Virus record (IMG/VR): IMGVR_UViG_3300023174_000100
Span: 1-64,000 of that record
Length of the DNA: 64,000 nucleotides
From: a virus
Direction: 5' to 3' (one strand)
The notes below the pieces were generated by a model. The model searched no databases and was not told where the DNA came from. It saw nothing but the letters and a program-made list of their open reading frames with translations. The translations under genes were made by a program, and so were the position numbers. The first letter of the stretch is position 1. The number at the start of each line of letters is the position of its first letter. This document shows, one piece after another, positions 1 through 64,000 of this stretch.

Positions 1-1362
1 ATCACCGGACCACAAGGTAACCAAGGACCAACTGGTCTTCAGGGTACAACAGGAGCACAGGGCAATCAAGGACCTACCGGATTACAAGGAACAGTAGGCG
101 CACAAGGTTTTCAAGGCCCTACGGGTCAATCAGGTAACCCTAGCTTTCAACCAGGCCCTCAGGGCAATCAAGGCCCACAGGGTGATACTGGCTTTCAAGG
201 ATTAACCGGCTTACAAGGCACCACCGGAGCTCAAGGAAGACAAGGCCCTCAAGGCAATCAAGGCCCTACAGGGCTATCTGGAGTAGGTTTACAAGGACCC
301 GCCGGCGAACCAGGAGGTACTGGCCCACAGGGAAGACAAGGACCGCAAGGCAACCAAGGCCCTACCGGCCCGCAAGGACAAAAGGGGGAGGTAGGAGTAA
401 CAGGACCTCAAGGATTTACCGGTCTTCCTGGTCCTAGAGGCCCGCAAGGATTTACAGGAGACACAGGACCTTCAGGCCCTCAAGGATTTACCGGTCCTCC
501 GGGTTCTACAGGCTCTACCGGCTCTACTGGCTCACCCGGTCCTACTGGTCCACAAGGTTCTACCGGCGCCCCAGGCCCTACCGGCTCGCAAGGATTTACC
601 GGTCCTCCAGGTTCTACAGGCTCTACTGGCTCACCCGGTCCTACTGGTCCACAAGGTTCTACCGGCGCCCCAGGCCCTACCGGCTCGCAAGGATTTACCG
701 GCCCTACAGGATTAGGCATTCCTGGCTCACCTGGTCCCACTGGCCCTACTGGTTCTCCAGGACCTGCTGGCCCCACCGGACCTAAGGGAGATACAGGCGC
801 TACTGGACTAGGTCTCCCAGGCTCTCCTGGACCTACCGGACCTACTGGCCCTGCGGGCCCTACCGGTCCCACCGGTTCTTCTGGACCTACCGGACCTACC
901 GGTCCTACCGGTCCCTCAGGAGGATCAGGCCCTCCTGGTCAGAAGGGTCAGAAAGGCGAAAGGGGTATAGGAGGTCCATTCGCGGCCTTCTCCGACAAAA
1001 GACTAAAAAAAGACATAAAGCAAATACAACCTGTATTAGAAGAAATATATAATATAAAACCAGTTAATTATTCTTGGAATCCTGACGAAATGAAAGGAAT
1101 AATCTTAGAGGTAAATAAAAATTCGTCTTCTTACAGAATACCTACCGATATAAATAATAAGGAAGTCGGTATAATTGCACAGGACATAACAGATGGGCTA
1201 AAAACAGGTCTTCTAAGAGAGCTAAAAATACAAGGACAAAAAGGAGTATTAGCTGTTAATTATGACAAATTATCTGTTTATAATTTAAAAGCCATACAAG
1301 AATTATATGATATAGTAAAAAATTTATCAGAAAGAGTTTTAAAACTAGAAAACAAAAAATAA
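1..1362 (+). CDS. Collagen-like (Gly-X-Y) fibre protein with C-terminal intramolecular chaperone (peptidase S74); 5'-truncated by the window edge
   Basis: Frame 1 is open from base 1 ([15 protein letters not shown]...) through about 320 codons of Gly-X-Y into [11 protein letters not shown]...VGIIAQD...VNYDKL...LKAIQEL, the S74 signature. The ORF-track entry 1090..1362 is only its C-terminus. Confidence 0.9.
481..701 (+). repeat. Near-perfect tandem duplication inside the collagen region (108-bp and 99-bp units plus start of a third)
   Basis: Units start with caaggatttaccgg at 481, 589 and 688. The first two differ by a 9-bp (one triplet) indel and one substitution. Confidence 0.9.
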
Positions 1363-1363
1363 T

Positions 1364-1981
1364 ATGAGTAAATTACGAAACATAGAAGCAGTAAAGAAAC
1401 TTCTTGTAGGAGAACACAAATCTCAAAAAAGAACTACAATAGGATATAGAAAAAAAGAAGACTATAGAATAAGAAATGTTGGCGACATTTGGGAAGAGGT
1501 TTCTCCTATGGGCGATGTAGTAGAGTGGGAACAAAGAGATGGTTATAAAGTTAAAAGAGCAAAAGGAGTCAGAGAAATACTAAAAAAATTAGATGAAATA
1601 AAAAAATTTCCTAATTGCTTAGATACATGTGAAGGTAAAATTTTTGGTCAAGCAGATTACAAACTAGGTAAAAAAACAGGACGATGTTTAGAATGCACTA
1701 TAAAATATGAGGCAGAATTAAAATTAAAAGGAGATTTTAATACTTATGTTAATGATAAAAAAAGAGAAAATGCAATATCTTTCTTAAGAGAAGCATCAGA
1801 AGAAGTTGAAATTTTAATTAAATCTTTTGATAACATGGGATATTCAAATGCGGATGGGTCTATAGAAAAATGGACTATAGAAAACAAAGAATCGTTTTTA
1901 GATAAAATAAGAAATGATTTCAATGATTTAAAAAATGAAATCATGGAAACATATAATATAAAAGAAATAGATATAAAATAA
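1364..1981 (+). CDS. Hypothetical protein upstream of terminase, Cys-containing (possible Zn binding)
   Basis: 205-aa ORF tightly packed between neighbours; CLDTC and CLEC motifs. Confidence 0.6.
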   Translation: MSKLRNIEAVKKLLVGEHKSQKRTTIGYRKKEDYRIRNVGDIWEEVSPMGDVVEWEQRDGYKVKRAKGVREILKKLDEIKKFPNCLDTCEGKIFGQADYKLGKKTGRCLECTIKYEAELKLKGDFNTYVNDKKRENAISFLREASEEVEILIKSFDNMGYSNADGSIEKWTIENKESFLDKIRNDFNDLKNEIMETYNIKEIDIK

Positions 1982-1982
1982 C

Positions 1983-3560
1983 ATGTCTACAAATAAAGTA
2001 AAATTAGCAATAGCACAAGAGTATAAAAAATGCGCTAAAGATCCAGTATATTTTACAAAAAAATATTGTAAAATAGAACATCCTAAAAAAGGTAGAATAT
2101 TATTTGGTTTATATCCCTTTCAAGAAACTACTCTAGAAAAAATGTATAAGGATAGGTACATTATAATTAATAAAGGTAGACAATTAGGAATATCCACACT
2201 ATCTGCTGCATATATTTTACACAATATGATTTTTAAAAATGGATATAAAGTTCTTATTATTGCAACGAAACAAGATGTAGCAAAAAATTTAGTACATAAA
2301 ATTAGATTAATGCATGATTTTTTACCTTCTTGGTTAAAACAAGAGACTTTAGAAGATAATAAAATGATGTTAAGATTTAAAAACAATGGATCAAGTGTAA
2401 AAGCTGTATCATCAAGTCCAGATTCTGCTCGTTCGGAAGCCTTATCTTTACTTGTCATAGACGAAGCTGCTCACATTACAAATTCAGAGGAGATATGGAC
2501 AGCCGCACAATCAACCTTAGCCACCGGAGGTAGTTGTATCCTCTTATCTACACCGAATGGAGTAGGTAATTTGTTTCATAGAATATGGCAGGAATCTTTA
2601 AACGGAGGAGATTTCACATCAATATTTTTACCATGGACCGTGCATCCGGAAAGAGACTCAAAATGGCGTAAAGAGCAAGATATATTATTAGGAGAAAAGG
2701 CAGCAGCTCAAGAGTGTGATGGGGACTTTTTAACTTCAGGACATACAGTAGTAGATGGTAGTATATTAATATGGTACGAAAATAATTGCGTAAAAGATCC
2801 TGTAGAAAAGAGAGGAGAAACCGGAGATTTGTGGATATGGAAATACCCAGAAAGCGACTGTAGCTATGTAGTTTGTGCCGACGTATCTAGAGGAGATTCT
2901 TCAGATTTTTCTGCTTTTCATGTCATAAATATTGAGTCTTTAGAACAAGTAGCGGAGTTTAAAAGCATGATAGGAACTACAGAATATGGACATTTACTAG
3001 TTAGTATTGCATCCGAATATAATGGAGCTCTACTAGCCGTAGAAAATGCTTATGTAGGTTGGGCGGTGTTACAAACAATTATAGATATTGGATACCAGAA
3101 TCTTTATTATACTTTCAGAAACGACCCTTTTGTAGACCCTGACATTCACATGAATATAAATCAAGAATACATGTTAAAAGACAATATGGTTCCGGGATTT
3201 ACAACATCATCTAAAACTAGACCTGTAATGATTTCTAAATTAGAAACTTATTACAGAGAAAAATCTCCTATTGTATATAGTAAAAGATTAATTCAGGAGT
3301 TGTATACTTTTGTTTGGAAAGACCATAAAGCCGAGGCAAGAGATGGATATAATGATGATTTGGTAATGTCTTTTGCTATAGGCCTTTGGGTAAGAGATAC
3401 ATCATTAAAAATGAAAACACTAGGACTTAATTTTTCTAGGTCTTTATTAGCTAATACAACAAAAACAATATATACTCCTAAAGATAATAAAATTCATGAC
3501 TCTTGGTCTATGAAAACTAGAGGAAACGAATCAGAAAGTCTTACATGGCTTATAAAATAA
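1983..3560 (+). CDS. terL: Terminase large subunit (T4 gp17-like)
   Basis: LYPFQ adenine-binding motif, KGRQLGIST Walker A, LLVIDEAAH Walker B, LSTPNG motif III, nuclease ADVSRG...DFS and DDLVMS. Confidence 0.95.
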   Translation: MSTNKVKLAIAQEYKKCAKDPVYFTKKYCKIEHPKKGRILFGLYPFQETTLEKMYKDRYIIINKGRQLGISTLSAAYILHNMIFKNGYKVLIIATKQDVAKNLVHKIRLMHDFLPSWLKQETLEDNKMMLRFKNNGSSVKAVSSSPDSARSEALSLLVIDEAAHITNSEEIWTAAQSTLATGGSCILLSTPNGVGNLFHRIWQESLNGGDFTSIFLPWTVHPERDSKWRKEQDILLGEKAAAQECDGDFLTSGHTVVDGSILIWYENNCVKDPVEKRGETGDLWIWKYPESDCSYVVCADVSRGDSSDFSAFHVINIESLEQVAEFKSMIGTTEYGHLLVSIASEYNGALLAVENAYVGWAVLQTIIDIGYQNLYYTFRNDPFVDPDIHMNINQEYMLKDNMVPGFTTSSKTRPVMISKLETYYREKSPIVYSKRLIQELYTFVWKDHKAEARDGYNDDLVMSFAIGLWVRDTSLKMKTLGLNFSRSLLANTTKTIYTPKDNKIHDSWSMKTRGNESESLTWLIK

Positions 3561-3565
3561 AATAA

Positions 3566-5488
3566 ATGGATAACTCAATACAAGCAAAACTAAAGAGACT
3601 TTTTTCTACTCAAGTAATTGTTAGAAGAATAGGTAAAGACAGAATAAAAGTTATTGATACATCTAGATTACAAGGAAGCGGCGCAAAAGATAAAACCGCT
3701 TATGTAGATAGATTTTCAGGACTACATACAACTAGACAATATGGATATTCACCTAACAATAATACTATAAATTTTCATTCTTCTAAGTTGCAAATATTTA
3801 CAGATTACGAAGCAATGGATACAGATCCTATTATTGCTTCTGCGTTAGATATATATGCAGATGAAAGTACTGTTATGTCAGTTGAAGGAGATTTATTAAA
3901 TATTTCTACTCCAAATGAAAATATAAAAAAGATTTTATATAATTTATTCTATGATATTTTGAACATAGAATATAATTTATGGAGTTGGACAAGATCTTTA
4001 TGTAAATATGGAGATTTTTATCTTTATTTGGACATTGAGGAAGGATTAGGTATAAAAAACGTAATTCCATTATCTGCTTATGAGGTTAGAAGAACGGAAG
4101 GAACAAATCCTCAAAATCCTTATGAAGTTAAATTTATATATGAAGGTGTTCACACAACACAAATGAGTCCAATTGTTTATAGAAATGAAGATAGAAAAAA
4201 TAAAGAATTAGACTATCATGAAGTAGCTCATTTTAGATTATTATCCGACAGTAACTTTTTACCTTATGGTAGAAGTCAGATAGAGCCTGCAAGAAAGATT
4301 TTTAAAATGTTAACATTGATGGAAGATGCGATGTTAATTCATAGAATAATGAGAGCCCCAGAAAGAAGAGTTTTTAAAATAAATGTAGGTAGTATACCTC
4401 CAAACGAAGTTGATAATTACATGGAGACAATTATATCTGCTATGAAAAAGACTCCATATGTAGATGAAAGAACAGGGGATTATAATTTGAAGTTTAATTT
4501 ACAAAATATGCTTGAGGATTATTATCTTCCAGTTAGAGGCAAAGATTCTAGTAGCGATATATCAACTTTACCCGGATTAGGTAATCAAGGTTTTATGGAT
4601 GATATTGAGTATGTGAGAAATAGAATGATGGCCGCCTTAAAAATACCTAAACCATTCTTGGGATATGATAAAGATACAGAAGGTAAATCCATGATTGCGG
4701 CAGAAGATGTTAGATTTGCTAGAACAATAGAGAGAATACAAAAAATTATTGTTTCGGAATTAAACAAAATAGCTATTATTCATTTATATACTCAAGGATA
4801 TAAAAATGAAGAATTAGTTGATTTTTCCTTGTCTTTAAATAATCCATCTTTAGTTTATGAAAGGCAAAAAGTAGAAATATTAACAGAAAAAATGAATCTT
4901 GCTTTAGTTATGCAAGATTCTAAATTATTCTCTAGAAAATATATACATGAAAATTTATTTAAATTATCGGAATCAGAAAGACTTGCCGAAGAGGATTTAA
5001 TCATAGAAGATTTAATGACCACATTTAGACATTCCCAGATAGAAACAGAAGGAAATGACCCAAAACTATCAGGACAAAGTTTCGGTACTCCTCACGATAT
5101 GATGTCAATAAAATTAGCTTCTCAGGGAAATAAGATTAACCCAATGCAATTTGATGACGGAGAAGAGCTAGAATTTGCAAATAAAGAAGATGAACGAGGC
5201 AGACCAAAAAGAATTGGCACTTTCGGAACTAAAAATGATAAATCAAACGGCCGCGATCCTATGGGAGACAGAGATATGAAATCTAATTTAGAAGGAGAAA
5301 AAGACCCTCTTATGGCTAGAAAAAGAGAAAATCCAGTAAATTTAGAGTCTAAGTTAGTAAATTCTTTAAGAAAACAATATGACAGTCATATAAGAAATAA
5401 GAATCTAATAATAGAAAAATCATTTAAAGAAAATGATAAAGATATAAACTTAGGACTACTAAACGAAAATAACTTATTAGATTTATAG
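3566..5488 (+). CDS. Portal protein (T4 gp20-like)
   Basis: LMEDAMLIHRIMRAPERRVFKINVGSIP, MLEDYYLPVRG, ISTLPG and ALKIPK motifs; follows terminase. Confidence 0.95.
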   Translation: MDNSIQAKLKRLFSTQVIVRRIGKDRIKVIDTSRLQGSGAKDKTAYVDRFSGLHTTRQYGYSPNNNTINFHSSKLQIFTDYEAMDTDPIIASALDIYADESTVMSVEGDLLNISTPNENIKKILYNLFYDILNIEYNLWSWTRSLCKYGDFYLYLDIEEGLGIKNVIPLSAYEVRRTEGTNPQNPYEVKFIYEGVHTTQMSPIVYRNEDRKNKELDYHEVAHFRLLSDSNFLPYGRSQIEPARKIFKMLTLMEDAMLIHRIMRAPERRVFKINVGSIPPNEVDNYMETIISAMKKTPYVDERTGDYNLKFNLQNMLEDYYLPVRGKDSSSDISTLPGLGNQGFMDDIEYVRNRMMAALKIPKPFLGYDKDTEGKSMIAAEDVRFARTIERIQKIIVSELNKIAIIHLYTQGYKNEELVDFSLSLNNPSLVYERQKVEILTEKMNLALVMQDSKLFSRKYIHENLFKLSESERLAEEDLIIEDLMTTFRHSQIETEGNDPKLSGQSFGTPHDMMSIKLASQGNKINPMQFDDGEELEFANKEDERGRPKRIGTFGTKNDKSNGRDPMGDRDMKSNLEGEKDPLMARKRENPVNLESKLVNSLRKQYDSHIRNKNLIIEKSFKENDKDINLGLLNENNLLDL

Positions 5489-5509
5489 TGGTTTAGGCAA
5501 ACATTACAA

Positions 5510-5516
5510 TATTTAT
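5510..5516 (+). promoter_or_regulatory. Intergenic TATTTAT motif (candidate late promoter)
   Basis: The same 7-mer recurs in most intergenic gaps of the window. Confidence 0.45.
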
Positions 5517-5558
5517 TTAAAATAATTTCTTTTAATAAGAAATTCATAACTATTAAAA

Positions 5559-6392
5559 ATGAAGAAAATAAAACACAAAAAACACCGGAATACGGGATTG
5601 ATTTTTGAAATGTTAGTGAAAAGAATGACTAGCAATGTATTACAAGGAGAAGGAATAAATGAAATTTCCTCAATTATAAAAAAACATTTCTCGAATAATT
5701 CTGAAATTAGAAAGGAGTTATCTTTTTACCAAATGCTAATTAAGGAAAAAGTTGCAAATCCTACATTAGCAAATGAACTTATAGAATCAGTTAAACAGGC
5801 AAGAAATTCTTTAGATTTAGAAAAGTTAAATAAAGAAAAATACAGGTTATATAAAGACATAACATCATATTTTGGCGGGGATTCTTTATTTGACATAAAA
5901 GTAGAAAATTACCAACAATACGCAAGCATTTATAACATATTTGAATATAACCAGATGGATAATCCTCCATTAATGGTATCAAATAAACAGAATCTAATAG
6001 AATGTATATGCAATTCAGAAACATCAAATAATACAAATGTAGAATTTTTAAAAGAATCAGAAGAAATTAGACTATCAGCATTTGAAATAATGATTCAAAA
6101 ATATAATGATAAGTATGATGGATTATTAAATGAGCAAAAAATGTTATTAGGAAATTATATAAACATGGAAATATCTTCTGATGAATTTAAATCTTATATA
6201 ACATCTGAAATACATAAATTAGAAGAATCCATTTCTAATATTATTCCTTTAGTAGAAAACAATTCATCTGCATCTAAATTAAATGAAATGCTTGATGTTT
6301 TAAATCAAATAGAAAATACAAAATTCATTACTGAAGACCATATACACGTTATCATGAAATATTATGATTTTGTGAATGTTATATCTAGATAA
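5559..6392 (+). CDS. Hypothetical head-module protein (helical)
   Basis: 277-aa ORF between portal and protease; starts KIKHKKHRNTGLIFE. Confidence 0.65.
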   Translation: MKKIKHKKHRNTGLIFEMLVKRMTSNVLQGEGINEISSIIKKHFSNNSEIRKELSFYQMLIKEKVANPTLANELIESVKQARNSLDLEKLNKEKYRLYKDITSYFGGDSLFDIKVENYQQYASIYNIFEYNQMDNPPLMVSNKQNLIECICNSETSNNTNVEFLKESEEIRLSAFEIMIQKYNDKYDGLLNEQKMLLGNYINMEISSDEFKSYITSEIHKLEESISNIIPLVENNSSASKLNEMLDVLNQIENTKFITEDHIHVIMKYYDFVNVISR

Positions 6393-6394
6393 AT

Positions 6395-6763
6395 ATGAAA
6401 CATAATAAAAAAGCATTCATGAAATACCTATTTGAATCTTTAAACAAGAATTATAAAGTGGGTAATCCTACTAATGAGTCCTCATCTAAATTTTTACCAA
6501 TTGATGATGAAGATAATGTTAAAAATGAAATGAATGTAACAAGTAATTTGGATGGAGGTGAGGGCCCGCCGAGAACTCCTTTAGTATTTAAAAGACGTAA
6601 GCCTGAAACTAAAGAAAAACCATACAAATTTATAAAGAAAACAACTTTCAATAAAATAGAGCGGGATAAAGAAAAACAAAAAACCTCTCCATTTTTAAAA
6701 CAAGAATCCGTAATAAATTTTATAGACGAATTCTTAAAAAATATAAAAAATGGCACAAAATAA
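6395..6763 (+). CDS. Hypothetical protein, possible prohead core/internal protein
   Basis: Position matches T4 gp67/gp68; highly charged; EMNVTSNLDGGEGPPRTP segment. Confidence 0.55.
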   Translation: MKHNKKAFMKYLFESLNKNYKVGNPTNESSSKFLPIDDEDNVKNEMNVTSNLDGGEGPPRTPLVFKRRKPETKEKPYKFIKKTTFNKIERDKEKQKTSPFLKQESVINFIDEFLKNIKNGTK

Positions 6764-7364
6764 ATTATTACTTATTGATTCCATCTCAATATTTAATCCT
6801 ATAAATTGCATAATAAAAGAGTCTAAAGGAGCTAACGGGGGATTACTAGTTAAAGGGATTTTACAAAGAGCTAATTCTGTAAATTTTAACAAAAGAATGT
6901 ACCCTCGTAAATTGATGGAAATTCAAGTAGAAAAATATAATGATAAAATTAAAGATGGTATTTCTTATGGAGAATTAGACCATCCGGATAGATCTGATAC
7001 TTGGTTGTCCGAAGCGTCTCATATAATAAAAGAATTATGGTGGGAAAAAGATGATATATATGGAATTGCTGAAGTATTGGATTGGACACCTAAGGGAAAT
7101 TTATTGAAAAAATATTTCGACAAAGGACACACCGTTGGTATAAGTTCTCGAGGAGTTGGATCATTAAGGGAAGCTGGACTTAGAAATGGGTCCCCTTATT
7201 ATGAAGTTGGCGAAGATTATGAAATGGTAGCTTTTGACTTTGTATCTAATCCATCTACACAAGGAGCATTCATGTCCCCTGTAGTAATGAAAGAATCTAA
7301 GATATATTCTAATAATTTCGATATTTTAGCTGACGAAATTCTTAATATGTCAAAAATACTGTAA
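6750..7364 (+). CDS. Prohead core protease (T4 gp21-like)
   Basis: GILQRANSVNFNKRMYP, GELDHP, GISSRGVGS and FDFVSNPS motifs. Confidence 0.93.
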   Translation: MAQNKLLLIDSISIFNPINCIIKESKGANGGLLVKGILQRANSVNFNKRMYPRKLMEIQVEKYNDKIKDGISYGELDHPDRSDTWLSEASHIIKELWWEKDDIYGIAEVLDWTPKGNLLKKYFDKGHTVGISSRGVGSLREAGLRNGSPYYEVGEDYEMVAFDFVSNPSTQGAFMSPVVMKESKIYSNNFDILADEILNMSKIL

Positions 7365-8659
7365 TGGCATCTATTATATTCTTATCTCCGGATTTTACTT
7401 TTACCAAAGAGTTACATGATAAATTTAAAATTGCAGGAGGTCAAGAAAGGAATAGTAGGTATGTTTCTGTAAAAATGGAGGATAGATTAAAGAGATTGTT
7501 GACAAAAGAAACAGAAATAATAGAAAAAGAATTTAGAGCTTCTTTAAAGAATATACGAGGATTAGACTCAAAAAAAAGTGTTAAAGTAATTACAAGTTTA
7601 GAAAATTTCTACAAAAATGCTGATTCTATTATAAAAAACAGTAAAATTATAATAGTATCTGATTTAGAAACTAGAAAATTATTTAGAAAAAAATCTAGTC
7701 CGGGAGGTGTAAATAGAGATACTTTTATATCTAGATTAATAAAAGTAGGAGAGAGAAACAACATAACAATAAAAAATTATTTACTGCTTTATAAGTACGA
7801 CATATCTAAAATATTAGATGAAGACACTTTTTCTACATTAGCATCAAATACAAGAGAGCAATATGTAAAAAGTTCTGAATTTGGATCAGGTTATAAAACA
7901 CAGGTAGATAAAGGAGATAAAAGTAGTTTTATAGATTACGAATTAGGTTCTGCGTTAAAAAGTGCGCCCGTAGGAGTTTCTGAGTTTAGAGGAGTTGCCG
8001 ATGTTCTAAAAAAAGAAGAAGAGGCGGATGAAGAAACTACAATAAATCAATTAATACAAATACAAAAAAAAGCTAGAGATAACGCTAAAATTATAGTTAA
8101 ACCTACGGGTAACGCGGTAAAAGATTTAAAAATAGCTATTGTAAATAATTTAATAATAAAAATAAAATACATAAGCGATAATAAATCCGAAGAACTAGCT
8201 ACTGGGATTAGGGTAATAGAGCCCGTAGCTTTGGGTCAATCCAAAAAAAATCCCGCAAAAGGATTAGCTATAAGAGCTTGGTTGAAAAAAGGAGATACAA
8301 ATAATCCACAAGATAGACCCGGTTGGAGATTTCTATATGTATCTAACATAAAAAGTATAGAATTTACAGGAGATGTTTTTAATTATAAAAGACCTTCTTA
8401 TAATAGCGCAGGAGATAAATGGATGTCTTCAATATCTGTAATAGCTTCTTTTGATACTACTAGAATATATGGAAAAGGTAGAAGAGCAGAAATTTATACA
8501 TCTACAGTTCAAAGATTAAGCATGCTCATATCATCTTCTTCCGGCCCTCAATTGAAATCTTATGTAAAAAAACTAAAAGAAATCAAGAAAAATCACGAAA
8601 GTGGAAAACAAGTTTTAGGATATGCAGACAGAGAATTACTTTACTCTTACTTCTCTTAA
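7364..8659 (+). CDS. Protein with C-terminal WYL-like domain
   Basis: IKIKY...GIRVIEPVALG...IRAWL...PGWRFLYVSNIKSI...RPSYN matches the WYL-domain pattern. Confidence 0.7.
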   Translation: MASIIFLSPDFTFTKELHDKFKIAGGQERNSRYVSVKMEDRLKRLLTKETEIIEKEFRASLKNIRGLDSKKSVKVITSLENFYKNADSIIKNSKIIIVSDLETRKLFRKKSSPGGVNRDTFISRLIKVGERNNITIKNYLLLYKYDISKILDEDTFSTLASNTREQYVKSSEFGSGYKTQVDKGDKSSFIDYELGSALKSAPVGVSEFRGVADVLKKEEEADEETTINQLIQIQKKARDNAKIIVKPTGNAVKDLKIAIVNNLIIKIKYISDNKSEELATGIRVIEPVALGQSKKNPAKGLAIRAWLKKGDTNNPQDRPGWRFLYVSNIKSIEFTGDVFNYKRPSYNSAGDKWMSSISVIASFDTTRIYGKGRRAEIYTSTVQRLSMLISSSSGPQLKSYVKKLKEIKKNHESGKQVLGYADRELLYSYFS

Positions 8660-8733
8660 TCAATTTTTTTAAAATAATAATAAATAAAACAGTTAAAATT
8701 TTTTAAAAAAAGCATTTTAGTAAAATTAGATAA

Positions 8734-8740
8734 TATTTAT
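8734..8740 (+). promoter_or_regulatory. Intergenic TATTTAT motif upstream of scaffold/MCP
   Basis: taaTATTTATtgg, 86 nt before the scaffold ATG. Confidence 0.5.
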
Positions 8741-8825
8741 TGGTAATAATATCTTGTTTAATATAAGATTAAAAAATTAAAAATATATTTAAGATTTATA
8801 ATAGTCTTACAATCAAAATAGTAAC

Positions 8826-9752
8826 ATGAACGATTTATTAAAATCTGCAATTGCTGATGCAAAAGCTATAAAAGAAACAGCACTGCAAAACGCAAAAGCA
8901 ACATTAGAAGATTCTATCTTATCTAAAGTATCTCCACTTCTAGAAAATAAAGAAGAAGAAAAAGAAGAAATGGAAGAAGGAGAACAACCGACATGGCTTC
9001 AAAAGAAGAAAGGACACGATGATAAAAAACCTAACATGGAAGCCAAAGAAGAAGAAGATGATGATAAAGAAACTAATGAAGCTTACAACGACGACGAAGA
9101 AGATGGAGAATCTAAAAAAGATGAATCCGCTAGTTTAGAAGAAATCTTAGCTGAGTTAGAAGAAGAGTTAAAATCTTCTAACATTGGAACTGGAGATAAC
9201 AAAATGGACTCTTACGATTCAGATACAGAAGACCCTCAAGGTCCTAAGTATTTTAGCCGTAAAGATGTGATGGATGCTCTAGAAACTATGTTTTCAGAAG
9301 CAATTGGAGACAATGATGATAACGAAGAAGAAGAAGATGGAAAACATGAAAAAGATATGAAAGAGATGAAAAGAGAATTAGAAGAAGCTTATGAAGTTGT
9401 AAATCAACTCAAGGGAATGCTTCAGGAAGTTAATCTCTTAAACTCTAAATTACTTTACACTTCTAAGATTTTTAGAAATTACGCTTTATCAGAAAATCAG
9501 AAAAAAGATATTTTAGAAAACTTTGAGCGTGTAGTTACAATCAGAGAGGCTAAATTACTTTATTCTACTTACGCCAAATTGTATGAAGGTGTAGACTCTA
9601 ATAAAGGTAAAAAATCTAAAAATTTAACTGAATCTTTTGCTTCAAAACCTACTAATAGTACAGCTCCTTCTGCTACTACTAAATCAAACATTGTAAACGA
9701 ATCAAGCAATCTACGCGTAAGACTTCAAGAACTTGCGGGTATAATTAAGTAA
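8826..9752 (+). CDS. Prohead scaffold protein (T4 gp22 position)
   Basis: Very acidic coiled-coil protein directly before MCP; AIADAKAIKETA N-terminus, EVNLLNSKLLY, RLQELAGI C-terminus. Confidence 0.85.
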   Translation: MNDLLKSAIADAKAIKETALQNAKATLEDSILSKVSPLLENKEEEKEEMEEGEQPTWLQKKKGHDDKKPNMEAKEEEDDDKETNEAYNDDEEDGESKKDESASLEEILAELEEELKSSNIGTGDNKMDSYDSDTEDPQGPKYFSRKDVMDALETMFSEAIGDNDDNEEEEDGKHEKDMKEMKRELEEAYEVVNQLKGMLQEVNLLNSKLLYTSKIFRNYALSENQKKDILENFERVVTIREAKLLYSTYAKLYEGVDSNKGKKSKNLTESFASKPTNSTAPSATTKSNIVNESSNLRVRLQELAGIIK

Positions 9753-9756
9753 AAAT

Positions 9757-11400
9757 ATGGAAAATTTAAACCACATGCTTCCGCATGATTATAATAGAAC
9801 ACAAAAAGCGGAAGCGATGAAATATATAAACAAGTGGGAACCCACTGGTTTATTAGAGGGCTTAGATGAAAAGAGAGAAAAACCGCATTTAGCAGTTCTT
9901 CTAGAAAATCAAGCTCGTCAATTAGTAACTGAGGCTAACAGAACTGGTACTGCATCAAACTCAGAAGAGTGGGCAGGTGTTGCGCTACCTTTAGTACGAA
10001 GAATTTTTTCTTCTATTGCAGCTAAAGATTTTGTTAGCATTCAACCAATGAATTTACCTTCCGGCCTAGTATTCTTTCTAGACTTTAAATATGGAACTTC
10101 TCAACCTGGATTTTTTGCTAATCAAGGAAAAAATTCTCAAAAAGATTCTGTATTTGGTATTACTGACTCTGACAAAGGAGGCACAGCGGGTACTCAAGGT
10201 CTTTATGGCGCGGGAAGATTTAGCTACTCTATTAATGATTATTCTAGTTCTACTTTATCTTTTACAGGTAGTTTAGCTAGAATCAATTCAACTAAGTTTT
10301 TCACAGGCTCTGTGAATATGACTTCTGACATTAATTACGATACTAACTTCTCCGCATCTTACAAGAGCAATACAAAATTAAGGAAGATATATGTTTCTAC
10401 TGATTCTGTTTCCGGATTCGATCCATTGGGTGTTAGAGCATTTACAGTAACTGGAACTAACATTAACGATACTTTTCAACAGTTTACATCCTATGATTTA
10501 ACTAATAACAGAATTGTATTTATTGTTTCTGGTTCTACCACAATGTCTAGTGTTAAGGTAAATTACCACAAACAGCCTACAGATATTACTAGAGGTGATT
10601 TTGAAGAAGGTAAAACTCAAGCCGGAGGAGCAAATCAAGATTTACCAATTCCGGAAATTAATTTGGAAATGCGCTCTGAAGCCATTACGTCTAAAACTCG
10701 TAAGTTAAAGGCAAAATGGACCCCAGAATTCGCGCAAGACCTTAATGCATATCACTCTATTGATGCTGAAGCTGAATTAACTTCTATGCTTTCTGAATAT
10801 ATTTCTCAAGAAATTGATTTAGAGATTTTAGATATGTTAGTTTCAGAAGCTCAAACAGTAGAGCGCTGGTCTGCAAGAATAGGATTTACATATGATCCGG
10901 GTACTACCGCATTTACAAACTCTGCTACTACAGGACAATTCTACAATCAAGGCACTTGGTTCCAAACTATCGGAACTAAAATGCAAAAAGTATCTAATGA
11001 AATTCATAGATTAACAATGAGAGGAGGTGCTAACTTTATTGTTACTTCTCCAACTATTGCTACAATTCTAGAATCAATCCCAGGATACGCAGCTGACACT
11101 AATGGTGATCAAGCTAAATTTGCAATGGGTGTTCAGAAAGTAGGTTTGTTAAATAGCAGATTTACAGTATACAAGAATCCATATATGACAGAGAACTTAT
11201 TATTGATGGGCTATAGAGGCGCACAATTCCTAGAAACAGGAGCTGTTTACGCACCATACATTCCATTGATTATGACTCCTCTTGTATATGATCCTGAAAA
11301 CTTCACACCAAGAAAAGGTATCATGACGAGATATGCTAAGAAAATGGTTCGTCCTGAATACTATGGTAAGATTTATGTTCATGGATTAGATTCCTTATAA
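9757..11400 (+). CDS. Major capsid protein (T4 gp23-like)
   Basis: LLENQ, PLVRR, IQPMNLPSGLVFFLDF, KTRKLKAKWTPEFAQDLNAYH, YAPYIPL and FTPRKGIMTRYA motifs. Confidence 0.97.
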   Translation: MENLNHMLPHDYNRTQKAEAMKYINKWEPTGLLEGLDEKREKPHLAVLLENQARQLVTEANRTGTASNSEEWAGVALPLVRRIFSSIAAKDFVSIQPMNLPSGLVFFLDFKYGTSQPGFFANQGKNSQKDSVFGITDSDKGGTAGTQGLYGAGRFSYSINDYSSSTLSFTGSLARINSTKFFTGSVNMTSDINYDTNFSASYKSNTKLRKIYVSTDSVSGFDPLGVRAFTVTGTNINDTFQQFTSYDLTNNRIVFIVSGSTTMSSVKVNYHKQPTDITRGDFEEGKTQAGGANQDLPIPEINLEMRSEAITSKTRKLKAKWTPEFAQDLNAYHSIDAEAELTSMLSEYISQEIDLEILDMLVSEAQTVERWSARIGFTYDPGTTAFTNSATTGQFYNQGTWFQTIGTKMQKVSNEIHRLTMRGGANFIVTSPTIATILESIPGYAADTNGDQAKFAMGVQKVGLLNSRFTVYKNPYMTENLLLMGYRGAQFLETGAVYAPYIPLIMTPLVYDPENFTPRKGIMTRYAKKMVRPEYYGKIYVHGLDSL

Positions 11401-11432
11401 TCGACATAGTTTAAAGTTAAATTTGAATATAG

Positions 11433-11462
11433 AAGCGAGGCCCTAAAAAGCCTCGCTTTTTT
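11433..11462 (+). terminator. Rho-independent terminator after MCP
   Basis: aagcgaggc-cctaaaaa-gcctcgctt stem-loop running into a T-tract. Confidence 0.85.
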
Positions 11463-11491
11463 AGTTTACTTAAACTAATTATAAAATTCAT

Positions 11492-11779
11492 ATGTTATTA
11501 AAAATAAAAAATATGACGAACATAAACAAAAAAGTAAAAGAACTAAACAAAATTAATTTAAAAATTGAAGAGTTAAATAATAGTTTATCGGAGGATTCTA
11601 GTAAAGAAGTAGAAATATTGAAAAAAATAAAAAAGCTAGAACAAGATAAAAGATTGTGCGAAAAATTATTAAATAATATAAATTTTTTATATATTCATAA
11701 AACCGTTGATGATTCTTACATCAAATTAAAAAAATCTCCCGCCATAAAAAAAGATGGAGTTTATGTAAGCAAATACTAA
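11492..11779 (+). CDS. Hypothetical coiled-coil protein
   Basis: 95-aa ORF filling the gap between the terminator and phoH. Confidence 0.5.
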   Translation: MLLKIKNMTNINKKVKELNKINLKIEELNNSLSEDSSKEVEILKKIKKLEQDKRLCEKLLNNINFLYIHKTVDDSYIKLKKSPAIKKDGVYVSKY

Positions 11780-11809
11780 ATTTAAGATTATACTTATTAT
11801 AAAAACTTC

Positions 11810-12469
11810 ATGACTGAAAACACAGAAAAGAGAGTACCTAAAAATCCGGTAAAATTTGACATTCAATTATCTAACGACCAAAAAGAAGCAAAGGAAAAAA
11901 TTTTAACACACCCAGTAAATTTTATTTTAGGAAAACCAGGAAGTGGAAAAACGTTATTAGCAACACAAATAGCTTTAGATAAATTTTTTAGAAGAGAAAT
12001 AAACAAGATAGTTATAACAAGACCTATGGTGGCAACAGAAGAAATGGGTTTTTTACCAGGAACACTAGAAGAAAAATTAGAACCTTGGATTGTTCCAATA
12101 AAAGACAACATAACTAAAGCCTATTCTAAACAATCCGCCGTAGAAAGGTTATATACTGATAAATCTGTCGAGTTAGTAACCTTAGCACACTTTAGAGGTA
12201 GAACATTTGACGATTCTGTTTGTATTATAGATGAGTTCCAGAATTTAACAAAAGAGCAATTATCGATGTGCATTAGTAGACTAGGAAAAAATACAATCAT
12301 GATTTTTGCAGGCGATCAAAACCAGATAGATTTAAGACATAAAGAACAGTCTGCTTTTCACCTTATATCAGTTATAAATCAGAGTAAGTATGTAAATTGC
12401 GTTACTCTTTCAACAAATCACAGACACGAAGCTTTAGAAGATATATTTAAATATCTTTACCCTAATTAA
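11810..12469 (+). CDS. phoH: PhoH-family ATPase
   Basis: GKPGSGKT, ITRP, GFLPGTLEEK, FRGRTF, IIDEFQN and GDQNQID motifs. Confidence 0.95.
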   Translation: MTENTEKRVPKNPVKFDIQLSNDQKEAKEKILTHPVNFILGKPGSGKTLLATQIALDKFFRREINKIVITRPMVATEEMGFLPGTLEEKLEPWIVPIKDNITKAYSKQSAVERLYTDKSVELVTLAHFRGRTFDDSVCIIDEFQNLTKEQLSMCISRLGKNTIMIFAGDQNQIDLRHKEQSAFHLISVINQSKYVNCVTLSTNHRHEALEDIFKYLYPN

Positions 12470-12477
12470 TTTCATTT

Positions 12478-14787
12478 ATGACAATTAAGTTTTATATTGG
12501 TTATTACTCTCATTTTGATGCCGGCGGAGATAATTTCGCCGGCACTGAATGGGCCCTACGTCACCTCTCAGAAGCTTTATTTGATTTAGGGCACTCTGTG
12601 TTTATTACAGGGGAAATAGTTCAGGAGAGTGTCTTGAATGGCGTTATTTACACAAATAATTACAATACAAGAGCGGACATTTTAATTGCTTTAAATTATA
12701 CACATTACATTGATTTAATTTCAGAGGATTCATATGATTATTCTTATTTTTGGATTCACAATGTAGATACGTTTTTTTACAATTACTATAAAGGTAAAGA
12801 AATAAAAGAATTAGAAAGTAGGGTATTCAATCATCCTAAATTTAAAAGTGTTATATGTGTATCTAAATATCATCAGAAAGAATTTAATTTAAACTTTGAA
12901 CATGTAAATTCTATCATTTCTTATAATGCGGTAAAAACAATAGAAAAATCAAATAAATTAAAAATTGATGATTCTTACATTTATATATCACATGCAGAAA
13001 GAGGATTAAATGAAATTTTAATACATTGGAGAAAGATTTTATATTATAAGCCAATGTCAAAATTATACATATTATCGCCTAAATATGGAGAAGATTTTTA
13101 TAATAAACATTTCTCTCATGTAAAAAACACTTATAATAATGTATATTTTTATGGTTCTCTAAAAAAAGATGAATTAATTTCTTTTGCAAGTAATAAAAAG
13201 TATTGGCTATATCCTTCAAATTATGATGAAACATTTTGTGTATCTGCTGTTGAAATGCAAATGTTAGGATTAATTCCAATTACTAGATTAAGAGCCGGAT
13301 TAAAGGAAACTGTTTTTAATTATATAGATTTTGATTCTTGGCTATCTTGTGTAACTAGTAATCAAAATTTTACTATTTTAAAAAATTCTTTCAATAGTAA
13401 TATTTCAATTGATGATTTTAAACCTATTGTTGTTGCTAATAAACTAATTCATAAAATAATGGAAAATATTGATAATAAAATTAATGAAGTCATGGATAAT
13501 AAATTGAATATCGATGCTGTATATGTAATATCTTTTGATGTTTCTGATGATGCAGTAAATAAGTACACCGCGGAATTTAATAAGCTAGGAATTATACCAA
13601 AACAATTTCATATATTTAAAGCTGTAGATGGTAGAAATCCTAAAGTAAATTTTAAATGGAATCTTTTCAATAATTGGAAAATAGATAATCATAGTAATTC
13701 ATATTATAATCGGGACATTTTACCAGGAGAAATTGGATGTGCTTTATCTCATTTGTCTGTTTGGAAAGATGCAAAAAGTAAAAATTATGAAAGCATCTTA
13801 ATATTAGAGGATGATTTTAAAGTAGATAAAGAGTTCCCCGCGAAAGAAATAGCATTATATGAGTGGGGCTTATTGTATTTAGGAAGGCAAAAAATCGGCG
13901 GGGACACAGACATACAAAATGAATTATATGTATCACCAGGATACTCATGGTTATCACATGCTTATATGTTATCTAAAACAGGATTAGATAGAATATTAGA
14001 ACAAAATCTAGAATCATATATCATGCCTTTAGATGATTTCTTAGCATGTACATATTCAATAAACATAGAAAGATCAGATTTAGGACATATATGGAGAGAC
14101 ATGATTGCATATGCTTTAAAAGAATCTATAGTAAGTCAAACAAGTAATAATAAAACAAGCAAAACAGAAAGTAATTCATTTGCATCTCCTATATATTTAA
14201 CAAAAGATTTTAATGCATGGTCAACATCTTTTATAAATCCTGCATTGAAAAATAAAGAATATGATTTAATTGTAGATGAACCTATACCTGATGTCCTACA
14301 TTTACATGCTTTCAAGAATAACTTTTGCAATGAAGTCATAAGATTAGCAGAAGATTGTGGAAAATGGACAAAAGATAGACATTATTTTTATCCAACTCAT
14401 GACATGCTAATCAATGAATTTCAATTACATGATGCTTATGACATGTTTTTAAATGAGTACATATATCCATTAATAAAATCTAATTTTGTATTAACTGGAG
14501 AAAAATGGAAAAAATTTAGCTCTGAAAACTTTATTATAAAATACACCCCGGAAAATCAAGGACATCTATCACTACACCACGATGATTCCGCATTCTCTAC
14601 CGTTCTTACCTTAAACGAAGACTTTGAAGGAGGAGGTACCTGGTTCTCAAAACAAAAAGCACTAGTCAAAGGAACTACAGGAGAAATTACTATCCATCCG
14701 GGTCAAATAACGCATAGACACGGAGCTAGACCCGTTTTATCCGGAACTAGATATGTCCTTGTTTCATTTATTAGACAGGTATATTAA
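12478..14787 (+). CDS. Three-domain enzyme: GT4-like glycosyltransferase + GT25 glycosyltransferase + PLOD-type 2OG-Fe(II) lysyl-hydroxylase-like domain
   Basis: GT4: AGTE, HAERGL, YPSNYDETFCVSAVE. GT25: AVDG, GEIGCALSH, LILEDD, LLYLGR, HAYMLS, MPLDDFL. Oxygenase: EPIPDV, NFIIKYTPENQ, LHHDDS, FEGGGTWF, HPGQITHRHG, GTRYVLVSF. Confidence 0.88.
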   Translation: MTIKFYIGYYSHFDAGGDNFAGTEWALRHLSEALFDLGHSVFITGEIVQESVLNGVIYTNNYNTRADILIALNYTHYIDLISEDSYDYSYFWIHNVDTFFYNYYKGKEIKELESRVFNHPKFKSVICVSKYHQKEFNLNFEHVNSIISYNAVKTIEKSNKLKIDDSYIYISHAERGLNEILIHWRKILYYKPMSKLYILSPKYGEDFYNKHFSHVKNTYNNVYFYGSLKKDELISFASNKKYWLYPSNYDETFCVSAVEMQMLGLIPITRLRAGLKETVFNYIDFDSWLSCVTSNQNFTILKNSFNSNISIDDFKPIVVANKLIHKIMENIDNKINEVMDNKLNIDAVYVISFDVSDDAVNKYTAEFNKLGIIPKQFHIFKAVDGRNPKVNFKWNLFNNWKIDNHSNSYYNRDILPGEIGCALSHLSVWKDAKSKNYESILILEDDFKVDKEFPAKEIALYEWGLLYLGRQKIGGDTDIQNELYVSPGYSWLSHAYMLSKTGLDRILEQNLESYIMPLDDFLACTYSINIERSDLGHIWRDMIAYALKESIVSQTSNNKTSKTESNSFASPIYLTKDFNAWSTSFINPALKNKEYDLIVDEPIPDVLHLHAFKNNFCNEVIRLAEDCGKWTKDRHYFYPTHDMLINEFQLHDAYDMFLNEYIYPLIKSNFVLTGEKWKKFSSENFIIKYTPENQGHLSLHHDDSAFSTVLTLNEDFEGGGTWFSKQKALVKGTTGEITIHPGQITHRHGARPVLSGTRYVLVSFIRQVY

Positions 14788-14823
14788 GTATTGCCAAACT
14801 TAAATAAAATAATTCCACTAGAC

Positions 14824-14830
14824 TATTTAT
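14824..14830 (+). promoter_or_regulatory. Intergenic TATTTAT motif upstream of neck gene
   Basis: gacTATTTATtgt, 13 nt before the ATG. Confidence 0.5.
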
Positions 14831-14842
14831 TGTAAAACACAG

Positions 14843-16003
14843 ATGGCAGTTCATATACCTATTTGGCCTGGAAGCGGTAGTGCAGTATCTGGATCTACTC
14901 CTTTTGGTATTTTCGATAAAGATATTAATTTTCAAAATGACGCGCCCAAAGTAGCCGTATGGTGCGCAAGAAGACTTGGATATCCTTTAACTGATATAGA
15001 ATTACAAGATATAAATTTTTACACTGCTTTCGAAGAGGCTATTTCGGAGTATAGCAATCAAGTCAATGCTCACTCCGCAAAAGACAATATATTAGGATTA
15101 ATGGGATTCAATACGGGTTCCCTTAGATTAGAAAAAGAACTAGTAACAAATTCAATAGCAGGTATTTTAGAAATATCCGCTGAATATGGTACGGAAGTGG
15201 GAGTAGGAGGTAGAACTACATTTTATACAGGCTCTATACTAGTAAAAGAAGGAAAACAAGTATATAGCTTACTAGACCCTACTAGAGTTTCATTAGAGTC
15301 CGGCAATCCTGCTACAGACAAGTTCGTAATAAGAAAAATGTTCCACAATGCTCCGCCTGCTATTGTAAAATATTTTGACCCGTTTGTAGGAACAGGTTTA
15401 GGTACTCAAAACTTACTAGACCAGTTTGGATTTGGTAATTATAGCCCTGGAGTTAATTTCTTATTGATGCCTTTACATCACGATATTCTTAGGATGCAGG
15501 CCATAGAATTTAATGACCAAATAAGAAAATCTGCATACGGTTTTGAAATTATAAACAATAGAATTCGTATATTTCCTACTCCTGCAAAAGAATATAAGAT
15601 TTGGTTTGAGTATACTTTAGATTCCGAGTATAAAAATGCAAATAGAGGAGGAAAAGGTAAAATTAATAGTCACGCTACAATACCTTATTTTACCTTACCT
15701 TATTCTAGCATAAATGATATAGGTAAGCAATGGATAAAAAAATATACTCTAGTTTTATCTAAAGAAATGTTAGCTTACGTTAGAGGAAAGTATAAGACAT
15801 TACCCGGATTAGAAGATGAGATTACCCTAAATACAGAAGATTTAATGTATTCGGTAAATGAAGAGAAACAAAGGCTAATTGATGTACTTAGAATAGAATT
15901 AGATCAATTTAGTCGACAATCTCAACTAGAAAGAAAAATGGCTGAATCGGAAGCTCACGAAAAATTCTTATCTGTAATTCCTCTTAAAATATACATAGGA
16001 TAA
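14843..16003 (+). CDS. Neck protein (T4 gp13-like)
   Basis: RRLGYPLTDIEL, WIKKYTLVLSKEMLAYVRGKY and C-terminal PLKIYIG. Confidence 0.85.
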   Translation: MAVHIPIWPGSGSAVSGSTPFGIFDKDINFQNDAPKVAVWCARRLGYPLTDIELQDINFYTAFEEAISEYSNQVNAHSAKDNILGLMGFNTGSLRLEKELVTNSIAGILEISAEYGTEVGVGGRTTFYTGSILVKEGKQVYSLLDPTRVSLESGNPATDKFVIRKMFHNAPPAIVKYFDPFVGTGLGTQNLLDQFGFGNYSPGVNFLLMPLHHDILRMQAIEFNDQIRKSAYGFEIINNRIRIFPTPAKEYKIWFEYTLDSEYKNANRGGKGKINSHATIPYFTLPYSSINDIGKQWIKKYTLVLSKEMLAYVRGKYKTLPGLEDEITLNTEDLMYSVNEEKQRLIDVLRIELDQFSRQSQLERKMAESEAHEKFLSVIPLKIYIG

Positions 16004-16539
16004 TGGCACTATTTGGAAGTGGTAGAGACGCATCATTAGTTAGGAGCATAAATAAAGAAAGAGTCAATAAAGTAATTGCCTTAGAAATAGAACTTTATAA
16101 ATTATCAAGAGAAGATACCAAAGAAAACATATATAGAGAAGCCCCCAATAAAGTATATTATAATTCTACTAGACTTAATTGTATAGTAAAAAGAGGAGTA
16201 AAAGAAACTATAGATACCGATTTTGGTTTGGATTTTGAAAGAAATGCTACTTTTTATTTTTTAAGAGATGATTTAATAGAGAGGAATTTAGTTATAGAAC
16301 CGGGAGATTATGTTTTTTTCGATATGGATTTTTATGAGTTAAACAATGTATTTTCTGATAACGCCTGGTTTGGTAGAAATCCCGAAACTTATATACCGCA
16401 CGTTTTAGGAGAAGAATCGGAATTTGGTTATAATATATCAGTCATAGCCGAAGCACATCTTAGCAGAAAAACAAATCTTACTACAACAGATTATAGGTCT
16501 GGTATTAATGATGCGTATGATGAACTAAATAAATATTAA
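16003..16539 (+). CDS. Neck/head-closure protein (T4 gp14-like)
   Basis: Follows gp13; ENIYRE, DFGLD, EPGDYV...YEL pattern. Confidence 0.75.
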   Translation: MALFGSGRDASLVRSINKERVNKVIALEIELYKLSREDTKENIYREAPNKVYYNSTRLNCIVKRGVKETIDTDFGLDFERNATFYFLRDDLIERNLVIEPGDYVFFDMDFYELNNVFSDNAWFGRNPETYIPHVLGEESEFGYNISVIAEAHLSRKTNLTTTDYRSGINDAYDELNKY

Positions 16540-16540
16540 A

Positions 16541-17317
16541 ATGGCTAAATCTACGATAAATCCTACCGTATATAATCAACTATATAGGAATCAAGTAAAT
16601 AGAGCGGAGCAAATTAGAGAAGACAATGATTACATTAAAGTCCCTGAAATTACTATATATGACGTGGATTATGCTATTTTACACTATCTTAGAAATTCCA
16701 TAAAACCTGAAGTACAAGACAGGGATAGAATGATTGATGTCCCTGTAATGTATGCAAGCGGAGAAATATGGTCTCAAATCCAATCAAATGGTTTTATGAG
16801 AGACGAAAAAAACAAATTACTTTGCCCTGTAATGACTCTTTCTAGAACAAGAATGGAGGAGTATAAAGACTTTGCTAAACTTGATGTAAACAATAGAGTA
16901 TCTAGTAGAGTATATCATTCGTTAGGATATACTCAAACAAATGACAGACATGCCCTGTCAAATAGATTAGATTTAGAATTACCAAAAGCTGAAATATATA
17001 CAATACTTATACCTGAATATTATTATGTCTATTATGATTTAATTATTTGGACTGATTTTAATGAACAATTGAATAAAGTAGTTGAACAAATAATACCTGT
17101 AAATAATTTTGTATGGGGAAATGATTATCAATTTGTAACTAATGTAGAGGACTTTTATTTCTCTACCGTTAACATATCAAAACAAGAAAGAATTGTAAAA
17201 GCATCTACTAAACTTAGAGTTCTTGCGACTCTTATGCCTGCTTATGTAGAAAGAAAATCATCAATTCAAAAAGCATTTTCCATAAAGAAAGTAAATATGA
17301 GAGAAAGATTATTCTAA
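16541..17317 (+). CDS. Tail terminator/sheath stabiliser (T4 gp15-like)
   Basis: VPVMYASGEIW and YDLIIWTDFNEQLNKVVEQI; lies between neck and sheath genes. Confidence 0.75.
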   Translation: MAKSTINPTVYNQLYRNQVNRAEQIREDNDYIKVPEITIYDVDYAILHYLRNSIKPEVQDRDRMIDVPVMYASGEIWSQIQSNGFMRDEKNKLLCPVMTLSRTRMEEYKDFAKLDVNNRVSSRVYHSLGYTQTNDRHALSNRLDLELPKAEIYTILIPEYYYVYYDLIIWTDFNEQLNKVVEQIIPVNNFVWGNDYQFVTNVEDFYFSTVNISKQERIVKASTKLRVLATLMPAYVERKSSIQKAFSIKKVNMRERLF

Positions 17318-17352
17318 TTTTATTTTTTTAATTGTTTGAGATTTTTAAAACA

Positions 17353-17359
17353 TATTTAT
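17353..17359 (+). promoter_or_regulatory. Intergenic TATTTAT motif upstream of sheath gene
   Basis: acaTATTTATatc. Confidence 0.5.
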
Positions 17360-17418
17360 ATCAAATGAGAATTAATTAATAATTCTTGATATAATAATTA
17401 ATTGACAAAAACAAAAAA

Positions 17419-19281
17419 ATGGCAGAAAGAATAGTCAGTCCTGGCGTATTTACAAGAGAAAAAGACCTGAGTTTTCTCCCCTTAGAAATACAAGCCATCG
17501 GAGCGGCGGTTGTTGGTCCTACGTTAAAAGGCCCTGCATTCGTCCCTACCACAATTTCTTCTTACGAAGAGTACTTACGAGCTTTTGGCGGACCTTTTAG
17601 TTCAGGTTCTGGCACCTCCGAAAGGCAATACAAATTCCTAACAGATTACGTTGCACAAGAATATTTGCGATATGCTGAAAATCTTACTGTTGTTCGAGTT
17701 TTAGCAGGAGACTATAAATACGCTAGTTCAAATGTAGTTTCAAGAGGAGCTTATGCAGCAGCTCCTGCCGGAATAAAAACAAATTTAACAGGCTCTTATT
17801 TTACATCAGCAAATCAAACTTTTAAAATCACCTTAGTCTCTCCTGGAAACTTTGGCAATAGCGCGTTAACTTCAATAGCTTCTAATAACGGAATAGGAAG
17901 TCCGGCAGATGATAAAACAGGAGGCGTACTTAATATTGGTAACAGAGAAAACTTGAGATGGGAAATTAGAGACGTAAACACAGATTTAGGTACCTTTGAT
18001 TTATATATTAGAAGAGGGGACGACAGACATAACAGAAAAGTAATTGTAGAGCAATATAATGATTTAACTCTAGATCCTAATGATACTAACTATATAGGAA
18101 GAGTAATCGGAGATCAGATGTATACTCTTAGATATGATTCCGATGGAGTTCCTTTCTTACAATTAAGCGGTTCATTTCCTAATCGTTCAAGATACATTAG
18201 AGTTGAGGTATTTAAAGAAAACTACAACTATTTAAACGAAAATGGTCAGATAAGAGTCCCTGCTTTCTCTAGTAGTTTACCAGCCGCTGTTTCAGGTACT
18301 TTTTCAGGAGGATCAGATGGATATGTAAAACACCCTAGATTATTTTTTGATAAAATTACCGGACAAAATAGCCAAGGATTTAATTTAGATGATTTAGCAG
18401 GAGGTGCATCCGGGTCTACTGCATATTTAGACGCAATTGATATCTTAGCTAATGCTGATGAATACGATATCAATATGTTACTTATGCCAGGAATTATAGA
18501 TGGTGTAGGAGAGCAGCACGGGGAAATAATCACGAAGGCAATAGCGATGATAGAAAATAGAGGTGATGTTTTTATGGTAGTTGATCCTACTAGATACGGT
18601 GACACTATTGGACAAGCCATAAATGCAGCACTAGCTAGAAATACTTCTTATGCAGCTTATTATTATCCGTGGGTTCAAATCGCAGATGCTGATTTAGGTA
18701 GAAACGTATGGGTTCCACCGTCTACTGTGGTATCTGGAGTAATTGCATTCAACGACTATGTTCAATTTCCATGGTACGCACCAGCAGGTTTAAATAGAGG
18801 TGCTATTGACGTAGCTCTACAGGCAGAGAGAAAATTAACTTTAGGCGACAGAGACAAACTATACACTTATAACATCAATCCTATAGCTACTTATCCAAGA
18901 GAAGGAGTAGTCGTTTGGGGTCAAAAGACACTTCAAAAGAAAAGGTCTGCTTTAGATAGAGTAAATGTTAGAAGATTGTTAATAGCAGCCAAAAAATTTA
19001 TTGCGTCTTCTTCTAGATATTTAGTATTTGAGCAAAATACTAAAGAGACAAGACTTAGATTCTTAAGTATTGTAGAACCTTATTTAGAAAGTGTTAGAAG
19101 AAATCAGGGTCTTTTCGACTTTAGAGTAATTATGGATGAATCTAATAATACTCCTGACGTAGTTGACAGAAATGAGCTAAGAGGTGCTATTTATTTAAAA
19201 CCGACTAGAACTGCGGAATTCATAATCTTAGATTTCTTTGTGTTACCTACGGGAGCTTCTTTCCCTGGTGATACAGAATAA
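17419..19281 (+). CDS. Contractile tail sheath protein (T4 gp18-like)
   Basis: SPGVFTREKD, YYPWV, WYAPAGLNRG, INPI, WGQKTL, RVNVRRLL and YLKPTRTAEFI motifs. Confidence 0.97.
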   Translation: MAERIVSPGVFTREKDLSFLPLEIQAIGAAVVGPTLKGPAFVPTTISSYEEYLRAFGGPFSSGSGTSERQYKFLTDYVAQEYLRYAENLTVVRVLAGDYKYASSNVVSRGAYAAAPAGIKTNLTGSYFTSANQTFKITLVSPGNFGNSALTSIASNNGIGSPADDKTGGVLNIGNRENLRWEIRDVNTDLGTFDLYIRRGDDRHNRKVIVEQYNDLTLDPNDTNYIGRVIGDQMYTLRYDSDGVPFLQLSGSFPNRSRYIRVEVFKENYNYLNENGQIRVPAFSSSLPAAVSGTFSGGSDGYVKHPRLFFDKITGQNSQGFNLDDLAGGASGSTAYLDAIDILANADEYDINMLLMPGIIDGVGEQHGEIITKAIAMIENRGDVFMVVDPTRYGDTIGQAINAALARNTSYAAYYYPWVQIADADLGRNVWVPPSTVVSGVIAFNDYVQFPWYAPAGLNRGAIDVALQAERKLTLGDRDKLYTYNINPIATYPREGVVVWGQKTLQKKRSALDRVNVRRLLIAAKKFIASSSRYLVFEQNTKETRLRFLSIVEPYLESVRRNQGLFDFRVIMDESNNTPDVVDRNELRGAIYLKPTRTAEFIILDFFVLPTGASFPGDTE

Positions 19282-19300
19282 ACAAAAAAAATAACATAAA

Positions 19301-19873
19301 ATGGCATTTGAATATAAACCATTTGAATATTTTAACCCTAAGCAGCAGATGAGATACGTACTCTTCCTGACTAACGTCGGAGTACCTATTCCTACTTATA
19401 TGGTTAAAACAGCAGACAGACCCTCTATAGACCAAAACCCAGTAACTGTAGACTATGTAAATACAGAATTTAAGGTAAAAGGAAAATCTAGATGGCAAGA
19501 TATAGCAGTGACACTCTATGATCCTATTGAAGCTAATGGAGCAAAATTACTTCATGATTGGATAAGTCTTTTCCACCATAATTCAGGATTAAATCAATCA
19601 CCGGCAGGGAGAACTCCGGGTCTTTTAACTCCAGGTGAAGATGGTTTCATCCATGAATATAAGAGAACGCTTACATTTCAAGCACTTACTCCTCATGGTG
19701 ACGTAGCTGATACTTTTACTCTGTACGGCTCTTTTGTCGCAGATGCTAAATGGGGTAACATGGACTTATCATCTGATGATTTAAATATGTTGGATTTAAC
19801 AATCACTTATGATTATGCAGTGATGGATCCCACTAAAAACAAAGTTGTTACTACCGGAAAGGTAGACGCATAA
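19301..19873 (+). CDS. Tail tube protein (gp19-like), paralogue 1, probably the major tube protein
   Basis: Follows sheath; KGKSRWQDIAVTLYDP, WGNMDLS, LTITYDYA; followed by a strong hairpin. Confidence 0.88.
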   Translation: MAFEYKPFEYFNPKQQMRYVLFLTNVGVPIPTYMVKTADRPSIDQNPVTVDYVNTEFKVKGKSRWQDIAVTLYDPIEANGAKLLHDWISLFHHNSGLNQSPAGRTPGLLTPGEDGFIHEYKRTLTFQALTPHGDVADTFTLYGSFVADAKWGNMDLSSDDLNMLDLTITYDYAVMDPTKNKVVTTGKVDA

Positions 19874-19888
19874 ATATATTAAAAATTG

Positions 19889-19920
19889 ACAGAGGTGCAC
19901 TCATGCACCTCTGTTATTAT
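19889..19920 (+). terminator. Perfect 11-bp hairpin after tube gene 1 (terminator or mRNA stabiliser)
   Basis: acagaggtgca-ctca-tgcacctctgt followed by tattat (weak U-tract). Confidence 0.65.
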
Positions 19921-19929
19921 AAAACATGT

Positions 19930-20631
19930 ATGGGATTTACACATAAACCTTTCAAATATTTTAACCCAAAACAGCAGATGCGTTTTGAGTTATATATGCA
20001 AGCTGATCCATTTGGTCCCTTCTTCCCTACATACGCTATAAAATCAGCGGAAAGGCCTACTTTAGAAAATAATCACATTACAGTAGATTATATAAATACT
20101 GAATTTCATGTAAAAGGAAAATCTAGGTGGCAACCTATTACTATTAGATTCTATGATCCTATAGAGGATAATGGAGCTAAAATGCTTCATGACTACATAA
20201 ATAATTATCATCATAATTCAGGAACTACAGGCACATCATTCAATTTATTAACTCCGGGAGAGGATGGGTTTATACACGAATATAAAAGAACATTATATTT
20301 AAGATCTCTTTCCCCTCATGGTGATGTCGTCGATTCTTTTATATTAGTAGGTGCGTTTTTTGATTCAGTAAAATGGGGGGAATTTGATATGTCTAGCGAT
20401 GATTTAGTTCTAATGGAAGGTACAATTGTGTATGATTATGCTATGGTTAGAGGAAGTAAAATAAAACTTCCAGATGTAGAAGGACCCGGACTAGATGGAG
20501 GAGGGGCAAGTTTAGGAAATCAATTAAAAGATGCTGCTATAAATATAGGAAAAGGAGCAGCTCAAACAGTAGTGAACGCCGGTATTAGCGCATTAGGAGG
20601 CTTACTAGGGGGCGGCGGCGGAAGAAACTAG
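19930..20631 (+). CDS. Tail tube-like protein, paralogue 2, with Gly-rich C-terminal extension
   Basis: MGFTHKPFKYFNPKQQMR aligns with paralogue 1 MAFEYKPFEYFNPKQQMR; shared LLTPGEDGFIHEYKRTL. Start moved from 19903, which lies inside the hairpin. Confidence 0.85.
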   Translation: MGFTHKPFKYFNPKQQMRFELYMQADPFGPFFPTYAIKSAERPTLENNHITVDYINTEFHVKGKSRWQPITIRFYDPIEDNGAKMLHDYINNYHHNSGTTGTSFNLLTPGEDGFIHEYKRTLYLRSLSPHGDVVDSFILVGAFFDSVKWGEFDMSSDDLVLMEGTIVYDYAMVRGSKIKLPDVEGPGLDGGGASLGNQLKDAAINIGKGAAQTVVNAGISALGGLLGGGGGRN

Positions 20632-20663
20632 TTTAATTATATACTAATTTTACGTTTTTGACA

Positions 20664-20670
20664 TATTTAT
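20664..20670 (+). promoter_or_regulatory. Intergenic TATTTAT motif
   Basis: acaTATTTATtat, 12 nt before the ATG at 20682. Confidence 0.5.
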
Positions 20671-20681
20671 TATAAAGAAAA

Positions 20682-21431
20682 ATGGCTAAATCTACACCTG
20701 TATTTAGAGAAAAAAAAAGAGAAATATCTTTAACTTTAGATTCAACTGGGGCTTCTGAGTATACTCAATACAGGCCCTTTGCTTATTTTGAGCCAAAATT
20801 AAAAAATAGATTTGTTCTTTATTTGGATGTTCAAGGAATATTCATCCCTACTTATTTAGTTAAATCCGCAACTAAGCCAGGATTTAGTTATCAAAATATA
20901 GAATTACAATATATAAATACAAAAACGAATTTCAAAGGCAAAATGACTTGGGACCCTATAGAAATTGTTTTATATGACCCAGTAGCCAACCACAGATTTT
21001 CTCCAAGAGCATCAACAAATCCTTATGTAGATTCTTTATCAAGTTCAGAAGATGTAAGAAATGATTCCTCTGTTTTAGTTTATGAATGGATAATGAATAC
21101 TCATTCAAATTATTTAGAGGGAATAGAGTACGCTTTAGAAAAATACAAAAAAACCCTTATTCTTGAAACATTGATGCCTAGAACTAATGTTCAATCAGAA
21201 AGATGGGAAATACATGGTGCTTATGTTTCCGCAGTTAAATGGGGAGATTTAGATATGTCAGAAGATAATCTATCTACTATAACTGTAACAATTATGTATG
21301 ATTATGCATTAATAAAGGATGCTAATGAAAGAAAAGTAATTCCATATAATTTAGGAGAGGGTCCTTTTAAAGAAATAAAAAATAACCCTTTTTCAAGAGT
21401 ACCATCTGTAAGTTTATTACCGAAATCATAA
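20682..21431 (+). CDS. Tail tube-like protein, paralogue 3
   Basis: FEPKLKNRF, KGKMTWDPIEIVLYDP, WGDLDMS and MYDYA motifs. Confidence 0.82.
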   Translation: MAKSTPVFREKKREISLTLDSTGASEYTQYRPFAYFEPKLKNRFVLYLDVQGIFIPTYLVKSATKPGFSYQNIELQYINTKTNFKGKMTWDPIEIVLYDPVANHRFSPRASTNPYVDSLSSSEDVRNDSSVLVYEWIMNTHSNYLEGIEYALEKYKKTLILETLMPRTNVQSERWEIHGAYVSAVKWGDLDMSEDNLSTITVTIMYDYALIKDANERKVIPYNLGEGPFKEIKNNPFSRVPSVSLLPKS

Positions 21432-21456
21432 ATTAAAATAATTAAACAATAATAAT

Positions 21457-22302
21457 ATGAAACCAGACAGAGAAGTTACATTTAATCAAAGTCCTGACGA
21501 AGAAAACATGGAAAATCCAGTTCCGGTTATTCCTTCTGTCCCTCAGGGAATTAAACAAACAACACTAATTGTTGATTTGCCATCTAAAGGACTTTTTTAT
21601 CCTAAAGAAAATCCCTTATCAACAGGTCAAGTAGAACTAAGGTATATGACCGCCAAAGATGAGGATATTTTAACTAATCAAAATTATATTATGCAAGGAA
21701 CAGCCATAGAAAGGATGTTTAGAAACTTGCTTGTATCAGAGATTGATTGGGACGATTTGCTAGTTGGGGACAAAAATGCAATTATGATTGCATCTAGAAT
21801 TGCGGCTTACGGAGAAGATTACGTAATTCAAGTCACAACTCCTTCAGGTAATACACAAGATACTACTATTGACTTAGGAGAGTTAAAACCCAAAAAAATA
21901 GATGAGTCAGTTTTAGTAAACAAAAATAGTAATTTGTTTAAACTTACTCTTCCAAAATCTAAAAAAGAAGCTCATATAAAACTTCTTACAGGAAAAGAAG
22001 AAAAAGAAATAGATGCTATTGTAAAATCATACGAAAAAATAGGTAAAGATCCAGGACTACTTACTTTACGTTTAAAACACATGATTGTAGCTTTGGATGG
22101 AAACACAGATTTAGTATTTATTAGAAATTATATTGATACTGATTTATTAGCAGCAGATAGTAGAGCTATTAGATCTTTTATTAGTAAAATACAACCTGAT
22201 GTAGATTTTAACGTAGAAGTAATAGACCGGTATACCGGGGAACCATTTCGCGCTCCAATGGTTTTCGACGAAAGATTTTTTTGGCCTGACCTCGAGAGAT
22301 AG
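21457..22302 (+). CDS. Baseplate hub assembly/tail chaperone (T4 gp26-like)
   Basis: VDLPSKG, ELRYMTAKDEDIL, LLVGDKNAIMIASR; C-terminal FFWP. Confidence 0.8.
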   Translation: MKPDREVTFNQSPDEENMENPVPVIPSVPQGIKQTTLIVDLPSKGLFYPKENPLSTGQVELRYMTAKDEDILTNQNYIMQGTAIERMFRNLLVSEIDWDDLLVGDKNAIMIASRIAAYGEDYVIQVTTPSGNTQDTTIDLGELKPKKIDESVLVNKNSNLFKLTLPKSKKEAHIKLLTGKEEKEIDAIVKSYEKIGKDPGLLTLRLKHMIVALDGNTDLVFIRNYIDTDLLAADSRAIRSFISKIQPDVDFNVEVIDRYTGEPFRAPMVFDERFFWPDLER

Positions 22303-22474
22303 GCAGTACATATATGAAGAGATTTTTCAATTAATTCATTATGGAAAAGGATTTACATATAGTGATTTGATGGACATGCCTATATTTATTAGAAAATTCT
22401 TTTATAATCGATTATTACAAGCTTATGAAGAAAGAAATGAAGCAAATAAAAAAGCAGCCAAAAAATCAAGATGA
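22283..22474 (+). CDS. gp51-like ORF in the +1 frame, absent from the ORF track; probably reached by frameshift at T7 (22276-22282)
   Basis: Translates GLTSRDRQYIYEEIFQLIHYGKGFTYSDLMDMPIFIRKFFYNRLLQAYEERNEANKKAAKKSR*. No ATG precedes the gp51-like core; a terminator follows. Confidence 0.7.
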   Translation, partial: GLTSRDRQYIYEEIFQLIHYGKGFTYSDLMDMPIFIRKFFYNRLLQAYEERNEANKKAAKKSR

Positions 22475-22682
22475 TAAGATAAAAAAAATTAGGGAGGGGA
22501 TTCTCTCCTCCCTTTTTTCATTATTAGCCATTCCTGCACAATTAAAGATGGTAGGTAGAATGTATAGTGCTGCAAAGGAAGATGAAAAATTAAAAAAGTT
22601 AAGAGCTCAAAGGTTACAAAGATTACAGTCCTTAAAACATGATTCTGATTCTAATAATAGACATTTTAGAAAATTAAAATAA
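22425..22682 (+). CDS. Small hypothetical protein (start uncertain)
   Basis: ORF-track entry that overlaps the gp51-like ORF and spans the hairpin, so it may start later or be spurious. Confidence 0.35.
   Translation: MKKEMKQIKKQPKNQDDKIKKIREGILSSLFSLLAIPAQLKMVGRMYSAAKEDEKLKKLRAQRLQRLQSLKHDSDSNNRHFRKLK
22491..22518 (+). terminator. Rho-independent terminator-like hairpin after the gp51-like ORF
   Basis: agggagggga-ttc-tctcctccct followed by ttttt. Confidence 0.6.
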
Positions 22683-22706
22683 AAATAAATATCTAAAATA
22701 TATAAA

Positions 22707-25700
22707 ATGAATAAAGCTAATTTAGGTCATTTAAAAAATTTATTAGCATTAACCAAAAAAGATTTGAATGATTTACAAGAAAAGGTAAATGAGGCTCACC
22801 ATAATTTAAGAGAATATACAAAGAAAACCGAAGAAAATTATGAAAATCAATTAAATAAAGTAAATGCAATCCCGCAAACTAGAAAAAGCGTAGACATATA
22901 TCTTAGAGGATTAAAGATATTAATAAATGAAGAGAATAAGAAAAAAAATCTTGCTCTATCTAATATAGATTCAGCTATAAAAACTATAGATAGTGTTATA
23001 GAAAAAATTGAAAAAGCAAATAAGCTTACTACTAAGAAGGACGAGGAAAAAAGAGGTGAAATAATACAAGAAATAACAGGTGCTATACCTTCCTTGATAG
23101 GATTTATACAAACTGTATTCACTAATTCTAATTATTTAGTAAGTAGAGCAAACTCAAATGCTTATATGTTATATCAACAACCTATTTTAAAAGACCAAGG
23201 TATTCAATTTGCAGAGGCACAATATTATCTACACGGAATACAAAGTGCTATAGGAAACCCTAAAGACACAAGTAGTCTGTCTTCGCAAATTAATTTCCTT
23301 AAAACTAAAGTAGGAAAATCAGGTGATATTTTAGCTAAAGAGAAATCAAAAGGATTTTCTTTTAGTCAGCAAAACTTAGAAGCACAACAAAAAATAGATA
23401 AACAAAAAGCTTATGATGCCGCTCTAAGAGGAAAACTTCCTAATATACAAGAGAGTGAATTATCAGATGCTGTTAAGGCATCTATTTCTTTTATAAATGC
23501 ACAAAAACTAAAAATAGCTTCTGGAGAGCAATCCGATAAGGAGCTAGAAATCAAGAAAAAAATAGAAGAAACTTTTGGAGTAATAGCTCCGGATATAATA
23601 AAATATGCAGCTTCAGGTAATAAGAAAAAAAATATAACTTCAGGAAAAGAGTTATATCAGCAAATTAAACAAACAAGAGGATTTGGAGATAGACCTGAAA
23701 TAGACTCTATTGGGGAAGAGATGAAAGCTAGATTTCTTAAAAATAGAGAAGCAAAATTTAAACCTAGAGAAAAGTCCGCTTTTGAAACAGAAAATCTTGA
23801 AAATATACAATCCGAGGTTAAGTCCGGAGGAGAATCATCACCCGCAGAAGTTATTCCTAAGGTCATTCCTAAAGTAGAATCAAAACCTATTGAAAATATA
23901 CAATCCGAGGTTAAGTCCGGAGGAGAATTATCACCGGCAGAAGTTATTCCTAAAGTCATTCCTAAAGTAGAATCAAAACCTATTGAAAATATACAACCTG
24001 AGGTTAAATCTAGAGGAGAGTCACAATCTCCAGGAGAAGTATCTGATGAAATGCTTAAAGTAATTGAGCAGGCTGTATTCAATGGAGCTTCAAGAGCTTT
24101 TGCACAATTCTCAAATGGACCTTCTGCTGCACAACCTGAATTTGGGGATACGACCATAGATAAAATAGGCGAAACTGTTTTTAAAGCTATGCAAAAAGCT
24201 TTAGATTATTATTCAGCTTCTCCTGCATTTAGAATGGTTTTAGTTGGAATAGACCCATCAGTTTTAGATCAATTAAAAAATAGTTTATCAGGTTTACCAG
24301 GTAGTGGAACAGGTGATATGGACAAATTAGCCGAAGAATTAAGAAAAAGTAGAGAGAGTAACGAAAACCTAGCTAAAATGCAAGAAGCTAGAAGAAAAAA
24401 AATAGAAGCAGAAAGAAAGAAAAAAGCTAAAGAAGCAGAAAAAGAAAAAAAGAGAATAGCGGACCCTAATTCACCCGAAAGTATAGCTAAAAAGAAAAAA
24501 GAAACCGAAGCAGCAGAAAGAGCTCAAAAGAAAAAAGATAAAGAAGACCCTAATTCACTAGAAAATATAGCAAAAGCGGAAGAAAAAAAGAGGAAAGCAG
24601 AAGAAAAAAAAGCTAAAGAAGATAAAGCAAAGGTAAAAGCAGAAATAGAAGCAGACCCATTTAGAAAAAGATTAAAAGGAATATACAAAGATAGCAGACA
24701 AGAAATAACTTTTTTATATGATAAAGTTAATAGTTTTTTTCCATTTTTTAATTCAGCTCAACAAGAAGCTAAAAAGACAGCTTTAGAAACACTAGAAGCC
24801 GGTTATAAAGCCTTTGATGAAGTATACGCTAGTACAGGAAGTGCTTTTAAGGGGATGATGGCATCTGTAAACTCGATGTTTAAAATATCCCCTGTTACTG
24901 TTATAATGGCCGGTTTAACAGCTGCATTTATAGGAATACTAAAATCTGCGAATAGATTAAATAATAAAATAAAAGAAATATCAGCGGAGTTAGGGACATC
25001 AAATATGCAATCTTATGAATTTTTTAAGAGTGCAATGAATGCTCAAACTCAATATGATAACATGTATGCTAGCCTTAGAGATGTCAGAGATGTTCAAAAA
25101 GGCATCTTAGGAGATTCAGGCATATTATTAAAAGTAAATGATAAAGCATTAGCTAGCATAGCAGATAATGCAAAAAACATAGGAGTATCTACAGAAAGTG
25201 CGGGAGCTTTTGCAGAGGCATTAAGAACAAAAGGCGCTACAGATGAGCAGGCAGCTAATTTAATGGCAGCATCTTTAGAACTTGCAGATAAGAGTAAATT
25301 CATTATGCCTCAATCTGTGATGGATGACATAGCTCAAAATGTAGAATTTTCATCAAAGTATTTTTCTAACATTAATAAAGATTCTAAATCAGCACAAAAA
25401 CATTTAGTAGATACTAACTTACAAGTAAAAGCATTAGGATTAAATTTCCAAAAAGCAGCTAAAATGACACAACATTTATTGTCATTTGAGCAAAGCATTG
25501 TAGGAGAAGTTGAAGCAACTGTAGCATTAGGAAGACATGTTAATATTGGAAAAGCTAGAGAATTGCTTTTACAAGATGACATTGGAGGAGCGATGCAGCA
25601 AATGATGGATACCATGGGAGGTTACGATGCATTTCAAGACATGGATTTTGCTAAGAGACAGCTTATGGCAAATGCAATAGGTCTTGAAGTGTCTGAATTA

Positions 25701-27188
25701 GAGAAAAGTTTATATTTAAGAGAGAAAATTGGAATAACAAATGAAGATGCTTTAAATGCTGCAATGAAAAATAGTGATTATTTAGATAAAGTAGCAGGTA
25801 AAGATGTAGAATTATATAAAATAGAGGCAAAAAAAGTATTAGCAGCAGAACAATTTAATACAGCAGTTGAAAAAGTAAGTGTGGCGTTCAAGTCATCTTT
25901 ATTACCGGTACTAGAAGCTATTTTACCTGTTGTCGAGATGATGGCATCTGCTATAAATTTTGTTGCAGCAGCAGTAAAAACTGTTGTTGGATTTCCTGGA
26001 AAAATTTTGAATGGAATTACCGGACATAAACCAGACTCAGGGGTAGCATCTCCTACCGCTGGATTAGAGGCATCTATGAATATAGGTATGGTTGCGGTAA
26101 TGGGGGGACTCATACTTAAAACTTTAAAAGGTAAATTAGGAGGTAAAATAGGAGAAGTCGTAGGAAAAGCTAGAGGAGGATTAGATACACTAACAGGAAC
26201 ATTGGGTACTAAGACAAATCCTATGTACGTCATTTCATTAGGCGGAGGAGGAATTGGGGGAATTATGGACTCAGTAGGTGGTAGCCCTAATAGTAGAAGA
26301 GGTGGACGAGCAGGATTTTTAAAAAGATTAACTACTTCCAAGAATATAATAGATAGAGCTAAATCTATCCAAAAAATTAGAGATGCTAGAAATCTGTCGA
26401 CTAAAACAGGAGTTTTTTATAAAATAGGACAGTACATATCTAAGGTAAAACCTTCTAACATGCTTAAACTTGGAGGTTTATTAGCTGTTGCTTCCGCCGG
26501 ATACGACGTTTATAGCAGACATCAGCAAGGACAGTCCGTTGCTCAAGCAATTACAGGAACCGCAGGAGGACTTGCGGGAGGGTTATTAGGCGCAAAAGGA
26601 GGAGCTATTTTAGGAGCTGCACTAGGAACTGCAATTGCGGGTCCTGTAGGTAGTGCTGTAGGAGGCGTACTGGGAGGAATTGTAGGGGGAGCAACTGGTT
26701 ATTATGCCGGCGGAGCTGTAGTAGATTCTCAATTTAATAAAGATAAAAAAGATTCATCTTATCAAATACAACCCTTTGAATATAAAGGAATGGGATTAAG
26801 TGCAACAGGATCTATATATGGAGGAGTTAATAATAAAAAAGCAACTAGTATACCTGTTGAAACTTCCATGGTAGATATGACACCTACCACTTTTAAAACA
26901 ACTTCTACAGGGTTATCCGGAATTAATCCAAATTATGGAATGACTGGTGTTGTTAGAGAATCAGTTATGATGAATAACGTAAGTAAGAATTTAGAAGCAA
27001 CTGCATTAATGAGTACGATAAAAGAAAATAACATAGAAAAAGAGAAAGCTTATAGAGATTTAATGAACCAACAATTAAAAACATTAGAATCAATCAGAGA
27101 AAAAATAAATCAGCCAGCTGTGGCTTATTTTACTGAAGAAGGAAGAAGACAGGTGGTAAATTACAATAGAGTTAAAAATTCACATTAA
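22707..27188 (+). CDS. Tape measure protein
   Basis: 1493 aa, helical and Ala/Lys-rich; LLSFEQSIVGEVEATVALGR and GTKTNPMYV motifs; C-terminal glycine zipper; sits between chaperone and baseplate genes. Confidence 0.85.
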   Translation: MNKANLGHLKNLLALTKKDLNDLQEKVNEAHHNLREYTKKTEENYENQLNKVNAIPQTRKSVDIYLRGLKILINEENKKKNLALSNIDSAIKTIDSVIEKIEKANKLTTKKDEEKRGEIIQEITGAIPSLIGFIQTVFTNSNYLVSRANSNAYMLYQQPILKDQGIQFAEAQYYLHGIQSAIGNPKDTSSLSSQINFLKTKVGKSGDILAKEKSKGFSFSQQNLEAQQKIDKQKAYDAALRGKLPNIQESELSDAVKASISFINAQKLKIASGEQSDKELEIKKKIEETFGVIAPDIIKYAASGNKKKNITSGKELYQQIKQTRGFGDRPEIDSIGEEMKARFLKNREAKFKPREKSAFETENLENIQSEVKSGGESSPAEVIPKVIPKVESKPIENIQSEVKSGGELSPAEVIPKVIPKVESKPIENIQPEVKSRGESQSPGEVSDEMLKVIEQAVFNGASRAFAQFSNGPSAAQPEFGDTTIDKIGETVFKAMQKALDYYSASPAFRMVLVGIDPSVLDQLKNSLSGLPGSGTGDMDKLAEELRKSRESNENLAKMQEARRKKIEAERKKKAKEAEKEKKRIADPNSPESIAKKKKETEAAERAQKKKDKEDPNSLENIAKAEEKKRKAEEKKAKEDKAKVKAEIEADPFRKRLKGIYKDSRQEITFLYDKVNSFFPFFNSAQQEAKKTALETLEAGYKAFDEVYASTGSAFKGMMASVNSMFKISPVTVIMAGLTAAFIGILKSANRLNNKIKEISAELGTSNMQSYEFFKSAMNAQTQYDNMYASLRDVRDVQKGILGDSGILLKVNDKALASIADNAKNIGVSTESAGAFAEALRTKGATDEQAANLMAASLELADKSKFIMPQSVMDDIAQNVEFSSKYFSNINKDSKSAQKHLVDTNLQVKALGLNFQKAAKMTQHLLSFEQSIVGEVEATVALGRHVNIGKARELLLQDDIGGAMQQMMDTMGGYDAFQDMDFAKRQLMANAIGLEVSELEKSLYLREKIGITNEDALNAAMKNSDYLDKVAGKDVELYKIEAKKVLAAEQFNTAVEKVSVAFKSSLLPVLEAILPVVEMMASAINFVAAAVKTVVGFPGKILNGITGHKPDSGVASPTAGLEASMNIGMVAVMGGLILKTLKGKLGGKIGEVVGKARGGLDTLTGTLGTKTNPMYVISLGGGGIGGIMDSVGGSPNSRRGGRAGFLKRLTTSKNIIDRAKSIQKIRDARNLSTKTGVFYKIGQYISKVKPSNMLKLGGLLAVASAGYDVYSRHQQGQSVAQAITGTAGGLAGGLLGAKGGAILGAALGTAIAGPVGSAVGGVLGGIVGGATGYYAGGAVVDSQFNKDKKDSSYQIQPFEYKGMGLSATGSIYGGVNNKKATSIPVETSMVDMTPTTFKTTSTGLSGINPNYGMTGVVRESVMMNNVSKNLEATALMSTIKENNIEKEKAYRDLMNQQLKTLESIREKINQPAVAYFTEEGRRQVVNYNRVKNSH
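23797..24023 (+). repeat. 93-bp (31-aa) tandem repeat, about 2.4 copies, inside the tape measure gene
   Basis: gaaaatatacaa units start at 23799, 23892 and 23985; peptide ENIQSEVKSGGE(S/L)SPAEVIPKVIPKVESKPI. Confidence 0.92.
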
Positions 27189-27210
27189 TTAACCTTATAT
27201 GCTATAAATA

Positions 27211-28023
27211 ATGAATAATAATTTAATGAATAATAGTTTAACTCTAAGAGATAGAAAAAAGCCTTTTACCTTTACATTTCAAAGAATTTCTGCTGGAGCT
27301 GCCGGAAAAGGTAAAGATATAAAACTTTTAGCTTACATAAATAATATATCAGATTCCTCATCTCCTGAATGGGATGAAAGATTAGATATAGGAAGAGCAG
27401 ATGCTAAAATATTATATAGGAGCTTCAGTAGAAATATATCTCTTTCTTTTACAGTTGCCGTAGAAAGCGAATTAAATCCACAAAAAAATTTAAGTGAAAG
27501 AGATTTAGATATAAGATTAGCTAATAATTCTCAAAATAGAAATACAGAAGGTTTTGAACGAAGTAAAATTTACACAGATCCGGACGTTAGGATGAGAGAT
27601 GCTTTCATAGGAGGGCAGATTCAAACATCTAGGGGGTTTGAACAAGCATCTAGAGTTACTCCTATGAATTTAGAGGATAAATCTAAAATATCAAATCTGT
27701 CTACTAGAGTGGCTAATATCACATATCCAGAAATAACTAGTGGTATATCTATAACAACTGTTTTAAATAATTTAAATGAGCTGTCAAAATTATCTTTGCC
27801 TGTATATAATGGACCTTATGTTGGATCCTACGTAAAATTTACAATAGGACGTTTATATACTAATGAAATAGGATATATAAAAGGATTAACTTTTGAATGG
27901 GATAACTCTACAATTGTTTGGGACGAAGAATATGAACTTCCTATGATTACAAATGTTTCTATGGAAATAGGATATATAGGAAAAACAAAACCTCAAGTAT
28001 CACCATCAAACTTTTTTGGATAA
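27211..28023 (+). CDS. Baseplate tube initiator-like protein (gp48/gp54 or P2 gpU position)
   Basis: Follows tape measure; AYINNISDS..W...IGRAD...Y.SFSRNISLSF and FTIGRLY...GYI..L...W pattern. Confidence 0.65.
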   Translation: MNNNLMNNSLTLRDRKKPFTFTFQRISAGAAGKGKDIKLLAYINNISDSSSPEWDERLDIGRADAKILYRSFSRNISLSFTVAVESELNPQKNLSERDLDIRLANNSQNRNTEGFERSKIYTDPDVRMRDAFIGGQIQTSRGFEQASRVTPMNLEDKSKISNLSTRVANITYPEITSGISITTVLNNLNELSKLSLPVYNGPYVGSYVKFTIGRLYTNEIGYIKGLTFEWDNSTIVWDEEYELPMITNVSMEIGYIGKTKPQVSPSNFFG

Positions 28024-28340
28024 TGAATAGATATGAAGAAATAACAAGTATAATAAAAGAAGAATCAGGCGTAAGAAGATTCAGTACTACTTATTATTAT
28101 AAAATACCAGATAAAACTAGTGATTTTTACATATACGCTAGAGCAGGAGACAGATTAGATTTATTAGCAAATGATTATTACGGAGATCCTAGATATTGGT
28201 GGATATTAGCAAATGAAAATAATATTGGGAAAGGTACCATTGTTCCTCCAATTGGTATAAGATTAAGAATTCCATACCCTCTAGATATGTTAGAATTAGA
28301 ACAACTCAAAAATGAATCAGTAAATGGCACCTCCTTTTAG
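28023..28340 (+). CDS. LysM-like baseplate wedge protein (gp53/P2 gpX-like)
   Basis: GDRLDLLANDYYGDPRYWWILANEN...GIRLRIP. Confidence 0.85.
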   Translation: MNRYEEITSIIKEESGVRRFSTTYYYKIPDKTSDFYIYARAGDRLDLLANDYYGDPRYWWILANENNIGKGTIVPPIGIRLRIPYPLDMLELEQLKNESVNGTSF

Positions 28341-30447
28341 AAGACCTATTCCGGAAAAAGTAAAAAAAGTTTTAGAATCTAGATATGGTCTTTATTCTGA
28401 AGGAAGTAAGTCCGATAGTTTAGTTTATTATAAACCAAAAACTAGAAATACTGCTTATTGCTTAATAACAAAACAAGGAATAACGGTATCTTCTAGGGAA
28501 GATACCTTTGAACAAACTTATAATCCTTCTTCTCTAAAACCTAAACCTAATTTAATAAGAGCTGAGATAGAAAGAATAGGTAACGATGCATCTCTTGTTA
28601 ATTTATCTATGCGAATTAGGGCTACTATTGAGGTTTATAGCATTTCCGATTTCATAAAATATTCTGAAATTTTTTGCATAAATGACCCAGTAAATAAATT
28701 ATCTATAACATTTGCATACGCTAGTTCATTTGATAACTGTCCTCAATACACTGTATCAGGTTGTTTTATAGCATACGGAACTTGGCAAAGCACTAATGAA
28801 AATTATTATCAACTATCATTTGAGGCAATAGGACCAGGAGAAGTCTTTTCCACAATAGATATTGGATTATCAGGTATATGGGAGTCAGATGATTTACACT
28901 ATAAGAATCATAAATCATTTTTTCAAAAGTATGAAGACGGAAAGGTTTCAGGATATTATGAACTTATGCTATATGACGCTCAAAAATCAGGTGCTTTTTT
29001 AACAGACACTATAGCGGATGGGGATATTGTACCATATAAAACTATAAATAGTTATGCCGTAGATGTTGTTCCTAATATCGAATATTTAAATTTCAGAAAC
29101 TCTCTAACAAAATACGATATAGTTGTTTATCAACCAGTTGAGGGAAAAATTCTAAGCCCGGATCCGGAAGAAATACCTTCAGCTCAGACAAGTACCGATG
29201 AGTATTTTACTTTGCAGTATATTGTAGATAGGTTAATAAATGAATTTTCTTTGTATCCGTTTTATAAAAAATATACCGATACAGATTCTAAAGTAAAAGA
29301 TGTATATATTGGATTTGCAGCTAAACCTAGATGCTCCACAATATCAAGGAATCAAAACGCGGTAAGATCCTGCGATCCTAAAAAAATATTAATATTAGGT
29401 GGGGGAGCAGGTAATTATACACTAAAAAGTGACCGCAGCAAAGGTAAAAACTATGAAAAAGTTATAGGTTATTTTGACGGTCTTAAATCACATTATGGAA
29501 ACTATATTGATTACAGAAAAATATTAATTCATAGAAATGTAATATGGGATGCTTTAAAAGCAAACATGCATAATGTAAAAAAACCTAGTGCCGGCGAAAA
29601 TCCAAAAAATGATTTTATAGTGGAAGAATATCTAAGAGTAGATAGGTTTTTAAAAAATATATTTACCGTTATAAGTCAATGCACTGGTGGATTCGTACAA
29701 TTAAGTTTAATTCAAGACGATGGAGGGCAAAAAGATGACGATTTATCAAATCATAAAGTATTAAAAATCGTTCCGGATACTTTTGTTGACGAGGAATTTA
29801 ATATATGGAATTTCGACACACTTAATGGAGATGGTTCTACTAGAGAACTACAAATGACAGCCGAACTACCCTCAACAGATTTGCACGCATCTTTAGTTAA
29901 GAATATATTTAATTCATCAAGAACTGGGCATTCAATAAGAAAAGGTAACTCAAAAGATGGTTTAGATAGTAGAGATTTAAGAATAATAACAGAAAAACTT
30001 TTAGACAACTATTTTAATGATTTAATGCCTAGGACATATTATAGCGAAGAAAGTTGTGATGCTGCTAGGAATTTATTATCTAGCTTAAATAGAGGCAGGT
30101 CTACAGAGTCATTAGTTGAAAATAATCAGTATTTATGGTTGATGAAAATGGTTGTTAGAATGGATGGAGTAGGAGGTTGGAGAATTGGACATCATGTAAA
30201 TAGCAACACAGTACCCCCTAGTTTTACTACAGACAGAAACATAGCTTTTGTCATAACTAGAGTTCATCATGTGATAGAAAATCAAGATTGGCAAACTGAA
30301 TTGGATTGTATTTGTACCGTAGTACCTCCGGGAACAGAAGTTATAGGACCGGGAGGAAATTCAGGAAAAAAAACAGGAGTCCCAGCATCAAATACAGGAT
30401 GGGGAGGTGGCGCCTCTAGCGGAAGAGGGGCCGGAGGTAGTTTTTAG
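28324..30447 (+). CDS. Putative baseplate hub protein
   Basis: 707 aa after the LysM gene; C-terminal MDGVGGWRIG...FVITRVHHVI...WQTEL resembles hub proteins. Confidence 0.6.
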   Translation: MAPPFRRPIPEKVKKVLESRYGLYSEGSKSDSLVYYKPKTRNTAYCLITKQGITVSSREDTFEQTYNPSSLKPKPNLIRAEIERIGNDASLVNLSMRIRATIEVYSISDFIKYSEIFCINDPVNKLSITFAYASSFDNCPQYTVSGCFIAYGTWQSTNENYYQLSFEAIGPGEVFSTIDIGLSGIWESDDLHYKNHKSFFQKYEDGKVSGYYELMLYDAQKSGAFLTDTIADGDIVPYKTINSYAVDVVPNIEYLNFRNSLTKYDIVVYQPVEGKILSPDPEEIPSAQTSTDEYFTLQYIVDRLINEFSLYPFYKKYTDTDSKVKDVYIGFAAKPRCSTISRNQNAVRSCDPKKILILGGGAGNYTLKSDRSKGKNYEKVIGYFDGLKSHYGNYIDYRKILIHRNVIWDALKANMHNVKKPSAGENPKNDFIVEEYLRVDRFLKNIFTVISQCTGGFVQLSLIQDDGGQKDDDLSNHKVLKIVPDTFVDEEFNIWNFDTLNGDGSTRELQMTAELPSTDLHASLVKNIFNSSRTGHSIRKGNSKDGLDSRDLRIITEKLLDNYFNDLMPRTYYSEESCDAARNLLSSLNRGRSTESLVENNQYLWLMKMVVRMDGVGGWRIGHHVNSNTVPPSFTTDRNIAFVITRVHHVIENQDWQTELDCICTVVPPGTEVIGPGGNSGKKTGVPASNTGWGGGASSGRGAGGSF

Positions 30448-30471
30448 AATGCTAATAAAAATAAAATAATC

Positions 30472-30990
30472 ATGGCTAATTTTTTTTATACAGAGGGTAA
30501 TTTTTTGTGGGATGAAGATAACAAGCCGTATAAAGGATATTATTTTTATGTGAACAGAATACCATACGCCGGTATAAATGAAAGAGATATTAGAAAAAGA
30601 TTATTTTTAGAATACGAATTTAAAAGAAGAGTGTATTCTTCACTTGGTTTAGAACCCATGGTAGAATATATAAATTTAAACCCATACACTCCGACAAAAG
30701 ATAAAATAGAAGAATTAGACCCTTATTTCAAGAGATATTTCTACCAAAAAAGAGTAAAGCCTATAAAATCTATTCTAGAAATAAGTCCAGAAGATTATTT
30801 TTCTGCTAAAAATTTGGAAATTAATAAAAATAGACTTATATTTGCCGAAGTCTATTGGAAAGTTCGCGGAGACAAAAATAAGATAGCTCAAATAAATAGA
30901 AACGAAATTATAAACGCGGATAAAACTTTTCCAGGACTTAAGAGGTTTATTGTAAATTATAATGAGTTTTATATAAATGATGGTTATTGA
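30472..30990 (+). CDS. Hypothetical protein at end of baseplate module
   Basis: YTEG...YKGYY and FKRYFYQK segments; 172 aa. Confidence 0.6.
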   Translation: MANFFYTEGNFLWDEDNKPYKGYYFYVNRIPYAGINERDIRKRLFLEYEFKRRVYSSLGLEPMVEYINLNPYTPTKDKIEELDPYFKRYFYQKRVKPIKSILEISPEDYFSAKNLEINKNRLIFAEVYWKVRGDKNKIAQINRNEIINADKTFPGLKRFIVNYNEFYINDGY

Positions 30991-32311
30991 AAACGAGATT
31001 CAGCTAAAGCAGATTCAGACTGATTTTTCCGGTTCTTTTGTATTTCCTGTTCCCAAAAATATGTCAAATTTTTCGGAGGGACTCTCATTACTATTTATAC
31101 ATGATTATAAAACTAATGATTCTTATTCTATAGCATTAGAACATCAAGAATTTAAATCTAACATTACATTAGATGTATTAAAATCATTATTATCATTTAA
31201 TTATGTCATTGCATCTTCTAAATACATCTTTGATTATTATTTCCCCAGTAAATTTTCTACAGAGTTTCCATTACTATATTGGCTAAATAATGGAGACACA
31301 AATTATATAGAAGATTTATACAGTTTTTCATCTAAGTTCAAAAGATTTTATTATCCATCTACATTATATAACATGTACATACCATATTACATGTTTGTTA
31401 AATGTTTTAATAGTCAAGTATCATTTTTATCTATATTGGAAAAAAAATCTAATGTCATTGAAAAATATACATCAATTTTATCATGTTTAAATCATATTAG
31501 AGATAATGGAATTTATATTGATATCCCCCAAATAAATCAAGCCTATAATAAGAAATTAACTGAATCTTTATTACATCCTAAATATTCCCTCTACAACGCC
31601 ACAGGAAGACCCGTAGGGACATGTAAAGGGATTAACCTTAGTGCTATACCAAAAGATGAAGAACATCGCTTAGGATTCATTTCTAGGCATGATAAGGGAA
31701 TGTTAGTTGAATTTGATATTAAATCATTTCATTTATATCTGATTGCAAAGGCTAACGGATTTAAATTGAAAAAAGATGATATTCATATGTATTTAGCCAA
31801 GATGTATTTTAATAAAGATATTATTTCCCCGCAAGAATATGATGAAGCAAAAAAAATAACATTTACTAATATTTATTCTGAAAGAGGAGAAGCCAAAAAA
31901 ATTCCATTCTTTGATGAGTTGTACAAGTATAGAGATAATATTTATAAAGAGATGGTCGAAAATAAAGAGATAGAAGTTCCATATTGCGCTAGGACTTTAA
32001 AACTAAAAAATCTAAAAGATGACTACTCTTACACAAAAGGAAAATTATTTTCTTATGTTATACAATTAATGGAAGTTGAACATTTTTTTGACATTATAAA
32101 AAAAATTATTGTATATTTGCAGTCGAAGAAAACAAAAATTGTATTATATGTTTATGATTCCTTTTTATTAGATTTCGATAGAGAAGATGGATTAGAAACT
32201 TTAAAAGGAATACAAAAAATTATTAATGATTCTGGTTTTATCTCTTCTGTGAAAATTGGAAAAAATTACTTTAACATGAAATCTTTTGATTTGGAAAACG
32301 TGAAAGCATGA
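30977..32311 (+). CDS. Short, divergent family-A DNA polymerase-like protein with no recognisable exonuclease motifs
   Basis: ATGRP...INLSAIPK, motif A VEFDIKSFH, DIH, motif B EAKKITFTNIY, motif C LYVYDSFLLD. Confidence 0.75.
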   Translation: MMVIENEIQLKQIQTDFSGSFVFPVPKNMSNFSEGLSLLFIHDYKTNDSYSIALEHQEFKSNITLDVLKSLLSFNYVIASSKYIFDYYFPSKFSTEFPLLYWLNNGDTNYIEDLYSFSSKFKRFYYPSTLYNMYIPYYMFVKCFNSQVSFLSILEKKSNVIEKYTSILSCLNHIRDNGIYIDIPQINQAYNKKLTESLLHPKYSLYNATGRPVGTCKGINLSAIPKDEEHRLGFISRHDKGMLVEFDIKSFHLYLIAKANGFKLKKDDIHMYLAKMYFNKDIISPQEYDEAKKITFTNIYSERGEAKKIPFFDELYKYRDNIYKEMVENKEIEVPYCARTLKLKNLKDDYSYTKGKLFSYVIQLMEVEHFFDIIKKIIVYLQSKKTKIVLYVYDSFLLDFDREDGLETLKGIQKIINDSGFISSVKIGKNYFNMKSFDLENVKA

Positions 32312-32718
32312 TTGAGAGAAAACCTACAAAACTACTGTGTACATTTTGTCATCCACATTTTATAGAAAGTACATTGAAGACAATTAAAAACACTTACGAA
32401 ATAACTAACGATAGTGTATTTGTTTTTAGAAATGCGTCTGATAATGATGAACTTATATTAAGCTATAATGTTATTAGAGAGGATAATTTTATTTTATTGC
32501 CGTCCACTCTAATGTTACATAGAAATAAAGAAACAGGTACTTTATTTACTCTGAATGGTTTAAATAGACTAATCGAAAAGTCAAATAATGGTAAACTTGA
32601 TGTTAACTACAAAATTGACTGGGATTATTATGAGAATTGTTTAATAGTAACCGGTTCTGATGGATTAAGATTGATAGACCTAAAGTTTCTATATAAAAAG
32701 AATATTTCTAACATTTAA
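32308..32718 (+). CDS. Hypothetical protein in replication block
   Basis: LLCTF and LHRNKETGTLFTLNGLN segments; overlapping start/stop with the upstream gene. Confidence 0.65.
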   Translation: MIERKPTKLLCTFCHPHFIESTLKTIKNTYEITNDSVFVFRNASDNDELILSYNVIREDNFILLPSTLMLHRNKETGTLFTLNGLNRLIEKSNNGKLDVNYKIDWDYYENCLIVTGSDGLRLIDLKFLYKKNISNI

Positions 32719-32729
32719 AATACATAGTT

Positions 32730-33596
32730 ATGAGTAATTTTGCAGAACGTTTCAAGCAAGAAGCGAACAGACTTTCTACCTCTACATCTCCTAACAAAAA
32801 GAGAGGTAAAAACATTTTTGATTTTATTTGGAGACCTACATCCGGTTCTACTACTATTAGAATTGTACCAAACAAAAAAGATCCTGAATGGCCCTTTTAC
32901 ATGGTTTATATTCATGGTAGAGATTACACCACAAAGATAGGTTTAGCAAATTACGAGTTTGTATCTCCTAAATCTTTCCAAAAAGAAGATCCGGCTGAAT
33001 TATTTGCTAATAATCTTTACAGACAGGACTACGAGAACAACAAGCAATTTATTAAATATTTTTCTCCTCAAAAATTTTACTATATTCCAATTCTAATAAG
33101 AGGTAAGGAGTCTAGTGGAATAAAAGTATGGCCTGTAAACACAAAGACCTACGAGAAGATATTTAATATTATAAGTACCATTTATGAAGACGAAGGAGAG
33201 GAATCATCTAAAATATTTGACTTAAAAAGAGGTACTGACTTGGTTATAACTAAACCATCTACCGGAGGAGTTGAAATTACTGCGAAGAGAAGTCCGTCTA
33301 ATATTATTGAGCGCGCTGAAGACGGATATACCATGGATGACTTTAAAAGACAATACGATGAAATTGGTAATATTGAGGAATTATATGTTACCCACACAAA
33401 AGAAGAGATTGAAAAGATGGTTACTTCTTTAGCTGGCAGCTTGTTTGCAAAAAGTAAGGCACCGGAATCTAATGAAATTATAAGAGGTGGAGGTGCCCCT
33501 AAATCTGTCGAGGAACCTAGTAAAAAACAACTAGATAAACCAGAGGCCACTAAATCTCTTGAAGACGATTTTTCTAAATTTCTAGACTCTATATAA
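32730..33596 (+). CDS. Single-stranded DNA-binding protein (T4 gp32-like)
   Basis: WRPTSGSTTIRIVP, FDLKRGTDL and acidic C-terminal tail LEDDFSKFLDSI; precedes recA. Confidence 0.75.
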   Translation: MSNFAERFKQEANRLSTSTSPNKKRGKNIFDFIWRPTSGSTTIRIVPNKKDPEWPFYMVYIHGRDYTTKIGLANYEFVSPKSFQKEDPAELFANNLYRQDYENNKQFIKYFSPQKFYYIPILIRGKESSGIKVWPVNTKTYEKIFNIISTIYEDEGEESSKIFDLKRGTDLVITKPSTGGVEITAKRSPSNIIERAEDGYTMDDFKRQYDEIGNIEELYVTHTKEEIEKMVTSLAGSLFAKSKAPESNEIIRGGGAPKSVEEPSKKQLDKPEATKSLEDDFSKFLDSI

Positions 33597-33609
33597 AAAA
33601 AAATAAATT

Positions 33610-34788
33610 ATGGCAAAAAAGAAGGAATCCTCTCAAGAGAGGACTGACACCTCATTCGCATCATCTATCATAGATGCAATAAATGCTAAGTACAAAAAGG
33701 ATATTGGTACTGTAGCTTACAAACTAGAAGATTCTGTTTTAGCTCCTACTAATGTAAGTGATTTTGTTTCTACTGGATGTACTACTTTAGACATGGCTAT
33801 TTCCAATAGAGTTAACGGAGGTTATCCTGTAGGAAAAATAGTTGAATTAATTGGATTAGAACAATCAGGTAAGTCTCTACTAGCGGCTCATGCTATTAAA
33901 GAGACTCAAAAGAAAGGAGGAATAGGAATTATTATCGATACGGAAAGTTCCGTGAGTAAAGATTTTCTAAGAGCAATAGGAGTTGATTTAACAAAAAACT
34001 TTGTCTATGTCCAACACGAAGTCATCGAGGATGTTTTTAACTCCGTAGAAACAATTATTGAGCAAACTAGAGCATCTAATAAAGATGTCATTGTAACAAT
34101 TGTAGTAGATTCTGTTATGGGAGCTAGTACAAAAGATGAAATTGAAGGAAATTACGATAAAGATGGATGGGCAACTCAAAAAGCTATTATAATTTCCAAA
34201 GCTATGAGAAAATTAACAAACTTATTAGGCAGAGAAAAAATACTTCTTATATTTACTAATCAGCTGAGACAAAATTTACAGGCTTTACCAGGACGAGGAG
34301 ATTCATACACTACATCAGGGGGTAAGGCAATCGGATTTCATTCTACTATTCGAGTAAAATTAGTTAAAAAAGGAAAGATACAAGGCCCGGAAAAAGATTT
34401 ACCTTTAGGAGTTACTACTGAAGCAGAAATTATTAAAAACAGAATTGGTCCCCCACATAGAAAAGCATCTTTTAATATTATGTATAATTCAGGAATTGAT
34501 GATGTTAGTTCAATTATGGACTTTTTAAAAGACAAGGGCTTAGCGACGTCTTCTGGCGCTTGGTATACTTACAAGTATTGTAACAAAGAAACCGGCGAAA
34601 TACTAGAAGACATAAGATTTCAAAGAAAAGATTTTTATGATAAGCTTTTTTCTAGAGAAGAAATTAGAAAAGACATTTTAGCTAATATATCGGAATACTA
34701 TATTACTACTTATGTGAATAGAAATGTAGCAGACGAAGGAGATTCTACACCTTTTGTTCACATAGAAGAATCAGGAGATGACTATTGA
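33610..34788 (+). CDS. recA: RecA/UvsX recombinase
   Basis: STGCTTLD, GLEQSGKS Walker A, IDTE, VVDSV, FTNQLR, SGGKAIGFH, KNRIGPP and SGAWY motifs. Confidence 0.95.
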   Translation: MAKKKESSQERTDTSFASSIIDAINAKYKKDIGTVAYKLEDSVLAPTNVSDFVSTGCTTLDMAISNRVNGGYPVGKIVELIGLEQSGKSLLAAHAIKETQKKGGIGIIIDTESSVSKDFLRAIGVDLTKNFVYVQHEVIEDVFNSVETIIEQTRASNKDVIVTIVVDSVMGASTKDEIEGNYDKDGWATQKAIIISKAMRKLTNLLGREKILLIFTNQLRQNLQALPGRGDSYTTSGGKAIGFHSTIRVKLVKKGKIQGPEKDLPLGVTTEAEIIKNRIGPPHRKASFNIMYNSGIDDVSSIMDFLKDKGLATSSGAWYTYKYCNKETGEILEDIRFQRKDFYDKLFSREEIRKDILANISEYYITTYVNRNVADEGDSTPFVHIEESGDDY

Positions 34789-35800
34789 TGTATCAAAATT
34801 ATTAGATAATCATAGGTTTTTATCTAATGAAAAAACAGTTCTTATAATAGATGGTACAAACTTGTTTGTTAGATGTTTTTGCGCTTATCCTACTTTAAAT
34901 ACTGACGGACATACTATTGGAGGTGCCTTTGGATTTATAGAAACTATGTTTTCTTTTGTTAAAACTTATAATATAAACAAAGTAATAATAGTCTTTGATG
35001 GTCAAGGAGGATCAGTAAGAAGAAGAAAAATGTATAAAGGCTATAAATCCGGAAAACATAAAGGTTTAAAACTAAATAGACTAGTAGAAAATAAATCGGA
35101 AAGTACTGATAAGGAGTCTGACAGACAAATAAGAAGACTTATTGAGTATTTAAACAGCTTACCACTAGTTCAATTAATCATGGACGGAGTAGAAGCAGAT
35201 GATGTAATTTCTATCCTAGTAAAGTCTTCCGAACTAGAAGATTATAAGTATAAATTTATAATGTCTTCGGATAAAGATTACCTCCAACTAGTATCAGAAA
35301 ACATACAAGTTTATAACCCAACAAAAAAAATACTATATTCTCCAAAAAAAGTTGTGGAAGAATTTGGAGTTATACCGGAAAACTTCGTATATTACAAAGC
35401 TTTTATAGGAGACCGTAGTGATAATATTCCTAGCTTTGGATCAGTGGGAGAAAAGTATATTGTTAAGTTTTTTCCTGAAATACAAAAAGGTAAGATAGAT
35501 AATATAGATTTCTTTTATAGAAGAGCCAAGGATTTGATTTCAGAAGGTAAAAAATATAAAGGACTTGATAATATTATAAATGATTTCAACAAGCTAGAAT
35601 TGAATTATAAATTGATTCAATTACATGATGTTAATATATCTTATCATACTAAAAGTGCTATAAGTAGAATACTTAGAGAATTTGTACCTATAAGCCATGA
35701 TTATGAATTTAGAGAAATGTTTTCTTTCGACGGACTTTATTCTAAAATAGATAATTTTGATTCTTGGTATAGGAATTTTGTAAACAGATTAAAATCATAA
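34778..35800 (+). CDS. 5'-3' exonuclease/flap endonuclease (T4 RNase H-like)
   Basis: IIDGTN, VFDG, YKSGK, EADD, SSDKDYLQL and GDRSDNIP motifs. Confidence 0.93.
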   Translation: MTIDVSKLLDNHRFLSNEKTVLIIDGTNLFVRCFCAYPTLNTDGHTIGGAFGFIETMFSFVKTYNINKVIIVFDGQGGSVRRRKMYKGYKSGKHKGLKLNRLVENKSESTDKESDRQIRRLIEYLNSLPLVQLIMDGVEADDVISILVKSSELEDYKYKFIMSSDKDYLQLVSENIQVYNPTKKILYSPKKVVEEFGVIPENFVYYKAFIGDRSDNIPSFGSVGEKYIVKFFPEIQKGKIDNIDFFYRRAKDLISEGKKYKGLDNIINDFNKLELNYKLIQLHDVNISYHTKSAISRILREFVPISHDYEFREMFSFDGLYSKIDNFDSWYRNFVNRLKS

Positions 35801-35802
35801 TA

Positions 35803-37167
35803 ATGACAGCTAATTTATTAAATTCTTTTGGCTCCGATTTCCAAAAGAAAGTTTTGTACAATTTACTTAATGACGAGTTATTTTTTACTCGTATAATTGA
35901 CATCTTAGATCCTAATTATTTCGAGAACGAGTCGATGTCTTGGATAATTGAAAAGATGCACTCCTATTATGAAACCTATAAACTCCAGCCTACCGTAGAT
36001 GTTTTGAAAGTTAATATTAAAGAACTAGCAAACAAAGACGACAACGATTCTCAATCGGAGAGAAATAAAATTTTTGCGCAAAGTATCTTTATATTTTTAA
36101 AATCTTCGTTAGAGTTAGGAGACGCTAAAGATTTACAGCATGTTAAAGATAAAATTGTAGAGTTTTGCAGAAATAGAGAATACGTTAAGGCATTGAGAAA
36201 TGCCGTAGACTTAGTAAAAAATAATGATTTTGACGCCGCTTTCTCTGCTATTAACAAAGCCCACAATGCTGGTTCAGAACTAGATTTAGGCTATATGTAT
36301 GAGGATACACTAGAAAATAGATACACAGAGGACGACAGAAATCCAATACCTACTCCATGGCCTGTATTAAATTCATATATGAGAGGCGGATTATCTTTTG
36401 GAGAATTAGGTGTTGTTTTATGCCCGCCGAAAGGAGGAAAATCCTGGTTATTAATTTCTCTAGCTGCGCATGCAATGGAGTTAGGAGTTAATGTCATCTA
36501 TTATACGATGGAATTATACCCTACTCAGATATCTAAAAGGATTGATGCTTACATTACGGACATTTCTTTAGATAAATTAAATCAAGAAAACATGCCTCTT
36601 ATAGAAAAAAAGATGTCTGATATCCCAGGAAAGCTTATTATAAAAAAATTTGGGGCTTACAAAGCATCTACTATGACTATTAGGGGACATTTAGACCAAT
36701 GTAATCATCAAGGAATTTCGCCGGGACTAATCATTATAGATGACCCTAAATTACTAAAATCAACTAAAACAGAAAAAAGATTTGCATTAGATGAAATCTT
36801 TACAGACATTAGAAATATTGCAGATGAATATAAAGTTCCAGCATGGGTTCCATCTCAAGCAAACAGAACATCAGAATCAGCTAAAATTGTAAATGGAGAA
36901 CACATTGCAGAATCATATAATGTTCTCATGGTATGTGATTTCATGTTTTCATTATCAAGAAAAAACATTTATCACATTGTAGCATCAAGATTAGGAGAAT
37001 TAGGATTATCATTCGAAGGATTATTAGATACACAATGCGGTAAACATCAAATAAATAATATCATGTCAGATGATGATGATAGAGGTCCTGCTCCAAAAAA
37101 TTCAAGTGCTTTTGATCCGGCAGAAGTCGATAGATTTTTTAAAGAATACGAAGAAATTTCAAATTAA
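35803..37167 (+). CDS. dnaB: Replicative helicase (DnaB/T4 gp41-like)
   Basis: GGLSFGELGV, PPKGGKS Walker A, YTMEL, IIIDD, SQANR. Confidence 0.88.
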   Translation: MTANLLNSFGSDFQKKVLYNLLNDELFFTRIIDILDPNYFENESMSWIIEKMHSYYETYKLQPTVDVLKVNIKELANKDDNDSQSERNKIFAQSIFIFLKSSLELGDAKDLQHVKDKIVEFCRNREYVKALRNAVDLVKNNDFDAAFSAINKAHNAGSELDLGYMYEDTLENRYTEDDRNPIPTPWPVLNSYMRGGLSFGELGVVLCPPKGGKSWLLISLAAHAMELGVNVIYYTMELYPTQISKRIDAYITDISLDKLNQENMPLIEKKMSDIPGKLIIKKFGAYKASTMTIRGHLDQCNHQGISPGLIIIDDPKLLKSTKTEKRFALDEIFTDIRNIADEYKVPAWVPSQANRTSESAKIVNGEHIAESYNVLMVCDFMFSLSRKNIYHIVASRLGELGLSFEGLLDTQCGKHQINNIMSDDDDRGPAPKNSSAFDPAEVDRFFKEYEEISN

Positions 37168-37234
37168 TAACTCCACTACTTGAGTACTTATTTTTACTCA
37201 ATCATATTTCAATAAAATTCATAACTTCAACAAC

Positions 37235-38200
37235 ATGCCTTTATTAAAAGAAAGACTGCATTTCAAACCATTTGAGTATCAATGGGCTTATGATTATTGG
37301 TTTAAACAACAAAATGCCCACTGGTTGCATACAGAAATTAATATGCAAAAAGACATCAAAGATTGGGATGAAAATCTTAATCCATCTGAAAAAAATGTCA
37401 TTGGTAACATCTTAAAAGGATTTGCCCAAACTGAAACACATGTAAATGACTATTGGTCTCAATATGTTACTACATGGTTTCCCGTTCCTGAAATTAAGAT
37501 GATGGCAGTAACATTTGGAGCATTTGAAACAATACATGCTACAGCTTATTCATATTTAAATGATACTTTAGGTTTAGATGATTTTCAAGCATTCCTGCAA
37601 GATGAGGCAACAATGAATAAATTGCAAGTTCTTATTGATGTAGATAAAAATGATACATCTATATCTAACATTGCAAGAAGTTTAGCATTATTTTCTGCAT
37701 GCGCCGAAGGTATTCAATTATTTAGTTCTTTTGCAGTCCTCCTCTCATTTAGAAAATCAAACAGACTAAAAGGTATTGGACAACAAATGATATTTTCTGT
37801 AAGAGATGAAAGTTTACATAGCGAAGCTGGATGTAGATTGTTTAGAGAATTGATTGCTGAAAATCCTGAAATATGGACGCCGGAATTTAAAAATAGTATT
37901 ATGCAGGGCATTCATTTGTCCTTAATTAATGAGTTTGCGTACATAGAGAGTATTTTTGAAATGGGAGAATTAGAGACTTTATCAAAACACAATCTCAAGA
38001 ATTTTATGTATGATAGAGCCAATAGAAAATTAATTGAATTAGGACTAAAACCAGTATATAAAGTAGACCAAAAATCAATAGATGATATGTCTTGGTTTTA
38101 CATAATGGTTTCTGGTGAACAACAAACAGACTTCTTCGATAATAGAGAAACCGGATACGCTAAACCTAATGAAGATTGGAACAGCGATGACTTATTTTAA
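37235..38200 (+). CDS. nrdB: Ribonucleotide reductase class I beta subunit
   Basis: FAQTE, ETIHATAY, EGIQLFSSF, RDESLH, DFF motifs. Confidence 0.95.
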   Translation: MPLLKERLHFKPFEYQWAYDYWFKQQNAHWLHTEINMQKDIKDWDENLNPSEKNVIGNILKGFAQTETHVNDYWSQYVTTWFPVPEIKMMAVTFGAFETIHATAYSYLNDTLGLDDFQAFLQDEATMNKLQVLIDVDKNDTSISNIARSLALFSACAEGIQLFSSFAVLLSFRKSNRLKGIGQQMIFSVRDESLHSEAGCRLFRELIAENPEIWTPEFKNSIMQGIHLSLINEFAYIESIFEMGELETLSKHNLKNFMYDRANRKLIELGLKPVYKVDQKSIDDMSWFYIMVSGEQQTDFFDNRETGYAKPNEDWNSDDLF

Positions 38201-38209
38201 ATTATAAAA

Positions 38210-39934
38210 ATGAACGAATTACACGACTTAGCAAAAAAACAGGGATGGACAATAAATGACATACCTGAGTGGGGTAATAATAGCCTCTACCTAACAACTA
38301 TACTAGGAGGATATTTACAAAATAAAGAAACTCCTAAAAATGCGTATATCAGGTTAGCTATTACAGCCGCAAAGTACTTAAACAAACCTGAACTTTTTTC
38401 TAAATTTTTTGAAATACTTTGGAATGGATGGCTGATACCATCTACTCCGGTAATGAGTAATTTTGGAACTAACAGGGGATTACCTATATCATGTTTTGGC
38501 GGATATGTGGGTGATTCCATGTACGATATATACAGAAAAAATCTTGAAATGGCTATACTATCTAAACACGGTGGAGGTACTGCATATGATTTTTCTGAAA
38601 TTAGACCTAAAGGAGCATTAATAAAAGACGGATCAAATGGAACTACTGATGGAATTATACCTTTTATAAAATCTTTTGATTCTACTATTATAGCATCTAA
38701 ACAAGGTAAAATGAGAAGAGGTGCTGTAGCTGTGTATTTATCCGCAAATCACTCGGAGTTTTCTGACTTCTTAAAAATAAGAGAACCAAAAGGGGATATT
38801 AATAGACAATGTCATAATATTCATATGGGAGCAAAATTCTCTAATGATTTTATGGAGGAAGTTATTAATAAAAATGGTAGCAAAAGAGAGTTGTGGTTAG
38901 AGCATATAAAAACTAGAGTTAAAACTGGAGAGCCATATACATTTTTTGTGGATAATGCTAATGCAAATCTTAAAAGTACATTTTCCGCATATAATTTAAA
39001 GGTAAGACACAGTCAATTATGCGCGGAAATAATGTTACCTTCTGATGAAAATCACACTTTTGTATGTTGCCTATCTTCTATGAATTTATATAAATGGGAT
39101 GAATGGTCAAAAACAGATGCAGTATATTATGCCACTATATTCTTAGATGCAGTAATCTCTGAGTTTTTAGAAAAAGCTAAACATATACAAGGAATTGAAG
39201 ACTCTATAAGATTTGCCGAAAAATCTAGAGCTTTAGGATTAGGGGCATTAGGATGGGCTTCACTTTTACAAAAAATGAGAATACCTTTCGTGGGAATACA
39301 GGCAACTTCTTTAACCAGGGTTATTTTTAGTCATATAAAGGAAAAATCAGATAAAGCTTCTATGTGGATGGCTAAAGAGTTTGGCGAACCTGCCTGGTGT
39401 GAGAAGAGCGGGTATAGAAATTTAACTTGTATAGCTGTAGCCCCCAATAGAAGTTCATCTAAATTGGCCGGAGGAATGTCTCAAGGAATTGAACCATTTG
39501 CCGCCAATTTGTATATGGATGATGATGCAAAAGGAGCTCACCTAAGAAGAAATCCCGATTTAGAAAAATTACTAGACGAAAAAGGACTTAATACCCCTCA
39601 AATATGGGATATTATTGCGGAAGATAAAGGTTCTGTTAGAAATATAGATGGTTTAACAGATGAAGAAAAAGAAGTATTTAGAACATTTAAGGAAATAAAT
39701 CAATTAGAGTTGGTTAGACAAGCAGCAATTAGGCAAGAATATATTGATCAAGGACAGTCTATAAATCTAGCTTTCTTTCATGATGCACCTGCAAAATGGA
39801 TAAATCAAGTTCATATCGAAGCCTGGAAATTAGGAATTAAATCTTTGTATTATTTAAGATCTGAGAGCAATCTAAGAGCCGATAGTAAACAACAGAGAGA
39901 TTTGTATTCCGAGTGTATTGTCTGTGAAGGTTAA
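38210..39934 (+). CDS. nrdA: Ribonucleotide reductase class I alpha subunit (short, no ATP cone)
   Basis: STPV, ISCF, GGGT, RRGA, GEPY, SQLCAEI, CCLSS, DQGQSIN, KSLYY and C-terminal CIVCEG. Confidence 0.95.
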   Translation: MNELHDLAKKQGWTINDIPEWGNNSLYLTTILGGYLQNKETPKNAYIRLAITAAKYLNKPELFSKFFEILWNGWLIPSTPVMSNFGTNRGLPISCFGGYVGDSMYDIYRKNLEMAILSKHGGGTAYDFSEIRPKGALIKDGSNGTTDGIIPFIKSFDSTIIASKQGKMRRGAVAVYLSANHSEFSDFLKIREPKGDINRQCHNIHMGAKFSNDFMEEVINKNGSKRELWLEHIKTRVKTGEPYTFFVDNANANLKSTFSAYNLKVRHSQLCAEIMLPSDENHTFVCCLSSMNLYKWDEWSKTDAVYYATIFLDAVISEFLEKAKHIQGIEDSIRFAEKSRALGLGALGWASLLQKMRIPFVGIQATSLTRVIFSHIKEKSDKASMWMAKEFGEPAWCEKSGYRNLTCIAVAPNRSSSKLAGGMSQGIEPFAANLYMDDDAKGAHLRRNPDLEKLLDEKGLNTPQIWDIIAEDKGSVRNIDGLTDEEKEVFRTFKEINQLELVRQAAIRQEYIDQGQSINLAFFHDAPAKWINQVHIEAWKLGIKSLYYLRSESNLRADSKQQRDLYSECIVCEG

Positions 39935-39993
39935 TTTTTATTTTATATCATATAATAAACAAGAGGTATTTAAGTTGTTGAAAGTTTTTTTGC

Positions 39994-40020
39994 GAGGAGG
40001 CATAAAAGCCTCCTCTTTTT
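39994..40020 (+). terminator. Rho-independent terminator after nrdA
   Basis: gaggaggc-ataaaa-gcctcctc followed by ttttt. Confidence 0.85.
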
Positions 40021-40068
40021 ATAAAACTTTATTATTATTTATTGGTTTTATCGTAAAATAACTATACC

Positions 40069-40365
40069 ATGATTGATTATAAACAAGTAAAAGAAAATTC
40101 TTCTCCTGAAGAAGAAATAAAAAAAATTTTTAAAAACTTAGAAAATCTTGTCTTATATAAAGACTCTAAGTATAATGGAGCCGCAGACTCTCCCTTAAAT
40201 ATATTTACTGATAAGCATAAATTTGGATACAGAGCCGATGATAAATTGAAAAGGATACAAAACTCTGAGGAATTAAGAAAAAATGATGTAGTCGATTTGA
40301 TAGGATATTTAATATTAATTTTAAGAGATAAGAAGTGGACTGATTTTGATGATTTGAAAGATTAA
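40069..40365 (+). CDS. DUF1599/Nmad1-like all-alpha nucleotide-modification-associated protein
   Basis: K..KY....P..IF......R.DDKL.RI.......D..DLIGYLIL pattern. Confidence 0.6.
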   Translation: MIDYKQVKENSSPEEEIKKIFKNLENLVLYKDSKYNGAADSPLNIFTDKHKFGYRADDKLKRIQNSEELRKNDVVDLIGYLILILRDKKWTDFDDLKD

Positions 40366-40374
40366 AATAATTTC

Positions 40375-40839
40375 ATGAAAGTATGCATTAGCTGTGGAAT
40401 AGAGAAGGAAGAGAATGATTTTCATCAATCCGGAAATGGTAGAAGAAGACGTACATGTAAAAAATGTCATAATAAAAATTGGAAGTATTGCTTATTAGGT
40501 AACTTATCTAGCAAAGAATCTCTTCCACCTTCTACTCTTGTAAAAGGTGTAAGAAAACCTAGAAAACCTAAAGATAAAAGAGTTGACATGAAATTTTTAG
40601 AATCATTAAAAGATAAACAGAATGGTCTTTGTTATTGGCTAAATATACCTTTAGATTTTACTATGAAGGATAAGTTAAGAAAGCCTAGTATAGATAGATT
40701 AGACAATTCTAGGGGGTATGATGCGGATAATATTGTATTGACTACTGTTTTTGCTAACACAGGAAGAAGGGATGCATCTGTAGAAGAGATGAAATCTTTT
40801 TTGGATAATTATATATTTTTTCAAAAAATTGATTTTTAA
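40375..40839 (+). CDS. Zn-finger + HNH-like endonuclease, possibly degenerate
   Basis: CISC...CKKC finger; KQNGLCY and SIDRLDNSRGYDADNIVL motifs. Confidence 0.7.
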   Translation: MKVCISCGIEKEENDFHQSGNGRRRRTCKKCHNKNWKYCLLGNLSSKESLPPSTLVKGVRKPRKPKDKRVDMKFLESLKDKQNGLCYWLNIPLDFTMKDKLRKPSIDRLDNSRGYDADNIVLTTVFANTGRRDASVEEMKSFLDNYIFFQKIDF

Positions 40840-40850
40840 TTATATAGGTT

Positions 40851-43208
40851 ATGATAATAACAAAAAATTATACTACTTGTAATACTATAGATAAAATAAA
40901 GGAATTATCTAACATGATTGATTCTTATGACATAATAAGCTTTGACGTAGAATCAACAGGCTTAAATGTTAGAAAAGATATAATAGTAGGATTATCTTTT
41001 GGATTTAAACCCGGGCTTTCTTATTATTTACCTACTTACGAATGGTCTGTAGAAAAACAAGAGCTTTTAAATCTTTCTATAGAATCTTACAATAATATAA
41101 AATTAGCTATCGGATTAGTTAAGAAATTGATAGGTAAAAAATTAATAATGCATAATGCTTCTTATGATACATCTATTGTATTAAGTAATTATGAAATAGA
41201 TTTATTACCTTCTTTACATGCTGATACTATTTTATTAGTTCATACAACTAGAGAAGAAGGATCTGTGGGACTAGGAAGACCCTTTGCTTTAAAATCAATA
41301 GGCAAGATGGTTCAAAAACACATTTTTTTAGACGTAGATAAGGAAGCAAACGAAGAGCAAATCTTAATGAAAGAATCTGTAAAAAGAAATGGAGGTCAAA
41401 TAACACAAGATAATTTTGAGATTTATAAAGCAGATTTAGATATTTTAGCTAAATATGCCTGCGCAGATACTGATTTAACTATGCGTATTTTTATGTTATT
41501 TTCTAAAATTTTAAAAGAGGAAGATTTAGAGGACTTTTTCTATAACATAGAAGTAATGCCTTTGTATAAAGAAGTAACAGTTCCCATGGAAAGGGAGGGT
41601 ATTTTGATGGACATAAAAAAAATAAAAGAAGCCCAGAAAGATATATTAGATGATATAAATCAAATAAAGCAAGAAGTCTATACATCTTTAAGACAATCTT
41701 CGGATTTTAAACGATGGGTATATTTTACAGCTACTAGTAAATACCCTAGTTTTAAAGAAAAAGAAAACTACCTTATTCCCTCAAAAGGACCTTTGCTGAT
41801 GGAGTTAATTAATTTATATGGATTAATAAGTCATTTTACAAATGACAAAGGAGAAATTAAAATACTTAAAAAATCAGTGCTGTCTCTACCTGATTCAGAA
41901 ATAAAAAAATATCTCTTAGGAGAATCTTTTACGAATTCTGAAATATCAAATGAATTGAAAAAAAATTTATCTTTTTGTGCAGTAAATCTTTGGAAAAAAT
42001 TAAATGATAATGAGCTTATAAATATAAATTCTAAGCAGCAATTAGGCTCTTTTGTTTTTGACTTTCTTAAAGAAAAACCCATAACTTATACAGATAAAGG
42101 AGCACCTCAATTTAACGAAAGTTTTTTAGAGACACTTGAAGATAAATATGAGTGGAGTAAAAAGTTAACTACCTATAATAAGCTGACAAAGTTAAAATCA
42201 GCTTATATGGATAGATTCTTAGATAACTGTGAAAATGACCGATATTACTTTTACTATCAGCAACATGGTACAGTTTCGGGGAGATATAGCAGTGACGCTC
42301 AGCAACTTCCAAGACCATTTGAATCTAATCAAGGGGTAGACCCTAGAGTATATAAATATACTAATATGATTAGAACATTTTTTATATGTGACAAAAATAC
42401 TGTTTTTATTGACTGTGATTATGTAAGTCTAGAACCTCATATATTTGCTCATATAAGCGGAGATGAAGGGTTGCGAGAAATATTTAGGAAAAATTGGGAT
42501 TTTTATTCTCGTATTGCTATAGATACGGAAAAATTAACTCAATACTCTGCTGATCCGGAGGATAATAATTTCCTAAAGAAGGCCAATAAAACTATTAGGA
42601 ATAAAGCAAAAAGTTATTCTTTAGGTATTCCTTATGGTATGTCCGCCTATGCTTTAAGTAAAACAATTGATGTTTCTGTAAAAGAAGCTAAGATATTAAT
42701 TGATGGGTATTTAAATGCATATCCTGAATTAAAAAAATGGATGATTGAGAGTGAAGATTTTGTAAAAAATAACGGATTTATAAAATGTCAATCTGGTAGA
42801 ATAAGACATTTGCCTAAAGTTAAATTTTATTATAAAAAATATCAGGATAAACTTTTAGACTATGACTTTAGAGAAAGTTTAAAAAGAGAGTATGGAGAAA
42901 AAGAAGTTCTTGATATGTATAGAGATTATAAGAATGGTTTAAATAATGCTAAAAATATTCAAATACAATCCATGGCAGCTCATATTGTCAATAAATCAGC
43001 TCTTTTTATAAATAGAGAGTTTATAAAAAGAGGAATAAAAGGACTAGTAGTAGCTCAAATTCACGACCAATTAATTTTTAAAGTTGAGGAAAATAGAAAA
43101 GAGGATGCGCTAAATATTGTTCAAGACATAATGGAGAACTCAACAAAACTAAGCATTGCGCTAAAAGCCCCTCCAGAAATATCTAAAAATTGGCAAGAAG
43201 GACATTAA
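40851..43208 (+). CDS. polA: Family-A DNA polymerase with 3'-5' exonuclease
   Basis: Exonuclease: FDVESTGL, MHNASYD, YACADT. Polymerase: TVSGRYSS, DCDYVSLEP, RNKAKSYSLGIPYG, IQSMAA, QIHDQ. Confidence 0.95.
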   Translation: MIITKNYTTCNTIDKIKELSNMIDSYDIISFDVESTGLNVRKDIIVGLSFGFKPGLSYYLPTYEWSVEKQELLNLSIESYNNIKLAIGLVKKLIGKKLIMHNASYDTSIVLSNYEIDLLPSLHADTILLVHTTREEGSVGLGRPFALKSIGKMVQKHIFLDVDKEANEEQILMKESVKRNGGQITQDNFEIYKADLDILAKYACADTDLTMRIFMLFSKILKEEDLEDFFYNIEVMPLYKEVTVPMEREGILMDIKKIKEAQKDILDDINQIKQEVYTSLRQSSDFKRWVYFTATSKYPSFKEKENYLIPSKGPLLMELINLYGLISHFTNDKGEIKILKKSVLSLPDSEIKKYLLGESFTNSEISNELKKNLSFCAVNLWKKLNDNELININSKQQLGSFVFDFLKEKPITYTDKGAPQFNESFLETLEDKYEWSKKLTTYNKLTKLKSAYMDRFLDNCENDRYYFYYQQHGTVSGRYSSDAQQLPRPFESNQGVDPRVYKYTNMIRTFFICDKNTVFIDCDYVSLEPHIFAHISGDEGLREIFRKNWDFYSRIAIDTEKLTQYSADPEDNNFLKKANKTIRNKAKSYSLGIPYGMSAYALSKTIDVSVKEAKILIDGYLNAYPELKKWMIESEDFVKNNGFIKCQSGRIRHLPKVKFYYKKYQDKLLDYDFRESLKREYGEKEVLDMYRDYKNGLNNAKNIQIQSMAAHIVNKSALFINREFIKRGIKGLVVAQIHDQLIFKVEENRKEDALNIVQDIMENSTKLSIALKAPPEISKNWQEGH

Positions 43209-43224
43209 ATAATTAATATATAAC

Positions 43225-43231
43225 TATTTAT
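43225..43231 (+). promoter_or_regulatory. Intergenic TATTTAT motif heading the nuclease/GT region
   Basis: aacTATTTATagt. Confidence 0.45.
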
Positions 43232-43282
43232 AGTAGAATAAAACTTTTTATAATTTTCTTTGTTTTTTACTAAAAATAATAT

Positions 43283-43504
43283 ATGAATATACCTCCTATA
43301 GAACCTCCAAAATTACAAATAACTTCAGATCAATTAGATGGAATTTGTTGTAATTCTTGCGAATCAGAATATTTTAAACAAGTTATAATGCTTAAAAAAA
43401 TTAGCAAATTATACACCGGAACCACAAAAGATAAAATAGTAACTATTCCTGTTTTCATATGCGATTCTTGCGGGGATCCTATAGACATGGAAAAATTATC
43501 TTAA
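43283..43504 (+). CDS. Small Zn-ribbon protein
   Basis: CNSC and CDSC pairs. Confidence 0.7.
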   Translation: MNIPPIEPPKLQITSDQLDGICCNSCESEYFKQVIMLKKISKLYTGTTKDKIVTIPVFICDSCGDPIDMEKLS

Positions 43505-43515
43505 CTCATCAATAA

Positions 43516-44481
43516 ATGGTTTTGGAACAAGTAAAGATAAAATTACAGGAGTCTATTGATTTTGCTAATAAAGTAAAAGAAATACCTCATAAACATGTTT
43601 CATTTTCTCAATTTTCTATGTACAGTCAGTGTCCTAAAAAATGGTTTTTGAGTTATGTATTAAAGCTAGGTACTAGACCTCCTTCTATACACATGACTTT
43701 TGGGACTGCTTTCCACGAAGTTTTACAGGAATACTTAATCGAAAATCATAATAATAAATTTAAAAATAAAAATGAAATTGATTTTAGTATAGAATTAAAA
43801 AATAGAATAAAAGAAGTATATAAAAAAGATTTTACTAATTATGGCAAGCATTTTTCTACTAGCCTAGAACTGACGGAATTTTGGGAGCAAGGAGTTAGTA
43901 TTTTAAATCATATAAGAAGTAGTCATAATTTATATTACAATAGAGATAATTGGTCTCTTTTGGGAGTAGAGGTTCCTCTGATGATAAAAATAATAGATTC
44001 CGAGGAGCCTCTTTATTTTATTTTGTTTATTGATTTACTTTTTTATGACAAAGAAAATAATAAATTAGTAATAGACGATATAAAAACTTCAGGAAAAGGA
44101 TGGAGCTCTTATTCAAAAAAAGACAAAATAAAAACATCTCAAGTATTGTTGTACAAAAGTTTTTTGGCTAAAAGTCTAAATATTGATAGTCAAGATATAG
44201 ATTGTAGATTTACTATAGTGAGAAGAATAACAGATGGATACGATTTCCCTGTAAGCAGGGTTCAGATATTTAAACCTGCACAGTCAAAAAAGTCTGTAGA
44301 AAATTCTATAATCGAATTTAAAACATTCATAAAAAAAGTTTTTGATAAGCAAGGAAATGCTAGACAAGATATCCTATATCCCGCTTTAACAGGAAATAAT
44401 TGCTTTAATTGCAATTACTGTGAATTTAAAGATAGGTTTGACTTATGTCCAGAAGAAGCTAGAGATTATATAAACAAATAA
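43516..44481 (+). CDS. PD-(D/E)XK exonuclease, Cas4/RecB-like, with probable Fe-S cluster
   Basis: SFSQ...QCPKKW, FGTAFH, VE, IDL, DIKTS, Q..LY and C-terminal CNYC...C. Confidence 0.85.
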   Translation: MVLEQVKIKLQESIDFANKVKEIPHKHVSFSQFSMYSQCPKKWFLSYVLKLGTRPPSIHMTFGTAFHEVLQEYLIENHNNKFKNKNEIDFSIELKNRIKEVYKKDFTNYGKHFSTSLELTEFWEQGVSILNHIRSSHNLYYNRDNWSLLGVEVPLMIKIIDSEEPLYFILFIDLLFYDKENNKLVIDDIKTSGKGWSSYSKKDKIKTSQVLLYKSFLAKSLNIDSQDIDCRFTIVRRITDGYDFPVSRVQIFKPAQSKKSVENSIIEFKTFIKKVFDKQGNARQDILYPALTGNNCFNCNYCEFKDRFDLCPEEARDYINK

Positions 44482-44487
44482 TATATT

Positions 44488-45984
44488 ATGAATTTTGAAT
44501 TACCAAAACTAAAGAAAATAACTAATCGTCCTAAAAAGAAAAAAATTCTACTCCTGTCGGATGATTTAAGATTAAACTCAGGTATTGGAGTAATGTCTAG
44601 GGAAATTGTAGTAGGTACAGCTAAATATTTTGATTGGGTTCAAATTGGAGCTGCTATAAAAAATCCTGATGCCGGTAAAATTATTGATGTTTCAGATGAT
44701 GTTAACAAAGAAATAGGAATAGATGACGCTAGCGTGCTTATATACCCTAATAATGGGTACGGAGATCCACACAAATTAAGAGAAATAATAACTAGAGAGT
44801 CGCCTGATGCGATTTTACATTTTACGGACCCGAGATTTTGGGAATGGCTATATGATATGGAGAGAGAAATTAGAACATCTATTCCTATTATGTATTATAA
44901 TATATGGGACGATTTGCCATATCCACATTGGAATTCTGAATTTTATGCTTCATGTGATTTCATATTTAATATATCAAAGCAAACTCATAATTTAGTTAAT
45001 GTAGTATTAGAAGAAAATGAATATAAATATTATGATTTAGATTCTGGCGAACCAAAATCTTTTGATATAGATACAACTTACACTGCTTACATTCCTCATG
45101 GAATAAATAATAAACACATATATAAGATTCTTCCAAGTAGCAAAGTATATGATGAATACAATGCTTATATATCTGATTTTAAAAGAGAAACGCCTACTGA
45201 TTTTTTAATTTTTTGGAATAATAGAAATATAAGAAGAAAACAACCGGGGGATGTTATTCTAGCTTTTACTAGGTTTTGCGAATATCTAAAAGATGATGAT
45301 AAAGCTAGTAGATGTATTTTAGTCATGCATACAGACCCTATCGATGGAAATGGTACAGACTTAATTGCAACGGTAAAAGCTTTAAACCCAAAAGGAAAAG
45401 TCATTTTTTCTGATAAAAAAATAGATACAAAGACACTAAATTTTTGGTATAATTTTGCGGATGTTGTTTTAAATATTGCATCTAATGAAGGATTCGGTCT
45501 TTCAGGAGCTGAAGCACTAATGGCCGGCACCCCTATTATAAATAATGTAACAGGAGGATTACAAGACCAGTGTGGTTTCATAGACAATAAAGGAAAGTAC
45601 ATAACATTTACAAAAGATTTCCCTACTAATCACGCAGGAACTTTTAGAAAGCATGGCGAATGGGCATTTCCAGTATTTCCTAACAATAGATCTCTACAAG
45701 GTTCACCGGCAACTCCCTATATTTTTGATGACAGAGTATCCTTTGAGGAAGTGGCCGAGGCTATATTTTATTGGTACAAAATTCCTAGAGAAGAAAGAAA
45801 AGCATTAGGGAGCAAAGGAACGGCTTATGCTCTTGACCCGAAAGTAGGAATGTCAGCAGAGGAAATGTGTAATAGATTTATAAAAAATATCAATTTAGCT
45901 CTTGATAATTGGAAGCCGAGATCTAGATATTCACTACATGAAATAAAACCAGAAAAAACTAATAAAGCAATAGGAATTCTATGA
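44488..45984 (+). CDS. GT4-like glycosyltransferase
   Basis: SGIG, NRNIRRKQ, NEGFGLSGAEALMAGTPII. Confidence 0.88.
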   Translation: MNFELPKLKKITNRPKKKKILLLSDDLRLNSGIGVMSREIVVGTAKYFDWVQIGAAIKNPDAGKIIDVSDDVNKEIGIDDASVLIYPNNGYGDPHKLREIITRESPDAILHFTDPRFWEWLYDMEREIRTSIPIMYYNIWDDLPYPHWNSEFYASCDFIFNISKQTHNLVNVVLEENEYKYYDLDSGEPKSFDIDTTYTAYIPHGINNKHIYKILPSSKVYDEYNAYISDFKRETPTDFLIFWNNRNIRRKQPGDVILAFTRFCEYLKDDDKASRCILVMHTDPIDGNGTDLIATVKALNPKGKVIFSDKKIDTKTLNFWYNFADVVLNIASNEGFGLSGAEALMAGTPIINNVTGGLQDQCGFIDNKGKYITFTKDFPTNHAGTFRKHGEWAFPVFPNNRSLQGSPATPYIFDDRVSFEEVAEAIFYWYKIPREERKALGSKGTAYALDPKVGMSAEEMCNRFIKNINLALDNWKPRSRYSLHEIKPEKTNKAIGIL

Positions 45985-47261
45985 AAAAGAAAGTTACTTT
46001 AGTCGCACCAGTATATACGGCTTCCGGATATGGGGCACACGGCAGAGACATAGCATGGGCATTGATATCATTAAAGGATAAATACGATTTAAAAATAGTT
46101 TCTACGGCATGGGGAAATACTCCTACTAATGGATTAGATAAAAACAACCCTTCTGATGCAGAAATTATAAAAAGAATCGTACCAAAAACGGATATTAATG
46201 ATGATATTTTTATTCAGTTGACAATACCTAATGAATTTGTCAAATGCGGTAAATATAACATAGGTTTCACTGCTGGGATAGAAACAGATATGTGTTCTCC
46301 TAAATGGATTGAGGGATGTAACAATATGGATATGCTATTGACAACATCTAAACATTCTCTTGATGTTATAAATGATTCTGTATTTGATAAAGTAAATAAA
46401 CATACAAATCAATTAGAAGGCACTCTAAAGCTCAGAGATAGCCTTAGAAAAGAGATTTTATTTGAGGGTGTAGACACAACAGTTTACACCAACAAAATGC
46501 ATCCTGATGAAAATATGAACATTCTAGAGCATGTTAAAGAAGATTTCTGTTTCCTATTTGTTGGACATTGGTTGCAAGGTTCTTTCGGTAATGATAGAAA
46601 GAATGTAGGAGCTATGATAAAAGTATTTTTTGATACATTTAAAAGAATGCCAGCCAAAAATAGACCGGCATTAATTTTAAAAACAAGTGGAGGTAAGTAT
46701 TCAGTAGGTGATTTAAATGAAATTCAATCAAAAATTAGGTCTATTTTAGACGGAGAGTCTGGTCCAAACATTTATGTCCTACATGGAGATTTGACAGATG
46801 GAGAAATGAATAATTTATACAACGACCCAAAAGTAAAAGCTATGATTTCCTTTACAAAAGGAGAGGGGTATGGAAGACCTCTAGCTGAATTTTCCGTAAC
46901 TGGGAAGCCTATCATAGCATCTAATTGGTCGGGACATACTGATTTCTTAAATCCAAAATACTGTTCTCTGCTTCCCGGCCGACTAGAGCCCGTGGATAAA
47001 TCAGTTCTAAATGATTGGTTTATACAGGAATCTAAATGGTTTACAGTCGATTATATGTATTCTGCTGGAGTTATTGCAGATGTTTTTACTAGATATAATA
47101 AGCATAAAGAAAACGCGGAAAAACAAAGACTTCATACGTTAGCTCATTTTACTTTTGAGAAAATGGTCGATAAATTAGAAGTAATTCTGGATTCAATTGA
47201 AATTCAAAACCAACCTAAGATAAATAAACTTAATTTACCAAAACTAAAACTAGTAGAATGA
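45981..47261 (+). CDS. GT4-like glycosyltransferase
   Basis: SGYG, GVD, DRKN, GEGYGRPLAEF, SNWSGHTDF. Confidence 0.88.
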   Translation: MKKKVTLVAPVYTASGYGAHGRDIAWALISLKDKYDLKIVSTAWGNTPTNGLDKNNPSDAEIIKRIVPKTDINDDIFIQLTIPNEFVKCGKYNIGFTAGIETDMCSPKWIEGCNNMDMLLTTSKHSLDVINDSVFDKVNKHTNQLEGTLKLRDSLRKEILFEGVDTTVYTNKMHPDENMNILEHVKEDFCFLFVGHWLQGSFGNDRKNVGAMIKVFFDTFKRMPAKNRPALILKTSGGKYSVGDLNEIQSKIRSILDGESGPNIYVLHGDLTDGEMNNLYNDPKVKAMISFTKGEGYGRPLAEFSVTGKPIIASNWSGHTDFLNPKYCSLLPGRLEPVDKSVLNDWFIQESKWFTVDYMYSAGVIADVFTRYNKHKENAEKQRLHTLAHFTFEKMVDKLEVILDSIEIQNQPKINKLNLPKLKLVE

Positions 47262-47725
47262 TTGATGTAACTTTTGAGGAACTATCTCCTATAACCGGAC
47301 AACAAGAAGTAATTGTAGAACTTACAGATACTGGATTGCTGACAAAACTTTGCATGGGCAGCGGCTACTATACAGACTCGAGCCTAGTTCTAGGCTCCGA
47401 CGCCCAGATTCAGTATGAGTCGACGCTGCCCCGAATTTGTATAGATAAAAGACACGTTGATGTAGAAAACTTGGTATGGTATCCTTTTGTATTTTCTTTA
47501 GACAAGGCGGTAATTTTTCCGGACGAAGGGGATACTAAGAGGATGGTTTGGAAGGTATGTGAGATTATTGATTTTACGGATGATGATGTTAAGAATTACC
47601 CTAATGCTATAATAAGGAGAAAAGTTGATGTAGATAATTGTATTGAATTTAATGCGGATGCTTTTTCTAATGCTTTTGAAAAATTATATGAATTAAATTT
47701 ACCAAAACATAAAGAAATTGGATAA
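47258..47725 (+). CDS. Hypothetical protein
   Basis: 155-aa ORF overlapping both GT neighbours. Confidence 0.6.
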   Translation: MIDVTFEELSPITGQQEVIVELTDTGLLTKLCMGSGYYTDSSLVLGSDAQIQYESTLPRICIDKRHVDVENLVWYPFVFSLDKAVIFPDEGDTKRMVWKVCEIIDFTDDDVKNYPNAIIRRKVDVDNCIEFNADAFSNAFEKLYELNLPKHKEIG

Positions 47726-48488
47726 CATTTACCTTTCATATTGTGTTACTGCCTGTGATGAGAAAGATGAGTTATTTGTCTTACTTTCTTTATTGGAGGG
47801 AGTTATTGCAGTAGATACGGAAATTATTGTGCAGACGGATTCCTCCAGGGTAACTAATGATGTTTTGGATGTAATTAAGAATCATCCTATATCAGAACAT
47901 ATAAATCATGTTAATTTTCCATTGAACGGAGATTTTGCAACATTTAAAAATAATTTGTTTAAGCATGCAAGAGGTGAATGGATTTTTCAAATTGATGCAG
48001 ATGAGTTATTGAATGATTATTTGTTGTATAATTTAAAAACATTGTTGGAAATTAATGCAGACATGGAAATGATTGCCGTTCCTAGAGTTAACATTGTAGA
48101 AAACATTACACAAGAATGGATTAATCATTGGAATTGGAAAATTAGCAAACAAGATATAGCTATTCAATCTACTTTAGAGCCTATAAGTATTTATTCTGAT
48201 TTATATAAATTGCTTGAGATTAATAATTTGATTAAGGAGGAGTATAACATTAATAGTAGTAAAGATATAAGGTCTGTTGTTTATTATAAGCCTATTATTA
48301 ATTTTCCGGATTATCAAACGAGGATATATAGGAATTTAGATAAGATTAGATTTAAGAATAAGGTACATGAAGTAATTACAGGATATTCATATTATGCTGC
48401 TATACCTGATGAATGGAATTGGTGTTTATTGCATGTTAAGAGTATTAATAAGCAGATAAGTCAAAATGAAATGTATTCTAAATTATAA
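47718..48488 (+). CDS. GT2-like glycosyltransferase
   Basis: SYCVTACDE, DFATFKN, WIFQIDADE, PDYQTRI, KVHE motifs. Confidence 0.85.
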   Translation: MDNIYLSYCVTACDEKDELFVLLSLLEGVIAVDTEIIVQTDSSRVTNDVLDVIKNHPISEHINHVNFPLNGDFATFKNNLFKHARGEWIFQIDADELLNDYLLYNLKTLLEINADMEMIAVPRVNIVENITQEWINHWNWKISKQDIAIQSTLEPISIYSDLYKLLEINNLIKEEYNINSSKDIRSVVYYKPIINFPDYQTRIYRNLDKIRFKNKVHEVITGYSYYAAIPDEWNWCLLHVKSINKQISQNEMYSKL

Positions 48489-48514
48489 TATGATTATTCC
48501 TAAATGTTGAACTT

Positions 48515-49552
48515 ATGTTACGTATTAGATTAGTTGATGTTGATAGGGGTAGAAATAAGGCTACATATAGAGGATTTTTGATGTATAAAGATTTGTTCAA
48601 AGATGTAGGAATAGATTTTATTATTGCTGGGGATATGGTAGACAGTTGGGATATAAGCATTTTAGGTGATGAATGTTTTATTAACCGGCGGGCGAAGTCT
48701 TTACAGGAGTCTATTGATTATGGATTAGAGAGATTACATGAGATAGATGGAAGATTCATGCTATATGATGGTTCTGATTCTCCATCTATTTTAGGATCTT
48801 ATGATGTATTTGAAAATAGCAATGCAGAAAAATTAATAAAGAATCAAATATATAGTAAAGATGTATATAGCATTCCATCTCCATTGGGTAAGGAATGGTG
48901 GAACATGTATGCCGGCCGGGAGGATAAGATTTCCTATGATGTAAAAAGATATGATGACATTGTTTTATCTGGTTATAATCTCGGGTACTATCATCCACAT
49001 TATATGCAATTCGCGAATCATGAAGTAAAAAAGGAACATGATATATTTGCAGTTTATCAAGCGGATCATAAGGAGAATTATGACTTTGGAATTCGCAACG
49101 ATTTATATTATAGCAGACATAGAAAGCGGAGCTTGGATACATTGGATAGATTGGATGATACCTATAATATCGTTTCTGGCAGGCTTTCTCCTGAGGATTA
49201 TAACATAGTATTGATGAGAAGTAAATGTGCTATATCTCCTTTTGGTATGGGGGAGATATGTTTTAGGGATTTTGAGATATGGAATTATGGATGTATAATG
49301 ATTAAGCCTTTTATGAATAATGTAATAACTAATCCTAATCCGTATATAGACAGGGAGACTTATTTTGCATGTAATAATAATTGGGATGATTTAAATGATC
49401 TTATTGATGTTGTATTGTCATTGAACAATAATGATGTTAAAGATATTAATAACAATGTGAGGAATATGTTGATTGATATGTATTCCCCGCAGAATTTTGT
49501 ATTGAATTTTTATAACATTTTAGCAAGTTTAAACGGAGTAACTAAATACTAG
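48515..49552 (+). CDS. GT-B-fold glycosyltransferase-like protein
   Basis: C-terminal SKCAISPFGMGEICFRDFE...GCIMIKP resembles Glyco_trans_1_2-type donor domains. Confidence 0.6.
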   Translation: MLRIRLVDVDRGRNKATYRGFLMYKDLFKDVGIDFIIAGDMVDSWDISILGDECFINRRAKSLQESIDYGLERLHEIDGRFMLYDGSDSPSILGSYDVFENSNAEKLIKNQIYSKDVYSIPSPLGKEWWNMYAGREDKISYDVKRYDDIVLSGYNLGYYHPHYMQFANHEVKKEHDIFAVYQADHKENYDFGIRNDLYYSRHRKRSLDTLDRLDDTYNIVSGRLSPEDYNIVLMRSKCAISPFGMGEICFRDFEIWNYGCIMIKPFMNNVITNPNPYIDRETYFACNNNWDDLNDLIDVVLSLNNNDVKDINNNVRNMLIDMYSPQNFVLNFYNILASLNGVTKY

Positions 49553-49563
49553 TAATAATAGTC

Positions 49564-50826
49564 ATGAATAAATTAGTAGAAATTTTAAAGTCTTGGGGTA
49601 TAGCTATAAACCCAAATGAAAAACAAAGTAAATTAGCTGAAGCTAGAATTCAAATTTGTGATGTCTGTGAACATAAGAAAACATCTCCTACGGTTCATTG
49701 TGGTGTTTGCGGATGCTTACTTAAAGGTAAGATATATTCACCGGTAGAAAATGCTTGCCCGGAAGGAAAATGGGCGGAGGTAGATAAAGCTATGTCAGAT
49801 GAAATACAGGCATTAGCAGCTGAAATTCCTACCTATAATACAAATCCGGTTATGCCCGAACCCATACAAACTGAAGATAAAACTGTTCAATTTGTTTGCG
49901 CACAGCCGGCCACTCTATATTATGCATGGCAAGTTGAAGTAATGATTAATAATTTCCTATCAATGGGTGTTAATCCCGCTTCTATAAATATTGTATGTGC
50001 TTTAGATGAAACTGAGACAATCCCTACTGAATGGTTTAAACTGTTGATGAGGTATAGACATGTTAAATTCTTTTTCTACTTGGATACTAGAACTTCTAAA
50101 AATTATGTATCTTCTATAAGACCTAATATACTTAAACAACACTGGCTAAGGAATCCTAGCTTAAAAGATGATATTATATTCTACCATGATTGTGATATTG
50201 CTTTTACTAGGCCTGTTAATGAGTGGCTTACTACAGATTTATTAAAAGACAATAACTGGTATGGCTCTAATTGCAATTCGTATCTTTCTTCCGATTATAT
50301 AGAAAGTAAAGGACAAGATATTTTAAATGCTATGTGCAATATTAGTGGAATACCCAAAAGCATAGTACAACAAAATAACGAAAATAATATAGGAGCTCAA
50401 TATATAATGAAAGATGTTAGCCCTTTTTTCTGGTTATCTGTGGAAGAACAGTGCGAAAAACTATACACTGATATTACGCAAATAAATAACGTAAAAAAAC
50501 AAGATGATTCGAATTACATGGAACTGCAAATTTGGTGCGCTGATATGTGGGCTATTCTTTTCACTGCATGGAATTTAGGTAAAAACACAATAGTTCATGG
50601 TAATTTAGGATTCTCTTGGTCAACTGATACTGAAAATGACTGGTATAAGTATAATATATATCATAACGCAGGAGTGACTTCCGATAATCAAGGATATTTT
50701 TTTAAAGCAGCATATATGAATAGATTACCTTATAATGAACCTGATGTTTATATACAAGATAGCGCCAATAAAAAATATTGGGAATTAATTCAACAAACAG
50801 GAAAAAATTCTTGTTTATTAGAGTGA
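49564..50826 (+). CDS. Cys-rich Zn-binding N-terminal domain fused to an HPAT/SERGT (GT95/GT96)-like protein O-glycosyltransferase domain
   Basis: N-terminus CDVC...CGVCGC...CPEGKW. GT domain YYAWQ, YVSSIRP, YHDCD (DxD), IGAQYIM, WCADMWA, YHNAG. Confidence 0.6.
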   Translation: MNKLVEILKSWGIAINPNEKQSKLAEARIQICDVCEHKKTSPTVHCGVCGCLLKGKIYSPVENACPEGKWAEVDKAMSDEIQALAAEIPTYNTNPVMPEPIQTEDKTVQFVCAQPATLYYAWQVEVMINNFLSMGVNPASINIVCALDETETIPTEWFKLLMRYRHVKFFFYLDTRTSKNYVSSIRPNILKQHWLRNPSLKDDIIFYHDCDIAFTRPVNEWLTTDLLKDNNWYGSNCNSYLSSDYIESKGQDILNAMCNISGIPKSIVQQNNENNIGAQYIMKDVSPFFWLSVEEQCEKLYTDITQINNVKKQDDSNYMELQIWCADMWAILFTAWNLGKNTIVHGNLGFSWSTDTENDWYKYNIYHNAGVTSDNQGYFFKAAYMNRLPYNEPDVYIQDSANKKYWELIQQTGKNSCLLE

Positions 50827-51003
50827 TGTTGTTTTTCATTTTGTCATATAACTATTATATAGTATATTAGTTACTAATTAGAATCGGTAGTTTAAGATAA
50901 AATAAGGATAAATCCTAGATGGTGCTTAATTCACCCCGATTTTTTTAATTTTTATTTATACAGACCTTTTAGAACACAAACTAGAAAATAAGTTAAAAAT
51001 TAA

Positions 51004-51501
51004 ATGAGTATTAGAGAGAATAGAAGTCTTGAAAATTTACCCGGAGAGGTTTGGAAACCATTTCCTAACTACGAAAAATGGTATCAAGTTTCTAACTTAG
51101 GAAGAGTAAAAAGAATGAGTAGGTTATGTGTACAAAAAAGAAAAAACGAGAATGGAAAGCCTCTTTCCGAACTGTCTTATACATTAGATGAAATAATTCT
51201 AGCCCAATCATTTACAACAGCCGGCTACTTAATGATAAGATTCTCTTATGAGACAAAAGAGGATGGACTTATTTCAAGATTTAATGTAGCAATGCATAGG
51301 GCTGTAGCCATGGCTTTTATTCCAAATCCTAATAATTACCCACAAGTAAATCATATAGACGGAGACAAAACAAATAATACAGTTTCTAATTTAGAATGGT
51401 GCGATAATTCTAGAAATCAAATACACAGAAATTATATACTAGAGAAAAAATCTAAGTCTAAATATCTAGGGTATTTAATGAGAAATAAAAACAAACTATA
51501 A
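51004..51501 (+). CDS. NUMOD4-HNH homing endonuclease
   Basis: EVWKP...YQVSNLGRVK (NUMOD4); HRAVAMAFIPNP...VNHIDGDKTNNTVSNLEW (HNH). Confidence 0.92.
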   Translation: MSIRENRSLENLPGEVWKPFPNYEKWYQVSNLGRVKRMSRLCVQKRKNENGKPLSELSYTLDEIILAQSFTTAGYLMIRFSYETKEDGLISRFNVAMHRAVAMAFIPNPNNYPQVNHIDGDKTNNTVSNLEWCDNSRNQIHRNYILEKKSKSKYLGYLMRNKNKL

Positions 51502-51504
51502 TAT

Positions 51505-52311
51505 ATGCAAAATGTTGTGTATTGGATTGGGGTAAAAAATCCAAATCCTCACATGAACGATAAACATGGGGGGTTTAAGTATTTAGACGTGTCAAGAAAA
51601 ACATGGGAATGGTGGTGCAATAAAAATAATGTTGCTTTTGTTCCTTACGAATTAGATAATTATAAACCATTTCACGAAGGGACTAAAGTTACTTGGCAGA
51701 GATGGTTTGATATGAAAAAAGTAATAACAGAGAAAGGTATTGACCCTAATTGGATTTGGGCAATAGACGGATCTAGCATGATTAAATGGGATGCTCCCGC
51801 TCCCTGGGAGGATAAAAAATTAGATTCCAAAATAGTTTACGCTCATAGATCTTTAGAAAATTTATTTTGGATAACAGAGGGGATAGATGGATATAAAGAT
51901 TTGTTTTCTGTTGATTTTGATTTGACAAAATATTTATGTACAGGAAATGTTCTTCTTAATAAAGACAATTACAGTTTTCTATCCGACTTAGAAATTTTCT
52001 TCTTGACAAATAGAGAAAAGATAATGTACCTCGAAAATGAAAAAATAAAAAGGGGTACGGATCAGCCTGTATTTAATTACTTTGTTCAGGATAACAAAAT
52101 TCCTTTTAGCGTAGATACTCTTAATCCTAAGTTTATGCTAACTCATCTCAATAGATTTCATTGGCTTAGTCATAATTGGAATACACAAAATACTACACCA
52201 TTTTTTATAAAATATGGATGGTTTTGGTTATTTAGCGGATTTCCTACTAGAGGAGACCGATATGAGTTGATGTCAAAAACATGGGATTTAATAAAACATA
52301 ATTATGAGTAA
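51505..52311 (+). CDS. GT-A glycosyltransferase (GT8/GT34-like), DxD motif degenerate
   Basis: WQRW, AIDGSS, YLCTG, TDQPVFNY; paralogous to the next gene. Confidence 0.65.
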   Translation: MQNVVYWIGVKNPNPHMNDKHGGFKYLDVSRKTWEWWCNKNNVAFVPYELDNYKPFHEGTKVTWQRWFDMKKVITEKGIDPNWIWAIDGSSMIKWDAPAPWEDKKLDSKIVYAHRSLENLFWITEGIDGYKDLFSVDFDLTKYLCTGNVLLNKDNYSFLSDLEIFFLTNREKIMYLENEKIKRGTDQPVFNYFVQDNKIPFSVDTLNPKFMLTHLNRFHWLSHNWNTQNTTPFFIKYGWFWLFSGFPTRGDRYELMSKTWDLIKHNYE

Positions 52312-53044
52312 AGACATAGTTGTTCAAATAGCTATTAACAAATCCGAAAGATCCGCTAATCAAGGATATTCAATTAGCTCTAAATCTTGGAAAAAATGGT
52401 GTGACTTAAACAATGTCGACTTATTTTCCATAGATTCCGAAATAGTGTCTGATTTAGGTTTTCAGTGGAATAAAATTTTTATTTTAGATTTACTCTCTGC
52501 AAACGATATTGAGTATAATAGAGTTTTGTATGTAGATTCTGACACAATAGTTCATCCTAAAATGCCTTATGTATTTGATTTAGTCGGAGATAAATTTGGC
52601 GTAGTAAGAAATTACGGATGTATGGATTGGGTTTGCCGAAGCGTTGAGAATTGCCATCAATTGGTTTTTCCAAATAGCGAAGTATTAAGTCCATTCAAAT
52701 ACTTTAACTCCGGAGTTATGATATTTAACAAATCTCATAAATCTTTTTTTGACTCAGTAAAGGATTTTTACAATACGGAAAATAAAAAAATTTTAGATTT
52801 TCAAAGTACAGGTGTAGGTAAAGATCAACCTATACTTAATTATTTATCTGAAATTCATAATATAGAAAAAGTATATTTACCTTATGAGTATAATATGCAA
52901 GATATGAATAGATTTGAGGTACTAACCTCTAATATGCTACATACTAGATTTGGATGGATATATCATTTTAATGGAGGAGTTAAACCAACTCCAGGTGCTT
53001 GGATGCTTGAAACACATAATTTTTTAAATGAAAGATATGGTTAA
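52304..53044 (+). CDS. GT8-like glycosyltransferase
   Basis: RVLYVDSD, YFNSGV, DQPILN, YNMQ, IYHFNG. Confidence 0.85.
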   Translation: MSKDIVVQIAINKSERSANQGYSISSKSWKKWCDLNNVDLFSIDSEIVSDLGFQWNKIFILDLLSANDIEYNRVLYVDSDTIVHPKMPYVFDLVGDKFGVVRNYGCMDWVCRSVENCHQLVFPNSEVLSPFKYFNSGVMIFNKSHKSFFDSVKDFYNTENKKILDFQSTGVGKDQPILNYLSEIHNIEKVYLPYEYNMQDMNRFEVLTSNMLHTRFGWIYHFNGGVKPTPGAWMLETHNFLNERYG

Positions 53045-54062
53045 ACTAGATTATACCTATGTTATAGGAACAAATGTTATGTTTTATGAAATAGACATGC
53101 TTCCTTACTTAGTTGATAGTATTATTGATTCAGTAAAAGAAATTGAAAATCAAGAAAATATAACCATTGATTTATTTTTAAATACATGTTATTTGTTCGA
53201 ATCTTGCGAAAGTCCAGAAACAGCTAAAAATATTCAATGGAAATTTATGAATATTATTCATAAATTAAAGCAAGAGACTAATTGTAAAATAATACAAGGG
53301 CATTTACCAAATTCTTCAGATTTATATACAATGGTAAATTACAGAAGAGACTTGAATTACAATTATGCTAATAAAGTAGATATTGTTATTTGGGGAGAAA
53401 CAGATTGCTTAGTTCCTCATAATACTTTTTCTATATTAGATAAAATAAAAAAGTCATCTGATAATGCTAAATTTTACAGATATATTATTACTTTTGCGGA
53501 TAGAAAAATGTGGGATTCTTCCTGGGAGGTATTAGAACATCCAGAATTTTTGAATTCTACATACTATGAAAAATCAGATCCTAGGTGCTTTACAGAAAAA
53601 CACTCTATAAGATATGTCATGACTAAAGATGAAATGGATAAGATTAATAAAAAATATGAATCTGATATTGATGTTAATGTCTTGTATAGTCCTAAATTTG
53701 ATGGTAGTTTATTATGTATAAGTTCTGAATTAATAAAAGCTGGCGCTAACATACCTTTAGGTTTTTGGGGCCTGAGCGGAGAAGATACAGCTTTTATGCA
53801 AGAATGCATGAAAGTTATGCAAAATTATTACGTTCAATATGTAGTAAAAAATATTTTGAAAGTACATAATAGAGAACATCCAGAAAAGAGGAAGTATGCT
53901 GTGTCAAAATCAGATGGTCAAAAAAGCACTCAAGAAAAAAAAGGAGATTGGTACAATATAGTAAGAGACATAAACAAGAAAAACTTAGAACTTCTATACG
54001 GAAATAATAGACAAGAAAGGTTACTTACTTATAAAGATTATATAAAAGAATTAAATATATAG
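53028..54062 (+). CDS. GT-A-fold glycosyltransferase-like protein
   Basis: WGETDC (ExD), FDGS, GEDTAF, HNREHP; located in GT island. Confidence 0.6.
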   Translation: MKDMVKLDYTYVIGTNVMFYEIDMLPYLVDSIIDSVKEIENQENITIDLFLNTCYLFESCESPETAKNIQWKFMNIIHKLKQETNCKIIQGHLPNSSDLYTMVNYRRDLNYNYANKVDIVIWGETDCLVPHNTFSILDKIKKSSDNAKFYRYIITFADRKMWDSSWEVLEHPEFLNSTYYEKSDPRCFTEKHSIRYVMTKDEMDKINKKYESDIDVNVLYSPKFDGSLLCISSELIKAGANIPLGFWGLSGEDTAFMQECMKVMQNYYVQYVVKNILKVHNREHPEKRKYAVSKSDGQKSTQEKKGDWYNIVRDINKKNLELLYGNNRQERLLTYKDYIKELNI

Positions 54063-54063
54063 C

Positions 54064-54981
54064 ATGGATTCTAAAGATTTAAAAAACATAGTGAAAGATT
54101 TAGAAAAAAGTCTTAAAAAAATACAAGTTAGTGGAAGAAATCTGAAAAAAATAAGTAAGAATCTCGCTAAAGAAGTAAAAAATAATAATAAACCTTCTTC
54201 TATAAAAGATTTTAAAGTAGATAAAAAAGAATTCAAGTATCCTATAAAAGTTTTAAATTATAGGGCGGTTAAAGAAAGTGACGAAAATATGTTTTTTGGA
54301 GGATCAGATGATGAGGCAAGGATATCTTGGAAGAAGCAGAAAAAATTGGACAATCCCAAATTTATGGACAAAAAAGTAGAAAGAGAATATAGACTATTGG
54401 CATATATGAGCGGAATATCTCCGAATACAGATTTATCGGATGTTCAAAGAGTAGTTATATCCAAAAAAAGTTCCGGAGCTACTTACTTTTTATTTGAATC
54501 TAAGAAATATTATGTTGAAACGGAGTATAATTTCAACACTAAAAATTTGATAAATAAGTCCATACAAACCATAAAATCCGAGGGAGAGAATATTTCTAGC
54601 GGCGATTTAAATTTACTTGTTAGACAAATAGCTAATTTAAAAAACCAGAATAAAATAAGAAAAATAGAAGGAGAGTTCCTGAGAAGAAGTAATTCTACAG
54701 GTTATTATGTATATTTAAGATATGGTTTTGTTCCGGATGAATCAGCTCAAAGCAATTTTAGAAACTTAATAGATGAATTTAATAATCAATATCCTAATAA
54801 TAGAGTAAATAAAATAGAAGATTTCCTAAAAACGGAAACAGGCAGGAATTTTTGGAGAGAGAAGGGTGATGATTGGGATGGATATTTTGATTTATCAGAT
54901 AACTCTTATAGTATGAAAACACTAGGAGATTATGTCGAAAATAAAATTGACAGAGATTTGTTTAACTTAACATTTAAATAG
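54064..54981 (+). CDS. Hypothetical protein with GNAT-like C-terminal domain
   Basis: RQIANL...KIEGE...GYYVYLRYGF...GRNFWREKG..W.GYFDL. Confidence 0.5.
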   Translation: MDSKDLKNIVKDLEKSLKKIQVSGRNLKKISKNLAKEVKNNNKPSSIKDFKVDKKEFKYPIKVLNYRAVKESDENMFFGGSDDEARISWKKQKKLDNPKFMDKKVEREYRLLAYMSGISPNTDLSDVQRVVISKKSSGATYFLFESKKYYVETEYNFNTKNLINKSIQTIKSEGENISSGDLNLLVRQIANLKNQNKIRKIEGEFLRRSNSTGYYVYLRYGFVPDESAQSNFRNLIDEFNNQYPNNRVNKIEDFLKTETGRNFWREKGDDWDGYFDLSDNSYSMKTLGDYVENKIDRDLFNLTFK

Positions 54982-54983
54982 CA

Positions 54984-55238
54984 ATGGAAAGCAACTTAAA
55001 ATTAATTCAAAAAACCCTCAGAGATTTAATTAAATTTTCAGATGGTGAAGAAGACTTAGAATTAGATGTAGCTTTTATACTTTCGAATTATGAAGATTCT
55101 TACATAGATGAAGTTAGAAAAATTTACTACGAGAGAAAATTTAATTGGCTTGACGGAATAGACAACAAAATAGCTGATTTACTGATAAATATATACGGAT
55201 TATACTTTGATGAACAAACAGATACCGAAACTAATTAA
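54984..55238 (+). CDS. Small acidic hypothetical protein
   Basis: 84 aa, D/E-rich, starts 2 nt after the previous stop. Confidence 0.55.
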   Translation: MESNLKLIQKTLRDLIKFSDGEEDLELDVAFILSNYEDSYIDEVRKIYYERKFNWLDGIDNKIADLLINIYGLYFDEQTDTETN

Positions 55239-55250
55239 ATAATTTATATC

Positions 55251-55904
55251 ATGGGTTACATTTTACCATCGTTTTATCATGCAATAGCAAGCGAAAAATT
55301 AAAAAGACCTTGTCCGGAAATTTTTGTAGAGACAGGAACTTTTAAAGGAGGCACGGCGCTTACAACCTTACGGCATGTTGGAAATTTAGACGACTTCTCT
55401 CAGTGGCACACAGTTGAGTTAGGAGATTCTATTGCAAAAATTGCCTCTAATAGATTCAAGCAAATAGAAAAAAGGGGGAAATTTTATGATGAGATTCTTT
55501 CGGACGATACGGAAGATTCAGATTTTATTGAAAAGGAAACTTACTTTGATGGAAAATTAACGTTATATAAAAACGACAGCACTGCTTTCCTATCAGAGTT
55601 TTTAAAAGACAGGACGAATCCCATATGTTTTTGGTTAGATGCTCACGCAGGTGCCGACAAATACGCTAGAGGAGAACAAGATGTACCCCTACTTAGAGAA
55701 CTTGAACTAATCTTTGAAACTGCCCAGGAAAATGATTTAATAGGTATTGATGACGCTCACTTATTCGGTACAAATCAAAATGGCAAATGCGATTATACAA
55801 AAATAACAATTAACTTAATAAAAGAATTATCTAACTCCTATGGATATTCCGTATATGCATCTCAACCTTATAACATGGAATTATTAATTATATTTCAAGA
55901 ATGA
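55251..55904 (+). CDS. Class I SAM-dependent methyltransferase-like protein
   Basis: FVETGTFKG, TVEL, DS, FWLDAH, IDD motifs. Confidence 0.75.
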   Translation: MGYILPSFYHAIASEKLKRPCPEIFVETGTFKGGTALTTLRHVGNLDDFSQWHTVELGDSIAKIASNRFKQIEKRGKFYDEILSDDTEDSDFIEKETYFDGKLTLYKNDSTAFLSEFLKDRTNPICFWLDAHAGADKYARGEQDVPLLRELELIFETAQENDLIGIDDAHLFGTNQNGKCDYTKITINLIKELSNSYGYSVYASQPYNMELLIIFQE

Positions 55905-56830
55905 GAATATTAATCATACATCAACCTTTCCCTATGGGTAATTATAAATTATCCCAAGCATTAGGATCAGAATTGCATTTAAGAGGACATGAAGTAACTA
56001 CAGTACATCAACTTAACATGTCAGAAATAAATGAAGAGATGTCAGAAGAATTTAAAAATAGTATAGATGAATTAAATCCTGATGTTATTTATTATGAAAT
56101 GTTAGATGCTGCTACATTTAATATCATAAAAAATGTAAAATGTAGGAATAGAATATTATGCGCTACATCTAATGGAGTTTTAGGATACGATGGAATTTTG
56201 AAAGGATGGGGAACATATTACGATAAATTGATAACTAATTCTAAAAAATTATATGATGATGTTTATACTAACATATGCGCTGAAACATTTAATTATTATT
56301 TTCTAGCTATAAATGATTCTGAATTAATATACAATCCCATGTATGATAAGAGATGTGTATTTTTGGGAATGGGATTTAATAGACTTACAGATGAATCTTA
56401 CAAGCTAGAAAGAGAAATATTTTTTTCTGGAGGTAATGATTCATTATCTATATATGGTCAAGGTTGGGGTAATCATGAAAATTTAGTTGGCATTTTACCT
56501 CCTGATGATATTGGTTCCTTATACAAATCAGCTAAGAGTGCTGTAGCCATAATAGGTAAAGGCCAAAGAGAATTAGGTATGATTAATAACAGATACTCTG
56601 AAATAGCTTTTTCTAAATGTCCTATAGTTACCTATCCTTATGATATCGATTGGTTTGGTGCTGAAAATTACATGAACTTTATAAAATCCCCTTCCGAACT
56701 ACACAAATTAGTATCGGAAATAATTAGAAATCCTGATAAATATCATTATAAATGTAACCTTTTTAGGGATTTCATTGTTAATCAGAATAAAATATTTTAC
56801 GAAAAATTAACTAGATTACTTTATGTATAA
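55901..56830 (+). CDS. GT-B glycosyltransferase (CgeB/Glyco_trans_1_2-like)
   Basis: MRILII, VFLG, IYGQGW, LYKSAK, NNRYSE motifs. Confidence 0.75.
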   Translation: MRILIIHQPFPMGNYKLSQALGSELHLRGHEVTTVHQLNMSEINEEMSEEFKNSIDELNPDVIYYEMLDAATFNIIKNVKCRNRILCATSNGVLGYDGILKGWGTYYDKLITNSKKLYDDVYTNICAETFNYYFLAINDSELIYNPMYDKRCVFLGMGFNRLTDESYKLEREIFFSGGNDSLSIYGQGWGNHENLVGILPPDDIGSLYKSAKSAVAIIGKGQRELGMINNRYSEIAFSKCPIVTYPYDIDWFGAENYMNFIKSPSELHKLVSEIIRNPDKYHYKCNLFRDFIVNQNKIFYEKLTRLLYV

Positions 56831-57410
56831 CTACGAAGAAATTTTAAAAGACATTCCCGATAAAAAGGAGAATAAAAACACTACATCTCACAAATTTAAG
56901 AAAGATTTACTAGATTTTTTCTCTGACAAAAATATAAAAGTTTGTTTAGAAATAGGATCTAACTGGGGGTATACAACTAGAGTATTGTCTTACATATCTG
57001 AAAAAGTATATACTATTGATCACCTAGAAGATAATATTAAAAAGGTAATAGAAAATACGAAGGGCAGAAAGAATATAACTTGTATTATTGGAGATGCCTA
57101 CTCAAATAAAACATACATAAACATAAATGATAGCATTGATTTATGTTTTATTGATTGTGTTCATGATTACTCAAATGTTAAAGAAGATATTGAGAGATGC
57201 TTACGAATGAAAAAAGAGGATAAAGACTTATATATTGTCTTTGATGATTATGGACATCCAACAGCAAGAGGAGTTAAAAAAGCTATAGATGAGGCTATAA
57301 CTTCCGGTAGACTTGAGGATACTCATAGAATAGGCCACGAATCCGGATTTAATGTTTTTAATTCTGTTGTATTAGTTGACAGCGAAGGGATAATTTGCAA
57401 AGTTTTATAA
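56823..57410 (+). CDS. Methyltransf_24-like SAM-dependent methyltransferase
   Basis: LEIGSNWGYTT, FIDCVHDY, IVFDDYG motifs. Confidence 0.85.
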   Translation: MYNYEEILKDIPDKKENKNTTSHKFKKDLLDFFSDKNIKVCLEIGSNWGYTTRVLSYISEKVYTIDHLEDNIKKVIENTKGRKNITCIIGDAYSNKTYININDSIDLCFIDCVHDYSNVKEDIERCLRMKKEDKDLYIVFDDYGHPTARGVKKAIDEAITSGRLEDTHRIGHESGFNVFNSVVLVDSEGIICKVL

Positions 57411-58411
57411 ATATGAACATAGCAATAATATCCGAAATAGGAAATTTTACTAAATATCCTAGAAATTTTGAGAATGCTAGAACAGATGTAGCTTGGTCGA
57501 TTGCTTTAGATGCAGTTAGTGTACCCGCTGATTCTCACTTAATAAAAAAGTATATTGAATCGTTTACGTCTTTTAAAAAGTTTGACCTAGCTATTATAAT
57601 ACCCGGTAAAAATAAACCATATTTAGAAATTAATTTTATTAGAGAATATTTTGCTGATAAAGTTACTATGATGCAGGAAGGTCCAAACTGGTATTGGCAA
57701 GATTATGATATAAAAGGTCAGTTTAATTTTTATAACGCATTAAGAGAGTGCGACTTTATTCTTTGTCATAATTCAGCAGATAAAAAATACTATAAGGGAA
57801 TAACTAATCTAGAGTGTTTAGTAATGCCTTCTCTTATGATTGAAGATACCATAAAAAACGTAGTTCCAAAAAGAAGAGATGCTGAAGGTATTGTCATAGG
57901 AGGTAATTTTTGTTCTTGGTATGGAGGTATGGATTCGTTTATAGTTTCTGCGTCATCAAGAAAAGAATGGTCTACGGGAGATAATTTAATACCTATCTTT
58001 GCTCCTTCTATGGGTCGAAAAAAAGAAGATGAGGACTACATTCCCGACATTACACATTTGCCTTATTGCTCTTGGATGGAGTGGATTAATCAATTAGCAT
58101 CTAAAGCTAAAATAGGCGTACATTTAATGCGAACGCATGCAGCAGGTACTTTTGCTTTAAATTGTTCTTTTTTAGGTATTCCTTGTGTTGGTTATGAGGG
58201 ACTTGACACTCAGGATAATCTACATCCGTATACTACAGTTAGACTAGGAAACACATCACAAGCAGTAGATATTATAAAAAAGCTAGCGAATCCAGGTTTT
58301 TATGAAATGTGTTCAGAGGAAACAAAACATTTATATGACTCTCACTATTCTGAATCAGCATTCAAAAACCGTTTCATAAACAAACTTAATAATTTAGTAA
58401 ATGAAAATTAG
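57395..58411 (+). CDS. GT-B glycosyltransferase-like protein
   Basis: AAGTFALNCSFLGIPCVG donor-domain-like motif; located in GT island. Confidence 0.6.
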   Translation: MQSFINMNIAIISEIGNFTKYPRNFENARTDVAWSIALDAVSVPADSHLIKKYIESFTSFKKFDLAIIIPGKNKPYLEINFIREYFADKVTMMQEGPNWYWQDYDIKGQFNFYNALRECDFILCHNSADKKYYKGITNLECLVMPSLMIEDTIKNVVPKRRDAEGIVIGGNFCSWYGGMDSFIVSASSRKEWSTGDNLIPIFAPSMGRKKEDEDYIPDITHLPYCSWMEWINQLASKAKIGVHLMRTHAAGTFALNCSFLGIPCVGYEGLDTQDNLHPYTTVRLGNTSQAVDIIKKLANPGFYEMCSEETKHLYDSHYSESAFKNRFINKLNNLVNEN

Positions 58412-59771
58412 TTTTATTGTACCCGGAAGAAACAACTTAAAATACTTTAAATGGTCTTATGATTCTATTATGAAAAATAAGGGAAATCATGAAGTTGAAA
58501 TTTGCTTTGCCGATGACGCTTCTACTGATGGTACATGGGATTGGGTTTATAGTGAATCTCTAATAAATCCTATGCTAAAAGTCATGCGAAATGAAGGAAA
58601 TACGAGATTGGGACACACTATATTATACGATGCTTTAGTTAGAAGATCTTCTTATGACATATGCATTATATGGCATTGCGACATGTATTTAGCTCCTGGA
58701 GCATTAGACGCTATTGAAAAAAACATGGTAGATAAAAAAACCATTGTCTCACTTACTAGAGTGGAACCTCCTCTACATCCTCCGGGACATGAAAAAATAA
58801 TATCAGATTTAGGAACGGAGCCGGAAACATTCATGGAGAGTAAGTTCATAGAATTAGTTCACAACATGAAAACAAAATCTTCGAAAAAAGACAAAACAAC
58901 AAACGGCGTATTTGCTCCATGGGCTTTTTACAAAGAGGAATTTTTGAAAATTGGAGGTCATGATTCTTTATTTTATGTCCAATCAAAAGAAGATTCTGAC
59001 ATTTGGAATAGATTAATGCTAAATGGAGCAACATTTATACAAACATGGGAAGGATTTGTATATCACATGACATGCAGAGGATCTAGATTCAACCCAACTA
59101 TTACACAAGTTGGTAAAAATTCTGATGAGTGGGAGAAGCAAAACATTATATCTACAAGAAATTTCATTAGAAAATGGGGAGGGATGCCACTTCAAAATGA
59201 ATATCATGCAATTTCTCCAAATAAAAAATATAATATTGGAATCATTGTCGACATGTCTTCTGAAATGAATCAACCAAGCGATGAGGAGTTTATAGATTTT
59301 ATTGGATTCTTAGAAATTTTTTCCGATTCTTTGCATATCGTAGGAGATAAAAAATATAGAGATTTAATTAAGTTTTACATAGATAAAGAACAGGCAAATA
59401 CATTATACTACTTAGCTGACAGACTTTATGGATACAACTATAAATACACTCCTGTAAATCAGATAGTGATAGATGATAGCATAGTTATTAGCATGGAATG
59501 GGATAAGATTAAAGTTAATGAGGTATTTGACTTTCTGCAAAAATTCCCATTTATTATTGAAAATTATAGTCCTGGAATGTATGAAAGTAACATTGGCACA
59601 ATACATATTAAAAATGACAACTCTATTTCAAAAACTTATGAAAATAATTTAATAACAGTAAATAATATCTATCAATTAAGGATATATAAAGAAATTTACC
59701 CGGAATATTTTGATAGATACAGACCTGTTTTAAGCTTTTTAGAAATGGAAAAATTAAATAATATCTTATAA
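58401..59771 (+). CDS. GT2-like glycosyltransferase
   Basis: ISFIVP, DDASTDGT, HCDM, IGGHD, EDSD, VYH motifs. Confidence 0.88.
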   Translation: MKISFIVPGRNNLKYFKWSYDSIMKNKGNHEVEICFADDASTDGTWDWVYSESLINPMLKVMRNEGNTRLGHTILYDALVRRSSYDICIIWHCDMYLAPGALDAIEKNMVDKKTIVSLTRVEPPLHPPGHEKIISDLGTEPETFMESKFIELVHNMKTKSSKKDKTTNGVFAPWAFYKEEFLKIGGHDSLFYVQSKEDSDIWNRLMLNGATFIQTWEGFVYHMTCRGSRFNPTITQVGKNSDEWEKQNIISTRNFIRKWGGMPLQNEYHAISPNKKYNIGIIVDMSSEMNQPSDEEFIDFIGFLEIFSDSLHIVGDKKYRDLIKFYIDKEQANTLYYLADRLYGYNYKYTPVNQIVIDDSIVISMEWDKIKVNEVFDFLQKFPFIIENYSPGMYESNIGTIHIKNDNSISKTYENNLITVNNIYQLRIYKEIYPEYFDRYRPVLSFLEMEKLNNIL

Positions 59772-59779
59772 AAATTATT

Positions 59780-60292
59780 ATGGAAGATCAAAATAAAATA
59801 CCTAAAAAATATCTTAAAGGACTAAAAGATAAAGGTAAAATGGGGTCTAAAGAAGCTATGAAAAAAGAAATTGAAAAGTACAAAGGAAAAGACACGTACA
59901 AAAAAGATTGGGATGCTGATTATAATGATGACGGTAAAAGGATAAAAACTAAACAAGGAGCCGCAACTAGTGCTTTTAAAAAGAGATTTGGAGAAATTAT
60001 TAAAAACAAAATTGTTGAATACATGGATGCAATTTCTCTTGATGAGGACTCTTCTGAAGAAGGTTTGAAAAATAAAGCAGAGAAATCGGATATTCCTCTA
60101 GGTATTTTAAGGCAGGTATATAACAAAGGTAAAGCAGCCTGGAATTCCGGGCACAGACCAGGGGTTAGTCAAGACCAATGGGCTATGGGCAGAGTTAATA
60201 GTTTTATAACTGGAGTTGGAGGAGCTAGAAGCGCAGATGATAAGTTATGGAAACAAGCACAGGCCGCTCGAAAGAAAAAAAAGAAGTCTTAA
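59780..60292 (+). CDS. Basic hypothetical protein (DUF5824-like)
   Basis: IPKKYL; LKNKAEKSDIPLGILRQVYNKGKAAW.SGHRPG.SQ.QWAMGRVNSF. Confidence 0.7.
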   Translation: MEDQNKIPKKYLKGLKDKGKMGSKEAMKKEIEKYKGKDTYKKDWDADYNDDGKRIKTKQGAATSAFKKRFGEIIKNKIVEYMDAISLDEDSSEEGLKNKAEKSDIPLGILRQVYNKGKAAWNSGHRPGVSQDQWAMGRVNSFITGVGGARSADDKLWKQAQAARKKKKKS

Positions 60293-60324
60293 TCATTATT
60301 TATATTTTATAGTTCTCTTTATAC

Positions 60325-60331
60325 TATTTAT
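60325..60331 (+). promoter_or_regulatory. Intergenic TATTTAT motif
   Basis: tacTATTTATata, 13 nt before the ATG at 60344. Confidence 0.45.
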
Positions 60332-60343
60332 ATAAAAAACATT

Positions 60344-61045
60344 ATGCTATATTTTGATAAAGAATATCTATCACAGTATTTAGACACTGGCTTATCTTTG
60401 AAAGTTTTTGTTGACGGCAATGTACTTTCTGTATCTTCTAAAGACGATTTAGGTAAAATTAGAGGGACTGGCTATAATCCCTCAGGTAAACCAACTCCAT
60501 TTGATTATAAAGCTATAACTAAAATTAAGATAGGGTCTACTTCTTATTCTCTTGATATGCTAAATAAATCTGATGCATCAATACCAGATATAGGGAGTAC
60601 AGATGGAGAAGATGCGATGAATAAAGAATCTATTATTTTTATCAAAGAGCATATAATTAAAATACTAGAAGGTAAATATGACCATATAAATTTCACTCCT
60701 CCGGACAGCGTTGCAAAAGCAGCAGAGAGGGGATTAGAAATGAGAAAAAAATCCGGAGGAAAAGGCGGGCTTAATGCAAAACAGGCTAAAAAAGCAGGAG
60801 TTGGATCTGGAGTACAGAGAGCTTCAAACCTAAAAAATAAAAGTAAAATGAGTCCTGAAACAGTCAGGAGAATGAGAAATTTCTTTAGCAGGCACAATAA
60901 AAATATAAAAGTAGACGCCGGTAAAACTCCTGCCCAAGACAGAGGTTATATTGCAGGGTTATTATGGGGAGGAAATGCAGGAAAATCGTGGGCAAATAAA
61001 GTAGTGAGGCAAATGGATGCCGCCGATAAAAAGAGTAAAAAATGA
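60344..61045 (+). CDS. Hypothetical protein with basic C-terminal phage domain
   Basis: PPDSVAKAAERGLE...GVQRA...TVRRMRNFFSRH...IAGLLWGG.AG.SWA. Confidence 0.7.
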   Translation: MLYFDKEYLSQYLDTGLSLKVFVDGNVLSVSSKDDLGKIRGTGYNPSGKPTPFDYKAITKIKIGSTSYSLDMLNKSDASIPDIGSTDGEDAMNKESIIFIKEHIIKILEGKYDHINFTPPDSVAKAAERGLEMRKKSGGKGGLNAKQAKKAGVGSGVQRASNLKNKSKMSPETVRRMRNFFSRHNKNIKVDAGKTPAQDRGYIAGLLWGGNAGKSWANKVVRQMDAADKKSKK

Positions 61046-61656
61046 AATTACCTGAAATAACCAATTTATTCTATGGTATAACCGCTATACTTAGTGCGCT
61101 AGGTATAAGACACATATTTTCCTATTGGATAAATAAAAATAAGCAAAAATCTGTAGATTATAATACTCTACTAGAAAGGCAAGATAAAATTATTGAAGAT
61201 TTAGAGGAAAAACTTCACGAGTTAGAATCTAAGACCGCAACGACTTCTGAAGATAATCTAAAACTAAAACAAGAAATATTTGTTTTAAAAAATGGAATAT
61301 CTTTGTTAGAAAGCTCAGCACTAGATTTGCCTTTGCCTATGTGGTTAAAAAGTTCAGATGGAAAATTACTAGCAACTAATACGGCTTATGTTGATACTTT
61401 TGTAAAGAATTGCACTGAATCAATATCTAATCATTTAGGACAATCTGATAAATGCATATTAGGACAAGAAGCTCATGATACAATCACTAAAAAAGAAAAA
61501 GAAATACTATCTAATGGCTCCGTTATGATTTATAAAGAGTCTGTAAAATTATCAGGTATTGTCACTGATTTCATTTTTATCCTGTTCCCTAGAAAATTAG
61601 GTAAAGTAACCTTAGGAATAACAGGTATTGCAATTAATGAATCCCTAATAAAATAA
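61042..61656 (+). CDS. Membrane-anchored coiled-coil + PAS-domain protein
   Basis: Hydrophobic N-terminus (LFYGITAILSALGI), heptad coiled coil, then LPLPMWLKSSDGKLLATNTAY...LGQSD...GITGIAI (PAS_4-like). Confidence 0.7.
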   Translation: MKLPEITNLFYGITAILSALGIRHIFSYWINKNKQKSVDYNTLLERQDKIIEDLEEKLHELESKTATTSEDNLKLKQEIFVLKNGISLLESSALDLPLPMWLKSSDGKLLATNTAYVDTFVKNCTESISNHLGQSDKCILGQEAHDTITKKEKEILSNGSVMIYKESVKLSGIVTDFIFILFPRKLGKVTLGITGIAINESLIK

Positions 61657-61657
61657 T

Positions 61658-62392
61658 ATGGCCGATTCTGATTTAAAACAAAATGATAAGGATTTAAAAA
61701 CACTTTCTACAGCCGAGCTAGATCAGAGAGTAAAGAAGCAAGGTATGAAATTTGAGTTTGCAGATTCTAAAAGAGCTGCTAAATCAATTTTAACTTTGAA
61801 AAGATCAGACTTACCTAGAGGATATAAATCTAAAGTAGCACAAGGTATTTTAAACCGTATTGATAGTGCCTTAAGTAGAACAAAAGATAAAATAAAAATA
61901 TTCAACATAAAAAAGGCAAAAGCACTATGGGAGAAATTTTTTGATACTTTTACAGAAGAAGAAGATACAACAAAAAATCAAACAGAGCCGGAAGAAGAAG
62001 ACAAAACTAAAGTAAAAGATTTAGGAGCTCAAGGAGCAGATACAACTCTAGAAGAAAGTGGCTATCAAATTGTAAGAAACGACTCAGGAGATAGTGGAGT
62101 TATAGTGAGACTGCTTAAAGATAACGAATTTTCAATAGGATATTTTACCGAAGACCCATCAGAGCTATCACCTGCAAAGTTAAAAATAAACGGAAGAGAA
62201 CTTAAAAATCCTGTTATGACTTTGCATATAAGCGAATTTATTGAAGAAGAAGTGGAACCAGTAGAAGAGCCTAAAAATAAATCTAGTGACACAAAAAATA
62301 ACAAAGATAAAGAAGAGCCCAAAAAACAAGAAATAACACCTAAAAAACAAATAGCACCTCAAAAATCTAAAGAAGATGGCTCAGATACGTGA
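61658..62392 (+). CDS. Hypothetical highly charged protein
   Basis: 244-aa ORF in a tightly packed operon. Confidence 0.6.
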   Translation: MADSDLKQNDKDLKTLSTAELDQRVKKQGMKFEFADSKRAAKSILTLKRSDLPRGYKSKVAQGILNRIDSALSRTKDKIKIFNIKKAKALWEKFFDTFTEEEDTTKNQTEPEEEDKTKVKDLGAQGADTTLEESGYQIVRNDSGDSGVIVRLLKDNEFSIGYFTEDPSELSPAKLKINGRELKNPVMTLHISEFIEEEVEPVEEPKNKSSDTKNNKDKEEPKKQEITPKKQIAPQKSKEDGSDT

Positions 62393-62585
62393 TTATGAAG
62401 ATGCAGCAATGAATTTAATATATGATATCACATCAAAAAATAATTTCTCTAATTGGTCGGAGAAAGCTACTAAAAAACAAAAAATAGACATATCTGAAAA
62501 AATGTTATCCTACTTTGAAAAAACTAATGATTTTACTAAATGTATTGTAATTAAAAATGCTCTAAAAAAAATGAAACATGTATAA
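62376..62585 (+). CDS. Small hypothetical protein (UVR-like helical hairpin)
   Basis: MLSYFEKTNDFTKCIVIK resembles the UVR-type L..F...E.YE.CA.I pattern. Confidence 0.45.
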   Translation: MAQIRDYEDAAMNLIYDITSKNNFSNWSEKATKKQKIDISEKMLSYFEKTNDFTKCIVIKNALKKMKHV

Positions 62586-62991
62586 ATTAAAGTGGATTTT
62601 ATCATTAGAAAAAGTTTTCATGTATTTAGTAGATCCTAATACAAATTCTTTATTATCATCAAAAGAATATGATAATTTCATGGATGCTATAGATGATATT
62701 CCTAATGATATATCCAATGTTACATTACCTGATGAATGGATAAAAAAAGATGATGAATTCAAATACAAGATAACAGTTTTTGAATGCGGTTATGATTATG
62801 AATACTACGTAAAAAGTTTTTATAATTTTTTAGGTATAACTTCTACACAAGCTGAGCAATTAGCTACTATATTATATAAAAATAAGAAAGTAGATTTTAA
62901 AACAATTGTCGATGCTGATTTAGCCTACGAGTTATGCGAAGAACTTTTATTAGATAAATTAAATTTTGAATTAATCGTAACTAATATATAA
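62578..62991 (+). CDS. Divergent ClpS-like adaptor
   Basis: C-terminal YEYYVKSF...TQAEQLATILYKNKKVDFKT...CEELL..KLNFEL resembles Bacteroidota ClpS. Confidence 0.5.
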   Translation: MYKLKWILSLEKVFMYLVDPNTNSLLSSKEYDNFMDAIDDIPNDISNVTLPDEWIKKDDEFKYKITVFECGYDYEYYVKSFYNFLGITSTQAEQLATILYKNKKVDFKTIVDADLAYELCEELLLDKLNFELIVTNI

Positions 62992-63515
62992 TGGGCCTGT
63001 TTCAAAGAAAATCTTTTAATCCTAGCGGAAGACCTCAAATTAATCTTAGTGAGTCCGAAGTTAGATATGCAATAGAAAACACAAGGTCATCTGCGCAAGC
63101 AGCAAAGTTCTTAAGAGTATCTCCTGCAACATTTAAAAAATATGCATCAATATACAAAAATCCTGAAAATGGATTAACTTGGTACGAGATTTCTAATAAT
63201 AAAAAAGGTGTAGGTATTGTTAGATCTCCTAAAGCATCAGATTTTTTTAGTGATTTGAAAGAAGTATTAGAGGGAAAAAAAATATCTCGTAATAAAACTT
63301 ACTTCAAGAAAAGACTCTTTATGTCCGGACTAGTAAAAGAAAAATGCTGTCTTTGTGGATTTGAAGAAAAACGGTTGTCGGATGATACTAGCGCTTTATT
63401 ACTTGATTATAAAGATGGAAATAGCGACAATCAAAAAATAGATAATATAAGAGTTCTATGCTATAACTGTTATTATATAAATGTAGGAAATTTAATAGGA
63501 CCCAAAAACTTTTAA
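62991..63515 (+). CDS. HTH + degenerate HNH protein
   Basis: SSAQAAKFLRVSPATFKKY (HTH); CCLCG...LLDYKDGNSDNQKIDNIRVLCYNC (HNH with catalytic His replaced by Tyr). Confidence 0.7.
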   Translation: MGLFQRKSFNPSGRPQINLSESEVRYAIENTRSSAQAAKFLRVSPATFKKYASIYKNPENGLTWYEISNNKKGVGIVRSPKASDFFSDLKEVLEGKKISRNKTYFKKRLFMSGLVKEKCCLCGFEEKRLSDDTSALLLDYKDGNSDNQKIDNIRVLCYNCYYINVGNLIGPKNF

Positions 63516-63517
63516 TT

Positions 63518-63754
63518 ATGATTTCATTAGAATGGAGCGAAAGTATTTTATACAATTCAGCTGAAAATACAGAAGATTACAAAACTTATTACAACGAATA
63601 TTTGTTTAATATTTACTTGAATAACAGGAGTGAATTCCCGAGAAAAAGAGAGAAACTAGAAAAATATCTTATCTCCAATAAAATTAATCCAGATTTTTCC
63701 GAAGTTCAAGAAAGAATAGATAAATTTTTAGAAAACTACGAAGTTTTAAAATGA
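63518..63754 (+). CDS. Hypothetical protein
   Basis: 78-aa ORF in a tightly packed operon. Confidence 0.5.
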   Translation: MISLEWSESILYNSAENTEDYKTYYNEYLFNIYLNNRSEFPRKREKLEKYLISNKINPDFSEVQERIDKFLENYEVLK

Positions 63755-63948
63755 GCGAAAAAAAAGAAAATTTATTAGACCATTTGTATTTAGAACTGGG
63801 TCGTTTAGAATATGATATTATATATATAACAAGTATTTTAGAAGAGTCTAAAAGAAAAAAAACTGGAGTAGTATCTGCTATACAGGACTATCTTATAAAA
63901 AATACAGAAAATTTAAAAACAGAAGAAAATGAAACAGATTTGGGTTAA
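63751..63948 (+). CDS. Hypothetical protein
   Basis: 65-aa ORF with ATGA overlap. Confidence 0.5.
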   Translation: MSEKKENLLDHLYLELGRLEYDIIYITSILEESKRKKTGVVSAIQDYLIKNTENLKTEENETDLG

Positions 63949-64000
63949 AAGACAGGATGTAGAAAAAGTAAATAATGACATTACTGTAACAGATTGCATA
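63929..64000 (+). CDS. Partial ORF running off the window end
   Basis: ATG at 63929 gives MKQIWVKRQDVEKVNNDITVTDCI with no stop. Confidence 0.4.
   Translation, partial: MKQIWVKRQDVEKVNNDITVTDCI

Follow-up and report, generated by a model that had tools for sequence, protein, structure and literature searches.

Hydroxylation and O-glycosylation of collagen lysines are textbook animal chemistry, in which human LH3 (PLOD3) and GLT25D1 (COLGALT1) take lysine to hydroxylysine (Hyl), then to Gal-Hyl and to Glc-Gal-Hyl, and to our knowledge mimivirus is the sole outlier beyond animals. Could a tailed phage carry out the same reactions on a collagen of its own? The question is raised by one gene of an uncultured T4-like phage, for which an initial annotation had proposed the modification of collagen lysines by a single polypeptide. 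The DNA analysed here, referred to as the window, is a stretch of 64,000 nucleotides (positions 1 to 64,000 of IMG/VR record IMGVR_UViG_3300023174_000100). Our search of the literature on phage lysyl hydroxylase or phage hydroxylysine returned nothing relevant, and no paper describing such a phage system was found.

One gene encodes three fused domains

From the list of open reading frames and the translation, the gene is a single ATG-initiated frame encoding a protein of 769 amino acids. The AlphaFold2 (AF2) model of this protein had a mean pLDDT of 90.7, with weak stretches only in the linkers 334-340 and 565-569. Pfam, a PDB sequence search, the AF2 model and Foldseek confirmed that it consists of a GT4-type GT-B domain (residues 1-333), a GT25 domain (341-564) and a PLOD-type lysyl hydroxylase (LH) domain (570-769), the same three parts that the initial annotation had recognised. 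The motifs it had quoted were all present in the translation, those of the LH domain as DEPIPDV, NFIIKYTPENQ, HHDD, EGGG, HPGQITHRHG and GTRYVLVSF, and those of the GT25 domain as GEIGCALSH, LEDD, LLYLGR, AYMLS and MPLDDFL. A blastn search of the fusion gene against cultured phages gave no match, nor did a scan of IMG/VR with the single fusion-protein sequence; homologues could be retrieved from IMG/VR only with an alignment-based query.

Table 1. Positions in the window of the fusion gene, its domains and motifs, and neighbouring or related features
Feature	Position	Strand	Basis
Collagen-like fibre gene, 5'-truncated at contig end	1..1362	+	GXY scan, PF01391 7.6e-47, PF13884 3.3e-10, tail-fibre PHROGs
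Terminator-like hairpin past major capsid gene	11431..11460	+	11-bp stem, 6 GC pairs, T tail
PhoH-like gene, 8-nt gap upstream of enzyme gene	11810..12469	+	phrog_170 at 1.2e-59
GT4-GT25-LH fusion gene (P0001)	12478..14787	+	ORF list, translation, AF2 model
N-terminal GT-B domain, GT4 type, aa 1-333	12478..13476	+	Pfam, homologues, Foldseek
E-x7-E motif E251...E259 (ETFCVSAVE)	13228..13254	+	alignment A1
GT25 (GT-A) domain, aa 341-564	13498..14169	+	PF01755, COLGALT1 alignment, Foldseek
E444-D445-D446, equivalent to GLT25D1 Mn/UDP-binding EDD motif (E435-D437)	13807..13815	+	alignment to COLGALT1
D519-D520, equivalent to GLT25D1 catalytic base D522 and Hyl epsilon-amine anchor E523	14032..14037	+	alignment to COLGALT1
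PLOD-type LH (double-stranded beta-helix) domain, aa 570-769	14185..14784	+	profile vs PDB, Foldseek
LH active site Y689, H700, D702, H748, R758	14542..14751	+	alignments A1 and A3
Head-tail adaptor / head completion gene, directly downstream of enzyme gene	14843..16003	+	phrog_211

The lysyl hydroxylase domain

The LH profile, searched against the PDB, found human LH3 (E 7e-38) and mimivirus L230 (1.8e-37), with the next-best oxygenase, a prolyl 4-hydroxylase (P4H), at 0.013. Positions 1-186 of the profile aligned with LH3 516-713, including the N-terminal extension ahead of the beta-helix core. Residues 592-765 matched human LH3 (E 1e-21) and L230 (E 2e-17) in the PDB sequence search, and Foldseek with the AF2 model gave LH3 at E 1e-21 and superposed the L230 LH domain with a TM score of 0.88 and an rmsd of 1.8 Å. 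Pfam added a weak OGFOD2-like match at residues 584-670. By these comparisons the domain groups with PLOD and L230, and not with prolyl or nucleic-acid oxygenases.

The Fe(II) triad HxD...H and the tyrosine and arginine that bind 2-oxoglutarate (2OG) are all present. The five residues (Y689, H700, D702, H748 and R758) were invariant in 72 sequences (alignments A1 and A3), and their spacing equals that of L230 Y814, H825, D827, H877 and R887, the roles of which have been described (PMC5802723). The earlier claim of intact iron ligands and an intact 2OG-binding arginine was thus upheld.

A quick IQ-TREE analysis covered 87 LH domains, labelled by domain architecture, by bacterial loci and by the small number of animal PLODs with names. 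The window LH fell in a phage/bacterial clade (SH-aLRT 90), separate at moderate support from the clade of the animal PLODs, which also holds proteins of the GT25 + PLOD-GT + LH type. The window LH is thus of the same domain family as the animal and giant-virus PLODs but, with moderate support, of a different subfamily.

The GT25 domain

Pfam GT25 (PF01755) matched residues 347-454 at E 2.9e-18 (66.9 bits versus a cut-off of 24), and residues 377-529 matched COLGALT1 at E 3.5e-11 in the PDB sequence search. For the GT25 domain as a whole, COLGALT1 scored E 7e-12 versus 6e-3 for bacterial LOS GT25 enzymes, and Foldseek gave COLGALT1 at E 6e-15. The roles of GLT25D1 residues, including EDD, D522, E523 and the YW motif, have been described (PMC12987934). 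The EDD motif, G385, C421, D519 and D520 of the window protein correspond to GLT25D1 residues that mutagenesis has shown to be essential, and E444, D446 and D519 were invariant in 72 sequences. The YW motif of GLT25D1 (Y494, W495), which stacks on hydroxylysine, is not kept in the alignment, being W-L in the window protein and Y-N in the family consensus. We also found a conserved TSxTE-like motif (TSKTES, 560-565) located 41-46 residues past D519 in a low-confidence linker; the STDE lid motif of GLT25D1 lies about 47 residues past its catalytic Asp. The inactive N-terminal GT-A domain of the two-lobed COLGALT architecture is absent, the N-terminal domain of the fusion being a GT-B by Foldseek. 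The domain is therefore a GT25 member, and only possibly a COLGALT orthologue.

The GT4 domain

At the N-terminus, Pfam Glycos_transf_1 matched residues 210-281 with 25.9 bits, just under the cut-off of 26.4. Homologues pass PF00534, PF13439 and PF13692, as does the GT4 of one locus (L071), where it is split off into a neighbouring gene. The Foldseek neighbours are retaining GT4 enzymes, namely the tll1591 alpha-1,2-glucosyltransferase, PimA, MshA, BshA and glycogen synthase (E 1e-11 to 1e-9). The E-x7-E motif was kept in all ten three-domain sequences (alignment A1), and an RGL motif is also conserved in the three-domain forms.

Genome context and a candidate substrate

The enzyme gene is located between the major capsid gene and PhoH on one side and the head-tail adaptor on the other, in agreement with its earlier placement inside the virion morphogenesis module. 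In cultured relatives PhoH is followed by the head-tail adaptor directly or after one small ORF, and therefore the enzyme gene is an insertion. No terminator-like site was found between the PhoH-like gene and the enzyme gene, and the two are probably co-transcribed. The hairpin past the major capsid gene is taken as the start of the transcription unit containing the enzyme gene. A sigma-70 promoter scan fell below the shuffled expectation and was uninformative, and a search of the window for tRNA genes was negative. The same genome encodes a PF13640 oxygenase at 64137-64724 (tblastn and hmmscan), and many related loci have a PF13640 homologue beside the enzyme gene; a search for PF20043 in the genome gave no match.

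The gene at the start of the window contains about 105 Gly-X-Y triplets (nt 7-981) followed by a Peptidase_S74 intramolecular chaperone (about nt 991-1188). Four triple-helix lysines are found in this collagen fragment (aa 128, 262, 315 and 318), and all four are in the G-X-K-G context, as had been stated of the collagen of this genome. Threonine occupies 39% of the Y positions. The collagen gene is not adjacent to the enzyme gene, lying about 11 kb away, and no other GXY-bearing ORF was found in the 98.6-kb contig. A part of the collagen richer in lysine, the N-terminal one, is visible only in the orthologues of relatives (in L084, lysine at Y in 42 of 127 triplets). We consider this fibre a candidate substrate of the fusion enzyme.

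Linkage to collagen across homologues

Large GXY ORFs were found within 10 kb of the homologue in 41 of 79 IMG/VR loci, mostly 1-6 kb upstream and on the same strand. Close relatives resemble the window, with the collagen gene about 11 kb upstream of the enzyme gene; in distant homologues a very large collagen gene precedes the enzyme gene by 1-6 kb. In at least eight divergent lineages it is directly downstream of a collagen with extreme Gly-X-Lys content. With independent LH lineages defined at 80% identity, a collagen was present in the same record in 12 of 16, several of the collagen-negative ones being short fragments that cannot be judged, versus 4 of 45 viral contigs drawn at random (Fisher p 1.4e-6). 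Co-occurrence of homologues with collagen genes, suggested earlier as a check, is therefore what we observed.

The lysine content of these collagens was also distinctive. The median proportion of triplets with lysine at Y was 32% in LH-linked collagens versus 0.7% in 113 control collagen loci sampled regardless of LH (p 5e-5), and the pooled ratio of lysines at Y to lysines at X was 944:25 versus 387:111. We rejected lysine at Y as a general trait of collagen-like proteins, since the controls also prefer Y, but far less than the LH-linked collagens. The control locus with the most lysine at Y (57%) proved to carry a three-domain enzyme. The nearest cultured relatives lack the enzyme and have either no collagen (Flavobacterium phage immuto, also without LH) or a lysine-free collagen (Microcystis phage Mel-JY01, without LH, 0 lysines in 202 triplets).

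More than 170 retrieved clusters show GT25 and LH covalently joined in one chain. Among bacteria, four loci (L216, L222, L210 and L213) carry a GT4-LH fusion and have no GT25 in the surrounding 10 kb. Collagen-like proteins are encoded in all five LH-bearing bacterial genomes tested. In Thiothrix, Thiolinea and Leucothrix, stand-alone LH-type proteins are encoded amid housekeeping genes, and consequently the fold alone is no proof of a collagen substrate.

Proposed mechanism and alternatives

Comparative genomics together with the profile and structure matches supports the initial reading of collagen lysine modification in a phage. In our judgement the gene probably encodes a trifunctional cytoplasmic enzyme for collagen lysines, the substrate of which would be the collagen-like chains of the phage's own fibre, modified ahead of triple-helix formation. 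The gene, inserted between PhoH and the head-tail adaptor, would probably be expressed with the late structural genes. In a first step the PLOD-type domain, with Fe(II), 2-oxoglutarate and O2, would hydroxylate the Y-position lysine in Gly-X-Lys-Gly, as homology, intact catalytic residues and genomic linkage suggest. The inverting GT-A GT25 domain would then move a hexose from a UDP-sugar onto the new hydroxyl, a step suggested by conservation of EDD, of the catalytic Asp and of the acidic residue with which GLT25D1 holds the hydroxylysine amine. Finally, the retaining GT-B GT4 domain, with its E-x7-E motif, might add a further sugar, most simply onto the first one. This third step is the weakest of the three, and we regard its chances as about even. 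The likely outcome would be a glycan-coated fibre, and we can only speculate about a role of the glycan in fibre stability, solubility, protease resistance or receptor binding.

The earlier proposal of a complete series from lysine to hydroxylysine, a beta-glycosyl and an alpha-glycosyl is supported in its LH and GT25 steps, by homology and linkage; the alpha sugar, as the second sugar added by GT4, is only moderately supported. It is the least certain step because the bacterial GT4-LH fusions exist without GT25, suggesting that GT4 may act on hydroxylysine directly. Perhaps, then, LH and GT25 modify collagen lysines while GT4 places an alpha sugar directly on other hydroxylysines, glycosylates threonine or serine at the Y positions of the fibre, or is mainly a scaffold, an alternative that we consider possible but rather doubtful. 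Bacillus BclA is an example of a collagen-like fibre with glycosylated Thr/Ser, and the threonine-rich Y positions of the window collagen would suit such a target. For a scaffold there is a precedent in the N-terminal GT domain of COLGALT1, which is catalytically inactive (PMC12987934), but the conservation of E-x7-E and RGL in all three-domain forms argues for GT4 catalysis. Moreover, cyanophage, mimivirus-like and animal enzymes have the PLOD GT domain, the known Glc-Gal-Hyl glucosyltransferase, in the equivalent slot, and the cyanophage form in particular favours GT4 as the second-sugar transferase.

It seems improbable to us that the lysines modified belong to something other than collagen, for instance a host protein or a different virion protein, with an incidental collagen link. 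The stand-alone LH proteins of Thiothrix, Thiolinea and Leucothrix would be consistent with this reading, as would the position of the window gene, which is part of the head-neck block and 11 kb distant from the collagen. It is opposed by the divergent lineages with the enzyme directly downstream of a Gly-X-Lys-rich collagen, by the collagen-like proteins of every LH-bearing bacterial genome tested, by the missing or lysine-free collagens of the enzyme-free relatives, and by the absence of a second GXY-bearing ORF in the contig. Very improbable, finally, is that the transferases remodel host lipopolysaccharide (LPS) or another glycan, with an oxygenase that is unrelated or acts on nucleic acid: public names ('GT25 family, LPS biosynthesis'), the 'DNA endonuclease' label of phrog_2297 and the pelagimyophage literature, which takes phage glycosyltransferases as modifiers of the host O-chain (PMC7029224), would favour it, but we rejected both the LPS and the nucleic-acid reading on profile and linkage evidence, as PLOD matches the oxygenase better, by 35 orders of magnitude, than does any other oxygenase of solved structure, the GT25 domain is nearer to COLGALT1 than to the LOS enzymes, and the GT25-LH fusions and the collagen linkage oppose it.

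Comparison with known systems

The nearest parallel to the proposed collagen lysine pathway is L230 of Acanthamoeba polyphaga mimivirus, a bifunctional enzyme with collagen lysyl hydroxylase and hydroxylysine glucosyltransferase activities (PDB 6ax6 for its LH domain). Both proteins are encoded by viruses and join a PLOD-type LH to glycosyltransferase domains, and L230 has the virus's own collagen as its substrate. The two LH domains share 27% identity, with identical Fe and 2OG residues. L230, however, comes from a giant virus of amoebae and the window protein from a tailed phage infecting bacteria; the PLOD GT domain (PF25342) was absent from the window protein by Pfam, and unlike the L230-type enzymes it has the GT4 GT-B domain instead.

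Human LH3 and GLT25D1 resemble the fusion in their three types of chemistry (2OG-dependent oxygenation, inverting transfer by GT25 and a retaining sugar transfer) and in the X-Lys-Gly target. The window GT25 shares with GLT25D1 the EDD motif and the catalytic Asp together with its acidic neighbour, whereas the YW acceptor motif is not kept. The retaining transferase is a GT4 GT-B in the window protein and a GT-A in LH3, and neither the LH3 accessory domain nor the inactive N-terminal domain of COLGALT1 is present. The phage enzyme is also one chain, without a signal peptide or ER context.

Among cultured phages, the cyanophage S-CAM9 carries gp218 (YP_009322466.1, annotated 'hypothetical protein'), with the architecture GT25 + PLOD GT domain + LH (PF25342 at 7.5e-47; mimivirus R699 at 4e-32). 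This is another phage-encoded GT25 and LH fusion, and homologues exist in S-PRM1 and S-8S5x. Its gene is directly downstream of a collagen-bearing Gly-X-Lys tail fibre (lysine at Y in 22 of 59 triplets and at X in none), near two P4H-type oxygenases. It differs from the window protein in its third domain, which is the PLOD GT between GT25 and LH and not an N-terminal GT4, and its LH is on a long separate branch of the LH tree. PF25342 was also present in 18 + 5 retrieved clusters.

If the proposed pathway is correct, the fibres of tailed phages, cultured cyanophages among them, bear glycosylated hydroxylysine. Phage virions would then have a type of modification not described before, with possible effects on how hosts are recognised and how stable the fibre is. 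Many marine viral genes that now carry the labels 'GT25 LPS biosynthesis', '2OG-Fe(II) oxygenase' or 'P4HA auxiliary metabolic gene' would move from host metabolism to virion maturation, the production of modified recombinant collagens in bacteria would profit from an enzyme that is compact, soluble and single-chain, and the origin of the PLOD/COLGALT pathway would become directly testable. More tentatively, and we think this rather unlikely as a whole, Hyl-linked collagen glycosylation might not have been invented by animals and giant viruses but be a toolkit widespread in tailed phages and bacteria, with LH joined in various ways to GT25, GT4 and PLOD-GT domains and mostly accompanied by prolyl-hydroxylase-like oxygenases. 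The eukaryotic PLOD/COLGALT pathway would then descend from this pool, and phage fibres and some bacterial collagens would bear animal-like glycosyl-Hyl.

Other 2OG oxygenases also act on collagen-like repeats outside animals, among them the prolyl 4-hydroxylases of PBCV-1 and Bacillus anthracis and the P4HA 'AMG' of marine viromes. These viral and bacterial P4H enzymes differ from the window LH, from which they are distant, in targeting proline and not lysine, without sugar addition. Hydroxylation and sulfation of bacterial collagen-like proteins have been predicted for other oxygenase families, not PLOD/GT25 (Iyer et al. 2010, PMC2938197).

Domains and catalytic residues of the enzyme

The initial annotation had read the 769-residue product as a fusion of GT4-like, GT25 and PLOD-type lysyl hydroxylase (LH) domains. 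This is borne out by Pfam, a search of solved structures, AlphaFold2 and Foldseek, and each of the sequence motifs it had listed is present in the translation. The Pfam matches were to GT25 at residues 347-454 (E 2.9e-18), to Glycos_transf_1 at 210-281, marginally under the cut-off, and weakly to an OGFOD2-like domain at 584-670. Among solved structures, residues 592-765 matched human LH3/PLOD3 (E 1e-21) and the LH domain of mimivirus L230 (2e-17), and residues 377-529 matched COLGALT1 (3.5e-11). An AlphaFold2 model built from 72 homologues had a mean pLDDT of 90.7 with weak linkers only at 334-340 and 565-569, which indicates three domains. Using Foldseek, this model was matched to LH3 (E 1e-21), L230 (TM 0.88, rmsd 1.8 Å) and COLGALT1 (E 6e-15), and its N-terminal domain to retaining GT4 GT-B enzymes (alpha-1,2-glucosyltransferase, PimA, MshA and glycogen synthases).

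In the LH domain, Y689, H700, D702, H748 and R758 are invariant among 72 homologues. They are spaced exactly as Y814, H825, D827, H877 and R887 of L230, the residues that make up its Fe(II) triad and bind 2OG (PMC5802723). When phage LH domains were combined into a profile, LH3 (7e-38) and L230 (1.8e-37) were matched over the full domain, whereas the next-best oxygenase, a bacterial P4H, was matched at 0.013 and over the last 60 residues only. The oxygenase therefore groups with the PLODs, as had been proposed, and not with prolyl or nucleic-acid hydroxylases.

Residues of the GT25 domain were assigned by alignment to human GLT25D1 and read against a ternary-complex study (PMC12987934). The EDD motif (E444-D446), the uracil contacts (G385 and C421) and the catalytic base (D519, corresponding to D522) are all kept, as is the neighbouring acidic residue D520, which corresponds to the E523 that anchors the hydroxylysine amine in GLT25D1 (PMC12987934). 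The YW acceptor motif of GLT25D1 is absent from this domain in the alignment, and the lid-loop motif gave a suggestive match only. The E-x7-E and RGL motifs of the GT4 domain are kept in all three-domain forms aligned. In predicted function the protein works like L230 and like human LH3 plus COLGALT1, but it is an orthologue of neither: it has no PLOD GT domain, unlike L230 and LH3, its LH domain belongs to a separate subfamily, and it does not have the N-terminal lobe of COLGALT.

Genome context and homologues

The source contig is a single sequence of 98.6 kb (32% GC, CheckV completeness about 56%) from a T4-like myovirus, and the window covers its first 64 kb. The gene order begins with a collagen fibre gene truncated by the end of the contig; next come genes for terminase, portal and protease, major capsid, PhoH, the enzyme, head-tail adaptor, sheath, tube and tape measure. 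Among cultured phages, the capsid shares most identity with that of Microcystis phage Mel-JY01 (60%), followed by Flavobacterium phage immuto (54%); both phages keep the capsid-PhoH-adaptor order without the enzyme gene, so this gene has been inserted between PhoH and the adaptor. A terminator-like hairpin lies 3' of the major capsid gene, and none was found between the PhoH, enzyme and adaptor genes. Elsewhere in the window, a co-oriented run of genes that contains glycosyltransferase-like ORFs may elaborate virion or host glycans.

Coordinates of the genes and regions discussed (window numbering unless another locus is named)
Feature	Location	Length	Remarks
Enzyme gene	12478-14787 (+)	769 aa	from ORF list and translation
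Three successive paralogous tail-tube genes	19301-21431		phrog_4542; after sheath gene
Co-oriented gene run	44488-59771		GT4-like and GT2 ORFs and further glycosyltransferase-like ones among its genes; Pfam confirms 4 of 10 ORFs tested
PF13640 (P4H-type) 2OG-Fe(II) oxygenase	G000:C1:64137-64724 (L208:2137-2724)	195 aa	137 nt past window end; tblastn, hmmscan
DUF6445 protein	L049:9441-10004		directly upstream of enzyme gene; equivalents in about 35 loci
S-CAM9 gp218	L254:11923-13764	613 aa	NC_031922; annotated hypothetical
Stand-alone LH-type protein, Thiothrix fructosivorans	L219:9818-10585	255 aa	about 25 similar bacterial loci
Mel-JY01 collagen-like ORF	L377, 1-3 kb		nearly all GTS/GSS units

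The enzyme family is large and almost entirely metagenomic, and is called 'GT25 family' wherever a name is given. A complete phmmer search queried with the LH domain gave 2517 clusters at E <= 1e-3, of which 78 reach E <= 1e-30. The architectures in a biased sample of 265 retrieved clusters were GT25-LH (91), LH alone (63), GT4-GT25-LH (62), GT25-PLOD GT-LH (18), PLOD GT-LH (5) and GT4-LH (4); at locus L071, GT4 is encoded by a gene of its own adjoining GT25-LH. In a quick maximum-likelihood tree built from 87 LH domains, of moderate support and with its root not established, the window protein fell in a phage/bacterial clade (SH-aLRT 90), apart from a clade (SH-aLRT 81) holding animal PLODs, GT25-PLOD GT-LH proteins and the S-CAM9 and Thiothrix types.

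LH-type domains are also found in cellular genomes. Stand-alone proteins are encoded among housekeeping genes on chromosomes of the filamentous Thiotrichaceae Thiothrix, Thiolinea and Leucothrix, GT4-LH and GT25-LH fusions occur as well, and the full cassette is present on Flavobacteriaceae MAG contigs. No collagen was found within 10 kb of the stand-alone bacterial LH genes; collagen-like proteins are encoded elsewhere in 5 of 5 LH-bearing genomes tested versus 3 of 14 control genomes. The Aliishimia sp. MAG chromosome (L251), which carries a GT4-LH-type gene, encodes a GEK-rich collagen-like protein of GEKGDTGAQ repeats with lysine at the Y position in 64 of 158 triplets.

Linkage to collagen genes and lysine signature

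A homologue is encoded in 79 IMG/VR loci; in 41 of these, large Gly-X-Y ORFs occur within 10 kb of it, for the most part on its own strand and 1-6 kb upstream. In close relatives (74-81% identity) the collagen gene lies about 11 kb upstream, as in the window, and many of their contigs start inside it. When loci were merged into 16 LH lineages at 80% identity, 12 had collagen in the record that holds LH, and the remaining four are on fragments at most 22% complete; among 45 IMG/VR contigs drawn at random with a minimum length of 12 kb, 4 had collagen (Fisher p 1.4e-6), so that the co-occurrence expected from the initial annotation was indeed observed. In the reverse direction, sampling by a Gly-codon pattern gave 107 viral records with collagen, and only 5 of them have an LH domain; most phage collagens therefore do without LH.

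The median share of triplets with lysine at Y was 32% for LH-linked collagens (8 lineage representatives) versus 0.7% for 113 control collagen loci (one-sided Mann-Whitney p 5e-5), and pooled lysines at Y and at X numbered 944:25 versus 387:111. The control locus with the highest share (57%) belongs to a record carrying a 754-aa three-domain enzyme. All four triple-helix lysines of the window's collagen fragment stand in Gly-X-Lys-Gly, as had been noticed previously, and its orthologue in a relative 82% complete, with the same C-terminal sequence, has lysine at Y in 42 of 127 triplets. Neither enzyme nor collagen was found in immuto; in Mel-JY01 no enzyme was found and the collagen has 202 Gly-X-Y triplets with 0 lysine. 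In a 170-kb complete IMG/VR phage (L200), the three-domain enzyme and a P4H-like gene adjoin a 709-triplet collagen in which GPI units predominate and whose lysines, all at Y, number only 5; lysine-poor substrates like that of the window thus also occur.

Proposed pathway and role of the GT4 domain

The observation on this gene was confirmed, and the comparisons of domains, residues and collagen linkage make it likely that the protein hydroxylates and glycosylates collagen lysines. The PLOD-type LH, the GT25 residues, the collagen linkage and the lysine-at-Y signature all support this part of the three-step model previously proposed (hydroxylation by LH, a first sugar by GT25 and a second by GT4), whereas we are less sure what exactly the GT4 domain does. 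In gp218 of the cultured Synechococcus phage S-CAM9, the GT25 domain matches COLGALT1 (1e-19), a PLOD GT domain matches PF25342 (7.5e-47), the LH3 GT domain (5e-33) and the mimivirus R699 glucosyltransferase (4e-32), and the third domain is LH. Directly upstream are a tail fibre with a Gly-X-Lys collagen segment (GPKGEKGQKG...) and an S74 chaperone, and also two PF13640 oxygenases. In gp218 the known retaining Glc-Gal-Hyl transferase fold therefore stands where the window protein has GT4, which supports the three-step model by non-orthologous replacement. However, bacterial GT4-LH fusions with no GT25 nearby hint that hydroxylysine itself may be the acceptor of GT4, and we give the sequential disaccharide reading about even chances. 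With GT25, PLOD GT and LH in one gene of a cultured phage, S-CAM9 offers a ready experimental system.

Our literature search found no description of a PLOD-type hydroxylase or of hydroxylysine glycosylation in a bacteriophage, in line with the initial annotation, which knew of no such phage pathway. In marine virome work the role of P4HA was termed 'cryptic' (PMC9301287), and phage glycosyltransferases have been interpreted as host LPS modifiers (PMC7029224).

Companion oxygenases

Phage lineages of roughly 60 kb have the collagen gene first, then in some of them a gene for a ConA-like lectin protein, and after these DUF6445, the enzyme gene and a PF13640 oxygenase. The HxD...H...R pattern of DUF6445 is invariant and the nearest structural neighbours of its AlphaFold2 model (pLDDT 79) are OGFOD1, Tpa1 and PHD2, which are protein prolyl hydroxylases, so that it is probably another collagen-modifying oxygenase. 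The window genome has its own PF13640 oxygenase, 42% identical to the one that other phage lineages carry beside the enzyme gene, and this protein probably hydroxylates prolines of the same fibre.

Follow-up and report, generated by a model that had tools for sequence, protein, structure and literature searches.

What is encoded by a phage gene in which a short cysteine-rich module is joined to a domain recalling plant protein O-glycosyltransferases, and on which acceptor would its product act? The gene lies at 49564..50826 on the plus strand of the window, that is, the whole stretch of DNA analysed here, which covers positions 1 to 64,000 of a 98.6-kb IMG/VR virus record with an estimated completeness of about 56%. 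The record belongs to an AT-rich myovirus (about 30% GC) encoding terminase, portal, major head protein and tail sheath, and a megablast search with the region retrieved no match among GenBank phages. The open reading frame comprises 420 amino acids, terminates at a TGA stop and has no other long frame at the site; its product consists of an N-terminal six-cysteine (Cys6) module, a linker and a C-terminal GT-A glycosyltransferase domain. The first-pass annotation, made from the DNA letters without database searches, had described this product as a plant-type (HPAT/SERGT-like) protein O-glycosyltransferase fused to a zinc-binding domain, able to initiate glycans on a collagen fibre or other virion proteins.

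The five ordered motifs underlying that description are all present in the order given, namely YYAWQ (residues 119-123), SSIRPN (183-188), FYHDCD (206-211), IGAQYIM (276-282) and WCADMWA (324-330). In an alignment of 45 close homologues (47-96% identity), W122, Q123, S184, H208, D209, G277, W324 and M328 are invariant, and D211, R186, P187, A278, Q279, C325 and D327 are at least 90% conserved; D211, G277, Q279, M328, H367 and K381 are also invariant in the distant members of the family. The motifs thus fall on invariant or nearly invariant columns, which confirms the observation far beyond chance.

The C-terminal domain (residues 108-420; 49885..50823, plus strand) has a GT8-like, retaining-type GT-A fold. 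The AlphaFold2 model, built from 45 sequences, reaches a mean pLDDT of 90.4 and is poorly predicted only at the linker (residues 89-103), and a Foldseek search with this model ranked the GT8 structural group first. The structural features of that group are all found in the domain: the retaining-type GT-A fold, the DxD motif (nucleotide-sugar/metal), recognised by conservation at H208-D209-C210-D211 (50185..50196, plus strand), and the downstream histidine and lysine (H367-N-A-G ... K381; 50662..50706, plus strand), which are invariant across distant members. Within the DxD motif, D209 is at least 90% conserved and D211 invariant among distant members, and the H-D-x-D pattern, H367 and K381 show little or no variation across relatives from 970 clusters. 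The glycosyltransferase identity proposed from the letters alone is therefore borne out by the GT-A fold together with the DxD motif. By analogy with other GT-A enzymes, H208-D209-x-D211 would be catalytic, while H367 and K381 appear to resemble the "H..G..K" metal/diphosphate motif of GT8, and we interpret the domain as a transferase that depends on metal and a nucleotide sugar. Judging from the nearest folds, its chemistry is probably retaining; as the GT8-like structural type is retaining, the product would probably be an alpha-linked sugar derived from a UDP-sugar.

At the sequence level, a Pfam scan of the whole protein and of both halves recovered no glycosyltransferase family, and the C-terminal domain had no match even at E-values up to 10. 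Pfam GT8 (PF01501) did not match the 420-aa protein, although it matches a neighbouring open reading frame (52304-53044, E 2.8e-7), and searches of PDB sequences with the protein and with the family profile gave chance matches only (TAL repeats). The GT8-group structures that we compared were LgtC (1g9r), glycogenin (1zcu, 3u2t), the Skp1 alpha-galactosyltransferase (6mw8), the UGGT catalytic domain (6fsn) and GlyE (5gvv). Identity to these is just 7-13%, and the family profile retrieves none of them; the W-Q near the start, the S-S-I-R-P and W-C-A-D-M-W motifs and the additional Cys6 N-terminal domain set the phage protein apart from the group. A sugar-1-phosphate transferase of the Stealth or GlcNAc-1-phosphotransferase type, which would leave phosphodiester-linked sugars on serine and threonine with no glycosidic bond, is a different reading of the same model. 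The fold matches to that group are weaker, so that this is only a minor possibility, and we regard it as highly improbable.

The motif order given in the first-pass annotation agrees with the conserved columns and raises the question of whether the protein is a true evolutionary member of the plant and algal GT95-GT96 group (hydroxyproline O-arabinosyltransferases, HPAT, in GT95 and peptidyl-serine alpha-galactosyltransferase, SGT1, in GT96), modifying hydroxyproline or serine in proline-rich, extensin- or collagen-like repeats, with the hydroxyproline supplied by the phage 2OG-Fe(II) oxygenase. Membership in this plant-type group failed at the profile level. The Pfam model for HPAT, PF23452, did not match the protein or its C-terminal domain at E-values up to 10, and in 228 relatives no match exceeded the cut-off (23.9 bits), the best one (E 0.23) being among chance-level matches. 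PF23741 (DUF7164) likewise matched neither the protein nor the 228 relatives, and both models were without a match in the phage genome, in 42 viral records and five bacterial genomes containing relatives, and in 401 Bacillota genomes, and a stepwise search out to distant relatives did not reach any HPAT or DUF7164 match. In an embedding look-alike search, PF23452 is present in 22 of the 30 named neighbour clusters, on roughly a tenth of their members, and DUF7164 in six; these neighbours are a lead, and the sole positive sign of HPAT kinship.

The plant enzymes are also built differently. HPAT and SGT1 are type II membrane proteins of the Golgi, whereas the 420-aa protein has no membrane anchor: it begins with a soluble Cys-rich module, contains no hydrophobic segment (maximum 19-residue Kyte-Doolittle mean 1.09) and should therefore be active in the cytoplasm during infection. 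For GT95, a GT-A-like fold has been predicted, which favours kinship, but for GT96 the predicted fold is not GT-A (PMC8476585). The two families are related protein O-glycosyltransferases (PMC8012813) and, given the GT-A-like fold predicted for GT95, a very distant common origin is possible. As both the profile match and the membrane anchor failed, we do not file the 420-aa protein under GT95/GT96, and we consider true membership quite unlikely. What the phage family would broadly have in common with HPAT and SGT1 is the initiation of O-glycans on repetitive, hydroxyl-rich proteins and small peptides, together with the similar motif order noted in the first pass.

The gene belongs to a large, undescribed GT-A family. 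Its closest profile is PHROG 4417, of function unknown, which matches residues 109-412 over profile positions 2-291 of 293 (E 1.1e-59), and no Pfam family covers this PHROG family. We found 2178 homologues of the protein in one database at E-values up to 1e-3, and the C-domain profile retrieved 970 clusters (50% identity), of which 532 had E-values up to 1e-30. Literature searches returned nothing specific on the family, on glycosylated poly-Thr tail proteins or on glycosylated Bacteroidota RiPPs. Two architectures occur, a fused form of 394-420 aa, as in the present gene, and the C-terminal domain alone (about 314 aa). Among 80 viral loci, 11 carry the fusion and 69 the C-terminal domain alone, and 16 also have the N-terminal module as a separate gene of 74-92 aa.

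This N-terminal module (residues 1-77; 49564..49794, plus strand) consists of helices flanking a loop with six invariant cysteines, C32, C35, C46, C49, C51 and C65 (nt 49657-49758, plus strand), arranged as C-x2-C ... C-x2-C-x-C ... C-P. All six are kept in the 30 fused homologues and in the stand-alone versions of 74-92 aa. The cysteine-rich domain that had been noticed in front of the glycosyltransferase is therefore real; it is presumed to bind metal. PHROG 13558, also of function unknown, matches residues 19-70 (E 5e-8). Pfam PF19668 (DUF6171) matches the 420-aa protein weakly (14.5 bits, E 0.046, against a cut-off of 27 bits), two relatives match it at E 1.9e-5, and one carries a precomputed PF19668 label. 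The linker that follows (residues 78-107; 49795..49884, plus strand) varies in length and sequence in the alignment, has pLDDT values below 50 at residues 89-103 and is probably disordered. In other phages, the Cys6 module is also found as its own gene (74 aa) within the same cassette, and the fused gene shows that the transferase can carry a module that elsewhere is separate. A complex prediction for the stand-alone transferase and the stand-alone Cys module scored 0.00, which speaks neither for nor against binding.

The composition of the family gives further indications. Some members carry a second glycosyltransferase domain (GT2, GT6, GT7C, GT25, GT29, GT32 or GT61), and one is fused to a radical-SAM/SPASM enzyme. 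A conserved 290-aa partner in the cassettes has an N-terminal domain resembling rhamnose-binding lectins (PDB 5h4s, E 3.7e-8). The fusions to second glycosyltransferase domains and the lectin-like partner fit an initiating enzyme whose product is subsequently elongated. The cassette partner c1_290 shows no similarity to the neighbouring GT8-like genes of the window or to the 420-aa protein.

The main evidence for the acceptor comes from the genomic context of the family. Every open reading frame in the 80 viral loci that contain relatives was scored for poly-Ser/Thr runs, taken to be stretches of 12 residues with nine or more serines or threonines. Such runs occur directly upstream (-1) of the transferase gene in 44 of 77 loci and at -2 in 17 of 75, while none was found at the first four downstream positions (0/78, 0/74, 0/69 and 0/64 loci). 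After the transferases were grouped at 80% identity into 30 lineages, a poly-Ser/Thr protein was present at -1 or -2 in 22 of them, compared with 18 of the 738 other open reading frames of at least 100 aa (2.4%) in the same loci. The search for Ser/Thr-rich genes near homologues, suggested in the first pass, was thus positive. These upstream proteins fall into at least 22 unrelated clusters, one of which corresponds to a tail-tube protein (Phage_tail_2, phrog_1407) in which globular modules are joined by long poly-Thr linkers over the C-terminal 480 residues. The fused forms follow poly-Ser/Thr proteins as well (loci L012-L014), and the membership of the 420-aa protein in this poly-Thr-linked transferase family is clear from its sequence (E down to 1e-286). 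This setting of poly-Thr and poly-Ser differs from the proline-rich motifs in which the plant enzymes, with UDP-L-Araf or UDP-Gal as donor, find their hydroxyproline or serine acceptors, and argues against the plant-type reading discussed above. Collagen-like genes lie within 8 kb of relatives in just two of 79 loci, and there is therefore no general collagen link.

In phages and prophages of Gram-positive bacteria (Enterococcus, Staphylococcus, Virgibacillus, Bacillus and Salinicoccus), the transferase gene is located between the gene for the major tail protein and those for the tail chaperones and tape measure, and the tail protein ends in 10-27 residues of near-pure threonine and serine. 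In Lactobacillus phage Iacchus, a poly-Thr protein of 128 aa is encoded directly 5' of the transferase gene. In Enterococcus phage phiFL1A, gp50 is the tail protein and gp51 the transferase homologue. Orthologues of phiFL1A gp50 (50-60% identical) from Streptococcus phages Javan47 and Javan505, Lactobacillus phage Silenus and Bacillus phage 049ML001, where the transferase gene is lacking and the chaperones follow directly, end at the same conserved motif and have no poly-Thr tail. Therefore, the enzyme gene and the tag are gained and lost together.

A comparable case is the glycosylation of mycobacteriophage virions, in which phage glycosyltransferases decorate their own particle (Freeman et al. 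2023, Cell Host Microbe, as relayed in PMC12619734 and PMC12801897). According to the account in PMC12619734, capsid and tail-tube subunits reportedly carry these glycans at their C-terminal ends, which is the position of the poly-Thr tails beside the PHROG 4417 family in Gram-positive phages. In contrast to the mycobacteriophages, the PHROG 4417 family spans aquatic, Bacteroidota-type and Firmicute phages. A further difference is that the present gene sits in a glycosyltransferase island and not by a structural gene.

The family also extends beyond phages. Homologues in Bacteroidota (Sphingobacterium, Chitinophaga, Pedobacter and Mucilaginibacter) are longer (500-590 aa), with an extra C-terminal part, and their setting is that of peptide natural-product (RiPP) clusters, containing short peptides with double-glycine leaders and Ser/Thr/Cys/Gly-rich cores, a C39-peptidase ABC exporter, HlyD and a LanC-like protein. 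We found no description of these clusters in the literature searched. With their leader peptides, C39 exporters and Ser/Thr/Cys-rich cores, they follow the same logic as the glycocin clusters, whose O/S-glycosyltransferases SunS and ThgS are of GT2 type (PMC12457901). Given the cysteine-rich peptide cores, the modification in this branch may also be S-glycosylation.

Considered together, the upstream poly-Ser/Thr proteins, the tail tags, the RiPP clusters and the fusions and partners are best explained if the family initiates glycans on serine and threonine of proteins or peptides, its targets in phage proteins very probably being Ser/Thr-rich tracts. The animal mucin-type polypeptide GalNAc-transferases (GT27) offer a parallel, being GT-A enzymes that place the first sugar on dense Ser/Thr tracts, where a lectin domain aids dense glycosylation. 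In the phages, however, the lectin-like domain is carried by a separate cassette partner that occurs in other genomes and is absent from this one. GT27 was not among the fold matches listed, and we know of no sequence relation between it and the PHROG 4417 family.

How far can this family reading be transferred to the present phage? Here, the gene is part of an island of co-oriented glycosyltransferase-like and methyltransferase genes (44488..59771, plus strand), delimited by Pfam and PHROG scans. On the same strand and by the same profiles, the island comprises GT1-type genes at 44488 and 45981, GT2 genes at 47718 and 58401, a GT8 gene at 52304, a Glyco_trans_1_2 gene at 55901 and a methyltransferase gene at 56823, while an HNH endonuclease gene (HNH/NUMOD4; 51004-51501) directly follows the transferase gene. 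The island adjoins replication genes (DNA polymerase and PD-(D/E)XK nuclease), and the closest relatives (68% identity, loci L004-L009) show the same arrangement. There is no poly-Ser/Thr gene next to the transferase gene in the window or in these closest relatives, and no pure poly-Ser/Thr open reading frame in the 98.6-kb record, which represents about 56% of the genome. A profile search of the record retrieved no homologues of the cassette partners c1_290 and c2_170.

This island context makes a non-protein acceptor possible for this phage, where the enzyme, together with the other transferases of the island, would modify a carbohydrate, a lipid-linked or a nucleic acid acceptor, such as a host surface polysaccharide or hypermodified DNA. 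Indeed, the 15-kb island lies outside the structural module and by the DNA polymerase and nuclease genes, a location also known for glycosyltransferases modifying DNA or the host surface, and the absence of a poly-Ser/Thr neighbour points in the same direction. Papers on marine phages usually assign such islands to the modification of the host cell surface or of DNA (PMC12801897, PMC12619734). Nevertheless, the Ser/Thr-rich protein and peptide context holds across the family, including the fused forms closest in architecture to the 420-aa protein. In addition, the 98.6-kb record of this incomplete genome contains no thymidylate-synthase-like hydroxymethylase, and membrane segments, as might be needed for a lipid-linked acceptor, are absent from the protein. 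On balance, we consider a non-protein acceptor unlikely.

If the acceptor is instead a protein, as the family context suggests, the identity of that protein in this phage is a guess, since a poly-Ser/Thr neighbour or open reading frame is lacking, and the best candidate is a Thr-rich collagen-like fibre. The C-terminal part of this fibre protein was recognised by a triplet scan at 1..1362 (plus strand), where the open reading frame runs off the start of the window; it is the most Ser/Thr-dense real protein in the record. Its 105 Gly-X-Y triplets in the window have threonine at Y in 41 cases and serine or threonine at Y in 47, proline at X in 43 and lysine at Y in four. Both of the large related records in which the island is likewise present encode orthologues of 1536-1661 aa. 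GPT-rich collagen-like proteins such as BclA of Bacillus are O-glycosylated on threonine, and this precedent, together with the Thr-rich Y positions, makes the fibre a sensible candidate acceptor. The composition of the fibre also speaks against the plant-type reading, as proline occupies only 13 of the 105 Y positions. In favour of that reading, the phage has a fusion of GT1-type, GT25 and 2OG-oxygenase domains (12478-14787); this is a separate enzyme, which would serve the few lysine sites of the collagen-like protein. The earlier proposal of Ser/Thr glycosylation that included the collagen fibre is thus only partly sustained: the Ser/Thr-rich context of the family and the Thr-rich fibre agree with it, but the gene is located in the island and not beside its presumed substrate.

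With moderate confidence, we favour a soluble GT-A enzyme that puts the first sugar on Ser/Thr-rich proteins or peptides, with a virion protein as the probable acceptor in this phage. In the corresponding model, a soluble, cytoplasmic two-domain enzyme would use its metal-dependent C-terminal domain and a UDP-sugar to transfer, as the role of the family, the first sugar onto serine and threonine hydroxyls of rich tracts in proteins or peptides, and elongation would be left to other glycosyltransferases. The acceptor in this phage would be a virion protein, the collagen-like fibre being the best candidate, and about ten neighbouring glycosyltransferases and two methyltransferases could build the rest of the glycan. 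The six-cysteine module would be an accessory, probably metal-binding element, working with the transferase either fused to it or as a separate small gene in the cassette.

A more elaborate version of this model can be imagined, in which the enzyme glycosylates the many threonines at Y in the collagen-like triple helix of the fibre and the ten glycosyltransferases and two methyltransferases then build a complex methylated glycan, beside a separate lysyl-hydroxylase/GT25 route. The extensin-type GT95/GT96 enzymes of plants would then have their viral and bacterial root in this family, and the Cys6 module would be a new metal domain that recruits substrates or regulates the enzyme. As a whole, this version is speculative, and we think it unlikely.

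If the favoured reading is correct, a very large and so far unnamed family would represent a general tool by which phages coat their particles with sugar on Thr/Ser tags, active in marine and freshwater phages as well as in those infecting Enterococcus, Staphylococcus, Lactobacillus and Listeria, and put to a second use in the peptide natural-product clusters of Bacteroidota. As the glycans of a virion influence its recognition by the immune system, its stability and its adsorption, such a tool would be relevant to phage therapy, Enterococcus and Staphylococcus phages being one example. Together with its short poly-Thr tag, the enzyme would also constitute a natural and portable enzyme-substrate pair of possible use in glyco-engineering. 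The phage studied here combines this transferase with a collagen-like fibre rich in threonine and with a second collagen-modifying enzyme, of hydroxylysine type.

In the window, the target gene (49564-50826, + strand) is separated by an HNH/NUMOD4 homing-endonuclease gene (51004-51501) from two adjoining paralogues, one at 51505-52311 and the other, which matches GT8, at 52304-53044. This order of target, HNH gene and paralogue pair is common to the loci of its closest relatives (L004-L009). Between the head genes and the tail genes, the window also encodes a 769-aa protein (12478-14787) in which a 2OG-Fe(II) oxygenase domain is combined with two glycosyltransferase domains, one of GT1 type and one of GT25, the family of the collagen hydroxylysine galactosyltransferases. 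The collagen-like protein in related phage records is encoded by ORFs of 1536-1661 aa and, therefore, only the C-terminal third of the fibre gene lies within the window. Collagen-like sequences in these records are located at G413:C1:66944-69220, 88122-88412 and 101986-102471, and at G411:C1:11431-14025, and one related record has two additional collagen-like ORFs (715 and 1190 aa). At two relatives' loci (L021:636-3233 and L044:77-1492), a collagen-like gene likewise precedes the transferase, at a distance of about 7-8 kb, and its product has Ser at nearly every Y position (42/47 and 38/50 triplets, respectively).

In other phages, the transferase belongs to an operon of four genes with 4-base overlaps, exemplified by L046:8001-10537, which encodes the transferase (314 aa), two further proteins of 170 and 290 aa, and a stand-alone six-cysteine module of 74 aa. 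The same type of operon is present at L032, L045, L048, L052, L054, L058, L059, L062 and L063. In the 290-aa partner, the N-terminal domain resembles rhamnose-binding lectins of the SUEL type (PDB 5h4s, E 3.7e-8) and the domain after it is rich in His. Many family members are longer (450-1160 aa; P0123-P0270), the transferase domain being joined to a second domain of the GT2, GT6, GT7C, GT25, GT29 (sialyltransferase), GT32 or GT61 type or to a radical-SAM/SPASM enzyme (one case) or a methyltransferase (one case).

The Bacteroidota homologues (500-590 aa) are located within peptide natural-product clusters of Sphingobacterium, Chitinophaga and Flavihumibacter genomes (L128:2102-11896, L119:3645-12929, L110:2397-8821 and L116:349-5958). 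Also encoded there are a C39-peptidase ABC exporter, HlyD, a LanC-like protein and precursors in which a double-glycine leader precedes a core rich in Ser, Thr, Cys and Gly. In several genomes, there are two or more copies. These clusters may represent an undescribed class of glycosylated RiPPs.

In Enterococcus phage phiFL1A, the major tail protein carries a poly-Thr/Ser tail of 27 residues, and its gene is followed by that of the transferase homologue (L003:5348-6912). The orthologous tail proteins of Streptococcus, Lactobacillus and Bacillus phages without a transferase gene (L170:1768-2400, L171:1801-2430, L172:1759-2358 and L173:1792-2325) end at the same conserved motif and lack this tail. 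As the phiFL1A system is culturable, it could be used as a test bed for the transferase family.
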